Shown here: in pieces, positions 1 to 64,000 of the stretch
How positions within the stretch are numbered: position 1 is the stretch's first letter
Layout of the letters: the number at the start of each line of letters is the position of its first letter
Assembly (NCBI GenBank): GCA_044892525.1
Contig: CM097887.1
Span: 40,052,001-40,116,000 of the forward strand
Origin: Schmidtea polychroa
Taxonomy: Eukaryota
Length of the DNA stretch: 64,000 nt
Direction: 5' to 3'
Notes under the pieces: model-generated
Seen by the model: only the letters and a program-made list of their open reading frames with translations
Told to the model about the DNA's origin: nothing
Databases searched by the model: none
Program-made: the position numbers and the translations under genes

Positions 1-8
1 AAAACTGT

Positions 9-875
9 TTGAGAGTATGTGAGATATGCTGCAGAAGGAAGATAGTGCAGGAGAAGACAAAGGAACGATTGTTGCCGATAATAAGTTCAGAATTTTTAGA
101 ACAGTTGGTCATTGATATAGCACACATGAAGAATGGTGGAGTGTACAAGTATATGCTAGTTATCATTGATCGTTTTAGCAAAATGGTCAGTCTGACCGCA
201 CTGGAGAGACAAGACGAGAGATCGATTTTCAAAGCCATATTGGAGAAGTGGATAAACCATTTCGGAAAACCGCGAAGTTGTCTGTCAGACAGAGGGAAGA
301 ACTTCGATAGTGGTTTTATGAAAACAAATCTAGGAAGACTGGGTATTACGCAACAGTTCAGTTCACCAAATCAGCATCAATCTAACGGTTTAGTTGAGAG
401 AACAATACGGACAGTCAGAGACTTGCTGGCAACATCATTAGCAGGTGGACTAGGAGAGCGAAATTGGGCGGAGTTACTTCCTCGAGTAGAATTTTGTATC
501 AACGTGACACAACAGAGCGCGACGGGATTTTCTCCATTTGAAATTGTTTTTGGGAGGAAGATTAACCTTCATTCAACATTGCCTCAGACGACATTGGATA
601 CAGTTGAGATACATAGATTGGTAAAAGAGAACAGTGAGAAAGCAGCTAAACGAATGAAAGAGATGGAAACAGAGAAGAGAACGAATCGATGTTTCACGGT
701 GGGGGAGAAAGTATTAGTTCGGAAAGAACCACAAAATCGCGACAAAGATGGACTACAGTATGAAGGTCCTTTTGTCATATCAAAGTTTTTGTCAGAACGC
801 CAGGTGGAATTGAGTGACGGGACGACAAAGAAACTCAGACGAATTGAATGGCTTAAGAGATGGGCAGTTCCTTAA
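9..875 (+). CDS. Ty3/Gypsy pol C-terminus (integrase), 5'-truncated by the window edge
   Basis: CxxC end of the zinc finger (CEIC), D,D35E residues (VIDIAH, LSDRG, NGLVER), GPY/F motif (YEGPF), C-terminal RRIEWLK; TAA at 873-875 is followed at once by a PPT. Confidence 0.95.
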   Translation: MRVCEICCRRKIVQEKTKERLLPIISSEFLEQLVIDIAHMKNGGVYKYMLVIIDRFSKMVSLTALERQDERSIFKAILEKWINHFGKPRSCLSDRGKNFDSGFMKTNLGRLGITQQFSSPNQHQSNGLVERTIRTVRDLLATSLAGGLGERNWAELLPRVEFCINVTQQSATGFSPFEIVFGRKINLHSTLPQTTLDTVEIHRLVKENSEKAAKRMKEMETEKRTNRCFTVGEKVLVRKEPQNRDKDGLQYEGPFVISKFLSERQVELSDGTTKKLRRIEWLKRWAVP

Positions 876-997
876 AGAAGGGGAGAGTTATGGAAAGTTG
901 TTTGTTTTAATAATATTCGATTTAGCGTTTTTTTGAAAAATATATTTTAATTGCATTTATTGATTTTATGAATTTAGAAGTTGAAGACATCATAACT
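874..997 (+). mobile_element. Polypurine tract (874-885) plus putative 112-bp 3' LTR (886-997) of Gypsy element A
   Basis: AAAGAAGGGGAG is followed by AGTTATG...CATAACT (7-bp perfect terminal inverted repeat). The right end is inferred from this IR only; an alternative TTACT end lies at 1067. Confidence 0.7.
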
Positions 998-1550
998 ATA
1001 ATAATTATTTAATTTCACTATTCTTTATTATTTTTTCTATTTCTATTTTTAGTAATTAAATATTACTATTTTTAATAAGTAAAATTGAAAAAAAACTAGT
1101 GGTGAAATTGGGAAAGAAAGTTCTTATAATATTTTGTGATGTAAAGTTGAATGGTTTTATGGATACGATACGTGTTCTGGCTGTTATATCAATAGCGAAA
1201 TAAAAATTAATATAAGAATTTTATAAATAATTTATTAGAGTAAAACGTCAAATAGTTGCAAAATTTCATTTAATTTTTAAACATGTGTCTTTGGTTCTAG
1301 GACAAAATGATACCTCCAAAATGGTACTAGGATTAAATGATATAATAATTAGCTTATTTTTTTAAATGTAGTTCGTTAATTATTGCCCAACGCATATAGC
1401 ATTAATTTTGAAGGAATAGATTAATGATTAGAAAAGAAAGTAAGTAAGTTACCTTTATTTACCATAAATGTCTGGTTGTTTCGGTTTTTAGTTTAATAAC
1501 AATAAAAAACAATAGAAAATCTAAACTAGTCAAATAAAAATATATATATA

Positions 1551-3163
1551 CCGTGTTTTGCCGAATAAAAGTCATGACTTGTATTTATTTTTTTGCGTAA
1601 AATTGTTTAAAAATACAAAAAAGACTTGTATTGGGAGTAGTTTTTTTATTCAAAAATAGCCGTTTCGTCGTCCATATCATCTTCAATAATCTGACTGGAT
1701 GCACTGATATCCTGATTACGTAAATTATCAAGTGCAGCTCTGATTTTTTCGCCGTATATTTCATGATTGTAAATTAAAGTTTCACTAAAATTCTGATTGT
1801 ATAATAGATATGATGCGCGTAGCCCATTATTGATAATATTCGTATTAATTTTTCCCCAAGAATGCCGAATCCAACTCTCTACTTCAACCAAAGGCGGTTT
1901 TATGGCATTTCCCTTTGCATTTTCACCATCCTATGTTCAATATAATCGTTTATTTTATCTCTCAAATTCCAATTTAAACGGACTATTTACTGCCACATCC
2001 ATAAGTTGCAAATAACCAGTCATCCCCGACGGAATCATTACTTGATCAATGTTTCTGGTCTGCAAAAATGATTTCATCTGGGTAGCCCGATGCGTAGAGG
2101 CCGAATCCCAAATTAGCAAACCTCTTTTTTGTCCCCTAAGCACCAATGGGAAATTGATTTCAATCCATTTTTTGAGAATGTCCTGGGTGGACCATGCTTT
2201 CTCCGACTCCATTATATTCAAACCATTCGTAACTATAACAGTATCCTTTTTCCCCATAATAATGGCTGTGGGATATATCTTGGTTCCATTTAATCGTACA
2301 CCCAGTATACAAGTTAGCCGGCAACTTTCATAACCTGTGGATGGAACTCTTATTGATGAAGCTCCTCGCATTTCAATGGTTGTCTGCGAACTTTCACCAA
2401 AGAAAATGGCCGTTTCATCCATTGAAATACAAAATTCGGGATCATATTTTGATATATCCAAGCTAAGAATAAAAGCTTTATAAGACAGAGTACGCTCGAC
2501 TATATCATCATCGGACAGTTTGAATAGCGTCGTTGATCGTCTCAATGAGAGGTCATATCGTTTCATAAAGCCAGACAACCACTTCCCAGAGGCGGAGAAA
2601 CTCGATTCGGGATTACTAGAATTTTGTTGTGCCAATCTAAATGCATATTCTTGGATGTCAGAACGCTTTACGACTAAACTTCTAGATCTGCGCTCGATAA
2701 TCCAGTCAAATATGTGTTCCTCAATGTCAGAAATTACCAATTTTCTTCCTCCGCCTTGAGCTCTGGTCTGTCTCTCCGCATTCTTTAGCGATTGGAGATT
2801 CTCTTCCTCTGCTTTCCAACGACGAACAACTCGCAGATCAAGATTTACTTTTGCACAAAACTTTGCAAGGGTCATGCCGGATGTACGGGATTCACTGAGG
2901 ATTCTAAGCTTATAATCTATTGTATAAGCCTTTCTGGAACTCTTCTGTGCGTTCATGGGTTTAAAAATGTCTACTAAATGAATATTGAATCAACGACATT
3001 TAAAAATCATTATAAAAAACAATAATACAATAAAGTAAACGTATAAATGGTGTATGAATTAAAATAGGACTTGTAATAGGAGTAGGGCTTGTAATTATTT
3101 ATTTTTTAAAAAACGAACAATGGGCTTGTATTGGGAGTATGACTTTTATTAGGCAAAACACGG
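1551..3163 (-). mobile_element. pogo-family (DD35D, Passer/POGK-like) DNA transposon
   Basis: 25-bp TIRs CCGTGTTTTGCC(G/T)AATAAAAGTCAT with 1 mismatch, TA flanks on both sides, internal transposase ORF. Confidence 0.93.
1646..2956 (-). pseudogene. pogo transposase (about 436 aa; Brinker-like HTH, CENP-B HTH, DDE_1) broken by two compensating frameshifts
   Basis: Motifs SMDET, IWDSASTH and LQLMD give DD35D spacing. ORFs 1955-2956 and 1646-1891 are in the same frame; the segment between reads LRDKINDYIEHRMVK in a shifted frame. Confidence 0.9.
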
Positions 3164-5389
3164 TATATATATATATATATATATACAATAGATTATAAGC
3201 TTAGAATCCTCAGTGAAAAATTCTTGGGGAAAAATTAATACGAATATTATCAATAATGGGCTACGCGCATCATATCTATTATACAATCAGAATTTTAGTG
3301 AAACTTTAATTTACAATCATGAAATATACGGCGAAAAAATCAGAGCTGCACTTGATAATTTACGTAATCAGGATATCAGTGCATCCAGTCAGATTATTGA
3401 AGATGATATGGACGACGAAACGGCTATTTTTGAATAAAAAAACTACTCCCAATACAAGTCTTTTTTGTATTTTTAAACAATTTTACGCAAAAAAATAAAT
3501 ACAAGTCATGACTTTTATTCGGCAAAACACGGTATATATATATTTTTATTTGACTAGTTTAGATTTTCTATTGTTTTTTATTGTTATTAAACTAAAAACC
3601 GAAACAACCAGACATTTATGGTAAATAAAGGTAACTTACTTACTTTCTTTTCTAATCATTAATCTATTCCTTCAAAATTAATGCTATATGCGTTGGGCAA
3701 TAATTAACGAACTACATTTAAAAAAATAGGCTAATTATTATATCATTTAATCCTAGTACCATTTTGGAGGTATCATTTTGTCCTAGAACCAAAGACACAT
3801 GTTTAAAAATTAAATGAAATTTTGCAACTATTTGACGTTTTACTCTAATAAATTATTTATAAAATTCTTATATTAATTTTTATTTCGCTATTGATATAAC
3901 AGCCAGAACACGTATCGTATCCATAAAACCATTCAACTTTACATCACATTATTTTCATAATTTTATTCGCGTTTCTGACAAGGATGAATAAAATTTATAT
4001 TGTTAATTTTATTATTATAATTAAATATTATTTTAAATGTACATTCTTTGCACATTAGAACTTCATCAGTGCACTACCATTTACAAAATCATATCTAATT
4101 TCTAGACCTTTTGTGACAAGAACTTGAACAATTAGACTTAGATAGGGTTTAAGTATATCAACTGCTTCTCTCATTAAATCAATTGTATCTTTATGGTATT
4201 CATAAGTTCCATGACTTAGATTCAAATGAAAAACATTTATTCTAACAGAAATTATTTTGTGAATGTGAGGTGTTTTCAGCTGAGAATTAAATATTTCAAT
4301 GATTTATTAAGATAATTTTAAAAGATAAATAATGGACTATTAAAATAATTTTTAAATAAATATATTTTAAATATCGAAATTTTAATAAATAGTTTTGAAA
4401 ATATTTTATTCAACGCTGAAAATTTGTTTGAAAATTATACAATATTTTATTAAATAAATACTTGAAATTATGACGTTATCTTTTGAACCGGATTTAAAAA
4501 ATAATTTAGAAGATGTTTTAGCAGCTTCTAATAGTGAAGAACTGTAACGGATTTACATGCACGCCGAATTACACAAATGATTCCAGCAACTCGATCATCT
4601 TGGAAATTCAACTTCAGCATTTGATCAAATTTGATCATTGCCCTTGATTCTGTATAAAGCATTTATTGGTTCAAAATATTTCGATCCATTTAACTTCATT
4701 TCAATAAAATAATAACTTTTCAGGAATTTTGATAACATCAACTAAAATAAATTAAATTCTAAATATTTATTAATTACTTCAAAACTTCGCACACTGCAAC
4801 CAAAATAAAACCAAAATACCACATTTAAACAAATAAATTCTAATAAAACAATTATCACATGAAATCAAACACCGTTAAACTACTGATTTACTATGATTTT
4901 ATTAATTAAAAATTGCAATTAAATACAACAAAATATTCATTTGACAAAAGATTAGTAAATAATCACGAAACTCTCCAAATTAATAAAAACATGAAAACAC
5001 ATTTGTTTTTAATTATCCAAAATTAAGTTTATATTAAAAATGAACGAGCCGTTATGTCTGTAAAAAAGCTGCTAGGCTCTTGCTAAATTCAAATATATCT
5101 AATTTCCAGATTGTCTATAAATCCAATAAACAGAGATAAATTAGAGAAAATTTAGAGGTTATAAATTTTTTTGGAAATTATTTAACTTTACTCTTCATAT
5201 TTTTCTATGGACATTTCTATGATTTTGTACTAAGAACATTTTGAGCATATTGCAATTTTTATTTGTCACATTTATTGACAATTATTACTTCGACCCGACA
5301 AATAATACAATATGTGATAATGTAATACAGTAAGGCGACGCTCTAGTATAGGGGGGGGGGCAATATAAATATAAATAAAAATTAATTAG

Positions 5390-5859
5390 TCAATATACAA
5401 AACAACGACCAATTGTGTTTTTTATATAACATACTTACTGTAGGCGACGCTCTAGTATAGGGGGGCAATATAAATATAAATAAAAATTAATTATATTTAT
5501 TTTCGTTTATGGCTTTCGAGACAAAATTATGACGAAGAAGATATTTTGGAAATCTTCTGGCGTTTAGTGGCTTATTTCTACCCGGTTTAAATAAAGACTG
5601 AGTAGTAAGTATAATATACTGTATATTATTGAACATTGAATTATATTCTGTGTTATTTTATAGCATCTTATAATACTATATGTTTATAATATAATATGTT
5701 AGAATGTATTATATTTTATTAAATTACATATATTATTTTATATTTTATAATCAATTAATTAATTTTTATTTATATTTATATTGCCGCCCTATACTAGAGC
5801 GTCGCATACAGTAAGTATGTTATATATAAAACACAATTGGTCGTTGTTTTGTATATTGA
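5390..5859. mobile_element. Foldback/MITE-like element with about 104-bp inverted arms (5390-5493 / 5756-5859) and an extra partial arm copy at 5328-5388
   Basis: The motif GGCGACGCTCTAGTATAGGG occurs twice forward (5334, 5443) and once inverted with one mismatch (about 5787-5806); no coding capacity. Confidence 0.75.
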
Positions 5860-6385
5860 ATAAAGCTGGGCAATAGTTCAGATATTGTGTCGTTTTCTTG
5901 TAACTCGAATCAATAAAAATAACTTCTTTATATAATAATGTTAAAAAATATACCAATGCATGTAATTCATTTGATACTTTTGTTAGAATCATTACAACCA
6001 CCAATATTTGATGGATTATTTGCCCACTACATTGCTGAGTGTATTTATCCAACCTTGTAAATTTACAATTCTATATCCAACAAACGAAGAAAACATTTTC
6101 ACTGCTTTATTTGACAACTACCAACACTTGACTTCCCAATCTTGTTTTTGGTAAACTCAGCACTAAATCCGAATTGAACTTCAACAGCTATAATTCGTTC
6201 AATAAAAGCATCAATGAGGCTTTAAAAATAGGCTCTAATAAATTTAGAATAATTAAACACATTCAAAATCTTACTTGTAACATATTTATCAACCTGTCTA
6301 AGGTCATTATTATGTATTTTCCTACAAAAATCAGGAACTTCTTTTGGACAACCACTGTGTACAAGATCTGTAGTTCTCGTGCAAC

Positions 6386-8330
6386 CAGTGCTGGTCTAGC
6401 TTACCGGAATACCGGGAATATCCCGATGGGCCTACTGGCCCACAAATATTGTCAAGTTTTTTATTTTTTGTTAATGAAATGAAATTAAATTTTTACAATT
6501 TCGACAAATACTCAAATACTCGAAAGAATAATTGAAACAATAAAATTAATTGGTAAACAAGCACTTAGTTATCGCAGTTTAAATGAATCTGCATTTAATT
6601 TGATAGACGAAAATTTAGACTATGGCAATATTCTGGAATAACTTTTATTAATAAGTAAATTTGATATCTTATTAAAAACCCACATAGAAGAATGTGTTAA
6701 AAAGAGTAAAAATCGCCATGAAAAATTTGGTACCAACAAAGGAATGGGTAATCTCGTAAAATTATTATCTGAAACTAAAACTAATTCTGTTATTAATGCT
6801 ATTAATTTTCTAATGAAAGAAATTTTCTCAAACGAAATAAATAAAGCTGAAATATACAGTATTCAATTAGACACCACCCAAGATATTAACGTAGAAGATC
6901 AATGTTAAGTTATTATAAGATACTCTAAAGAGGATCGTGTTTATGAACGATTAATAGCTGTTGGTAATTGACATCAACAACTGGAGAAAATATCTGTAAC
7001 CTAATATGCGAAATTTTAAAAAAATATGAAAATTGATAATAATAAATGTATTGGTAATTGTACTGCTGGTGCAGCGAACATGCAAGGTACATATCAATGT
7101 TTTAATGCATAGTTAAATCTAATTTCACCAAATGAAGTTCATACTTGGTGATTAATTGTCGATGCTCGCGTCTGTGTGCGCTTTGTGCTGGTTTTGGAGG
7201 CTTTGTGTGCGCACACATACGCGGGGAATGGTAAATTATGAAGTTAATTCGCGTCTGTGTGCGCTTTTTACTTTCTTTGTATTTGGGTTGTGTGCGCACA
7301 GACGCGTAAAATTGTCGCATTATTAGTTTATCTCGCGTCTGTGTGCGCCTCTTGCTTGGTTGATTTGGATTGTGTGCGCACACAGACGCGGAAAAGTGAG
7401 AAGATTATGTTTCAGTTTTGTTGGATCGATCTCAGAGTTTTTTGATGAATGGAGTTTTGATTGTATCGAGATTTTTTATGGTATCGATTTTTTAGAGTTT
7501 GGAGTTATGTTTTCTGGAATTGTGGTTTTAAAGAACTGATTTATAATTTTGATTTGAATTTTTGGCCTTAGCGAAATATGGAAGATAATGAATGTTTGAT
7601 ATGTATTTCAATGAGCAATATGGCGAAGAGATGTCTTTTCAGCAGTGGAACTTGTCCATGTGATCGTGGCTCAACAAGATCGTTGCAAATTATTAATGGA
7701 AGTTTTTCAAAACGATTGGAAATCAACGATTTAATTTCTGTAAATCATGAAATGACAGAAGAGGAACTCCAAGAGATGTTTATGAAATTTCCCCAAGCGA
7801 TAAAAAGATAAACTTGTTAACTTATGGTAATGATATTCTATTCAATCGAGCCCTTAAAAAGATCAATACAACTCCAATGTTAATTAGCCGAAGTGTTGAA
7901 CAATTATCCAATGTTTCAAATTCAATCATGGCTCAATCTCAAGTTATTGGACACGATAAATGGTTTTGTACAAATAAAGCGTGTGATATTAATTACAATG
8001 AAATTCTTCTGATGTGTCTTAGAATTAAACACTTGGTGTTATGCATATTTATTAAATTTAGTTATTAAAGATATCACACAAAAGACAAAAGAAGCAATCT
8101 CACTATTTGGTATCTTAAATACATGTGTGGATTTTTTAAAAGAATCTTATAAACGACTCAAATTATAGCTAGAATTAAATAAATTCAAATTTGTTTCTCC
8201 TATTGGAAAAGCATATCGGTGAGCTAAAGATAAGACATTAAGGAAAATGTTTGGTACCTTTAATAATATATCTGGAATTATATTTTTCGTCGATGTTCTA
8301 CAGACCTTCTATGAAATTTCTATATCCAAG
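6386..8330 (+). pseudogene. Decayed hAT transposase (ZMYM1/DUF4371-like), split by an insertion
   Basis: Manual translation gives IETIKLIGKQALSYR, YSIQLDTTQD, CIGNCTAGAANMQG and, after removing 7151-8030, EVHTWCYAYLLNLV; several stops and frameshifts. A possible left end CAGTGCTGG starts at 6386. Confidence 0.85.
7151..8030 (+). mobile_element. Unclassified 880-bp insertion with 8-bp TSD ACTTGGTG, three tandem hairpin units and a Cys-rich ORF fragment
   Basis: TSD at 7143-7150 and 8031-8038; excision restores the hAT reading frame exactly. Repeat units start at 7167, 7250 and 7334. ORFs 7578-7811 and 7814-8030. Confidence 0.8.
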
Positions 8331-8689
8331 GGTGAAAAGGATAAATGTAGATTATGTAACTATTATAACAATCGCTAAATAATGGCATTGATTTAAATCT
8401 AACGAAAAGCACCAAATCCAATATATATATATATTTTACTACAATCTATTTCGACAGAATCACTGTCGTCTTCAGGTAGAATTGAAATCAAACTAAATCA
8501 ATATATATTGCTCTTTTTTAAACAAACTAATTAACTAATTCATTAATTTTTTTAAATTAATTTCGCTAAAATTTTTATGTTTTTTATATTCAAACTTTAA
8601 AAATTATAAAACTTTTAAAACTCACAAAAGTTGAAATCAAACAAGATTCTAAAAATTTTCCACAAAATTGTGTTTACTAATATTAATCA

Positions 8690-9060
8690 ATTGCTTTAGT
8701 CGATAGTGATCAGGAACTTGAAAACGGAGATGATGGACAGTCATTTCAATGTATGTGGCATTGCACCCTTGACATAAATATTCATAACCAAGATCCAAAA
8801 ACCATCTAAGTAAGAATTGAAATCCACTAATAAACACGAAGTTAAAAAACAGGAATTAGATACCACCTTCCAACGTTGAAATATAAACCTAAACAAAAAA
8901 CTGTGCTTGCTGATATAAATCAATTCCCTCAGTCGACAGTTATCCAGAACTTGAGAACGGAGATAACGGGCAGTCATTCCAATGTATGCGGCATTGCACC
9001 CATGACATATATATTCAAAACCAAGATCTGAACACAATCTAAGCAAGAACCGAAATAGAC
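8690..9060 (-). pseudogene. Two tandem decayed GIY-YIG endonuclease fragments of a Penelope-like element
   Basis: FEYICHGCNAAYIGMTARYLR and YEYLCQGCNATYIEMTVHHLR fit the PLE pattern Y-x2-C-x2-C-x3-YIG-x-T-x-R-x-L; the DNA direct repeat is about 135 bp with a period of about 232 bp. Confidence 0.65.
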
Positions 9061-10479
9061 CAACTTCACAATTTATATTATACATATCCAATCCAATCAT
9101 TGATAGTTTTTCTTTCATTTTCTTTCATCAATTCCAAAGTCCTTCTATTGAGTATCGGAAAAACAAAGAGTAACTTTCAAATTTATTATAACAATCGCTA
9201 AATATAATATTGATTGTTTTGTTTCAAGGATACTGATATTCATGTATGATGCAATACTAGACATGAAAGTAATTGTTGCACTATGTAAGGTATTAATTAA
9301 CGAATTATAAGTGTAAATTGCAAGTGTAAATAAAATACAAGACATTTATTTTGAGGCAAAGAATGGATAGTGTTTTGAAACTGGAATACTAAACTTTTCC
9401 CAATAATATTTAAAATATTACTTTAGGGGTTTGACTTAGAGATGATTTTTAAGATGTTTTTTCAGAAGGCGTACTTTTTACGTTTTGTTGAATGACTAAT
9501 TTAATGACTGAGATCAAATATTGTGAATATATCTTTTTGTTGACCTTTAAGTGCTTACTATTCAAAAAAGATATATGCATTTAATATTTCATTCATTCAA
9601 GTTTCTGTATTCAATGATACAATATTTCAGTAAATCAAAAGATGAAGTCAACAAAATCATCACTATTAAAACGCACAATGTTATGTAGAACTGGGAAGTG
9701 AACGACCCAAACAAAACGAAACACCCCTGAAAATACAGTATATTTTGTTGGATAATTTATAAATGAAAACCAAAAAAGGAAAAAGAAAGATCAGCTAAAT
9801 TTCGTATTTGAATGAACAGAACCTATATTAAGTGGAAAATTTTCTATTAATTAAAACTTCGAATATTACTTATCTTTATAATTGAATCAGGGTTTTAAAT
9901 ATAAACTAGTGAATCAAGCCCATTCATGACGGTCTTAAATAACTCATAAAATATATATTTAGATTTTGAATTTACTAACAAAGATTTAAAAAAAATGAAT
10001 TAGCAATGAATTTACTTTTTAAACAATTTAACTTATTTTATTAATCAGGCATTGATTTGTGCTGTGATACATACACCCACAGAAACACAGTCACGCTATA
10101 TATGTATACACCAAACACCAACAAGATACATTCTCTATAATGGTGGTTGGCGTGTAAAGCAATTCACAGAAAATTCAAACATTTCAGGTCAGTTCATTGT
10201 ATTTTATGTTACATCAAACATTATACAAAACTGATGGAATTTCAGTATTTTGAAAAATATTTTTCTGTGTTATATATGTGTACAATTTACATACATATTT
10301 CTACTTTATTTTTCTACAAGATTTTAATGGTGTCAAATATGCTTCTGTATGATGTTTTAATTCCAAAAGCATAATAAGTTAAAGTGTGTAGTTCGTCGTA
10401 GTGTATAATAATTTATTATTTATAATTCTTTGCTGTTATTTAATTAATTATATTCAATTAATTTTAATCAGTTGGTAAA

Positions 10480-11182
10480 TCAAAATTTCTGAATCCTTGG
10501 CTTTCGACATTCTCGACTCATATGACCCACCTCATGACAATTCCAACATGTAATAACTGGTCTGCTTCTAACCGGCATTTCTCTTTGTTGGAATTTGTTC
10601 TGGAAATTATCGGCTTTCATCCTCGGTGTTGAATCATTTCTTTGTTCGCTCAGTTGTGAATTTCTGTTTTGGTTCTATCTATCGACAAATCCTTTTCTTG
10701 TCTTGACAATACTCGCAAACGTTTCCTTCCTTCTATTTAGAACTGAGATTCCGGATACCTCAATGTTTATATCATCGATATTCTCTATCACTCTTTTTAT
10801 TTCATCGACGCTCATCGCATCTCTCATTTTTATTTCTTTCTGTGTATCCTTGTCTTTGATACAATGAACCAAAAAATATGACTTTAATTCTTTCTTGTCC
10901 AATTTATGCTTCCGAACTTGGTCAACCATCTTTCCTATTTTTAAAAAATACTGGGGCAGTATCCTCGTTCTTTTTATATTTGTAGAGGGTTAGAAAAAAA
11001 AGCCTCTTTAGTCTGTCTTCAAAACAAGTTTCATTTGCTTCATAAATTGAAAACAACTCTCTTGCGATCAAACATTTGATCATCATACTTTGACTGGATT
11101 GTTCTAGTCCACATAATTGGAAATACCTCTTGCATTCTGCAATAAAAACTTCGTAAATATCTGGGATCATTTTATTGATCAT
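10480..11182 (-). pseudogene. Ty3/Gypsy gag with C-terminal CCHC zinc knuckle
   Basis: CWNCHEVGHMSREC at 10548-10507; one frameshift (about 10925-10990) and one in-frame TAG (10675-10677); the ATG lies 5 nt after a PBS. Confidence 0.85.
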
Positions 11183-11187
11183 TCAAA

Positions 11188-11353
11188 GGGTCGCCAAGTT
11201 AATAATTGAAGTCTAATTGCCTAAAGATATTAAAATACAAATTGATTACCTAAAACTGATATTATTCAAACAACCGATTTAAATGGAGAATTAATTAATT
11301 TAATAATAATGATAATTATGCGTGCGAGCATTTATACTTATTATACTTTTACT
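11188..11353 (-). mobile_element. Primer-binding site (TGGCGACCC, 11196-11188) directly abutting a 5' LTR that ends in TTAACT
   Basis: Minus strand reads ...ATTATTAACT|TGGCGACCCTTTGAATG. The far LTR end is uncertain (candidate AGTAA at 11353). Confidence 0.7.
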
Positions 11354-11424
11354 ATATAATAGTATTTGATACTTATAATACAATATATATTTTATTTGTA
11401 AATTAGTTATGTAATTATCCCTAA

Positions 11425-12250
11425 CAGTAATAAAGGATCGTGTAACATTTTTACTATGCAGTAATGCTTCCGGAGATTGAATGCCTAAATCTCTGCTCGT
11501 AAACGAAAACCTCAGGCCAAGAGCACTATAAGGCAAGGATTTATTGAAATTACCTGTTCATTAATTTGCAAATAAAAAAGTGTGGGTAACTGCAGTTGTA
11601 TTCAAAAATTGGTTCGAGAAATGTTTGAAAAGGTATCTGAATGAAAAAAAACTAATCTATAAGGTATTATTAATTATTGATAATAGGCCTGGTCATCCAG
11701 TACTAAACCATCCCAACGTAAAGGTAATTTTTCTCCCACCTATTACCACATCAATCATACAACCATTGGACCAAGGAATTATATCGACATTCAAGTTATA
11801 CTACTTGAAAAAAACCTTTCAGTGCATTCTGGAAAAAATGGAGAATGACGATAAATTGGAATATAGCAATGCTTGGAAACAATTTTATATTATGGACTGT
11901 ATCACATACGCGACTTCAGCAATCCCACAGTTGAGAAGATCTACGTTAAACGCATGTTGGAAGCCATTATAGTCCGCTTGTGTTGTAACTGTAACAACAG
12001 ATAATATGAACAACTGCGTTCTGTGGGTGGGGAAGGGTTCGAAGATATGACGCGTAAAGATTTAGACAAGATCCTTCTCGACCAGATGCTATTTTCTCGC
12101 AAATGATCCGAATAGCGAGCGAGCACGAAAATTTCAACATGAACTAAGACTCTGTATGAAGAGCTACAAGGAACTGCATAAGGAATTATTGGGACTGGAA
12201 AGGAAATCAAATCAAAGATGCATTACAGAGTTTCTTGTGAAGTCAATAGA
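11425..12250 (+). pseudogene. Decayed Tigger/TIGD1-like transposase
   Basis: KDRVTFLLCSNASGD, NKKVWVT, LLIIDNRPGHP, FLPPITTSIIQPLDQGIISTFK, NACWKPL; several stops; no TIRs found. Confidence 0.85.
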
Positions 12251-12527
12251 CCAACATAGAAATTCTATGCATTTTCGAAATAACGCCAGTACGAATAAAC
12301 CTCAGAGATTTTACCTTCGACAGCAATTCGACAGATTTTTAAGTGGTCTCAAAAAATTTTCGGCCAATGTTTAACGGCCGATTCGCTTATAATTATGTCT
12401 AAAACGTGTCTTATACATACTATTTATCGTATACAATTCTATTATTTATGCATTATATACTTCTACTATATGATATAACTATAACTATCTGTCCTTCTAT
12501 AACTTATCAGACAGATACTTACGTGAA

Positions 12528-12812
12528 AGATTCTCCTAATCAGCATTATAACTGGGTACCAACGAAATTAACCTGACTGTGGGAATCCAAAGACTTCCAA
12601 ACCGAAATTCAAATGTATCCTAAAGGCCATGGCTTGCCATGATTAATTCTATGGACTGCGAAATACGAAATACGAAAACTGTTGAAGTGAAAGAGATGAC
12701 TTATCCCAAATATATGAATGAATCCTACAGGCAATGATTATTGACTGCCCAACGGATGCCGAAGAAGAAATAAAGAAATAAAGAATTTTAAGGGTTAGAA
12801 TCTCTCCCCTTC
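12528..12812 (-). mobile_element. Orphan PPT (GAAGGGGAG, 12812-12804) plus 276-bp 3' LTR (12803-12528)
   Basis: Same PPT as the two pol-bearing Gypsy copies; bounded by the perfect 7-bp IR AGATTCT...AGAATCT. Confidence 0.65.
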
Positions 12813-13299
12813 AGCCTTAACAAGGCAGTTTTGTATATTAAAATAAAATTTGATTTTTTTTTGAGAAAACACTGCCGATCCTACGCTAAAGCATTGTATA
12901 AATCAGCAAAATCATTAATTTTTTCATTTTTGATCTGTTTTCTTAAAACATTAAATTTATTTTAAATGCGACTAAATAAAAAATTCTGAAGTAAAAATAT
13001 TTGATTTATAGTCATGTTGAAAATAAATGAAACACATTGACTAAAAATCGGAAGAAAAAATAAAAAATTAATATACAAATACAAAGCGTTATAATATTTA
13101 TTCAAAATCCCAATAATAAACATCCATTCTTCATCAACATGACAAAGAATAAATTTCATTAAATGAAATAAAAAGCCGGTGAACATTATGTCTCTCGTTT
13201 AATTATAAGAACACATCTAATTAAGTTATGCTTTAACATCAAATATTTTAAATTTCGGTTTTATAAAAGAAAAAAAGAGATAAAAGCGTTATGCGATTA

Positions 13300-16200
13300 T
13301 TATAATTCATTAACATAGTCCCTAGGAATCAAACCGACATTCCCATTTAATTCTCCTTCCCACCATATATCGTTTATTTTTCTTTTAATTGTAATCACAT
13401 CTCCTAAATAAAAAGTCCACATATATTCCAATAAAGTGCGATAGATAATAAAAAAATCACAATTTCCCACAAATTCAACTTAAATACTAATAAATAGGCT
13501 GACCAGGTACATTTTCAAGAAAATAAGGAACATTGTAAATTTTTTCATTAAAGCCGATTTAACCTGAACTTTAACGAATTTTTATAGAATTGTATGCAAA
13601 ATTTTGCTTATTTTAGTATTAAAAAAAAGTTTAATTTATAAATAGGGTGAACAGTAAAATTTGTAGAAAAAAATCTTTAATTGTATTAATTTTTATTTTT
13701 GGTACTTTTCTTCACTGATAACATTATTTAAAAATTTAGAGTTTTCTTTAAGTTAAAGAAAACTCTAAATTTTTAAATAATGTTATCAGTGAAGAAAAGT
13801 ACCAAATTTTTTTGGTAACTGAAATTGAAAAAAGTTACTACACTAACTACATTTTTTTAAAAACTGTGCTTTTCAGTGTTATATTGTAGTTCCTTCACGA
13901 ATAAGACTAAACTTTTACTTTTTGGACATAAAATAACAATTACTAATGTTAAAAGACTATTTTTAATGCTGAAAATAGAATTTTTAATTTTTATGAAAAT
14001 TTTTAATGAAGCTTTTATTTTCAAAATTGACTATAAAAAATTTAAAATTATTAACAACACATTAAAAGGCATATTTCAGTATAAAATATTTCAAATTGTG
14101 TAAGGAAATTCGAAAAATTGAAATAAAATTACTTTAAGTTAATAATTTTGTTGTAGTAACCTTTTACAATCTCAGTTACCAAAAAATTTAATTAGCTAAA
14201 ATTTGAATGAAAAACTTAGTAGGTATTTTTGATTTGCAACCCCCTCGGAAAATTGGCTTAAAGTGGAAGAAAAACTATAAAAATTCTAACATTTTTCCAA
14301 AAACTGGACAAATTTTTCCAAAAACTGGACACGGGACATTTGATGAAAATACAGGATTGTCCCTACTAATAAAAGACTTCATATATTCAATATTTTTACA
14401 AATATCAGGACAATTCTTAGCTATTTTATTGCACCGTCCGGTTTATAATAAGTTTTTGTGACAGATCATAAAATTAACCCAATTAACATACACTGACATA
14501 TTCATTTTTAGGACAATGTCCAAAAGACCAGAAAATATATTTTTAATTTAATATCGTTTGAATTTCATTTTTCGGTTCATATATGACAAAAACATATGTT
14601 TTGATTTTCTATTAAAAAAAATTTCCGAGTTATGTTTATTTTGGTGTTAACAACCTCAAGTGCCATTGCACCAAAAAGTGGTGCTAATATTTAAATTCTA
14701 AAAATAAGTAAAAAATATATTTTTATTTTCAGAATTTTTTCTCGTGATTAATTTTTTAAATGTTTTTTCTTTCAATTGTAGAATCATTTTTAAACAATTA
14801 ATTACACTTATTGATTTTTAAAAATTTCTAAAATGAAAAATATTATTTTGAACCCTTCAAAAATTGAGTCAGGTATACAAAAATTATATGTAACAAGTTC
14901 TAGTGGTTCTTTCAATGTTAGTGGTGATGACAAGGAGGATGAAGCAATAACACAAATAGCATTGGAAGAAGAGGAAACAGAAAAAGATGGAGATGAAAAT
15001 GCTAACATAACTTTGCTTTTTTAGATTAATGGGAGATTCAAAAGGATTTACCACCACCAATGACGCCAGTACAAACTTTGAGCCAGTTTATATATGATGA
15101 AGTCATCAAGCTACTCGTAGACCAAACAAAATTATATACCGAGCAGCAAAATCATCTTCGTCATCAAATTAGAATTATTAATTGGTCTCCAAATACAAAA
15201 GAAGAAATGAAAACAGATGAAAACTTTTATTGAAGTTGTATTATGAATGGGTTAAATGGGTTAAAAAAAAAGAGAAATATTGGAGCACGGTTTCATTGTT
15301 TGAAAATGCAATTTCAGATGCCAGCGATCCGATATGCTTCGTTTTGCAAACAATGAAGAAATCTGTGATATAGGTCACCATATGTTAAATGTCACCATTT
15401 CGACAGTAAATTTCCATCAAATACAGAATCAAATTATTTAAAATGAGCTCAGTAGATGGATATACGTACCACATTTTTATGTATTCTAGAAAGTCTGAGA
15501 ATGGCAAATGTGTAGTTGATCTCGTCATGGAAAAGTGTAAAACATTGATGAATAACTTACTTGATAAGAATAGGAAGTTATATGTGAATTAGCACATTCC
15601 TTTTTGAAGAGAAAACTTAATATAGTGGAGACAGTTGCCAAGAAGAACACGCCTGGGTGTATAATGGAAACCAAATAAAAAGAGGACAAATGATTTCCCA
15701 AGATGAAAAATGATATTACAATTCTAAAATGAAAGAATATGAGAGACGTAAAAATTCTTTCAATTAAAAATTTACCAATCATGGCAGAGGTACAATCTAA
15801 AAATATAAAAAGAATGATAGAAGATGATGATAATGAAATAGAAGACGGACTCGAGAGCCAATTAAAAGCATATGCACTATTGCTTATAACAAAGGTAAGA
15901 TAGGAATAGACCTTTCTGATCAGATGAATCAATATGCAACTAACCCCAGAAAGATACAGGTAGTTAGAATTGGGGTTAATTCTGGGAATGTCTGTAGTAA
16001 TCGCATATTTGATTTATCAGAAGGCAAATAAAAAATTGAAATGAGATTTCAAAATTATGATTACAAAACCAATTACCAAATGTGAAGATACTAGAAATTA
16101 TGCTACTCCTAAAAGTAAGCAAAATCACGCTTTGAAGACCCGTTAAATGGAGAAAGGCGAAGAAATGACTCGTTAGTAGAAATTTCACTATCTGAAAGAG

Positions 16201-18022
16201 GATCTGAAACCAAAGACATTTCTAGTTTTCCAAATGTCTTTGTCCTAAGGACAATGTTTACTTTCTACCGACGAACAAAATAATGTTCTTTGCATTGTAA
16301 AAGGGTTTGGATTTTTTATACCATTTTATAATTACTTTAGTAAAACAATAATTTCGTTTAAAAAATGAGAATAAATATTAGGTTTTAATAATAACAATAA
16401 TATATTATTTGCATTATTTCAGTGATTCCCAAACTTTAACATTTTCCCCTTCGAAATTATTTATTCGAAACCAAAATTTGCTGTTATTTACCTGTTACAT
16501 GGCTCCTATTCAAATTCTTATATTTATTTCATGTTATTGTAGGTGATTGCCCCGTTAAAAGTTACTTATTATAAATTAATTTGATATTTTGGGCTATTTA
16601 ATTATTTGAGCATTGCAGTGGTTAATATAAATTTCTAGATAATATTTTATAAATCATTGGTTGAAATATCGGCATTTATGAAAGTCTCTAACCTTCTTGA
16701 AATGACAATTCTTCTTGATCTCGGGCTTCAAAATCATGCAAAGCTTTACATTTTTCTCTGTTATCATTAACAATAGGTGGATTGGGTAATGGTGGGAGTG
16801 GCCGTTTAAATGATTGTTTATTACTACTGACACTAATTTGAGATTGTGGTCTAGTTTGAAATGAAACCGGTCTTTTAACAACTGGCGTTTCTTCTTCAGA
16901 ATCTGTGTCAAAATCATCAAAATCATCAATTGTGTTTTTTCCAGATGAAAAAACTTCGCTATTGCTAGAATTTGATCTGATCATTAAACCAGGTTCACAA
17001 GGTGAAAGTGTAGAGCCTGGCTTGCTTTCCAGTATTGATGTCAACATTGAATTACGATCAACAATGTTAATGATTTTCATTCCTAATGATATTAAAGGGT
17101 CAGGTGGAGCTGGTTTCGATTTCCAACTATGAAGAGCCAATAGTAATTTATAGATATTTGCACTGAGGAGATTCACGAGAGCTTGGGTCTTTAAAAATAT
17201 AATAAATATTATAATACTGGTACAAAAAATAATGATAAACACCGAAAAATACAAAAAACATAAAAAACCAATTTTGCATCGAAATCAAGTACATATATAA
17301 TAAAATTAACCACGTGTATCAAGTCCTTAATATGTATGCGATTTCTTATATTTATTTAATAAAGTTAAAGTACATCTACAACCAGTTTATGATACTTCGA
17401 CAATCGTCTGACTTTTGAATACTGGCAATATGAAAAGAATAATTGGGATCTTGAAATATGCTATATACAGAGTCAAATTACTTCCATGAATATATATATT
17501 TTCTTATCACCAGACGTGCTTAAGAATCCATGTTACTAATAGACAATTATCATCTGCGTCTAAGGGAAATAAATTGACGACAACTCGACCTGTTATAGGA
17601 TTAGACACAGGTATTTTTCATCAGTATTATTCATTACCAGTTAATATTTTTGTCTCTGGAGGCAAAAGAACTATCACATTCTACATGACTATCAATTAAT
17701 ATTTTTAAAGCCTTAGAAAGACTTAAACTATTTTCAGCCATATAAATTCAGAGAAAAAATATATATATTTCTAAAACTAAATAATAATTTTTACATAAGT
17801 GACCATTGTACTTAAACGAGTATGGGAAGAACTAATGGGTTTATTATTTAATATATTTAATATATTTAATACATTATTTAATATATCAAAATGTATTATA
17901 TTTCAAGTGAAAAAAATAAAAACGATGTTTCTGATCTAATTATACTAAAAAAATACTGTGAAAAATAAAACCACAGACAATAACATTAGACAATTGATCA
18001 TAACAAAAGTAGCATTTAACCA

Positions 18023-18103
<81 letters not shown>

Positions 18104-21100
18104 TCAACTGAATATGCATAAAATAAATATAGATCAAGTAGAATATCTTATTATTAAAAACATCCAATTTATGATAAATTTCAAAAAAGAATGTTTTATT
18201 AAAATCGTTTTGTATGCTAAAAAATTAACCAGAAAATAAATACAAATGTTAACAAAAAATCCAAAATATTTACCAATAATATGAAATAAATTTGTTTATT
18301 CGAATAAAAACAATAATTGAAACAATTTTCATAATTGTCATCATTCAATATACTGTTAAACTGCCAAGTCGAATTTCGGCAAACCCCCTTTTTAACATTA
18401 ACTAGGCTCATCCAAATTTTCAAAATTGGAATCGGGATAGCGTTACCAAACGTAGCGATTAATCGGGACAATTATAAAAATGCTTTTTTATGACTGAAAT
18501 AAAACTATGACCTATATTGAAATTAACTTTGTCAAACAATTTACGTTGCACAGTTCATATAGACATAAGATATTGTAATATTTCAGACATAAAAAGCAAT
18601 TTTTTAAACTGCCCCGATTAATCAGGACGCCTGGTAAAGCTAAATGTAAACAATTTTTTTATTTTTTATTTATACTTCAGTCTTTGTTCTTCCTTTCTTT
18701 ATAAATGGATATTCTGCAGTATACCTTTCCATATACTTACAAGTCTAACAACATTTATTTCAAATAATTAAAATAGATATGTGAACTCCAGTACAACATG
18801 AATATATATCATGAATATATACAAATTTTTATTTTTTTTGGTCGAATAAGAGTCTTTTTTTCAGATACCCCAATCCTATTTATATGTTTTTTTGTTTAAA
18901 TTGTTGATTACATAATTTCTGTTTGTTTTAATCGATTACGTCATATATTTATTTTATAAGAACTTTTGATACTTATATTCTTGAAATTAAATTCCCGTTG
19001 ATTATATCATCACCATTTTGAAATTTATTTTTAGTACGGTATTTTTGAATTTTCATAATTTCAATTTTGATCCGATTTTTAGCATTAAAATAATAAAAGA
19101 ACTTTAACAAATATTGATGATAAGGGCGGTTGGGTGGAGATAGCCATGAGTATGTAGTGGTATGGTTATGTTTCATGAAAAAGAAGAAATTATGTTGCTC
19201 CAAATATTTATGAACCGGATGAAGAACTTTTATATCATTCATATTTCCCGTAGAACGATGATGGATGTTCCATATTTTCTTGTTGATAATTCAAATCAAT
19301 CTAATGAAGATTATTACATAAAAACTTTTGTTTTGTTGTGTTGTAAATTTACAACTGTAAATTTTCAGTACGTATAACAAGAAACTATTTTGTGTTAAAA
19401 ATTTTATTTGTTATCATTGTTACTTGTTACATTGTTACACTGTTTTATTAAACCTTAAAAAATATTATTTTTGTTTGTCAATTTATAATTATTATGAAAT
19501 TCAGAAAAAGAAAGTACATCATTATATTATACTATATTTATAACCAATGAGAATTAAGAAAAAAAGAAATAAAAGAAAAATAGAAATGTATTTTCCGGAA
19601 GGAGATTGACAAGGACTATCTTATAGTCGAACATTTTTTCATTAAATAAATTATTCGCAGCAAAGGGCTTAAATTATCACTTTATTGTTTTTTTTATTAT
19701 TATTGGTGCAAAATTTTTTATTGCAAGAGTTGAATCAGCAATATTGTATACTTACCTGGCGCGATGAGAAATCTTCGCGTTTCCAACATAGTACTGATGA
19801 GAGCCAAAAGCTCGAAACTAGTCTACTATTGGGATTTGCACTGGGTATCACAAAGCTTGTGCTGTTTATTTTATTAAAATTAATAATTTCAATAACCTAA
19901 AATCTTCGTTTATGTAACTTAGATATATTTAATGTGTATCAAAAATCAATATTATATCATAAATATAACATAAAATGCTTAAATTAGAATCAAACTTTTA
20001 ATATAACTGAAACAATATTAAGATTGCAATATATGTAAAAATTTTTAACTCTAAGGTGATGTTACTTTTCAAAAATAAATATATTATAGTAAATGCGCGT
20101 TTTGAATATTTTTTAATATAGTCTGCTATATTAAGTAAGTTGCTTGACTATAACTAATGAATTTCATTTTTTAAAGATGAAGGGTGAGTTAAATAACGAG
20201 TGATGTTTTAAAGCCAATAAAGTCATTTGACGCAAATTAAATAATAATAATAATAAATTTCATTAAACTGGATCGTGATGTTATTTTAAAACTTATTGAT
20301 TATATGCACTATAATTTCTTTTCAGAATACTAACTTATTTAAATGTGATATGCATTATTTAATAGATAACATTAAAATAATAGTAATATATCGTTACTTT
20401 TTATTATTATTGTAAATTATAAAACAAAATCAAATAAAAATTCGATGGAAATTAAAAATAGAAAAGAAATTTCGAGAAATAATAACCTTAAAAATAAAAA
20501 TGACAAAAATCTGTGAAAAAAGAAATTGAATTCAAAAATCATCAACTGGATCCAGACAAAAAGATCCTGGAGCTTTAGAAATCGAATTTGAGGATCACCA
20601 ACCATATTGATACAAACCGAATCGAGAGATCATAGAACTACAGGAATCGAATTAGCAATTTATAAAAATCAAAATATTCGAGGGAAGAAAATTAGCGAAG
20701 ACAAAGAGACAATTCCATTTATGAGCCGAGGTATAAGGACTTTTGTTTTTTTATCTTGAATAAAAGTTGTAAAATATATGTTCTATGTTTGATATTGTAT
20801 AGTAATTCAAAATATACACGCACCCCAACAATCCCAAAACAATTTTAACGGTGACTCTGTTGGGCTCTACAATTCTCTATAAAATACAAATCCCCATCCA
20901 TATATAGTAGGAATAGACTTCAATATAATAATATTTACTTTGCTCAATTCTCTTATAGTCTTTTTTCTTGTAGCATCATCTGAAAATTTCGATGTGTCTT
21001 CATACACATTGAGCATCTTAATCGCACCTAAAATCAATGTTACACTAAATTTATATATATAAATATGCAAATAGCAAATTAAAAGATAAACAGGAATCCC

Positions 21101-22800
21101 ATAATTTCAAAGAACGGTACTTTCCGGTTATTTCGACCTCATCAAAAAATGAACAGTTTCAATTATAAAAATCTTTTTAAACCAATTAAGACAATAAACA
21201 GCAGATTAATCATAGTATCAGAGTTTATCGGACAAAGTATTTTGACCCCCTAACAGTACAGGGAACAAGGGGACTGATCGTACTCAACACACATACACAC
21301 AATCACTTTTTGGTGCAATATTAATAAAAAATTGGTTCAAATTCAATTAATTTGATGCGTCATTTAATGGCAGCCATATTTTTTGGTATTTCAAAATGTA
21401 TATTATAAATGATTTTAATTTTATTTAGAGAAGCTTAATGGCGTATTTTTCATTTTCAAAAATGTGCTGGTGTGTGCTGGTATGACCAGTCCCCATGTGA
21501 CCTGTACACCTAGGGGTCAAAATACTTTGTCGGATATACTCAGACTATATGATTATTCTCTTGATTATTGCTTAAATTAGATTAAAAATTTTTTATAATT
21601 GAAGCTGTTCATTTTTTGATGACGTCGAGATAACCAGAAAGTACCCAAAAACATCCAGTTGCTCCAGAAGATGTAATTTTAAACATACAAAAACTAATTA
21701 ATTAAAATTTTGTTAAATTGACAATATTGATGCACAATAATGCACAATAGTGTAAAAAAATTATATTTATTTATTTGGTGATAATACCTAAAATGGGGAA
21801 AGATTGCGGATTTAGCTAGTAGAATCAAAATTCAAAATTCAGAAGACAGCATATAAAATCAGTTATATTTAGTAAATTTTGTCAGTTATCGTCTACAGAG
21901 ATATACGTATCATTGAGTGACAGTTGAAATTGTCGAATTTGAGAAAATTTGTCCACTATCTAAACTTTCTAAAACGGTCATATAAACTTTCTATTTTAAA
22001 GTTTAATCTGATTATATGAGATAGCTTATACTGCCTAGACATATCTGAGAGGGAATTTATTTAATTGAAGTTTATATTGACGTTAAATTTGCTCAAATCT
22101 TGTAAATTGGTCCATAAAAATAAAATTTGTTACTTGATGGGTATTGGATGACTTAGTAGAATTCATAATGGCAGTTGGTCGAAGAGAGTAAGGAAAACAA
22201 AATAATTTTTACCAAGATATAAACATAGTTTTAGTTAATACATATTTTCGTTATATATACTTTGATCTTTGTAGATTATATGTAAATATGTATGCTGGAT
22301 TACTCACAAAATAAAAATTATAAAAAATTTTATAACATTTTTTACTCTGTCCGAATTTCTATAATTTGAGCTGTTTGTAGGAATTTCTATTTGTCATTAA
22401 TATTCAATTTTTAACTTATCAATAATTGTAGTTTATCCTCTTAATTATTATTGCTCAAAACAATATTGACTTTTTTCAACATCTTTCATTTTGAATCATT
22501 AATTTCGTATTAGATAAGATAAAAATAAAATACAATGCAACTAAAAAACAGCACATAAATCACATTTATTTCTCAACTTGTTAATAATAATAATATTACA
22601 ACAGCGGACAATTGTCGATCAATTAAAGTTATTTTGTTTAAAAAATACATTAAAACATATGACAATTCAGAATAATTGAATTTGCAATAATATTGTTAAA
22701 TTTTTAAATTATTACTAAAATTTTACTGTCATTATGGTTTATTGGTTAATTTATTTTGTTAGTAGGTAGATATCCAGACACTGCAGCATGACCATCCAAC

Positions 22801-22883
<83 letters not shown>

Positions 22884-25800
22884 TCAAGTTACTATCAACC
22901 AAGTACCAAGAACCAGAACCAACAACTAGATACTAACAACCCGTTACAAATAACCCGGTATTATTAACCAGATATCCTCCTCATACTTTAAGCAAACATT
23001 TCTATTCACTAACTACCCTGCTTTATACATCGAATCCAGTACACAATAACAAATTAACCAACCAAAAATGTTATTTCCTCAGTGTAAATTATCAAATGTT
23101 TTATTTAAGTAAATAAATTTTTGTGTTTGTGTTAGAATAGAAATGTATATTTTTAATTAAATTGCAATCAGTAGTTAGGAAAAGTAGATTAAATAAAATT
23201 GATAGTCTAAATCTAACAAAAAAAATGATGACTTTTAAGTATTCCGTCAAAGAAATTTAACAAAAATGGTAAGTATTAAATTAAAACATTAAATGAGACA
23301 ATAGATGTCAACTCGGCTACTTTAAAATAATACAACACCAAACGGAATGAAATATTGAAAAGTTAATTAAAATAACAAAATGAAAATTACAATAAAATAC
23401 ATAAAATTCAGGTATAGAGAGCAATAATTTCTAATTTTTATTCAAAAAAGGTCTGCTTAACTTTCTTCTTTGAATTGATTATTAACATCTAATTACTAGC
23501 TACAAAGTACTTACAAATAAACACCAATAACCAGTTACTAACAACCAAGTACCAACAACCAACAGATACCAACAACTAGTTACTAGCCACTAAGACAGTG
23601 ATTCCCAAATAGGATTTCGCGAGATTTCAAGCTCTGACGCTGGATATTATCAGAAATGTTAGGAATTTATTAAAAATAAAAGTATTAACAAAAAGTAAAG
23701 ACACTTTCGGTAAATTTAAACTTTTATATATAACGGATTTTGATATCAAGTTTTAATATTGGATTTTCGATATTAGAATTTTGGCTTCAAAAATATTTTA
23801 TCAATTTGTACAACAGTGTTTCAAAGTTTGATAAAAGTGCATAAATTCTAATTATTACCTTAAGAGTTCTTTCAACAAAGTATAATTTCTTTTCTTTTGT
23901 TTTTTATTTGAAATGACTTTATTGATAAATTTAGAAACTTAAAATGGACAAATGGCTGAAAATTGAAAAAATTTGCTATGAAAGTCAATGTCATGCCACT
24001 CATTAAAACTACTAAAACAAAATTATATTTTAAATTCTAATTTTTGACCTTTTTAAATGTTGGGGTTACGCCGACAAAAAAGTTTGGGAATCACTGCACT
24101 AAGAAATAGCACATAAAAATAATCTCAATTGAATCACATTAAGAAACACACAAAATCAATAATAAACTTTATTTTACCAACCAATACCAACAACCAGATA
24201 CCAACTTAAAACCAAGTACTTACAAAAAATACCTTAAAAAGGATACCAACTACCAAATATCAACAACCATATACTTACAACCAGGTACAAACAACTAGTT
24301 AATAACCCTTAAGAAATAACACATAAAAATAATATCAATTAAATCACATAAAGAAATAACACAAAATCAATATTATACTTTATTAATAAAAATTTTAAAT
24401 TTCTTGTAATTCATTCGATTCTTCATCAACAACTAAATTTTGCTAAATAACCAATAACAATAATAACTAACAATCAACCAACCACAAAGAGGTTGCATGT
24501 GACATTTCCGAATTCTATCTTTATTTCTAGTATGAAAAATTTCTAAACTGATACTTTTAGCCTACTAGATCCTCTTAAAGATTATAAACTACCCTTATTA
24601 CCTATCACATAAAATCTCTATATTCCTTCAAATGACCATATTTTACTCTTAACTTATACTCAACCGATTTAATTTCTAGAAATATAATTAAAACCCATAT
24701 GATAAATTAGAAATTTCGCCTATATCCTCACAATCAATAACCGCCTATAAAATCTAAAATAAAGATAAAATAATTAAATCTATCAATCTATATCAATCCC
24801 AATTATCTCTAAGGATCTCAAATATTAATAATCGTAGTTTAAACGTTAAAACTACTTCCCACTAAACGACCTTAATTAATACATTTAAACTGACATTCAT
24901 CACCAGTTTTATTTTAACATACAATTGTTGGGGTTCTTCTGAAGGAGCGCAAAAAATTTGATTTTGAAAAAAATCAAATATGCAAATAGATGAATAAACT
25001 TATAAAAATTCAAAATTAATTAAATTTGAAAAATTGATGTATTCTAAGGGACCAAGGTACCAGAGTGTATCAAATCTTTTGGATTTTTAATAGTGTTCTG
25101 AGTTGGATCTTATTTTGATAATTGAAAGAGAGCACGAGGAGTCAGCACCAACTTTAACAATAATATTCCAACACATTCAATGAACCAATAATTAATCACT
25201 GTTAAATACTGACTATTTCCTTTAAGCTGTTGTAATTTCCTTTAAAACATTGATATTTTATCAATAAAAAATATAGATATTCAACCAACTAAACCCCCCT
25301 TAAAAGATTATATATTCCAACCTTAATATGCAACCGATAAGATCTTTAAACATTAAAATCCAACGGATTAATCCATTAATTTCCCTACAGATTTCAGAAA
25401 TTCCAACAATTGAGATCATATATCAATATTTTCTACAAATCAAAAAAATATTTCACCCAATACCTAACTAGAGATTATATTTTCTCATTGATTGATCACA
25501 ATTTTTCACCGATTCACTCAATGATTTTCAAGTAATTATAGCAAACAACACTAATTAATAACAAATTTAAGTATATTCTATATTAATTTTCAAGTAAATT
25601 TAAAATATATTTTAATAATTACAATCAACATGTCCTTGATAAAATTAACTTGTTTCCTAGGTTAAGATTTTAAATATTTAAAAGTTCATCCATGCGTAAA
25701 CTGACTAAGGTGAAATTTAAAGTTTCATGGAAATATTCTTATAAAATATATAGTTATTTCAAAAATCATTTAGTCAATCAAAATTCAATATCATTACAAA

Positions 25801-28800
25801 GTCAATGTTATCATCAAAATTAAATAATTTATCCTATCACTTTTTTAGTCGTTTATGGTTAGTGCTACAGAAATTACAACATTATATAACAGCAAACCAA
25901 TACATCCTTTACACAATAGTAAAAAATTTGATAAAAAATAAACTTTCACGCTTTAATAGAAAATTGTTGGGTATTGAAAAAGTGCACTAATATAAGAAAA
26001 CAAAAATGATCTGACTTAATTACAGAATATTGCGCTTATTAATCATTCAAGTGTTATCACTATTATATATGAGATATTTTCGAGTTTTTAGGACCGACTT
26101 GTTGGATAAAAAGCTCGTGGTTACACTATTGAACACAAATATTACTTTCATGATTTTAAAATATTGGCACTAAAAAGCACTGTGTTGAAAGGTTGTATGT
26201 AGATAGATAATGAAGTCCTGCTCCATGAGCACCCTCCTTTGGGGCAACAAATGTCAATGCGCGGTTTGGGCAGTGGATTACTAGGTTAGGTCAATGTGAN
26301 NNNNNNNNNNNNNNNNNNNNNNNNNNNNNNNNNNNNNNNNNNNNNNNNNNNNNNNNNNNNNNNNNNNNNNNNNNNNNNNNNNNNNNNNNNNNNNNNNNNN
26401 NNNNNNNNNNNNNNNNNNNNNNNNNNNNNNNNNNNNNNNNNNNNNNGCTTAACACCCTTGCCATAGAAGTAAAAGAAGCGCCATTTTTGTACTGTCTATA
26501 TTCTCATAAATAGAAATACCAGTGAATTTGATTTGTATATCTAAGAGATTAAGACATCATGTATAAACTGATCTATATGAAATTCTAAATAAAAATAACG
26601 GGGATTTCAGTCATAAACAAATGAAAATAATATGTTATAAATGTCATGAGAACATAGGAATTGAAAAAATATTCTTTTCATTATAAAATCATCTCATTAT
26701 AATCCCTACAACACAAAACACTTTATTAAAAAAAAGAAGCAAATAATAAAATATTATAATGTTTATATTATATTTATTTCATCGACTTTCATGCTAAATA
26801 TTACAATACAACTTTTCGTGATTTAATTGCAGCAAATTTGGCAATTAAATCATTTATATCTAATTCATTCATTAGATCCCTTTCAATGGACATCAGTGAA
26901 AGAGACCATTCAACCCATTTTGTGTCATACATGTTCTTAAATTATTTTTGATTATTTTAAGTTTCCAAAAGTTTCTTTCTGCACTTACTATAGAAACTGG
27001 TATGGACAAAATAATTCTTAAAACTATAAATAAATTTTTTAAACAATTTTTTTTAATTTTTATCGCATATAAATTCAAGTAACTTTCGAGGTTTCAAATC
27101 AGAATTAAATATTGAATTAAATATTGAATAATATATTGAATAATATATTGAATAATATATTGAATAATATATTGAATAATATAATAAATAATATAATGAA
27201 TAATATAATGAATAATATAATAAATAATATAATGAATAATATAATGAATAATATAATGAATAATATAATGAATAATATATTGAATAATATATTGAATAAT
27301 ATATTGAATAATATATTGAATAATATATTGAATAATATATTGAATAATATAGTGAATAATATATTGAATAATATATTGAATAATGTATTGAAGCGAATAG
27401 TGTATTGAATTGATTTTGTAATGATAATAAATAATTAATAAAAAATTTTAGAAAGCAAAAAAATAAAAATCCGTAAAATACAATACAAATAAATTTAAAA
27501 AAATTATTATATAACAATTTTATTTGAATATATATATAAATATATATAAGCACTATCTATTGGGAAATTCAAAATTGTTAGTGTAAATTTTTATAAAATA
27601 AATTTTTCTCTCATACTTAGACTGATATAAGTCTGAATTAATTGTTAAACAATTTTCCCACATCCAGAAGTTATAGTGGACAAAACACGGTTAAAGAAAT
27701 GTCTACTATGATAACTATACAATCTATTTATGTTTTGTTTCTTTATAAAACTAGTATATTCAAATTATTAATTTACATATACTTCAGAAGTTTAACCATT
27801 TGCGAATAAACTAATAAATCAGATTTGATAAACCTTGTCTAAGATTATCTTGTTTCTTCTGATCTTGATACAGAGCAGAGATCCGCTTTTCAAGATTTTC
27901 AATACGTCGATTCAAATCCATGGGATTCTCCTTACTTTCTGCGTACAAAGTTAACAGGTTTTGTTCAGTTTTATAAACAACTGGCGATTGGTTAGTAAAA
28001 TGTATTGAATTTTCCATTAAGTCTTCATTAATATTTGACTTTTGTATATCAATCTATTGTTAAAATAAAAACGAAACATAGCGAAGCGATAATATACTTT
28101 AATTTTCGATGTTATATTACTGTATAAAGCCGGAGTTTCATTAATATATTTTTCATATGATTCAATAACCGTTTTTAAATTGTTCAAGCGATCAGTCTCA
28201 AATTTCTGTAACTGATCTAATCCCTAGAAGAAAACATTTTTTTCAAAAAAAATTCAAATTCATCGGTTCAGTGAAAAGGACGAATAAAAATAATCAATTA
28301 CAGGCACACAAAAATAGATTATCTGAAAGTTAAATAGGCTAGAATTTTTCCAAAAACAAGTTTTACTTACAAGGAGATATATATTTATGTTTAACAGGCT
28401 TTGAACTTTGGATCCAAATGTGAAAATATTCGGATTCTACATACAAAAATTACACAGGTTTAGTTTGTTAGCTTATAAAAATCCTTCATCTAATACTTAT
28501 TATACATTATTATAGGCGTTAATGAGTGGCTTTTTTTGTTTAAATACTTGTAGTCCAAACTTACTTTAAAAAATGTTTTATAACAAAACATTTGCAATCG
28601 CAGCACATTGATTTTACTAATAAAATATTGTAGTTTAATTTCCGAAATAATTAAGACATCATGAAAATATAATTTTGATAATTTTTAATGGTGCAATTTT
28701 ATGTTAGTTGGAAACGATATTTATTTTCTTAAAATCTTAAATGTAGATCTAATTAGCCAATATGTAAGCCTCAAGAAATAAAAAATCAAATATATTTTTA

Positions 28801-31800
28801 CTAAACCAATTGCAAATGTTATGTCAAAAACATTTTCAAAAGTAAGTTTGAACTAAAAGTATTTAAACAAAAAGCCACATACTAATGGCTATAATTTAAT
28901 AAGCATTAAATGGAAGTTCTTCTTTCGTTAGTAGACCAAGCCTAAATAATTTTGTAGTATATTGTCACCTTTGAGTCTAAAACTCAAAGCCTGTTGTAAC
29001 ATAANNNNNNNNNNNNNNNNNNNNNNNNNNNNNNNNNNNNNNNNNNNNNNNNNNNNNNNNNNNNNNNNNNNNNNNNNNNNNNNNNNNNNNNNNNNNNNNN
29101 NNNNNNNNNNNNNNNNNNNNNNNNNNNNNNNNNNNNNNNNNNNNNNNNNNNNNNNNNNNNNNNGAAATGTAATATAAATAAATAGTAAAACGTCGACATT
29201 ACATATAAATAACTTTGTTCCCAATTATGCCGACTTTCTTCAGCGGATAAGGATGACTCAAAATACTCTTTTTCTGCCTTCATACTCATATCTTTCAATT
29301 TCTGTGTACACTTTTCGATCTAGAAAGGATTTGATCAAAAATTCTGTAAACATCTATAAAAGATAAACAATGAAATTGTATTCAACAAAAATTCAGAAAT
29401 GTGAAATGCCACCAACCTGATTGATCATCACTTGAACTGGACTAAAAATAACAATCAACACAAATCAATATTAAACCGACATAACAATTACAGGGACGTT
29501 AAAATCATCGATTTTATGAAATAATTCATTATTTTCAATGAAAATTCAATATTTCATTAAGCAAATCAATCAATGGCAGCAAATCAATTTAGACTGCCAT
29601 CAAAATATGGATATAATTGTGGAACAATCCATATTAATAATGCAATTTACTGTGCTAATCAATTTCTAAATCAGATGCATTCCAAAGATTTACAATATTT
29701 TTGGTATTAACCTACGTTAACTGATTATTTAATTTAGAAGTTCTTAAATCTTACAAATACTTCGTTATCTTTTAATTTAATAAATTTTTCAACCTATGTC
29801 ATATTAGACCCTTTAACATTCCAGTCCTTTACTTTAGTTAAGTGGTTCTTAACATCTTTAGTGATTGAGATCCTCTTGAATCAAAAAATAAGATCTCATA
29901 CCGCTTTCAAAATTGTTTTCATATTATTTTATTTTTAAGAAATTATTTCCATTTAACATTTTTAATAAAAAACACAAATAAATTTACAAATACAAAAAAA
30001 GTAATTTTTAAATTTTTAATGCTACTTTGTTGTTGTTTATTCGTAATAATATTTTTGACGCGAGGCTCCTTTTTTGAAAGGGTCGCGTAAATCATCATTT
30101 TCATTTAAGTGATTTCTGTTAAATGTTTTTATGAGCAAAAGTGGTGGAAATCCCATTTCATAATAAACCTATATCCCAAAATTTTGACTTTTGGAAACAG
30201 TGAAATATATCTATGCTAATAAAAACTTCATTTAACCTCTGTCTGACTTAATGAATAATTAAATTTCTAATACTATATAATAGCATAATAAATCTTTGAA
30301 ACATGCCGAATTTTTGAATATCAATAATAGACATATTTTAACATTATAGGAAAAATAAAATAAAAAACAATTTACCTTGCCACGAATTTATAAAATTTTG
30401 TGCCATGACAGACTACAACAATAAAAATTAAATCCAAAAACTCATGTCATTCACAATATAATGCTTTAAAATCTTTTTTATAATTCATCCTGGTTTTTGT
30501 CTCTAACAAGTAATTTAGCTAATTTGTTATTCTTAACTTATTCTGATACGAGAAACAAATTTCAATGAACCATTTGCACTCACCGTTAAATCATCTATCT
30601 GTTACTTTTTTGTATTATTTTTATTTAATATTTACTTAACAATAAATATTTAAGAAATTGGATAAGCCGATACGAAACAATTGTATTACACTATAAAAGC
30701 CTGACACCTCTAAAAAAACTTACATGAATTCGGCCAGATTTCAAAATTCCACTCACATTCCGATCAAAAATCTTAAATTTCATAAAAAAGTGTATGAAAA
30801 CTTATATAAATTTCCAATGTTTGCAAAATATAAAGAACCCAAGTTTATTTATTAAACATCGATACATATACTGATTCATAGTCTAAGCTTTTTAATAAAT
30901 ACAATGGAAAAGAAATCAATGGTGAAATTTGAAAAAAAAAGTTCTTATAAACTAATTTTAGTATCAATTTAAGCAATGAATCAATTTTTAACACTGGGAA
31001 AACATTTTAATTAAATAAATTAAATGGCTAAATTTATTTTAATTGTTAAGCGCATTCATCATCTCAAATTTAGAGATAACTTAAAAGTTTTCTAAATTAA
31101 TTTTCTGTCTAAAATTATTTTGTGAAGACTTAATTTTGCTTTAGTTTGAAAATATTTTCTAGTAATTGAAAGTGATCCCAAATGAGCTTTCAAATTCCGA
31201 TCGATGTTGAAGTGTATTTATCTCTAACTATCGGAAACTGTAAAATAAATTAGGAAGTTATCATCACAAAGCCTGAACATGGATTTCATTCTCAAAAAAG
31301 CAAAATCAGAATATATGAAAACAAAATTAACACTAATTCTATTCAAAATATTTTTACAATTGACTTCACAAAGTTTCAAATCTCTCAATAAACTCGATGT
31401 ATAACCTTTATTCTGCGATTTTCAATATTTATTGAAAGTATGAAATGTATTTAATGCACAATAAAAAAACTAAGTAAATATTTTATTACACAAAAGAATA
31501 TTAAAGCAAGTTAAACAAAACGATCAGATGGTCATCGACAACGATTTCGATCCAGAAATAAATTCTCAAAATTGAAATATTTTCATTGCAAAACAGACAA
31601 CACTCATGGAAAATATTGTCTTTAAAAACTGTTCAAAAATCTCGTACAAATGAAAGAATATATTATTATATCTCTGAAATTCGTATTTTTATGGCATTTG
31701 AAGAAATGTCATTTTAAAGGTAAAATTATCACTCTCACTTTTAAGAGATATATTATTTTTGGTCTCGAATATTTGCTTCCGTGTCAAATAGCCCCAAATG

Positions 31801-34800
31801 AACTTTAAATACACCTCTTATAATTAAAAAATTCACATAATTTCTTTCTTCCAGTAATGGAGTTTTTATGGTTTTGAACAACTCACCCTTGTTAAAGATC
31901 TTGGCATTAAAATATAATGATGAAAAAAAGATATTACTTTGGTATTTGGCACAAGGCAGGAGAATAAACATTACGTAAAATACTGACATTTCAATTTATA
32001 ATGATGCAATTTGTGTTAATTATTTTGATGGGATAAAATATTCCAATTAAGATGTGAGTTAAAATTTTTATATTGTATGATAAGTTTCATTTTTTTGTTT
32101 TTTATTTTTAAAATGCTTTAAATTAGCTATAATTATTATGATCTCTAATTCTGGAAGTGTAATTGTGTTTTAGCCATTGAAATATATATATAGGATATAG
32201 GATATATAGGATATATATAGGATATAATTTCAAAAGCAAGTATATGAAGGTTAACAGAATATTAAGTTATTGAAATCTCACTAATATTTCACAAAAAAAA
32301 GTGGTTAAACTGGAACACAGGCAAAGTTTTTTCAGTAAACACTTTCAAAACATTAATTTTCTTTGTATGATTAAATATGTAGGAGTATAAGAATAATCTA
32401 AGTATTTGAATTATATTCATTAACTAATACAATATAGCTTTGAAGGTCTAAATGGCGATTGTGGGAATCGCTGGAATCTGAATTAAGATCTTCATTTCGT
32501 ATTTGTTCCATTATTACAACTGAGATTGACAAAACCAAACAAGCGGCCATAATCGATATTGATCCAAAACAATGGTTTAGTATTTCTTTTTCAAACTTCA
32601 AATTCGAACTGATATTTTCAATAGGTTAACTTTGAACGATTTGGGAACTATTCATCACCTGACTATTCACCCCGGACGATTCATCAAGAGGACGATACAT
32701 CCAAAATGAATAAATTGGAAAAGTCATTTTACAGTATTATATGAGGGTGCTTAGTAATTAAATTATGGTGTTTGAATTCCCCTTCTATAGGCAATATCAG
32801 AGGTTAGTTCTAAAACATTCACCAGGTTCACCATTATAACAGAGACTTCATCTTACTTACAAAAAAATTATAACAAGACCGCTGGCAATATAATTTCACA
32901 GTCCGTAACCTTTACACTAGCTTCCAGTAAATTTCTTTCCTTTTTATTCACACTGTCCCTACACCATAATTAAACATTCAAGGATCTCTACACCTACTAC
33001 TGGTGATTAATTTCAACTAGATGATTTTTCATTAACTTAAATGTTTTTTTAGTTGTTTTACTTTTTATTATTTATTTTAATTTGTATTTAATTTTGATGA
33101 ATTTTCCTGCGATGAGTTTTTCTTAGCTGAATCGTCCTCTGGGTGAATCATCCGAGGATGAATCGTTCGGATACCCTTTGGACACTGATGATATAGAAAT
33201 ATACGAAAAACAAATAGAATGATGTAAATGATACATTGGATGTTGAGGTGAAGTGGTACGATATTCCACAAATTGTTATGATTCCAGAGTTTTGAATATA
33301 TTTTTTTGTTAGTTTTGAAATAAAAGGTTTGCAGATAATGATAATATTTAAACAACATAATTTCTGTTTATTTCATTAATAATGCATGTAATTTTAATTT
33401 AAATAATTAAAAAAAAACCTTAAAAAATATAATTAAATGCGCATGTTTCAGGCACTACAAAATTCGTTTATTGCATGCTTTAAACATGCAATAAAAACAT
33501 ACATTCACTTAAAATAATTTTTAATATTTCGTACCTTGAAACCAAGCTTAATGTACAAATACTAAAATATTAATTAAATAAAAAATGACACTTTTATTTC
33601 ATTATTATTATTATTATTATAGGTGAAAAATAACATGACTATGACTAAAATAGTAGAAAGATTCACACATATCCGCTTTACGTCATATTTCTACAGTTTC
33701 ATAGTCATTGTTAGCAATGAAAAAACTATCAATATAATAAATTAATTAAAAAAATTATAAAATTAATTAATTTTTAAAAAATTATATTTTTCATACCCAA
33801 AATAATATAAATTTTAATCAACAATTCATAAATTTAGCAAATTTTAAAAATCAAGTTATTAAACATACTATTTTAATCATTCAATACATTTATAGACAAC
33901 AATTATCCAAAAACCCGCAATTTAACTATCCAAATTACTCAAAAACATTCAAAAATACTTTCACTTCATTTTGCACAGTAATTTTCGGATCCAACGATTT
34001 ATATTAACGATTTACATATAATATTTTAAAAATAATAATTACAAAACATCCCCAATTTCATTCGCACGGCTTTTATTGTGATCACTAATATTGCCCAATC
34101 CCATCGGTCGACAATGTTCAAGAAGTCAAGTACAGAGAAGACGGAAAGTCTCTCCAATGTATGCATAGGTACAAGAGTGAGACGTTTTCAGGTAATATTC
34201 AGTTACTTCAATTTGCGAACCATCGTTGGCTGTGACAAAACAACACCTGTTTTCTCTGCAGCTTTGGAAGTCATTTCTGACTACAAACGTTCGTTGTTAC
34301 ATGCAACAGCATTAAACAAGACGTTTTCTGGATCAGATAGAATTGAGTTTTTCTATCCCAAGTTTCTTTCCTCTTTTGAGATGATGAAACATAATCAAAC
34401 CCGTCTTGTTCAGTCAGAAGCGATATCCCTAACCCAGTGATTCTCAATTAATATAAAAGCGTGGAACACCATTCACATGATTTTTTTACGCGGAACACTG
34501 ACAAAAAAATACTTGCCCACAATGAGTGACCAATCACAAATTACTATAAATCTGTCGTAAACGTAAACAATGCCTTCTTATAAGCAAAGAAAATACCGCA
34601 CACAACAATAACAAGCAATAAAAACACTTTTATATTTGTATGTTTATATATCTGTGTAACGGCTTTCTAATTAAAACATCTTATAAAAAAATTAATTGAG
34701 GTTTTTGATGGTATGTATCTTCAATGCAAATTTAAATATAAAATGTCATTTTTTCACGGAACACTGGAAACGTAATCGCGGAACACGGGCTGAGAACCAC

Positions 34801-37800
34801 TGCCCTAACCGAATGCTTATTTGCAGAGTTAGCCATATTAAAGACTACATTATGAATCTCATTAGTTACTGTAATACGTTTTTTTCGTTCCACGATAAGG
34901 GTATTTTTTTTAAACCTTAAAATAAAATTTATAACTTTGAATAATTTTTATAGGGGTTTTCTTTCCCATACCTTATATAAGTACTACCAACACAATATTC
35001 AGCTCGAAAAGAAGTAAGAAAACTTAATTTCAATCAAATTCCAGTTTCAGCCTTAGATGCAAATCATTTCGTTCCAAATTCATTTTTGGGCTGATTTTTC
35101 TAACCAATTAATTCAACATGTTTTAAGCAATCTCAATTTTAAATTTTTTCATATTTTTATTAAAATGATGTTGTCTCGTTTGTCACTGGCAGCTTTAAGA
35201 AATTCCATGAAATTTTTCAATGCTGATTGTTCAATTTTCCCCAAATTGTTATCAAAAAACGAACGAAACCGATATTTAATAGTTTTATTATAGCATGTTT
35301 AAAATTAATTCATAATATTTCTCCATCTCAAAATTTATTAAATATAACAAAGCTGGTTTTATTTGATCGTGAATTATCCTAAGGTTGTTTCTGTTTGTTA
35401 TTATTATGGCTCTAGTGTTATCAAACATATTAGGGAATTACATAATCAAAAATTTTTGTAAATATATTTCTGACATTGTTCAGATTTCTAAAATTATAAT
35501 GGAAACTTTTACAGTTGTCATTACCATTTTTAATTATGCGACATTTCCCTCTTATATTATTACCATTCAAAATCAAACCAATTAGAAAACATATTATTAA
35601 ACACTTATGTAAATCACAAAGGTCAGATTTCGTAAGATTTGTAGAATTGATAATAAATAATTAAGAGAAATGTAATATAAAATTATGGGAAATTTGTATC
35701 AGGAGAATTTTATTACATAAATATTGTAAAATATAACTACAGATAGGATAAATTAACTGAAAATTATAATTACCTTCGATCGTTCTTTGTCATTTCCGGG
35801 AACTGAAGATGGATGATTAGTTTTATATTCTTCAATGCTTTCATATGACTTTTCACAATCCTTTACTGCCGAGAATGCTTTCTTTTTACATCTCATCTCC
35901 TCCTCCCTTTTTTCTTGTAAAGCCTTCAAGCACTTTTCAATTTCGGTTTCTACCTGGATATCAAAAACTAACCGTAAACACAGTTTTTAAAACACTCTCT
36001 ATCTCTCTCTATATAAATATTTCATGCGTGCTCAACACATTAGAGTTCGCTAATTTCACGCGGAACTTTACCTAGAGTCCGGCAGGTTTTCGTAAAGAAC
36101 TTTTAAAAAACTACGCCTTCAATAAAATTGTAATAACTCCTAAACCAGCGCACGTAATTCGATGAAATTTTTATGGAGCGTCGAGTATGGTTTGCCGCAT
36201 ACATTTGAATGATCAAATCAAAGATTTACAACTTAGTTTTTTTGCATTCAAAAATTTAATATATATCGATAGAAAAAAATAAATTATTTCCAAGTTTATT
36301 TTATTTAAAACCTAACATTTTTTTGCCGAGGTTAAATTTGATTCATTACAATTGTCCAAAAAGAACAGGCACTAGGAGAAATGAAACGGCATCAAAAAAA
36401 TTCGAAATAATCCTGGTCCCACAGTCATTATAAAAATACCTTTTTTTGCATATATTTTTAACTTTCTAGGAAGGATATTGTGTAGAAAATTTTAGTGCTG
36501 TTCACAGGTCTCCATTGGTGGGATTGCTGGTGGTATGTTGATAATTGTTATTTTTTTAGATGAATGAAATATGTATCACACGATTAGAATACTTATCCTG
36601 CCATGGGTCACACTTAGTGAAATTACCGATCTACCCGGATAATATTTATCTATATTTTTCAGGTAGTGTCCATTTTTTAAAGTTTTTGAAGGATTACTAG
36701 TTTAAATTTAGGATTTAAAGGAATACAGTATCGTCACGTAATTCAAAAAGTTTGCGTCCTATAACTTTATAAATCTCCGCGAATAAAAGTTTTATAAAAT
36801 TGTTTAAAAAACATTGCTAAATTATGTGTGTAAATTCCTCATTGTGTGTGTAAAAATTGGGAATGTTTTACGATATTCAATATGTTAGTCCCCATCTAGC
36901 GTTGAAAAGATAAATTAAACTCGTGCGAGGATAGATTTTTTTTTAATGGTATATTTGCGCCGTATTTATCACACGAAAACGCGTGAACGGACTGTAACGT
37001 GTTAATAACACGCAAAATCACCTGGTTAAGAAATTACTTTGAAAGGAGCATTTTATTAATATTTTGAAAGAAATTTTGAAAATATTAATAAAAATGATCG
37101 ATCTGAAATTTCGACAGCGAATCAATCTAACAAATTTCTGCTCAATCCGATCACGGGAAGTGGGTTAATTTGCCGCCACGAGATTTGCGTGATTCATACA
37201 AACATTCAAAAATACATACAAAGTGAAATTATTATAGAGTTTAATAAAAATGGCTATATTAAGCTATTAAATTAATAATAATAATAATAATAATCAATTA
37301 ATAAAAATAATAATGATTATAATAAATTAATAAAAAAAAAATAATAAAATTACAGGTTTTTTGAATTTAATAAATTGATCACTTGCGAAAAGAAGAGATT
37401 TGTAAAATTCGTCTTGTAATTGGTTACCCAGTCGTCTAAAATTTAATTCAAAATATATTAAAGAATAAAAATATAAGAAATTATGTGAAATTTGCAAAGT
37501 TACGGAAAATAAATAATTAATTTAACTATTTACACTAGAATGACATGATATATGTACGTGACTTACATAACGCGTGCAGTGATCTTTGTTAAGTTGGCCG
37601 TTCTGTCAACAAGTAAAATATTGTATAGTTCCTATAATTATCAGAAAGCGTCACTGAAACATATCCATCGTTGTACTTTATTGCGTTATTTATAAATTAA
37701 ATTATTAACCCTTTCGCTGCTCCACACGTATATTATCGCAAAAAAAACCGTGCCACATACACTCCAAACAAGTATATTCGCATATTGTTTCAAAATAGTT

Positions 37801-39556
37801 TGCTGCTCAACACGACTATACTTGCTATGTATAATATATGTTTGCTGCTCTACACGACTTTATTTACTTTTATTTACAAGTTCGAACTTGCACAATATAT
37901 GATGATATATGATGAACAATTACTGACACATAACCTCAGTTGTGTCTAGCATTCTGAAAGAGGCGTATCGAATAACTTATAATGTTATAATATATTATTA
38001 TAAATATATTACATCGTAAGTATTTATTTGTAATATTATTAACAAATATAAATAATTTATTAAAATTTTTTATAAGATGGCAAAAAAATATCTTACTGAT
38101 ACTGAAATGGAGGAAATATTAATGCAGTCTGATAGTGAAGAGGAATTTCTCGATGAAGTATCGTCAGAAGAAGACAGCAACGATGATGAGGCAACCAATG
38201 ATTCTGATAATTCATATGATTATACTGAAGAGCCTAAACCCAAGAAAAGAGCTCAGATCAATAACGAATATAAATGGAAGGACGGAACATCTTTTACACC
38301 AAAAATTCACAATTTTAATAACGAACATTCAGGTCCTACAGTAGGTAACGCTGGTTCCACGGAATTAGAGTGTTTCACAATATTTTTTACCGAGGATATA
38401 GTGAAAAAAATTGCTGAGGAAACTAACTCATACTTTCAATTTGTTATGACTTAAAATTCAAACAAAGATAAATCGCGTCTCAAACGGTGGAAGAACACAG
38501 ATTCCAAAGAACTATATTGCTTTTTTGCTATAAATATTTTAATGGCTCAGGTGAAAAAAACCGTTTGAATGATTATTGGTCTCAAGAGTGGCTTCGATCA
38601 ACTCCAGTATTTGACAAATATTTGCTACTTTTGCAGCTACTTCATTTTAACGATAATACTTCACCGCCCATTGAGGGTGATTCTTTACGGAAAATAAAAT
38701 TTATTGTTCAGCACTTGAAAAAATCATTCAGGGAGGCTTTCATACCATTTCAAAATATTTGTATGCTATTCAAGGGACGCTTGTGCTTCAAACAATACAT
38801 TCCTTCCAAGCGCCATCGTTTTGGAATTAAATTGTTCATTATGTGTGATTGCCAAACGGGTTACGTTTTAGACATACGTTTTAATTATGTTCCTGTTTAA
38901 AGAATTGAAGTAAACCTTCAATGTCACAGCAATAACAGTTTTTTTTTCCATTTAAAAGAATGAAATGACATTTTGTGAATATTTAGTGCGTTTTTGCAGA
39001 ACCTTATTTATTTTATATATTTTCTTTGAATAATAATGATGTCAATTATATGCCAGCGCAAATGGTTAACATATGATTTTACAAAATCGTTTTTTTTATC
39101 AAATAACTATACTATGTATTTAAAATTAAATTTTTAGACTGAATTCGGAATAAATAGACCCGAAATCAAACTGTAATTTAAATAAAGAACTTGACGATGT
39201 ATTTCAAGTAATTCATCTGTGCTCAATAGCACCAAATTATGCGGTAACTCATTCATAATATTCTATAAAAAAAAAGTTGCAGGCGCATGGAATTAGTATC
39301 AATGATAAAAATAAATTAATCAAATTTAAATGAAATATATATATATATATATATCATGTAACAAACTTATGAATTTCAGATTCCCCAATCATATTATGTC
39401 CAGTGTTTGTCCAAAGAGTACAAATAGACCTTCAAAAAAGTTTCATTATAAAAATAATTCAGTTTTTGTTACTACCCTTTACTAGGTTGAAATGCCTTTA
39501 TAATTCGAGTGCCGATTTTTGACAATTTTGTTGCATATTCTATTTCTAATTCATAT
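13300..39556 (-). CDS. NOSTRIN: NOSTRIN-like F-BAR + HR1 + SH3 protein, spliced, 5' end unresolved
   Basis: GT-AG exons with consistent phases: 39556-39476 (YELEIEYATKLSKIG), 39429-39363, 39262-39191, 35953-35774 (VETEIEK...DKERSK), 29319-29203 (AEESRHNWEQ), 28223-28098, 28053-27834, 21027-20939 (KMLNVYEDTSKFSD), 17188-16693 (LVNLLSANIYKL...KALHDFEARDQEELSFQEG), 13403-13300 (DVITI...WWEGELNGNVGLIPRDYV*). From memory these segments parallel human NOSTRIN (e.g. LDLLEANSYKL, MLKTYSSTSSFSD). The three 5'-most exons are less certain (weak donors). Confidence 0.82.
13698..13806. repeat. Perfect 109-bp palindrome (54-bp arms, 1-nt loop at 13752)
   Basis: TTTGGTACTTTTC...CTTTAA G TTAAAG...GAAAAGTACCAAA, checked base by base. 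Confidence 0.95.
13807..14189. mobile_element. MITE-like element with about 37-bp imperfect TIRs (TTTTTTGGTAACTGA...)
   Basis: Left arm TTTTTTGGTAACTGAAATTGAAAAAAGTTACTAC versus reverse complement of right arm TTTTTTGGTAACTGAGATTGTAAAAGGTTACTAC; no clear TSD. Confidence 0.6.
14830..16300 (+). pseudogene. Heavily decayed piggyBac (PGBD4-like) transposase
   Basis: Acidic N-terminus, then TPVQTLSQFIYDEVIKLLVDQTKLY, DKNRKLYV, ITILK*KNMRDVKILS, YNKGKIGIDLSDQM; many disablements. Confidence 0.75.
18023..18103. repeat. (ATT)n microsatellite; similar (AAT)n tracts at 22801-22882 and about 48998-49088
   Basis: Visible trinucleotide runs. Confidence 0.95.
18438..18642. mobile_element. Small decayed hAT-like MITE
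   Basis: Imperfect 33-bp TIRs TAGCGTTACCAAACGTAGCGATTAATCGGGACA / TAGCTTTACCAGGCGTCCTGATTAATCGGGGCA; no TSD seen. Confidence 0.55.
19781..19834 (+). ncRNA. Minimal type I hammerhead ribozyme, predicted cleavage GUC after 19823
   Basis: Core CUGAUGA (19794-19800); stem II GAGC/GCUC with loop CAAAA; GAAA (19814-19817); 2-bp helix III inside the palindrome ACUAGU (19817-19822); stem I UAGUA/UACUA, CA bulge, CCAA/UUGG. Confidence 0.9.
21116..21645. mobile_element. Non-autonomous foldback element with about 175-bp diverged TIRs (MULE-like?)
   Basis: Arms about 21116-21292 and 21472-21645 (GGTACTTTC...GACAAAGTATTTTGACCCC...); TSD not resolved. Confidence 0.75.
23596..24096. mobile_element. hAT (Charlie/Buster-type) MITE, 501 bp
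   Basis: 14-bp perfect TIR CAGTGATTCCCAAA and perfect 8-bp TSD CACTAAGA. Confidence 0.95.
26300..26446. other. Assembly gap; further gaps at 29005-29163, 48848-48988 and 55793-55955
   Basis: Runs of N. Confidence 1.
27103..27392. repeat. 12-bp minisatellite (ATATTGAATAAT / ATAATGAATAAT), about 24 copies
   Basis: Visible period-12 array; explains the YSIY and NNIL low-complexity ORFs. Confidence 0.95.
34078..34167 (-). pseudogene. Penelope-like GIY-YIG fragment
   Basis: YAYIGETFRLLCT*LLEHCRPMGLGNISDH matches YIGxTxRxLxxRxxEH and resembles the 8.7-9.0 kb copies. Confidence 0.6.
34168..34870 (-). pseudogene. Tc1/IS630-like transposase N-terminal HTH fragment interrupted by a MITE
   Basis: After removing 34435-34802 the frame reads KHSVRDIAS...SEMTSKAAEKTGVVLSQPTMVRKLK*LNIT*KRLTLVP. 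Confidence 0.5.
34435..34802. mobile_element. hAT MITE, 368 bp
   Basis: TIRs CAGTGATTCTCA / CAGTGGTTCTCA and perfect 8-bp TSD CCCTAACC. Confidence 0.92.
37709..39065 (+). mobile_element. Internally deleted piggyBac element with PGBD4-like transposase remnants (38077-about 38880)
   Basis: TTAA on both sides; ends CCCTTTCGCTG / CCATTTGCGCTG; motifs FFTEDIVKKIAEETN and FKGRLCFKQYIPSKRHRFGIKLFIMCD; the first catalytic Asp segment (IDES) is missing. Confidence 0.85.
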
Positions 39557-42500
39557 CTACAATATATAATCAAATTACCTAAATTTATCGAAACATAAAA
39601 AATACTTATAAACAAGAATGTTAGATTTATAAATTACTAATTTAAATGGTACTTAAATGCAAAAATATCGTAAATTGTAAAGATTTTATTTATCATTTTA
39701 ATCAAGAAATAAGAGTTTCTCAAGGTGTTTGATTTATTAATATACACATACTGACCTTCTGATGAATCGTAATTTATACACATGTTTACGGAAAAGTTCA
39801 ACATTAACAAGAGGTTCATTATACTTTTTTGCGCTTTCGATTTTAATTACTTTTGTACTTTCAGAAGTTTAAGATGAGTTGACTATTTTTTCAGGAGAAT
39901 TAAATGTTTAAGATGAATATTCTTTTTTATTGTAATCAACTAGAAAAATGGAGTAACTTGCTTCAATAATAATAATAATAATAAATATTTAATAAAAAAC
40001 TAGTGAAAGAAACTTCTAATAAGATTTTAATGGAGAAATCTTTAACATAACAATTAAACTAAAATATTTGCAATAAAGTTTGAATTATGTAATTTTTAAA
40101 TTTAAATATTGAAAAACAAATGGAAGATTTACCTGAAATTAAAAAAAATCATACGGAAATTTCTGATTATTTTGAAGCATTTTATTTTTAAAGGTATACC
40201 AAGCTAGGAATATTTAAATATATTGGGGAATCAGTATATAATTAACGAAATGGTATTGGTATTTCAAATGTAAATTATGATAGTGCCATGAAAGATAAAA
40301 ATGTTGCAAAGATCATTCAAAAAGTATAGTAAAGATTTTATTCTAATTGATGACAGAATTGATAACGACCAAATTTCTTTATTAACAACAAATAATTCAC
40401 ATTAAATCACAGTTGATAACCATTTAGAAATCAACTGGGTATGGTTTACACATATGACGCTTTAGTTCCATATAATATAAACGGAATATATTCAGATAAT
40501 CGAATTTTGAGTCGTAAGTTATTTTTAAAACGCAATTTTGGTAAACTATTTAAAAGTGTATAGTTACCAAGAATTTAAACTGAACTATTTATGATACTGT
40601 AGTAAGAAAAAAAACACTAGTGTAAACCAGGATCATCCTAATCTCATTGACCTCTTATAAAAAATGTTTACAGTTCAAGAGGGTCATGTTATGTATATGG
40701 TGAAACTGGAAAGATGTACTGTTTTAAGCATTTGTGCATTTAGTCTTAGTCAACTGTTTTGAAATAAAGATACTTTACAAAGTCAAAAATGAATGAAGAT
40801 TTAGTGAGAAGATGTCTTAATGGCATACTCTTTAATTCTTCACTTGAAAAAATTTCTTCGAGAAAAACTGTTTTCTTCATATCTCTGGATGATCTTATAA
40901 ATACCTCGTCTTGATAAAAGCCTGCAAAATTATTTACAATAGCAGCCTTCGAATGAGTCTTATAGTACAAAATGATATTATTCGCAAAGCTTCGTGTGCT
41001 CAAATCTTTGACAAATAATTAAACCAGTAAGAATTAAGTAGTAAAGCAAAAACACATCTTAAATACGAAGTCGAATCTTTTGTTATTATTTTAAAACAAA
41101 AATGAATAGAATAAATTAAAATACCAAAAATTTTTACAATTTTTAATGTTTGTTTCATAAGTGAAAATAATTTTAAATTTTTGATTTGATTATTTTCCCA
41201 ATTTCCATGGTAACGAAGCTTAAATATGAAAAATTATTTTATTTAAAATAGGCATATTTATACTTATTATTATATGCAAAATAATAGATTTTAAATTTAA
41301 AATTCGATCTTAAGATAATTTAAAGAATTTTCTAAATCACAATCCAAAAAGGTATCAGCTATATTCACGTATAAACGAATTTAATTGATTAAATTTACGT
41401 TAAGGTTAACCGAATAATTAATCTAAACATATTTAAATAAATTAATATTCTATATAAATATCGTTATATTACAACATAAAATAAATATTAATTCTATTAA
41501 AAACTTAAAATATATTTATTAACTAACCTTTCTTTTGCAACTTGCAAAATCTCCTTATATAAATCGCCATTTATTTTAAACCATTTCTTTAAATGTTCAA
41601 AGTCATTTTGACCCTATTTAAAAATATGATAAAAACTTGTAGAATGAAGAAAAATCATACTCCAAAATAATTTCTAAGCGAAATTTCTGACATGATATGA
41701 AACTTTTGTAAAAAATAATTAATTTTCGTCTATTGAAATAATATCATAGTACTTAAAATGCAATATTATTATTCAAAACTGGATTGTAATAACATAAATT
41801 ATTTCAATTTTGTGAAAAATGTCTCAAATTAATTAGTTTACTGAATCAGTTTAAACAATTTTAAATTGATATTTTTTAATTAAAGTTAATATTTTCAGAT
41901 TTTAAATTCAAGAAAATATGAAATTTTATCATTTGTTATTTGAAAAATAATATTATGTCTTTTTCTGATTTTTTAATTCGTCTATATTGAAAGTTTGCGT
42001 TCCATAATTAAACAAATTTTTAGTTATCACCAGTGAGTATTATATATTCTTTATCCGATAAACCTACAGGAATGGTATTATTTTTCAAAATAAGACTACG
42101 TTGATTAAAGAAAATTTTAAATGCATGTATTATTTTTTATCAATCAGTTAAAGATAATTTTTTAAATGTAATTAATTATTTTAATTTAAAAATTTTGTAA
42201 ATAAATTTTAGGTAATAAACTTTATGAAAATAAATTGATTTTGTAATTAACTTTATAAAATTATTGAATGATCATTAATTAAAAAAATTAATTCTAATGA
42301 TAAAATGAATTGAAATTAATTTTTAAATAAATCCGTGTACATAAAAAAGTGTACATGTCAAAAATATCGATGACTCATAATTTTTATACAACAAAGAAAT
42401 TTTCGAAAAATTTTCTAAGTTTTTAGTAAAACCCCCACATGAAAATTTTTAGCTTTTCCAGAAATCGAATAAAAATTTTTCTTTCTGTAACTCAAAGTCT

Positions 42501-42559
42501 TTGTTCAAGTATCATTCATCACTTTTCAAAAAAAATTTAAACATAAACTTCTTATCCAG

Positions 42560-43856
42560 TCCACATATGTCATCTTTTATTCGAAAATTTCCTAATGAAA
42601 TTGAAATTCGAGCGAAAAAAATCTGGACTGGCAATTAATGTTAAGTTAACATATAACAATGGCAATCAGAACATTGAGGAAGAGGATGACGTTATTTTGA
42701 AGCATTCACATTTAGATATAATATATCGGACAAAAGTAACGGGAGTTAAAAATGTGTATTTGCTAATGTTAGAAAAAGGAAACAGATTTCATGATACCTT
42801 CAAAGATTAATCAATACTGGAAGACCAACAATAGATTTCCCAGTCTGTATTTAGTGCATATGATGCAAAAGATGTCTCAACGGATTTCAAAGAAGATTGG
42901 TTTATAAAAAACATAAAGCAGTTTGCTTTAAAAATCAGCTTGTCACCTAATTATATATTATGATTTAACAAAAAGAGCTAGTTTATGGTGATTAGTTGAA
43001 AATGGTAACTCCGCCATACGTAATTTATACTGATTTTGAGTCAGTTTTACCTAGTGATGAAATACATCATCAAATTCATTTACCTATAGGAGCGAGGTAA
43101 ATAATTTCACATGGGTTTCAAAATATAAAGAATATTTTTGATAGACTATATATTTAACTTTTTATTAACGGTGATAGATTAAATTGTAGATAGTGAATTG
43201 TATGGCAATGACCAGCGAGAAAATTTTATCCCTTACGGTTCGGATTCAGTTCTTTTCATTGACAGCCACCAGTTTTTCAATGATTCGTTATCAAAAGCAG
43301 TGAAAATTTAAATGGACTACAAATAACTCGAGCAGTCTTTAATTCAAATACCGCAATGGAATCAATAGAAATTTTCCTTTATGACATCACCAGCTTGGAT
43401 ATTTTTTAGGCAATCACCGAAAAGCCATCAAAATGGGAAGGTTTCTCTGAAGAGGAATATCAGGCGGTGCTAAACATATGGACAAAAATAATTGTCATAA
43501 CTTACTCGAATTTTTAAAAATATATTTAAAATTGTTTTTTATTTCTGGCAGATCTATTGCAACGATTCCGTGCCAGATCTATTGCTCACAATAAGTTGGA
43601 GCCAATAAATTCTTTTGAAATTCCAGGCATGAGTTAATTGTCAGCGCTAATGACATTAACGGAACCCATTGAACTTTTAGTCGACATCGAAATGTACAAC
43701 TATTTCGATACCGTTATACGGGGTGGGATGGTTAAACCTTTGTGATTAAACATCATGCAGTATCATCGGATGATACTGAGTTGTTGTATATTGGTATTAC
43801 CAATTTATACGGCTAGGCACTTAGGCAAAAATTGCCATGTCGTAATATTAAATGGA
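42560..43856 (+). pseudogene. Polinton/Maverick (adintovirus-like) protein-primed DNA polymerase B fossil
   Basis: Colinear motifs LAINV, VYLLMLE...H, CKRCLNGF...HKAVC, PYVIYTDFESVL, LFIDSHQFF, EEYQAVLNIW, IELLVDIEMYNYFDTVIRGG, LLYIGITNLYG*ALRQKLP...KW; many stops and frameshifts. Confidence 0.85.
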
Positions 43857-45642
43857 TTTACGAGGAAAGTTTATTACAAAATGTTTTGTTTGAGTGTAGT
43901 TATAATAAAATATAGATATAAAATTTAAAATAATATAATGATATTATGTCAGTGCATAATAAACAAATATAACTTCATGACTAATAAATTTGCAATACAA
44001 GTGCATGCTTAACAATGACATTGCAATACATGTGCGCGATTAACAAAGACACTGAAAATATTATCCTTGCATTTCGTCGAAGATGATTATGGTGGTAATA
44101 TCAGAAGAGAATTATTCGACAGAAGAGTACCATAATTTAGTCATTATTACTTTTAATAATGGTATTTTATAAATTGCAAATTTTTGTTGTGCGCGTTATT
44201 AAATTTTTATTAATTTTTTTTATAGTTGTGTATTTATTTTCATGAACATTTTTTTATTTAAATTTTATAATTGTATGTTTTTGTAATATTAATATTTTTT
44301 TTTATTATTTTTTATGAATTTTTATTTAAATTTTGTAGTTTGGTGTTTCTTTCTTCAAGTGATATTGTATATTAATAAAGAAAATAGTAATAATAATAAT
44401 AAAATACATAAATAATAGCAACACTATTATAAAAATTATACAAAATAATAATAAAACAATAATCATAAAATAATAATAATCATAATAATAAAAGAATTAA
44501 TAATAAATGTGTTTTAATCATAAAAAGCATTTCAATAAATGAAACAATATATTATAATAAAAACAATTTAAAACATTTATTTACGAAACAATAATACAGT
44601 AACCAATACTTTTGTAACACATAATGCCAACTTTAAAATATCTGTTAGGATTTCTTCTGCTTAATAATAATAATAGTTTTTATAATAATGGTTATAACAA
44701 TATTAATGGGTTTTAATATAACAAAGATATGTACAATACAAGAGCATGTTTAACAAAGACAATAAATATTCTTTGTTTAAAAAAAATTACTTTGAAAAAT
44801 TTTGATAAAAAATCTGTTAAAAAATTTTGAAAATTTCTCTTTTCCTCGATATTTTTAACATGACCACTTTGACGTAATGTAGAACAAAAACCATGAGTCA
44901 TACCAAATGACGCACCATTTTAAAATCTGACTCATCCTCTGTCAAAACAAAGACTCAATACGATGAGTAAGTGCTTCAGGGATGGAGTCATTTCTTTGTG
45001 AGCCAAAGAGCATACATCTCTACTCAGAATCACAAGGCAACTTATTTATGTTACGATTTATTCTATACTTCCTCGTCTTAGCTAATTTCCATTAAATTTA
45101 ACCATCATTTCCTTCATGCTGTTCCATGGTTTTGGAATGAATCGCCCTCAATCGTCCACGAAAGTACTTTTTAATTTAAGTCGAAAACAATCCTGATCTA
45201 TCTGAATCTAAATATTTATAAACAAATAAATTTATTTCCTATTTTCCAAAATATTTGTATAAATTTCTTATTCAATTACACAAAACGATTTTTTTTCCTT
45301 CAGGCTATTTGTGTTTTGAATGAATGCGTATGTATAATATGTATACTATATTATGTATAAGGAAATATAATTATTAACTCAACCGCAAAATAAAATCATG
45401 ATAATTTGTTGAGATTTGTTAAAATTAATTATTATACAATTTAAACAATAAACAATTAATTTTAAAAAATTGAATTATTTTAATTTTTATTATTGTTAAA
45501 TAATTGAAAATTAGTATAGGGAAGAATAAAACTGGGTATATCATTCTGTCGGTAGTCAAGAACCTGGAAAAATAGAATTGGTGGGGGATTTTTACTGGTT
45601 ACGGAGGCTTTCTATCTATTTATTCTCAACCATGTTCTACAT

Positions 45643-48278
45643 CAGGGGTGGCAAAACTTTCAAGTCTTGCGGGCGACTTTTAACTAAATTAAATCTGGCG
45701 GTCTACCAGAAAAACTATTTTCAATTGTTACCTGTAGTTATTCTATTTATTCTATTTAAATACAAAACGAATTAGAAAAAAACTTATAATACTTTACTAG
45801 AACGTAAACATATCTTAATATAATATTATTTACTGCTACTACTTGCACCTGATACGTGGCACTGCATCTTATCAGCAAGTTCTTCGTATTTCGGGCAATA
45901 GGAGCTTATGGTGATCCGCAAGCATGATTCCAAATGATCATCTGTCAAACAAGATCGATGTTTTGTTTTAATGACATTCATTGAAGAAAAGGCTGATTCA
46001 CAAAGATAGGTGGATCCAAAAAATGCGGACATATATCCAACTACTCTCCGCAAAATTGGATATTTTTCTTCTGAAATAAGATTCCAAAAATTATCTTCGG
46101 TTGTAGCTCTTGATTTTAAGTAAATGTCGCTTTTCAACGCTATTATCTCATCTTCTAAGCAAGCTGAATCTGAATCCAGAAATTCATTAATCTGAGTAGC
46201 GATCTCCTCTGTATCAATAACATCATTAAACGGGAATGACATGAACATAGCAATATTTGCAATTTTAGATAAATCTGCGAAACGTGTGTTAAATTCATTT
46301 AAAAGGGTAGTAATTTGATTTGTATATTTATCGTAAAGAATTCCTGGCGCATTTTTGGATTCTTCTTCCATGTTTTTAAAATGTTTCAAATCACCCCGTT
46401 CTAGTTGACGCACAAACAAGGACAGTTTCTCTTTAAACGTCTTTACTGCCGTTATCATGTCAAGAATTGATTTGTGTCTCCCCTGAAGCTGTAAATTTAA
46501 TTTATTCAGGTGCACTGTAATGTCGCAAAGAAAAGCAAGATTTATCAGCCAACTTTTATCCTCCAGTTCGGGATATAATTCTTCTCTTCCAGTCAAAAAC
46601 TGTTTTATTCCGGGCAAAAGATCTCTAAATCGTTTTAAAAATGCTGCACGGCTAAGCCATCTTACATCCGTGTGTAACAATAATTCAGTATTTTCAATTT
46701 CACATTGTTCAAGCAAAGTTCGAAATTGACGTCGGTGTAGACTTCTTGCACGTATCGAATTTACTATTTTAAACGCAATATTCATTACATAGTTAGAGTT
46801 CAACACTTTGGAGCATAAGGTTTGCTGGTGGATAATGCAATGATACGAATGAAAACTGGGAATTTCTTCATCATTTTTGCAAAGTGTTACAAATCCGACA
46901 TGTTTTCCGATCATAGACGGAGCTCCATCCGTGGTAATTGATACCAACTTGTGAATCGGGAAATGGGTGCGACTTATAAAAGACTTGAATAAATTGTAAA
47001 TATCTTGACCCCTTGTTTGTCCTTTCATTGGAAGAATAGTCCATAATTTTTCTCTGGTTGACATATCATCAAAAACCATTCGAATGAAGATGCATAGTTG
47101 CGCAGTATCAGTGAAATCTGTAGATTCATCAAATTGCAAAGAGAAAAAGCGGCATTTTCGAATATCTTGCCGCAAAATATCTTCCAAGTTTTTGCTAATG
47201 TCCACCATTCTTTGCGTGCTAGTATTGCGCGTCAATGACATATTGTTGATACAATCCATTATTTCGGATTTATTTTTAAAATCTTTGAATAACACCTCAC
47301 CAGCTTCAACAAACGCCTGTTTCCATATTTCGCCATCTCCAAAAGGTTTTTTATGTTTCATCAAAATATTAACTACCTTGAATGATGCTAGGGTAGCTGT
47401 TTTTGATTTTGAGTTAAATTTCGTAAAAAAAGTTTGTTGTGCACCTAATTGAGACTTTAACTGCTTGACTTTGTCTTTTCGTACCTCGAAATGTAATCGA
47501 AAGTCAATTTCATACTGTTTGTGCACTGTTCGAAAATGTCGTTCAACGTTAGCTCTTTTAGGTAGTGCTACGTTTGAATTACAAATGAGACAAACACACT
47601 TATCTTTCATCATTATGAAAAAAAATTCCTGTTCCCATTCAGTATTATAATGGTACGTTTTAGTTTTTTTGGCCGGTTGTGTCATTGGGGCTAAAACAAG
47701 AAAATAATAAAAGCTAAAATAAATTTAATATGAAAATTAATGTTAAACACACTTACATACTCAAAAATTAAAAATGTTAACTTTTATAAAGAATTTTTTT
47801 TAATAAAAAAATTTTGAAATTAATATTATAAGCAGGTATTATTCAATACTGAATACTTAAAGCTTTCAAATTTTTCTAACGAAAACAATTTGATTTCAAA
47901 ATTGAAATAGACAAACACACGTTTGTTGTATTTTATTTTGGTTGTTTTTTATTTTTTTATTCCTTATCGAAGATTGTAGCGTCAATGTTTTGCTTTTATT
48001 TTATGGCCTACTTGTTCAAACACATGAAATTTATTCTGATTATTAGCTAACTGTATATATTTGAATTTCAAACTAAAAATTTACTACACTCTGAGTGTTA
48101 TCTGACTAATATTATGTTTCTTATTGGAATTTTTTTGTCATATGAATCGAAACTTATTTTAAATATGTTTATAAAGTTAGAAATTCAATAAATAAAAAAC
48201 TGATTTTTATATGCAATTTTCCATAGTGCTAGCGGGCTACTTTCGATAGCTACGCGGTCGACGCTTTTGCCAGCCCTG
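45643..48278 (-). mobile_element. Full-length autonomous-type hAT transposon (Buster/Charlie/SPIN group), 2636 bp
   Basis: TIRs CAGGG(G/C)TGGCAAAA (13/14), perfect 8-bp TSD TTCTACAT, uninterrupted transposase ORF. Confidence 0.97.
45826..47685 (-). CDS. hAT transposase (GTF2IRD2/EPM2AIP1-like), 619 aa, intact
   Basis: N-terminal zinc finger (CLIC...HF..VH), SLQFDESTD, ITTDGAPSM, HCIIHQ, VRWLSR, YLCESAFS. Candidate 5'UTR intron 47756-47691 (GTAAGT...TTTTAG) ends 5 nt before the ATG. Confidence 0.95.
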   Translation of the reverse strand: MTQPAKKTKTYHYNTEWEQEFFFIMMKDKCVCLICNSNVALPKRANVERHFRTVHKQYEIDFRLHFEVRKDKVKQLKSQLGAQQTFFTKFNSKSKTATLASFKVVNILMKHKKPFGDGEIWKQAFVEAGEVLFKDFKNKSEIMDCINNMSLTRNTSTQRMVDISKNLEDILRQDIRKCRFFSLQFDESTDFTDTAQLCIFIRMVFDDMSTREKLWTILPMKGQTRGQDIYNLFKSFISRTHFPIHKLVSITTDGAPSMIGKHVGFVTLCKNDEEIPSFHSYHCIIHQQTLCSKVLNSNYVMNIAFKIVNSIRARSLHRRQFRTLLEQCEIENTELLLHTDVRWLSRAAFLKRFRDLLPGIKQFLTGREELYPELEDKSWLINLAFLCDITVHLNKLNLQLQGRHKSILDMITAVKTFKEKLSLFVRQLERGDLKHFKNMEEESKNAPGILYDKYTNQITTLLNEFNTRFADLSKIANIAMFMSFPFNDVIDTEEIATQINEFLDSDSACLEDEIIALKSDIYLKSRATTEDNFWNLISEEKYPILRRVVGYMSAFFGSTYLCESAFSSMNVIKTKHRSCLTDDHLESCLRITISSYCPKYEELADKMQCHVSGASSSSK

Positions 48279-48995
48279 TTCTACATTATCAACATGTTAG
48301 TTAAAACAAGTTGAACTAAAATGGTTAAATTAAAATCATTTAATGTTTTGGGTTAAAGTTAACTGAAACCACGACATGTTATAGTTTACTAATCAGAAAC
48401 GCCAACAGAATTATTGGGCTAGATTGGGCTAGAGTGATTTATTTTTAAGAGTTTCTTTTTTTATTTTTTCCGAGATACCAGTATTGCGTTTCTTTACTGT
48501 CTTATCTAGCCTAGTTTGTTTAAATATCACAGGGGAAAAATTACACGGCAATTAATTATTATCTTTGGAATCAGATAATTTATGTGTTCCATTTTAGGGG
48601 AAAGTGAAGAGTAATTTACATTTTAAACAATTTCCTATCAAAATGAAAATTTACAAGGAAAATGAGGGTCTTAGTTAATATTAATTAAATAGTAGTAATT
48701 GTGTAAATCGTTCGATATCGACAGCGTTAAGTATTTACATATCAGACTAAAAATGCATAGATATAAATTCCAACTTTACAAAAACTAGTTTGCAGTTACC
48801 CTACTTCACCTTTAGTTAAATTTTAAAATTTTAAATGTTAAAAGATANNNNNNNNNNNNNNNNNNNNNNNNNNNNNNNNNNNNNNNNNNNNNNNNNNNNN
48901 NNNNNNNNNNNNNNNNNNNNNNNNNNNNNNNNNNNNNNNNNNNNNNNNNNNNNNNNNNNNNNNNNNNNNNNNNNNNNNNNNNNNNNNNTAGTGTT

Positions 48996-49089
<94 letters not shown>

Positions 49090-49297
49090 ATGCTAAAGTT
49101 ATTATAGGTAATATTAGGATATAAATCTGAAGGATAAAAACTAATTCTTATACGAAAGTTATATGATCTCTTAAGTATTTAACTATTTTTATAGTATAAA
49201 TTATTTTTTGTTACTTTTCTTTATTTTCAATAATTCATACCATCAAAATATTTTCAAGACTTAATTTATTAATTAAAATAAATAATTTCCTAGTTTA

Positions 49298-52200
49298 TTA
49301 ATTGGGATAAAACAATTCTAAATTCTTGCATTTCAAATTTAATCTTTCCATTGTGCTTCGAGCAGTTTCATTTCCAGACCACATTCTTCTTGATAATCCG
49401 TTAATTACATCCCATTCTAACATTGAAGCCGATTTTTCTCCTGCTTCTTTAGATCCATCCAGTAAAAGACCAAACCCTCCATTTATTGCTTCTCCCCATC
49501 CAGTTCCTCCACCATTGTGAATAGCTACCCAAGTTGCACCTCGAAAAGAATCTCCAATTACGTTTTGTATCTAAAATGTTTACAATTTACAAAAATTAAT
49601 AATTTTTAAAAAGAATCGAGTTACCGCCATATCAGCACAGACAGCTGATCCATCATAAATGTTGGAAGTTTCTCTGAAAGGACTATCAGTTCCACTGACA
49701 TCATGATGATCTCGACTTAAAATTATTGGAGCACTAATTGTTTTATTTGATATAGCTTCATTAAATGCTCTTGCAATATTAACTCTTCCCTCAGCGTCAG
49801 TATAAAGAATTCGGGCCTATAATATTATTAAAATTGAAATTATATATTAATTATTAATTTCATAATTAAATTAATATTAAATTAAGTTATTGTAATATCT
49901 TTGAAAAAATTCAAGCTAGATATAAACATAATAACATAAAATTGATAAGAAATAAAATAAAATACATATTGACAACATTTAATCTAAAGGTTTTGCTGAA
50001 CATCAAATGTTTAAAGCATTGACTGTCATGTCTATTTTTCTGGAAACTACTGATACTTCCCTAAGGCAATATGGCATTGTTTAGGTTTCATGAAATTTCT
50101 CTTAGTAATTATTAATTTTCACTTATTATCTACCTTTATAGGTTCAGGACAATTCAAATGAAAACTAGCAACAATATATTATTTTATTATAAACCACAAA
50201 TAACATTTAATGCCTAATAGAGTTACTCAGAGAATATTTGATATAATAAACTGCTTCTGTTTAGAGTCACAAATATTTCAATCAAATTTTTGTGACAAAT
50301 TTCTTATTATTTCCTAATCTGGTATTTTGATTAAGTTTTGATTGGTTTGTATCAGTAATAACTTAAACTAATAATACTCTAATTTTGAGATTACGTAATT
50401 GGAAGCATTCATTGTAAACAATGTTACAATAACACTTTCCAGTTTAAAATTTATATACAGTATAACTTCTATACGCGGACGCTTCTAATTGGGGCAGACT
50501 CCATAAGCGCGACATTTTATAAAAAGGTATTTTAGCATATTAAGTGTCGTTTCTCCAAGCGGGACAACTTATTTTTTGATTTAATTTTCTTTAATTAGTT
50601 TTTTTAATTATCTAATAAAAATAGCTACCAGCCTTATAAACTAACAAAAATAAGTTATATTTTGTGAATAAAAAATGCATATTTATTCAATTTTCTCTAA
50701 AATTAATAATAATTAATTCAATTAATATTTTGTTTAAAAAATTAAAATAATATTAATAAATTAAAATAAATACTTAAATAAACACGGTAAAGATTTTATT
50801 AATAAAAATCGCCATTCGTACATCTTTTTCACTATATATTTCGATAGCATCACTATCATCATCAGGTTACCTACATTCACGACGGATGAATAACTATACT
50901 ATATTGATAATATATAAACAAATTTATAGAATTTACATTGTACATAAATATTGAATATAATATCGAATTATATATTTTTGTTAAATTATAATATTTATAA
51001 ATATTTTTAAGTACTAAAAATAATAAATTAAACTATATCAAATAAACAAAAATAAAAATGTCAACTGTTGTCAATATATAATTTTTAAATAATATAATTA
51101 ATTTACTTGATTTGCTTCTAATACAATCTATTGGTTTTGGATTAATAAATTAAATTGAATTAATAAATTTATTTTATGGTTCACAGAGAAATCTAATTAC
51201 TTCAAATATTTGGCCATAAAAAATTTATAAATTTTTTTTACAGAATTCCGGTTTAAATGAAAAATTCAAATTATTATATTCTTCATTATTTTAATATCAT
51301 TGATTAAAACAATTTATTTAAAGAATTATATTTTATTTATAAAATGCATTTAATGCACTGACAATTTTATTATTATTATTATAAACTTTATCTGTCGAAA
51401 TAGATGAAATCTTGTTTAGTCAACCGTTTTGTAATTTGTTCCATTCCACGATGAAACAAAACATTTTTTAAAACTACAAAACTCAGACCGCAATTTTGAA
51501 TTTCTCTAGCTATCACTAATGCCGGTTATATGCCATTAATCCTGAGCAGACTCAAATCAAAAATATACCATTTCCAAATTGAATTTGCTTTAAACAGACA
51601 ATTTGAATGTCTTATTCATGTGACATTCTTAATGATTATATGAAAAATACATCAAAGTACAATTAACTAAAATATATGTTCTAATTTATCATTTTATTGT
51701 ATGTGGGTGGAGCCAGATGTATTTTCCTTTTGGTATGTGGTTCTGACTGTATGTCCCTAATAAGTACTCTCATTGTTGATAAATAATATTAATAATAATA
51801 ATAATAATAATACACATGACTCATGAAGAGGTCAATTATTGAGTCACTATTAGACTTCGTTTGTTAATCTTATCAAGCATTAAAAACTGTTGACCCACAT
51901 AATAGCATACAAGAAACCAATGTATTTTATCATATTAACTGCAAGAACTTTAGGTAGGCTTTTCAATCAATCTTAGAGCATCTTCTGAAACGTTACTTAT
52001 GTATGGGCTTTCGCTGAATCGTGTATACCATTCTTTTTTAACAGACAGTAAATAAACTAAAACAGAAGTATATTTTCTGCTGTTTTTCCCAAAAAAAGAT
52101 GCTTTTAAACGTTGTTTCTTTTATAAATATTGCTTATCATACTTTTGTTAACAAAAGTAAAACAAGGAAACTTTAGACAATTAATAAAATAATACCTTTG

Positions 52201-55200
52201 ATCCCACAACTAGACCGTAGTTTTGTGCATTTTTTATCCAACTTAAATTATCTTCATATTGTAATTTGACATTCAATTTGTAGGAATCATTTTTGCAATT
52301 CTCAAAATATTCATTACCTAAAATCCTTTCGATTTCCTTAGCTGCGATTTCATCTGTCTTAATCAAATCCTTTTCATCGCAAGAACTACAAATCCACCTA
52401 AACGGCCCGAAACCCATAGAAAATATTTGACCCATTATGTCCTTTTAAATTGAAAATATACAGTGAAATTTATTTATAAAATAAATTTAAATATAAACTT
52501 GCACATAAGAGGGATATTTGAATTTATTTTGAACTGTACTAGTATTGTCAGTTTGGTTATCGACGAAAACATCCGCCCCAGACCTACCTGCTTGCAAAAG
52601 AAAAGCATTTCCATAATCAAAAAAATACATTCCTTTTGCGGATAAATAGTTTATCGCTTTGATTTGTTTCTTCAAACTTTCATGCACCAATTCTTTAAAC
52701 TTATCCCTGTCCTGGTTCATTAAAATCCGAGATTTTTCATACGATAAACCTAACAATCAAAATGAAGTACTTTTTCAAAGATTATTTAACAGATCAAATT
52801 ACAATAATTACAATACAACATTTCAAAATTGAATCTGTTATACACAGAAAAAATATGAGTATATTTGCCAGACATTTTAGAAAAGTAAGTTATTGTAAAA
52901 ATATTAGATTATAAATTTGAAGGTTTTCGCGTGTAATTTTATTCAGGTGTATTTAATGCATGATTGAGTTTAATTATTCACGTGCTTCCAACTGCATGCC
53001 GCAAATTTTTATATGTATATACTTGAGCACTGTTCGAATTTTTCTGCTCATAACAGGTATACACCTAATTCCGAAATTTAGTAACTTCTATAATCTAAAA
53101 AAATCAATAAATTTATAGTATAGGATAATAAATTTATAGTAGCTGTGTGTAAAAATTTATTGTTCCGAAATTTAATAACTTTATTATAGGATTTGTGAAG
53201 ATGAGAGAAAAATAATTGAATATACCAACACAAAACACATAATGAAAAATGCATGGAAATTTATTATAGCTTTTTTTGTTCCGAAATAAAAATAACCATT
53301 AAAATATTGTTAACATATTGTTAAAATATAATTATTTTGAAATTATTAAAAGATTATGCAAGAACATTTAATTTAGAATACGACAGCTCTACCTTGATCT
53401 TCAGAGAAAAAGAAGAAAATCTATCGTAAAATGTAATTATAAAATAATTTAGAATATAAACTCTTTAGATTTACAGATATTTCTCAGGACACATTGCCTT
53501 TTCACGAAGGTGGAAATCTGACAATGTAATTTAGAAATGGTTTATTTTTCAATGGTTTATATTTCAACTGTTACAACAGACTCATTATTAATTGACACAA
53601 TTGACAAATTATGATCTTTTGATGTCTCATGATGGTGTAGATCAAAGTAAAATTATTTTTATTTACCAATTAAATGTATATTATAAATAATTATAATAAA
53701 ATATTATAGATAAATTTCATCAATGCAATGAATTTTTATTTATTTTATTTTCTACGATATGTCAATATTTTGTTTTATATTTAACATTAAATTTCGCCAC
53801 AGCCTTTTTCCAAAATTGGTTGCATTTAATTAATTTAAACTAATTTAAAATTCAAAAATATTAATTTTTATAATTTCAAATATTATTATTCGTTTGGCAG
53901 TTCTTTGAAATTTTAGAGCCTAGACATGGATAATATATAATATAAACATTAATATTTTTTCTGGGAAAATCAGAGACAAATAGTTGAGATGGAAAGATGA
54001 TAAAAAATCCAACCACTTTAAATTGATGTAAGACCCAAGAAGGCGTAATTACAAAAATGTAAAATAATTAATTAAAATTTGTTGACGATATTAATTATTT
54101 TCTTAGAAAAGAACATCACCGAGTTTAACTTGGACCATAAAATATCTAGTTATCCATTTAATGATGTCATCGATAGAATGTTTGCTTCAAGAACCAGAGA
54201 GAATAATGTGAATACAGTGTACAAAAACAGATCTAAACTTAGTAAAATTTACTAGTTATCCTCAACAGAAAAATATGCAAAAGTTCGGGAGAGTTGAAAA
54301 TTATTGAAATTTTTCACAGAAATTCTTTTGAAATAGTATTTTTTTAAAAGTTTATTACTATTCCTATATTAATAGATTTGTATTAACAACATAAAAATAT
54401 AAGTATGAAAATTAATACCGGCGGGATAATATCCACCTTCAAGAAGAATATGGCAAGAAGTTTGATCTGATCCTATATCAGCAAGTAATTCACCAGTTGA
54501 TTTGTGATGTTCAACTAGCGCCTCCCATAAATCAACAACATTTCCATAAAACCCAATGCTCGTTGGTTTTTTGGATTTCATATGATTTTGTATTTTTGCA
54601 ATAACTTCAGGAATAGAATTTGTGATTTGTTCAACCCAACCTTGGTCAAACCTTTTTTGAAGAGCGGTCTTGGATACCTCGGCAATTACACCAATACAGT
54701 TGGCTATTACTGACGCTTTGGCCTAAAATACATAAAGTCAATAAATATGTGTAAAACATACTTGAGCTCCACTCATTCCACCAAGACCGGAAGTTACAAA
54801 GACTTTTATTCTTTCACTAGTATTACATTTGTTTTCTGATTTCTTTTGATTTCTTATGGCATTGATAAGAGTTAATGACGTTCCATGAACTATGCCTTGT
54901 GGTCCAATATAACAATAACTGCCTGCTGTCATTTGCCCATACTGAGTGACACCCAATGCAAAAAGCTTTTCGTAATCGGATGACGATGAATAGTTAGGAA
55001 CTATCATACCATTGCTAATGACCATTTTTGGACTGTTGTATAATGGATTTGTTGGAAATAAACCTAAAGGATGACCAGAATACATTACCAAAGTTTGATC
55101 AGATTTCATTTGCGACAAAAATTTCATAACAATCCAATATTGAGCCCAGTTAGAGAAAACCTGACCATTACCACCATAGGTAACTAATTCTTCTGGATAT

Positions 55201-55556
55201 TGAGCAATATCTGGATCAAGATTATTTGAAATCATCAACATAATTGCAGCAGCTTCAGAAATCTTTGCTGGATACATATCTATATGATAAGCTCTCAAAA
55301 CTTCTCTGGGTGGTTTAAAACGATACATGTAGATATGACCATAAGATTCTAATTCTGTTTCGAATTCTTTTCCCAATCTTTCATGTAAATGTTTTGGAAA
55401 ATATCTTAAAGCATTTTTCACAGACAATATCTTATCAGACTTCGTCAAACCATGATTGTGAACTTGAGCATGAGGATACGAAGTACTTGGTCCATTGTTT
55501 TCAGGCAAGGGTACTAAGGGTATTCCCAAAGATAAAATATTCAGGTCGACACTCAT
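49298..55556 (-). CDS. UROC1: Urocanate hydratase (eukaryotic type), 6 exons, 686 aa
   Basis: Exons 55556-54762, 54722-54419, 52749-52499, 52441-52196, 49816-49625, 49570-49298; all GT-AG, phases consistent, 2061 nt. Motifs YGQMTAGS, SGLGGMSGAQ, GSDQTSCH, FDYGNAF, GFGPFRW, RDHHDVSGTDSPFRET, HNGGGTGWG. Confidence 0.97.
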
Positions 55557-55730
55557 AAAATTGAAAAATAAATTGAAAAATAAAACACAAAAAATTTCAC
55601 TAAAAACTATTTTTATAGGTTCAAGTTCAAGTAATTAAACGATTAAATTTACTAACTATTATAAAGTTCATACGTTTGATTCGATAAATATATTATTTTT
55701 ATGTACTTTACATATCTTTATCAGTTAAAA

Positions 55731-55761
<31 letters not shown>

Positions 55762-57177
55762 ATTATTATAAGAACTTTTCAAATTTCACCACNNNNNNNN
55801 NNNNNNNNNNNNNNNNNNNNNNNNNNNNNNNNNNNNNNNNNNNNNNNNNNNNNNNNNNNNNNNNNNNNNNNNNNNNNNNNNNNNNNNNNNNNNNNNNNNN
55901 NNNNNNNNNNNNNNNNNNNNNNNNNNNNNNNNNNNNNNNNNNNNNNNNNNNNNNNAAACTATTAAATAAATCACTTGATTTAAACAAAGAAAACTTTTTC
56001 AATGTTGTGAACCTTATTTAAAAATTAATAGTCGATTGTGAGCAACAATTTTATTATTTATAAATAAATTATCATTATTTGTTGAATAAAAGAAATATTT
56101 AAGAGCATCAATAATATTGTCATAACTTTATGAAATCAAAATTCAAGCCTTAAAGTTGAATTTTAAAAGAAACTTATTTCACAGCCATATTTTAAATTTC
56201 TCATAGATTGATAACTTACCAAGTTAGTTTAGCGCATCAACTAAGTGATTTTTTTATTATAGGGGTTTTTACTAAATAAAAACAGGTGTACGGCATCCTT
56301 TCATACATCACGCATACTAAGATCCGAAATTTAATAAGGAAATATTATGTATAGGTTTAAAAAATAATATAGACATAACATAAAACAACTTCTATACAAT
56401 AGTTCTTCTTCATAATTTCAAAAAATAGTATTTTGATTTTTTGAAGTAAAAATGTCAATATGAGTATAAATTGTTGAGGGCTTCAACCAAGACAATCTGG
56501 CCCCGGGTTGTGAATACTGGTCTAAAACATGTAATATTGGCATATATTTGCAATTTTTATTCAATGAGAAGAAAGGAACCCGAATAAATTTAAAACTTCA
56601 GTTATTCATATGTATCCCCCCCTCCCTCCTTATTGTTAATACAATATCAAGATCAAATTTAATAGTTCATCATGTTAAAACACAATCATTTCATAAATAT
56701 AATAGAAAAATTGAATATTTATAATTTATTTGAACAATTATCTGTCAAAGATAGCAATTATCTCTGGAATTCTTCCGTTTTTTCATAATTGATGCTTCAA
56801 ATATAATCTTGAAATTATCCCAATAAATAGAATTTTTAATTAAATTGTTAATTATTCTCCTCTTGTTTCGAGCACTTCTATTGATGCTGGAAACAAGTTT
56901 TATTATTATAGGACCTGAAAGCAATTATTGTATTTTGGAACGAGAAAATATTTTTGGTATATAAATTTGTAAAATTAATTTATATATGACTCAAAATTTG
57001 AGGATATATGAACCTGATCCTACCTACCTTGTATTTTTACATTCATAAATGCATATTTTCCTTGTTTTTTTATATATGTAACGACATCAATATAATAATC
57101 GTGATAACGCGTAATCGTACTGGATGTATATATTTAATTTAGATATATATTAAAGCAAAAATAAAATCCCCCTAGAC

Positions 57178-57443
57178 CAGTGTTTCCCGACCTTCTTTAT
57201 ACCATGCCCCACCGTAGTATTTTCAAAAGTCATATGCTCCACCAACCCTTTTGAAGTAGCTGTCAAACTTCGATAATCAATATTGCCAGTATGCAAAAAT
57301 AACGGTCGATGAAATTGCTGTATGCATGTTGTTATATTTAGTCGTGAATGAGTATATTATATTAAAAAAATATATGTGGAATAGTTGATAATTGCTGACG
57401 TGTCCCACCTCTGAAGTGTGATGCCCCACCAAGGAAAACACTG
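57178..57443. mobile_element. Decayed hAT MITE, 266 bp
   Basis: CAGTGTTT termini; TSD CCCTAGAC / CCTTAGAC (7/8). Confidence 0.8.
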
Positions 57444-57806
57444 CCTTAGACAATACAACTCCATGTAACGTAGTATTATAGAAATTCCAACAAACTCATC
57501 TTAAATCAAAACACTAATTAAAACCGCTAGACAATATTAAAGAGCAAGGACAATGGACAAAAAGTGTATATCTCTTGCAACGTGAAAACTATATTCTATT
57601 AAATAGGATATTAAAAACGTAATTGTGCACATTTTCAGAATTCAGAAAATCAGTGAGATATTGAAATTTAATTAATTTTTCAGTATTCAATCCATCGGCT
57701 TCAATGATGTGAAGAGACATAAAATATCTTCTGGAACAGAAATTGTAAAAACATTATTAAATCTTATTTTTACTTTCAATTAAGATTATTTAAATTCTTA
57801 TTTTAA

Positions 57807-58555
57807 CCACTTGCCGGGCGCGCGGTCAAATATGAATGCAAAAAATGTGTACCATTTCGGGCGAGCGCTCACGTGTGAGCGCAAACTCATATAGAAAAAA
57901 ATATTGTCCTTTGAATAAGAAATCTGATCCCGGGCGTGAACTAACATATGAGCGATATTTCGAACAACATTATTTTACGATATTTATGTTCTAAACTGCC
58001 ATTTTTTAGGTCATTTTTTTTATAAACACATGTGAATTTTCGGCTATACACTCATGAATTCCAGGTTCGTATTTTTTTCATATTTTCTAAAATATCAGTT
58101 GTCCAATAACCACGCGCGCGACTGCATCGTTTTTGTATTGTTTCACTTCGTTCTTCGGAAATTTCGTGTTTTTCAAACTGTTTTTTGTTTGTGTATATGT
58201 GTGTGTGTGCACTTTGAACTATTTCATTTTTAACTGTTAAAAATATTGATTTATAATATTGATTTATTTTATTGATTTATAAAATGGGTTCATCGAGCGG
58301 GTTCATTATTTATAGCCTCACAGTTGACTAATTTTATGATGGGACTCTTATTTAATATCCTAAGAGATGATATCTACACAGTGGCTCTTATTTTTTTCAT
58401 ATAATAACAATAATTAATAATTAGTGAATACAAACTCGGAAAATTAAAAAAAATATATTTACGTTATATTTTGATTATATACTATTAATTAATGATTTAA
58501 AAAAAATAGGTTTTTTTTGACCGAAAACATGAAAAATAAATCGCCCGGCAAGTGG
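57807..58555. mobile_element. Non-autonomous piggyBac element, 749 bp
   Basis: Perfect 14-bp TIR CCACTTGCCGGGCG, TTAA TSD on both sides. Confidence 0.95.
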
Positions 58556-60877
58556 TTAATACATAATAATAATTTTCAAAATAACAACACGATTTTCACA
58601 ATATATTTTATTAAAACAAAAGTTCAAAAAATAATTTATTTTCATTTTGACAAAAGATCAAATATTTTTAATTATACTCAACGCAAATTTTCAACTTTGC
58701 ATTCATCGAGTATTATTTGAATATTTAAATAACACCTGATAAAGACAAAGACTAAATTTATGTTGAGTATAATAAAAAATATTTAATATTTTGACAATAA
58801 AATATCGAAAAACAAATCAAAGATGACTTTAAAATCAAAGAATTGTACTGAAAATAATATAGACTGCAATTTTATATATAGTATTTAATACATTATATTA
58901 TAAATTTGGAATACATACTGAAATTAAAGATAAATTCACTGTTAAATTCATTTCACATTCAAGTTTCAATATTTTGACAAATTAATGACATATTCGGAAT
59001 AAAGAATTGATTAGGTGATATTTTATTTATTTTCATTTTGACAAAAGATAAAATATTTAATTTTTTGCAACGCATAAAAGTCACATCATTTTGGTATATA
59101 AAAGATTCACCTTAAATTATTTACCATTTTTCAAACATTAATGATAAAATGAATTCTTAACCAATAGTAGGTCGTTATCCTGTTTTATCTATCAACTTTG
59201 TGATCTTGTAGGATGGTTTGACAGCATCAATGTTTAGCTAATTTGATTGAAAATATAAACTTGTCAAGGGTTTGCTCATTGAAGACCTTTCACTGGGGTT
59301 TGAAAAAATGAAGGTAACTTATCTTTATTTTGAGGATTTAATTTAAATGTTCAAACATACTTGATTTCTTGTTTAAAATTAAAATAAATCTTTGAAATTT
59401 TATATTTATTTGAAACTCCAGTATAAAAATAGGGAAACTGTATATATTCAATTTAATCATTTTAAATGCGTCTGGTGGAATCCGATAGTTTTTTTAATAT
59501 TTTTTTCAATAATAAAATTGTTACCACATTTCAAGAGAGAAATAATTAAATGTCAAATAAGGTCATTGAAACACAGGGAAATGAATTTAATATAAATAGA
59601 AAAATATTAAATAATGGTTAATTAAATTATCAAACACAGACAAAAAAATTCTTCTTTACTCATATTACAGAAATATCAGCAATAGGGGAATTTCTAGGGG
59701 AAATTGTTGCATTGGAATTGTTAAAAGCAAGGCGGTCAACCACATAATGTCTGGGAAAGAGGTATATATATAAAATATATATATAGAGAATATAAAAATA
59801 TTAAAAAATTATAAAATTAAAAAATAGGAAATATTATTTGGGTAATTAAAATAAAATATAAATACAATATAATTAAACCAATAAATTTATTAAAAAATAC
59901 GAAACAAATTTATTTTTCCACAACAACAATTGTTAAATGCAATAATGATCAAATTCACTTGAAAAAGGCAGTGCCGAAAATTCTTGAGTACCAAAAAACA
60001 TCGATATATTACTGATTTATAGTCTTCAAGTTCTCTTATATATATTTTCTTAAATAAAATTACAATAGCATAATTCAGTAACATTAGAAATCTTTTAAAC
60101 TCTACAACTGCCAACTATACACTTATGTCACATAAAGAAAGGTTTGCTTATATTTCTAGATGGCAGAACCAATTTGGGATAAATAATATTAAATAACAAA
60201 TTAAAATTGTGACAAATAACCCTGAATGGATATTACAGCTGCACCAAACTGAAACAATACTTGGGAGATAAAAGTTTCTCAATGATTGATTATAATTCAC
60301 AATAGGTTTTACACGAGATAAAAGTGAGTACCCAGCTTACATCAAGCATCGATATGAATCTGATTCATTCATACTTATGCGGTGAAGTGTTGGGAATCTT
60401 CAAGTTGTTCATACATTAAAGTCTTGACTACTCTGGACCTTTTTATATTAGTTATAAACTTCCAAGTTGTCGGTTGGTCAATAAAAAATTCAAGTTGTAC
60501 CAGGTTGAGTCAAAGAATATTCATGTTTTTATGTGAATATTTTATTTACACAAATTGTTTTAGCATTATTATATTATTACAGTCTATCATTTTCAATGAC
60601 TTAAAACCATCTTTCAGCCAATTGCTCAATTTCATGACAATACCATTCAAATATTTTGGAGGCGAAAAATATGGCGATTCCAGTATTCACAATATTCAAA
60701 TTATCCTTCAAAATATTTGAGCAGGGATCTGCCTAAATTTCTAATTCTGACCTATTTGATCTCATAAATACTCGTGGATTCTAGAATATTATCCCAAAAC
60801 TAAACCTATCTACTTGCGATTGGTCTTACTCCCCCTATTTCCAACTTAACTCCTGCATTTTCTATCTCTCACACGAT

Positions 60878-60878
<1 letters not shown>

Positions 60879-60947
<69 letters not shown>
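60879..60947. repeat. (TA)n microsatellite
   Basis: Visible dinucleotide run. Confidence 0.95.
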
Positions 60948-60950
<3 letters not shown>

Positions 60951-61236
60951 TTCAGCGACGGACCCGTGGAGAAGCCTCCACATTACAGCCGAATCAGCCG
61001 AGTAATTGAAGTGCCAGCTGACCCTCCAATAAGAGCAACCATAAAGGCCCCTCGTACCATGGTCAACTGTACCTCAACTCCAATGCCTCTATCGTTCATA
61101 ATTAATAAACATAAAAATTGAACCCAATAAAATTATTATTCAAAACATAAAAATTTAAACGAGAAATAAACAGTTACAACAATTGGTTCCATCTAAAGAT
61201 TTTATTAATATTAACACAGAGTGATCACTCTTAAAT

Positions 61237-64000
61237 AGTAATGTATATTGCGTAATAACTAACACATTGTATTGAATTACGCAATATACTCTGAACTTCT
61301 TCACATTTGGTCCTTGGCCTCTAATGTAATATCATTACTCTCCCCTTCATAAGATTGATGCCATCTCTTTAACCATTCGATTCGTCGGTGCCGCGTCGTA
61401 TCTGGATATTGCAATTCAACTTGATGATCTGAAACAAATCTAAGAATTTTATATGGACCATCATATTGAATATCATTTTTGTTTCTTCTATGTGGTTCTC
61501 GTCTTACTAGTACCTCCTCCCCCACTTCAAAATGTCGTTTAATTCTTTTGTCTTTTTCGAATGTTTTCATCTTCCGAGCAGCTTGCTTGTTATTCTTTTG
61601 TGCTTCTTCCGAAATATCGTGTACTTGATGTTTGAGTCTAGAATTAGCGTGTAACGTTATTTTCCGTCCATATACTATCTCAAATGATGAATATTTTGTA
61701 GAACTTTGATAAGTTGCATTTATACTGAATTCAATTCGAGGCAGCAGTTCGTGCCACTGTTTTTCAGCACAGCCCCCTTTCATCGTAGTCACAAGTAAAT
61801 CTCTCATTGTTCTGATAGCTCTTTCCACTAAGCCATTCGACTGATGTTGATATGGCGAGGCGAATTCTTGCTTTATTCCAAGTTGTTCTAATTTTTCCTT
61901 AAAATATTTGCTTTCAAAATTTCGCCCTCTGTCTGTCAATATACTCTGAGGTTTACCATATTTGTAAATCCAATTGTTCATTAGCGTCTTCAAAATAGTT
62001 TTTTCATCTTGGTTTGCTGTAGCCGTTAGACTTACTAATTTACTAAACCTATCAATAATAACGATAACATACTTTTTGTCGGTTGAAGTTCTCTCCATGA
62101 AAGCAACATCCATCACAATCTGTTCTAGAAATTCAGAACTTTCGTGTGGAATTAAAATTTCCTTTGCCTCCCTTGGTATATTTTCCTTCTTGCACATGTG
62201 ACACATCGTTTTACTATCTCTTTAACAGTTTCTTGCATTTTCGGCCAGAAAAAATTCCCTTCCAAATAATGAAACAGTTTCTTAATTCCAACGTGACATA
62301 AATTTTCATGTATTTTAATCACTAGTTTAGATTGATAGCTTTTTGGGATTATCACTAGATCTATTTTGTCTGATTCCAATACAAGCATATCATCCGATAT
62401 CTTTAATCGATCTTTATATCTGAATAAAAAACTATTTAGAAACGATTCCTTCCGAAAATCTATCTGATTCTTAAGAATTTCCATCACTTCCTGGAACAAT
62501 TTATCTTTCTTCTGTTCTTCCATAATTTCTAACATTGTCTGTGTTTTTTGTATCAAATTGATATATCTTACTCTTGACCTTTCTTGTTTATGTTGTACAT
62601 GTGCTGTCTGACACTGTGCACATAAACTACCCTCGATCCTTGATAATCCATCTGCGTTTGCATGTTCTTCGCCTTTCCGGTATTTCAATTGGAAATCGTA
62701 TTCCGATAGATTAGCCATCCATGTCTGAAATTGTGGACTTATTGCTTTTTTATTCGTGTTCATAAATACTAAAGCTTTGTGATCTGTTCGAGCCACGAAT
62801 TCTTTCCCGTATAAATACTGTCTAAAATATAAAACATATTCATGCAATGCCAACAACTCTTTCCTTGTTACGCAGTATCCCTTTTCATGGGCCGTCAGAT
62901 TTCTTGAACCGTATGCGATAACTACTTCTGAACCGTCTTCTTTTATTTGACTCAAGACTGCTCCAATAGCTTCAAAACTGGCATCAGTATCCAAAATAAA
63001 TTTACGGTCTATACGAGGAAAATCAAGAATAGGTGCTTGTGTTAAGGCTTCTTTAAGTTGTTTAAAACTGTTTTCACAATTTTCTGACCATTCGATTGTT
63101 TTATCACAACTTGACGCTGCTGCATGTAAGGGTGCTGCTATTTTGGCATAATCTTTGACAAATCGTCTATAGTAATTTGTCAAACCTAGAAAAGATCGAA
63201 GTTGTTTAGCACACTGTGGTTTCGTCGCTTCTGTAATTGACTTGATCTTCTCTGAATTTGTCTGTATTCCATCTTCACTGATGGTGTGGCCAAGGAATTT
63301 TAATTTGGTCTTGTAAATTTCGCACTTCTCCGGATTTATTCTTAGTCCTGTTTTTTTTATTCTTTTGAAAACTTCTCGCAATCGCTCATAATGTTCAGAC
63401 TGGTCCTTGCCATATACCAGAATATCGTCTAAATAAACAATTGCTCCATTAAACAATATACCCTCTAACATCGTGTGCATTAATCGCTGAAATGTTGCTG
63501 GAGCCGTTGATAATCCAAATGGAAGTCGATTGAAACAAAATTGACTTTCTTTGGAACTAAAAGCCGTTTTTTCTTGTGCTTCTTCTGCTAATGCGACCTG
63601 ATAGTATGCTTGTCCAAGATCTAAAGAAGAAAAGAATTTAGATCCTGATAGGTTATCGAGTAATTGGGATATGTTGGGCATAGGAAAAGATTCTCTTTCT
63701 GTCATCTTATTCAACTCTCGATAATCTACGCACATTCTTATTGAGCCGTCTTTCTTTCCTACCACAACCAATGGGGAGCTCCATGGACTTTTACAGCGTC
63801 TTATAACTCCAGCTTTTGTTAACTCTTTTATCATATCGTCAATTTTCTGTTCTAGATGCATCGGTTGTCGTCTTGGAAATTGCATTGTTAGATTCCCAGA
63901 TGTATTAATTTCGTGCTCTACGATTCTTGTGAATCCTAAATCAAATCTGGCTGCCATAAATATTGAGCCAAATTCATCTAATAATTTGTTAATTGTTGGC
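61237..64000 (-). mobile_element. Ty3/Gypsy element B: RT-RNaseH-integrase, PPT (61340-61350) and putative 103-bp 3' LTR (61339-61237); runs off the window
   Basis: RT YLDD, RNaseH LDTDAS/ELLAL/RTDHKAL/NADGLSR, integrase HHCC and D,D35E. PPT ATGAAGGGGAG is followed by AGTAATG...CATTACT. One frameshift near 62170. Confidence 0.95.

What the first reader, a model, noticed from the sequence alone, without database searches (positions are those of the whole stretch)
19781..19834. Intact minimal type I hammerhead ribozyme with self-complementary helix III in a host intron
Seen: every catalytic-core nucleotide is present (C3-A9 CUGAUGA, G12-A14, A15.1-U16.1, GUC triplet), stem II is a perfect 4 bp, and stem I has 9-11 bp with a 2-nt bulge. 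Helix III is only 2 bp but lies in the palindrome ACUAGU. Known: such minimal hammerheads occur in Penelope-like elements and metazoan retrozymes, and are thought to cleave as dimers through the palindromic helix III. Here it appears solitary in the window, antisense to NOSTRIN, with no adjacent recognisable RT or partner ribozyme. Inference: the marker of an uncharacterised ribozyme-bearing retroelement or circRNA family, or a domesticated cleavage site in an antisense transcript.
Basis: partly seen in the sequence, partly recalled or inferred. Interest (0 to 1): 0.85.

Follow-up and report, generated by a model that had tools for sequence, protein, structure and literature searches.

The report
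Solitary hammerhead ribozyme in exon-like island
A complete, textbook type I hammerhead ribozyme motif really is there, most likely an orphan copy of a known kind of ribozyme-bearing repeat sitting backwards inside a host gene; the odd part is that its opposite strand carries a perfect splice-donor signal and looks like a small exon.

Summary
The motif is real. On the + strand, 19781-19834 holds every hammerhead core nucleotide. Helix I is 6 bp + AC bulge + 5 bp, helix II is a perfect 4 bp, and helix III is tiny, inside the palindrome ACUAGU. Cleavage is predicted after C19823. Rfam matches Hammerhead_1 end to end at 27.4 bits, below the curated cut-off of 34. My descriptor found it once in the window and never in 116 Mb of composition-matched random sequence. 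It has the "canonical" metazoan type I design of retrozymes and PLE repeats, not the PLE "minimal" variant. The window holds no second copy, tandem unit, target duplication or PLE-like RT.

On the host-gene strand this island is bounded by AG and by CAG|GTAAGTAT, the full 11-nt complement of the U1 5' end and the only such 11-mer in 64 kb. "In an intron" is therefore uncertain: the island may be a cryptic or recruited exon.

Best reading: an orphan monomer of a known kind of hammerhead repeat, antisense in a host gene and probably near-inactive alone. The NOSTRIN identity of the host gene was not verifiable. Interest is modest.

The parts
19781..19834 (+). Type I hammerhead ribozyme motif. Helix I is 5 bp + AC bulge + 6 bp; CUGAUGA 19794-19800; helix II 19801-04/19810-13 with loop CAAAA; GAAA 19814-17; helix III inside the palindrome ACUAGU 19817-22. 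Predicted cleavage after C19823.
   Evidence: Sequence. Rfam Hammerhead_1 27.4 bits over the full model; HH9 23.6 bits. Descriptor scans.
19748..19758 (+). ATACTTACCTG, identical to the 11-nt 5' end of U1 snRNA. On the minus strand it reads CAG|GTAAGTAT, the fully complementary 5' splice site (GT = 19755-19754).
   Evidence: the only perfect match in the window, where about 0.04 is expected from composition. The U1 11-mer and the consensus 5'ss are as printed in PMC3033335, PMC4856993 and PMC12527174.
19759..19780 (+). Predicted hairpin (6-bp GC-rich stem, inner 2 bp, GAAA loop). It fills the space between the 11-mer and helix I exactly.
   Evidence: MFE and centroid fold. The fold as a whole is not better than shuffles (z -1.2).
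19756..19861 (-). Exon-like GC-rich island of 106 nt on the host-gene strand. AG at 19863-19862 precedes it and GT at 19755-19754 follows it. One frame is open throughout (35 codons). It contains the whole hammerhead in antisense.
   Evidence: 80-nt GC peak 0.46 against 0.24 for the surrounding 2 kb. In one search the donor ranks 1 of 537 GT sites and the acceptor 207 of 406 AG sites in the 10.7 kb between the flanking exons, by my own rough weight matrices.
27834..28053 (-). Upstream host-gene coding exon (coiled-coil-like). The 3' boundary is approximate because every candidate donor is weak.
   Evidence: ORF piece, sequence, site scores.
16693..17190 (-). Downstream host-gene exon: Ser/Pro-rich linker and the first 19-21 residues of an SH3 domain. 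The 5' boundary is uncertain (candidate AGs at 17190, 17164, 17128). The donor is at 16692.
   Evidence: Pfam SH3_1 matches residues 180-198 of the piece.
13303..13403 (-). Last coding exon of the host gene, holding the rest of the SH3 domain. It joins the previous exon in frame.
   Evidence: PDB phmmer hits to many SH3 domains, best E 2.9e-10.

Best explanation
This is a genuine hammerhead, descended from one rather than arisen by chance. It has the canonical metazoan type I design and is present as a single orphan (monomer) copy of a ribozyme-bearing repeat of the retrozyme / Penelope-like-element kind. It lies in reverse orientation inside a host gene.

Mechanism, inferred from the family. 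If the + strand is transcribed, helices I and II fold around the CUGAUGA...GAAA core and the chain is cut after C19823. Helix III is too short to form within one molecule. Efficient cleavage therefore needs two copies pairing through ACUAGU, and this locus has only one copy. I therefore expect it to be weak or inactive on its own and to have no role for the host as a ribozyme.

On the host-gene strand the same DNA offers a perfect U1-binding 5' splice site behind a weak acceptor. The island may therefore behave as a cryptic exon or a decoy splice site in the host pre-mRNA.

Shown: the motif, its rarity by chance, its solitude, its strand, and the splice-site-like signals. Inferred: descent from a mobile repeat, low monomer activity, and any splicing.
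For: - Motif quality: complete core and all 17 helix pairs; full-length Rfam Hammerhead_1 alignment.
- Rarity by chance: 0 strict hits in 116 Mb of matched random sequence, and only this hit in the window even with a relaxed descriptor.
- Architecture: it equals the 'canonical' metazoan type I hammerhead described in PMC4209133 (helix I 6 bp, helix II 4 bp, helix III 1-2 bp with a 2-4 nt palindromic loop).
- The same helix III recurs in nature. A pattern fixing only the core and GAAACUAGUC found 16 metagenome loci. In 12 distinct ones the two unconstrained helix II pairs are formed in 12/12 with compensatory changes. Covariation is 0.516 against 0.157 for shuffles, and 83% of cells are paired against 28-42% when partners are slid.
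- Context of those loci: some lie on the same strand just up- or downstream of RT ORFs (L002, L007, L013), and one contig carries two copies 727 nt apart (L005).
- Helix III energetics: closing it within one molecule costs +5.7 kcal/mol, while the palindrome self-duplex gives -6.2 kcal/mol. This fits the dimer model cited in PMC4209133.
- Precedent: solo monomers of hammerhead repeats are known and evenly dispersed, and about 43% overlap introns in Xenopus.
Against: - No second copy, tandem unit, target-site duplication, A-tail or PLE-type RT is in the window. The only RTs present are LTR-type.
- No relative of the flanks was found in metagenome, viral or prokaryote collections. Descent from a repeat family is therefore inferred from the motif alone.
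- The source genome could not be searched.
- The score is below both Rfam gathering thresholds.
- The perfect 11-nt splice-donor/U1 motif 23 nt away has about a 7e-5 chance within +/-60 nt (my arithmetic, noticed post hoc). A plain orphan-repeat model does not explain it.
- None of the other same-type hammerhead loci has that motif (7-9 of 11 matches at best).
Confidence: 0.6

Rival explanations
1. Recruited or cryptic exon. The island, whatever its origin, is spliced into host-gene transcripts as a 106-nt exon. The perfect donor is then there because it is used, and the hammerhead on the other strand is a passenger.
For: - The GC-rich block ends exactly at an AG and at CAG|GTAAGTAT.
- The donor ranks first of 537 GT sites in the interval.
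- One frame is open through all 35 codons.
- The island lies between coding exons of a minus-strand gene.
- In that open frame the island needs 2 nt from upstream and ends on a codon boundary. This can be joined in frame to one candidate acceptor of the next exon (reading).
- Retrozyme copies overlapping exons are reported but rare, 0.24-0.32%.
Against: - The acceptor is poor: an A-rich tract, rank 207 of 406. Confirmed acceptors in this window are T-rich.
- With the most plausible donor of the upstream exon (phase 1) the island is read in a frame with an early stop. The in-frame route needs the weakest donor and a weak acceptor.
- The peptide has no Pfam match.
- The gene model cannot be closed, because an N run (26300-26446) lies between the flanking exons.
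Confidence: 0.2
2. An ordinary, old host coding exon in which a hammerhead-like string has arisen by chance on the antisense strand.
For: The exon-like features are the same as above. No repeat family could be shown. The first stage may have screened very many windows, so rare chance motifs can surface.
Against: - The chance rate is about 1e-10 per position at exon-like composition. That is of order 1e-8 for a 106-nt exon even before counting the 5 extra helix I pairs (my arithmetic).
- There were 0 hits in 116 Mb simulated.
- The motif matches natural design choices that chance does not require: the 6/4 bp helices, a G-C first pair of helix II, and the palindromic ACUAGU seen in 16 independent natural loci.
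- The acceptor is weak and the reading frames fit awkwardly.
Confidence: 0.08
3. An independent small RNA gene on the + strand. The transcript would start at A19748 with the U1 5' end sequence, followed by a hairpin and a hammerhead fold, and would end near the T-runs after 19866. It would be a U1-mimicking or self-processing small RNA.
For: - The first 11 nt of the block equal the U1 5' end exactly.
- The 11-mer, the hairpin and the hammerhead abut with no spacer.
- T-rich sequence follows the block.
Against: - No Rfam U1 or other snRNA match appears even at E 10 in 131-301 nt searches.
- No tRNA-like gene is present.
- Internal Pol III box-like strings match the textbook consensus poorly (3 mismatches of 9 each, by eye).
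- The folds are not better than shuffles (z about -1).
- No relatives were found.
- The 11-mer is equally well read as a splice donor on the other strand.
Confidence: 0.04
4. Part of a currently active retrozyme or Penelope-like element.
For: The ribozyme is intact. PLE repeats and retrozymes carry type I hammerheads.
Against: - There is no tandem partner, although activity is thought to need two ribozymes.
- There is no pLTR pair.
- There is no PLE-like RT: tblastn with RT ORFs that neighbour same-type hammerheads gives nothing below E 0.6.
- Neighbouring ORFs have no Pfam match.
Confidence: 0.03

Closest known systems
Canonical type I hammerheads of metazoan non-LTR retrozymes (Cervera and de la Pena 2020, PMC7229834), including their solo monomers (bioRxiv 10.64898/2026.07.22.740005)
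   Same: Type I topology; helix I 6 bp then an interruption; helix II 4 bp; helix III 1-2 bp with a short palindromic loop; low-GC surroundings. Dispersed monomers, often intronic, are described.
   Different: No tandem repeat of 150-450 bp and no recognisable unit boundaries. No related copy could be retrieved. The adjacent perfect U1-type 11-mer is not a described feature.
Hammerheads in the pseudo-LTRs of Penelope-like elements (Cervera and de la Pena 2014, PMC4209133; Craig et al. 2021, PMC8557442)
   Same: A ribozyme associated with a retroelement; single scattered motifs from truncated copies are common; the dimer model through helix III applies. Metagenome loci with the very same GAAACUAGUC lie next to RT ORFs in the same orientation.
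   Different: Metazoan PLE 'min-HHRs' have helix II of 7-8 bp, helix I of 4-5 bp and no helix III; this one does not. There is no RT or GIY-YIG ORF and no repeat pair in the window.
Rfam Hammerhead_1 (RF00163) and the intronic amniote ribozyme Hammerhead_HH9 (RF02275)
   Same: The best Rfam matches. The alignment runs the full length of the model with all core positions and no non-standard pairs.
   Different: Scores of 27.4 and 23.6 bits are below the curated cut-offs of 34 and 52. From my own knowledge, HH9 lies in the sense strand of its host intron and has a longer helix III. This one is antisense and has a 2-bp helix III.
Consensus 5' splice site / U1 snRNA 5' end
   Same: An 11 of 11 match (CAG|GTAAGTAT on the minus strand; AUACUUACCUG on the plus strand).
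   Different: Nothing beyond the 11-mer resembles U1 (no Rfam U1 match). Use as a splice site is untested.

Membership tests
Hammerhead ribozyme, type I | Conserved core: C3-A9 (CUGAUGA), G12-A14, A15.1-U16.1, and a cleavable H17 | tested here: met
   All present at 19794-19800, 19814-19817, 19822 and C19823.
Hammerhead ribozyme, type I | Three helices around the core, with helix I open (5' and 3' ends) | tested here: met
   Helix I is 6+5 bp and helix II is 4 bp. Helix III is only A-U and C-G around a 2-nt loop, which cannot close within one molecule (+5.7 kcal/mol).
Hammerhead ribozyme, type I | Score at or above Rfam's curated gathering threshold | tested here: not met
   RF00163 scores 27.4 against 34; RF02275 scores 23.6 against 52. 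The alignment shows no gaps at model positions in helix I, the core or the helix II stem and no non-standard pair; the only places the sequence departs from the consensus are the two collapsed loop regions (loop 2 and the helix III loop). That the shortfall comes from the minimal helix III is my inference, because cmscan gives no per-position scores.
Hammerhead ribozyme, type I | Self-cleavage at the predicted site | not testable with these tools
   No transcript or end-mapping data are available.
Metazoan non-LTR retrozyme | Canonical type I hammerhead (6 bp / 4 bp / short palindromic helix III) | tested here: met
Metazoan non-LTR retrozyme | Head-to-tail tandem repeats of about 150-450 bp, each with a hammerhead | tested here: not met
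   TRF, repeat finder, blastn and local alignment of the flanks found none. At most this is a solo monomer.
Metazoan non-LTR retrozyme | Other genomic copies of the same unit; expression as linear and circular RNA | not testable with these tools
   The source genome and its transcriptome were not searchable. No relatives were found in metagenome, viral or prokaryote collections.
Penelope-like element | ORF with a PLE-type RT (and usually a GIY-YIG endonuclease) flanked by direct pseudo-LTRs carrying the ribozyme | tested here: not met
   No such ORF or remnant in the window. The only RTs are LTR-type with RNase H and integrase. There is no second ribozyme.
Penelope-like element | min-HHR architecture of metazoan PLEs (helix II 7-8 bp, helix I 4-5 bp, no helix III) | tested here: not met
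   Helix II is 4 bp, helix I is 6+5 bp, and helix III is present though minimal.
U1 snRNA | 5'-terminal AUACUUACCUG | tested here: met
   19748-19758 on the + strand, 11/11.
U1 snRNA | Overall sequence and structure (four stem-loops, Sm site) as modelled by Rfam RF00003 | tested here: not met
   No U1 match at E up to 10 in 131-nt and 301-nt searches.
Internal coding exon of the host gene | Functional 3' and 5' splice sites | tested here: inconclusive
   The donor is perfect and ranks 1 of 537. The acceptor is weak, ranking 207 of 406 by a rough matrix, with an A-rich tract.
Internal coding exon of the host gene | Reading frame continuous with the neighbouring exons; conserved peptide | tested here: inconclusive
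   The frame is continuous only through the weakest candidate sites of the neighbours. The alternative phase meets an early stop. An N run between the exons prevents closing the model. No orthologue could be obtained.
   The SH3 domain is confirmed. No FCH/F-BAR match was found in the candidate exons tested. A whole-library protein search with the largest exon gave 0 hits.

The most novel reading that the evidence does not exclude
The block 19748-19866 is one selected unit in which a hammerhead and a full U1-recognition element are deliberately juxtaposed. There are two possible forms. It could be a + strand small RNA that presents the U1 5' sequence and processes itself. Or it could be a ribozyme-derived exon whose inclusion in the host mRNA and whose antisense self-cleaving transcript regulate each other.
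Probability: 0.06. Interest if true: 0.7.

Novelty: new member of a known kind. Interest (0 to 1): 0.3.

Why it matters
As a ribozyme this adds one more orphan type I hammerhead to the many thousands known in animal genomes, so on its own it changes little.

What could matter is the juxtaposition. A structured, GC-rich ribozyme module dropped backwards into an AT-rich intron brings with it, or has acquired, the strongest possible U1 binding site. If the island is spliced, it would be a concrete case of a ribozyme-bearing repeat giving rise to an exon or a poison exon, a route that is reported as rare for retrozymes. If other copies of the family carry the same 11-mer, that would be a new, unexplained feature of these repeats.

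Tried and rejected
- Rfam at gathering level: nothing.
- A second or partner ribozyme anywhere in 64 kb, including CYGANGA cores and helix-III-less forms: none.
- Tandem or degenerate neighbouring unit, target duplication, terminal repeats: none. A 23-nt, 74% direct repeat 131 nt away (D3) did not hold up in local alignment against shuffles.
- A long-range rod-like fold of 321 nt is not better than shuffles (z -0.9).
- U1 snRNA, other snRNA or spliced-leader RNA gene: no Rfam support. An Sm-like AAUUUUG downstream of the donor on the minus strand is unremarkable in 24% GC DNA.
- tRNA-derived SINE head: ARAGORN found nothing, and the A/B-box-like strings are poor. One pattern call failed on syntax and was not pursued.
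- Relatives of the locus: the metagenome pattern scan gave 16 hammerheads with the same helix III but unrelated flanks. Viral and prokaryote scans gave nothing. The ribozyme's letters are not in the paper library or the two supplements searched.
- Host-gene orthologues to settle the exon question: the single whole-library protein search, run with the largest exon, gave 0 hits.
- Exact-protein look-ups of window ORFs found no record, and one was not sent.
- A search with the intact hAT-like ORF gave at best 68% identity, so the source species is not in the protein collection and stays unidentified.
- The length rule of the word-indexed search makes single exons useless as queries.
The only U1 letters used are the 11-mer printed in the cited papers.
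Full report
**1.

On the + strand the stretch 19781-19834 reads as a complete type I hammerhead:
- Helix I is made of 19781-19785 with 19830-19834 (5 bp, one G.U), a two-base bulge (A19786, C19787), and 19788-19793 with 19824-19829 (6 Watson-Crick pairs).
- CUGAUGA occupies 19794-19800.
- Helix II is GAGC/GCUC (19801-04 with 19810-13) closed by CAAAA.
- GAAA occupies 19814-17.
- Helix III is only A-U and C-G around UA, so that 19817-19822 is the palindrome ACUAGU.
- The cleavage-site residue is C19823.

At Rfam's curated thresholds nothing in the window is called. In sensitive mode the only ribozyme match in 64 kb is this site:
- Hammerhead_HH9 scores 23.6 bits (cut-off 52), with E 1e-3 in 301 nt and 0.2 for the whole window.
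- Hammerhead_1 scores 27.4 bits (cut-off 34), with E 2e-5 to 4e-5 locally. It aligns over the whole model with every core position and no non-standard pair.

**2. It is more than chance**

- A strict descriptor (exact core, helix I of 5 bp or more, helix II of 4 bp or more, helix III of 2 bp or more, short loops) finds this one site in the window. It finds none in 116 Mb of first-order-Markov sequence with the window's composition. A relaxed version found 3 in that 116 Mb.
- On the real window an even looser descriptor (CYGANGA core, 3-bp helices, helix III optional) still returns only this site on either strand.
- My arithmetic from the base composition gives about 3e-10 per position. That is about 4e-5 per window and of order one per gigabase genome for the bare descriptor. 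It is lower still once the five extra helix I pairs are counted.

**3. Which hammerhead it is**

Cervera and de la Pena (PMC4209133) define the "canonical" metazoan type I hammerhead. Helix I is 6 bp, helix II is 4 bp, and helix III is 1-2 bp capped by a 2-4 nt palindromic loop. It is unable to cleave well alone and active as a dimer through an extended helix III. The "min-HHR" of metazoan PLEs differs: helix II is 7-8 bp, helix I is 4-5 bp, and there is no helix III.

Nearest-neighbour energies agree with the dimer idea. Closing helix III within one molecule costs +5.7 kcal/mol, while the palindrome paired with itself gives -6.2 kcal/mol.

The exact helix III is a recurrent natural choice:
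- A pattern fixing only the core and GAAACUAGUC found 16 metagenome loci.
- In the 12 distinct ones, the two helix II pairs left free by the pattern are formed in 12 of 12 with compensatory changes.
- The whole structure has 83% of cells paired, against 28-42% when partners are slid. The covariation score of 0.516 was reached by 0 of 500 shuffles.
- Some of these loci lie on the same strand just up- or downstream of RT ORFs (L002, L007, L013; RVT_1 only, so PLE identity is not shown).
- One contig has two copies 727 nt apart (L005).

**4. The surroundings**

The copy is solitary:
- The 30-mer has no match at up to 3 mismatches.
- The flanks have no similarity elsewhere in the window beyond microsatellites.
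- There are no tandem repeats, target duplications or degenerate neighbouring units.
- Nearby ORFs have no Pfam match.
- tblastn with the RT ORFs that neighbour same-type hammerheads finds nothing.
- The window's only RTs are LTR-type with RNase H and integrase, 40 kb away.

A gene runs on the minus strand across the site. Coiled-coil-like ORF pieces lie at 35986-35756 and 28053-27834. An exon ending at 16693 carries the first third of an SH3 domain, and the rest of that domain is at 13403-13303. The two SH3 exons join in frame.

I could not verify that this gene is NOSTRIN. No FCH/F-BAR match was obtained. The one whole-library protein search returned nothing. The source species is evidently absent from the protein collection, since the best hit to an intact transposase ORF is 68%.

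**5.

The hammerhead sits in a 106-nt GC-rich island (19756-19861). Its 80-nt GC peak is 0.46, in a region averaging 0.24. Read on the gene's strand, the island is preceded by AG (19863-62) and followed by CAG|GTAAGTAT.

That 11-mer is the full complement of the U1 snRNA 5' end. Equivalently, the + strand reads AUACUUACCUG at 19748-19758, the U1 5' end itself (PMC3033335, PMC4856993, PMC12527174). It is the only perfect copy in the window, where about 0.04 is expected, and it lies 23 nt from helix I. The gap between them is filled exactly by a predicted hairpin.

Further points on the exon question:
- By a rough weight matrix of my own, this donor ranks first of 537 GT sites between the flanking exons. 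The acceptor ranks 207 of 406 and has an A-rich tract, unlike the T-rich acceptors of confirmed junctions.
- One minus-strand frame is open through the island.
- Phase analysis is inconclusive. With the likeliest donor of the upstream exon the island is read in a frame that soon meets a stop. The open frame connects only through the weakest candidate sites.
- An N run (26300-26446) lies between the exons, so the model cannot be closed. I did not try to fill it.
- None of the other same-type hammerhead loci has the 11-mer; they show 7-9 of 11 matches, which is background.
- Rfam gives no U1, snRNA or other match for the block, and ARAGORN finds no tRNA-like gene.

**6. Weighing the explanations**

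- A chance hammerhead inside a real old exon needs an event of order 1e-8 per exon. It also does not explain why the string follows natural design choices. I give it about 0.08.
- A genuine hammerhead from a ribozyme-bearing repeat, present as a solo monomer in antisense orientation, is the ordinary expectation. Such monomers are dispersed, and about 43% overlap introns in Xenopus (bioRxiv 10.64898/2026.07.22.740005). This model leaves the perfect donor as a coincidence of about 7e-5 (noticed post hoc), unless the island has been recruited as an exon or the family itself carries the motif.
- I therefore commit to the orphan-monomer reading at 0.6. In this reading the ribozyme is probably near-inactive alone, and its complement acts at most as a cryptic exon or decoy donor.
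- As a distinct rival, the island may really be spliced into host mRNA (0.2).
- Small probabilities remain for a U1-mimicking small RNA (0.04) or an active element (0.03).

**7. Novelty and score**

Novelty: a new member of a known kind. Interest: 0.3. The ribozyme itself is ordinary. The exon-like island with a perfect U1 site is a curiosity worth one look in the source genome and transcriptome.

The consensus line printed by the alignment tool was not used.

Noticed in passing
L001 (match 753-781, minus), L008 (1053-1081, minus), L015 (482-510): Metagenome contigs of about 1.2 kb. Each carries a type-I-like hammerhead with the same GAAACUAGUC next to an ORF matching the satellite tobacco necrosis virus coat protein family (Pfam TNV_CP, E 1e-24 to 1e-27). 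They look like small satellite-virus-like replicons with a ribozyme.
   Followed up: partly
L002, L010, L013 (one family, RT ORFs 88-96% identical) and L007: The same-type hammerhead lies 200-700 nt up- or downstream of long RT ORFs on the same strand, the layout described for Penelope-like elements. Pfam and NCBIfam show only a generic RT domain and no GIY-YIG, so the element class is not established.
   Followed up: partly
L005:319-348 and 1046-1075: Two identical hammerheads 727 nt apart with near-identical flanks on a 1.3-kb marine contig. This is a tandem unit of retrozyme type, larger than the usual 150-450 bp.
   Followed up: no
window 26300-26446, 29005-29163, 48848-48988, 55793-55955: Four N runs of 141-163 nt. 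The one at 29005-29163 interrupts a minus-strand ORF (28984-29298) that reads like host-gene coding sequence. The one at 26300-26446 lies between the two host exons that flank the ribozyme, so the gene model cannot be closed. They were left as they are.
   Followed up: no
window 45826-47685 (-): An intact 619-aa hAT-type transposase ORF (GTF2IRD2/ZBED5-like domains). The best database relatives are only 60-68% identical, and named hits come from beetles, a bryozoan and fishes. The spread across phyla suggests a widely exchanged transposon. It also shows that the source species is missing from the protein collection.
   Followed up: partly
window 9-875 (+), 61301-63957 (-), 1955-2956 (-), 11580-11972 (+), 38077-38900 (+): Other mobile-element coding remnants: LTR-type pol (RT, RNase H, integrase) at both ends of the window, a Tc5/pogo-like transposase, a DDE_1 fragment and a piggyBac-like transposase fragment.
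   Followed up: partly
window 52181-55556 (-): ORF pieces that by eye read like a urocanate hydratase gene, with short (about 50 nt) introns using GTATGT...TTTTAG. No domain or homology search was run on these pieces; only an exact-sequence look-up, which found nothing. I used one of its junctions only to see what real splice sites look like in this genome.
   Followed up: no
window 13698-13806 and 56096-56157: AT-rich perfect palindromes that score as plant or nematode miRNA precursor families on both strands (48.8 and 42.9 bits, below cut-offs). They are probably just inverted repeats or MITE-like hairpins.
   Followed up: no
window 18023-18103, 22801-22883, 49000-49090: Long perfect (ATT)n/(ATA)n microsatellites of about 27 units, scattered through the host-gene introns.
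   Followed up: no
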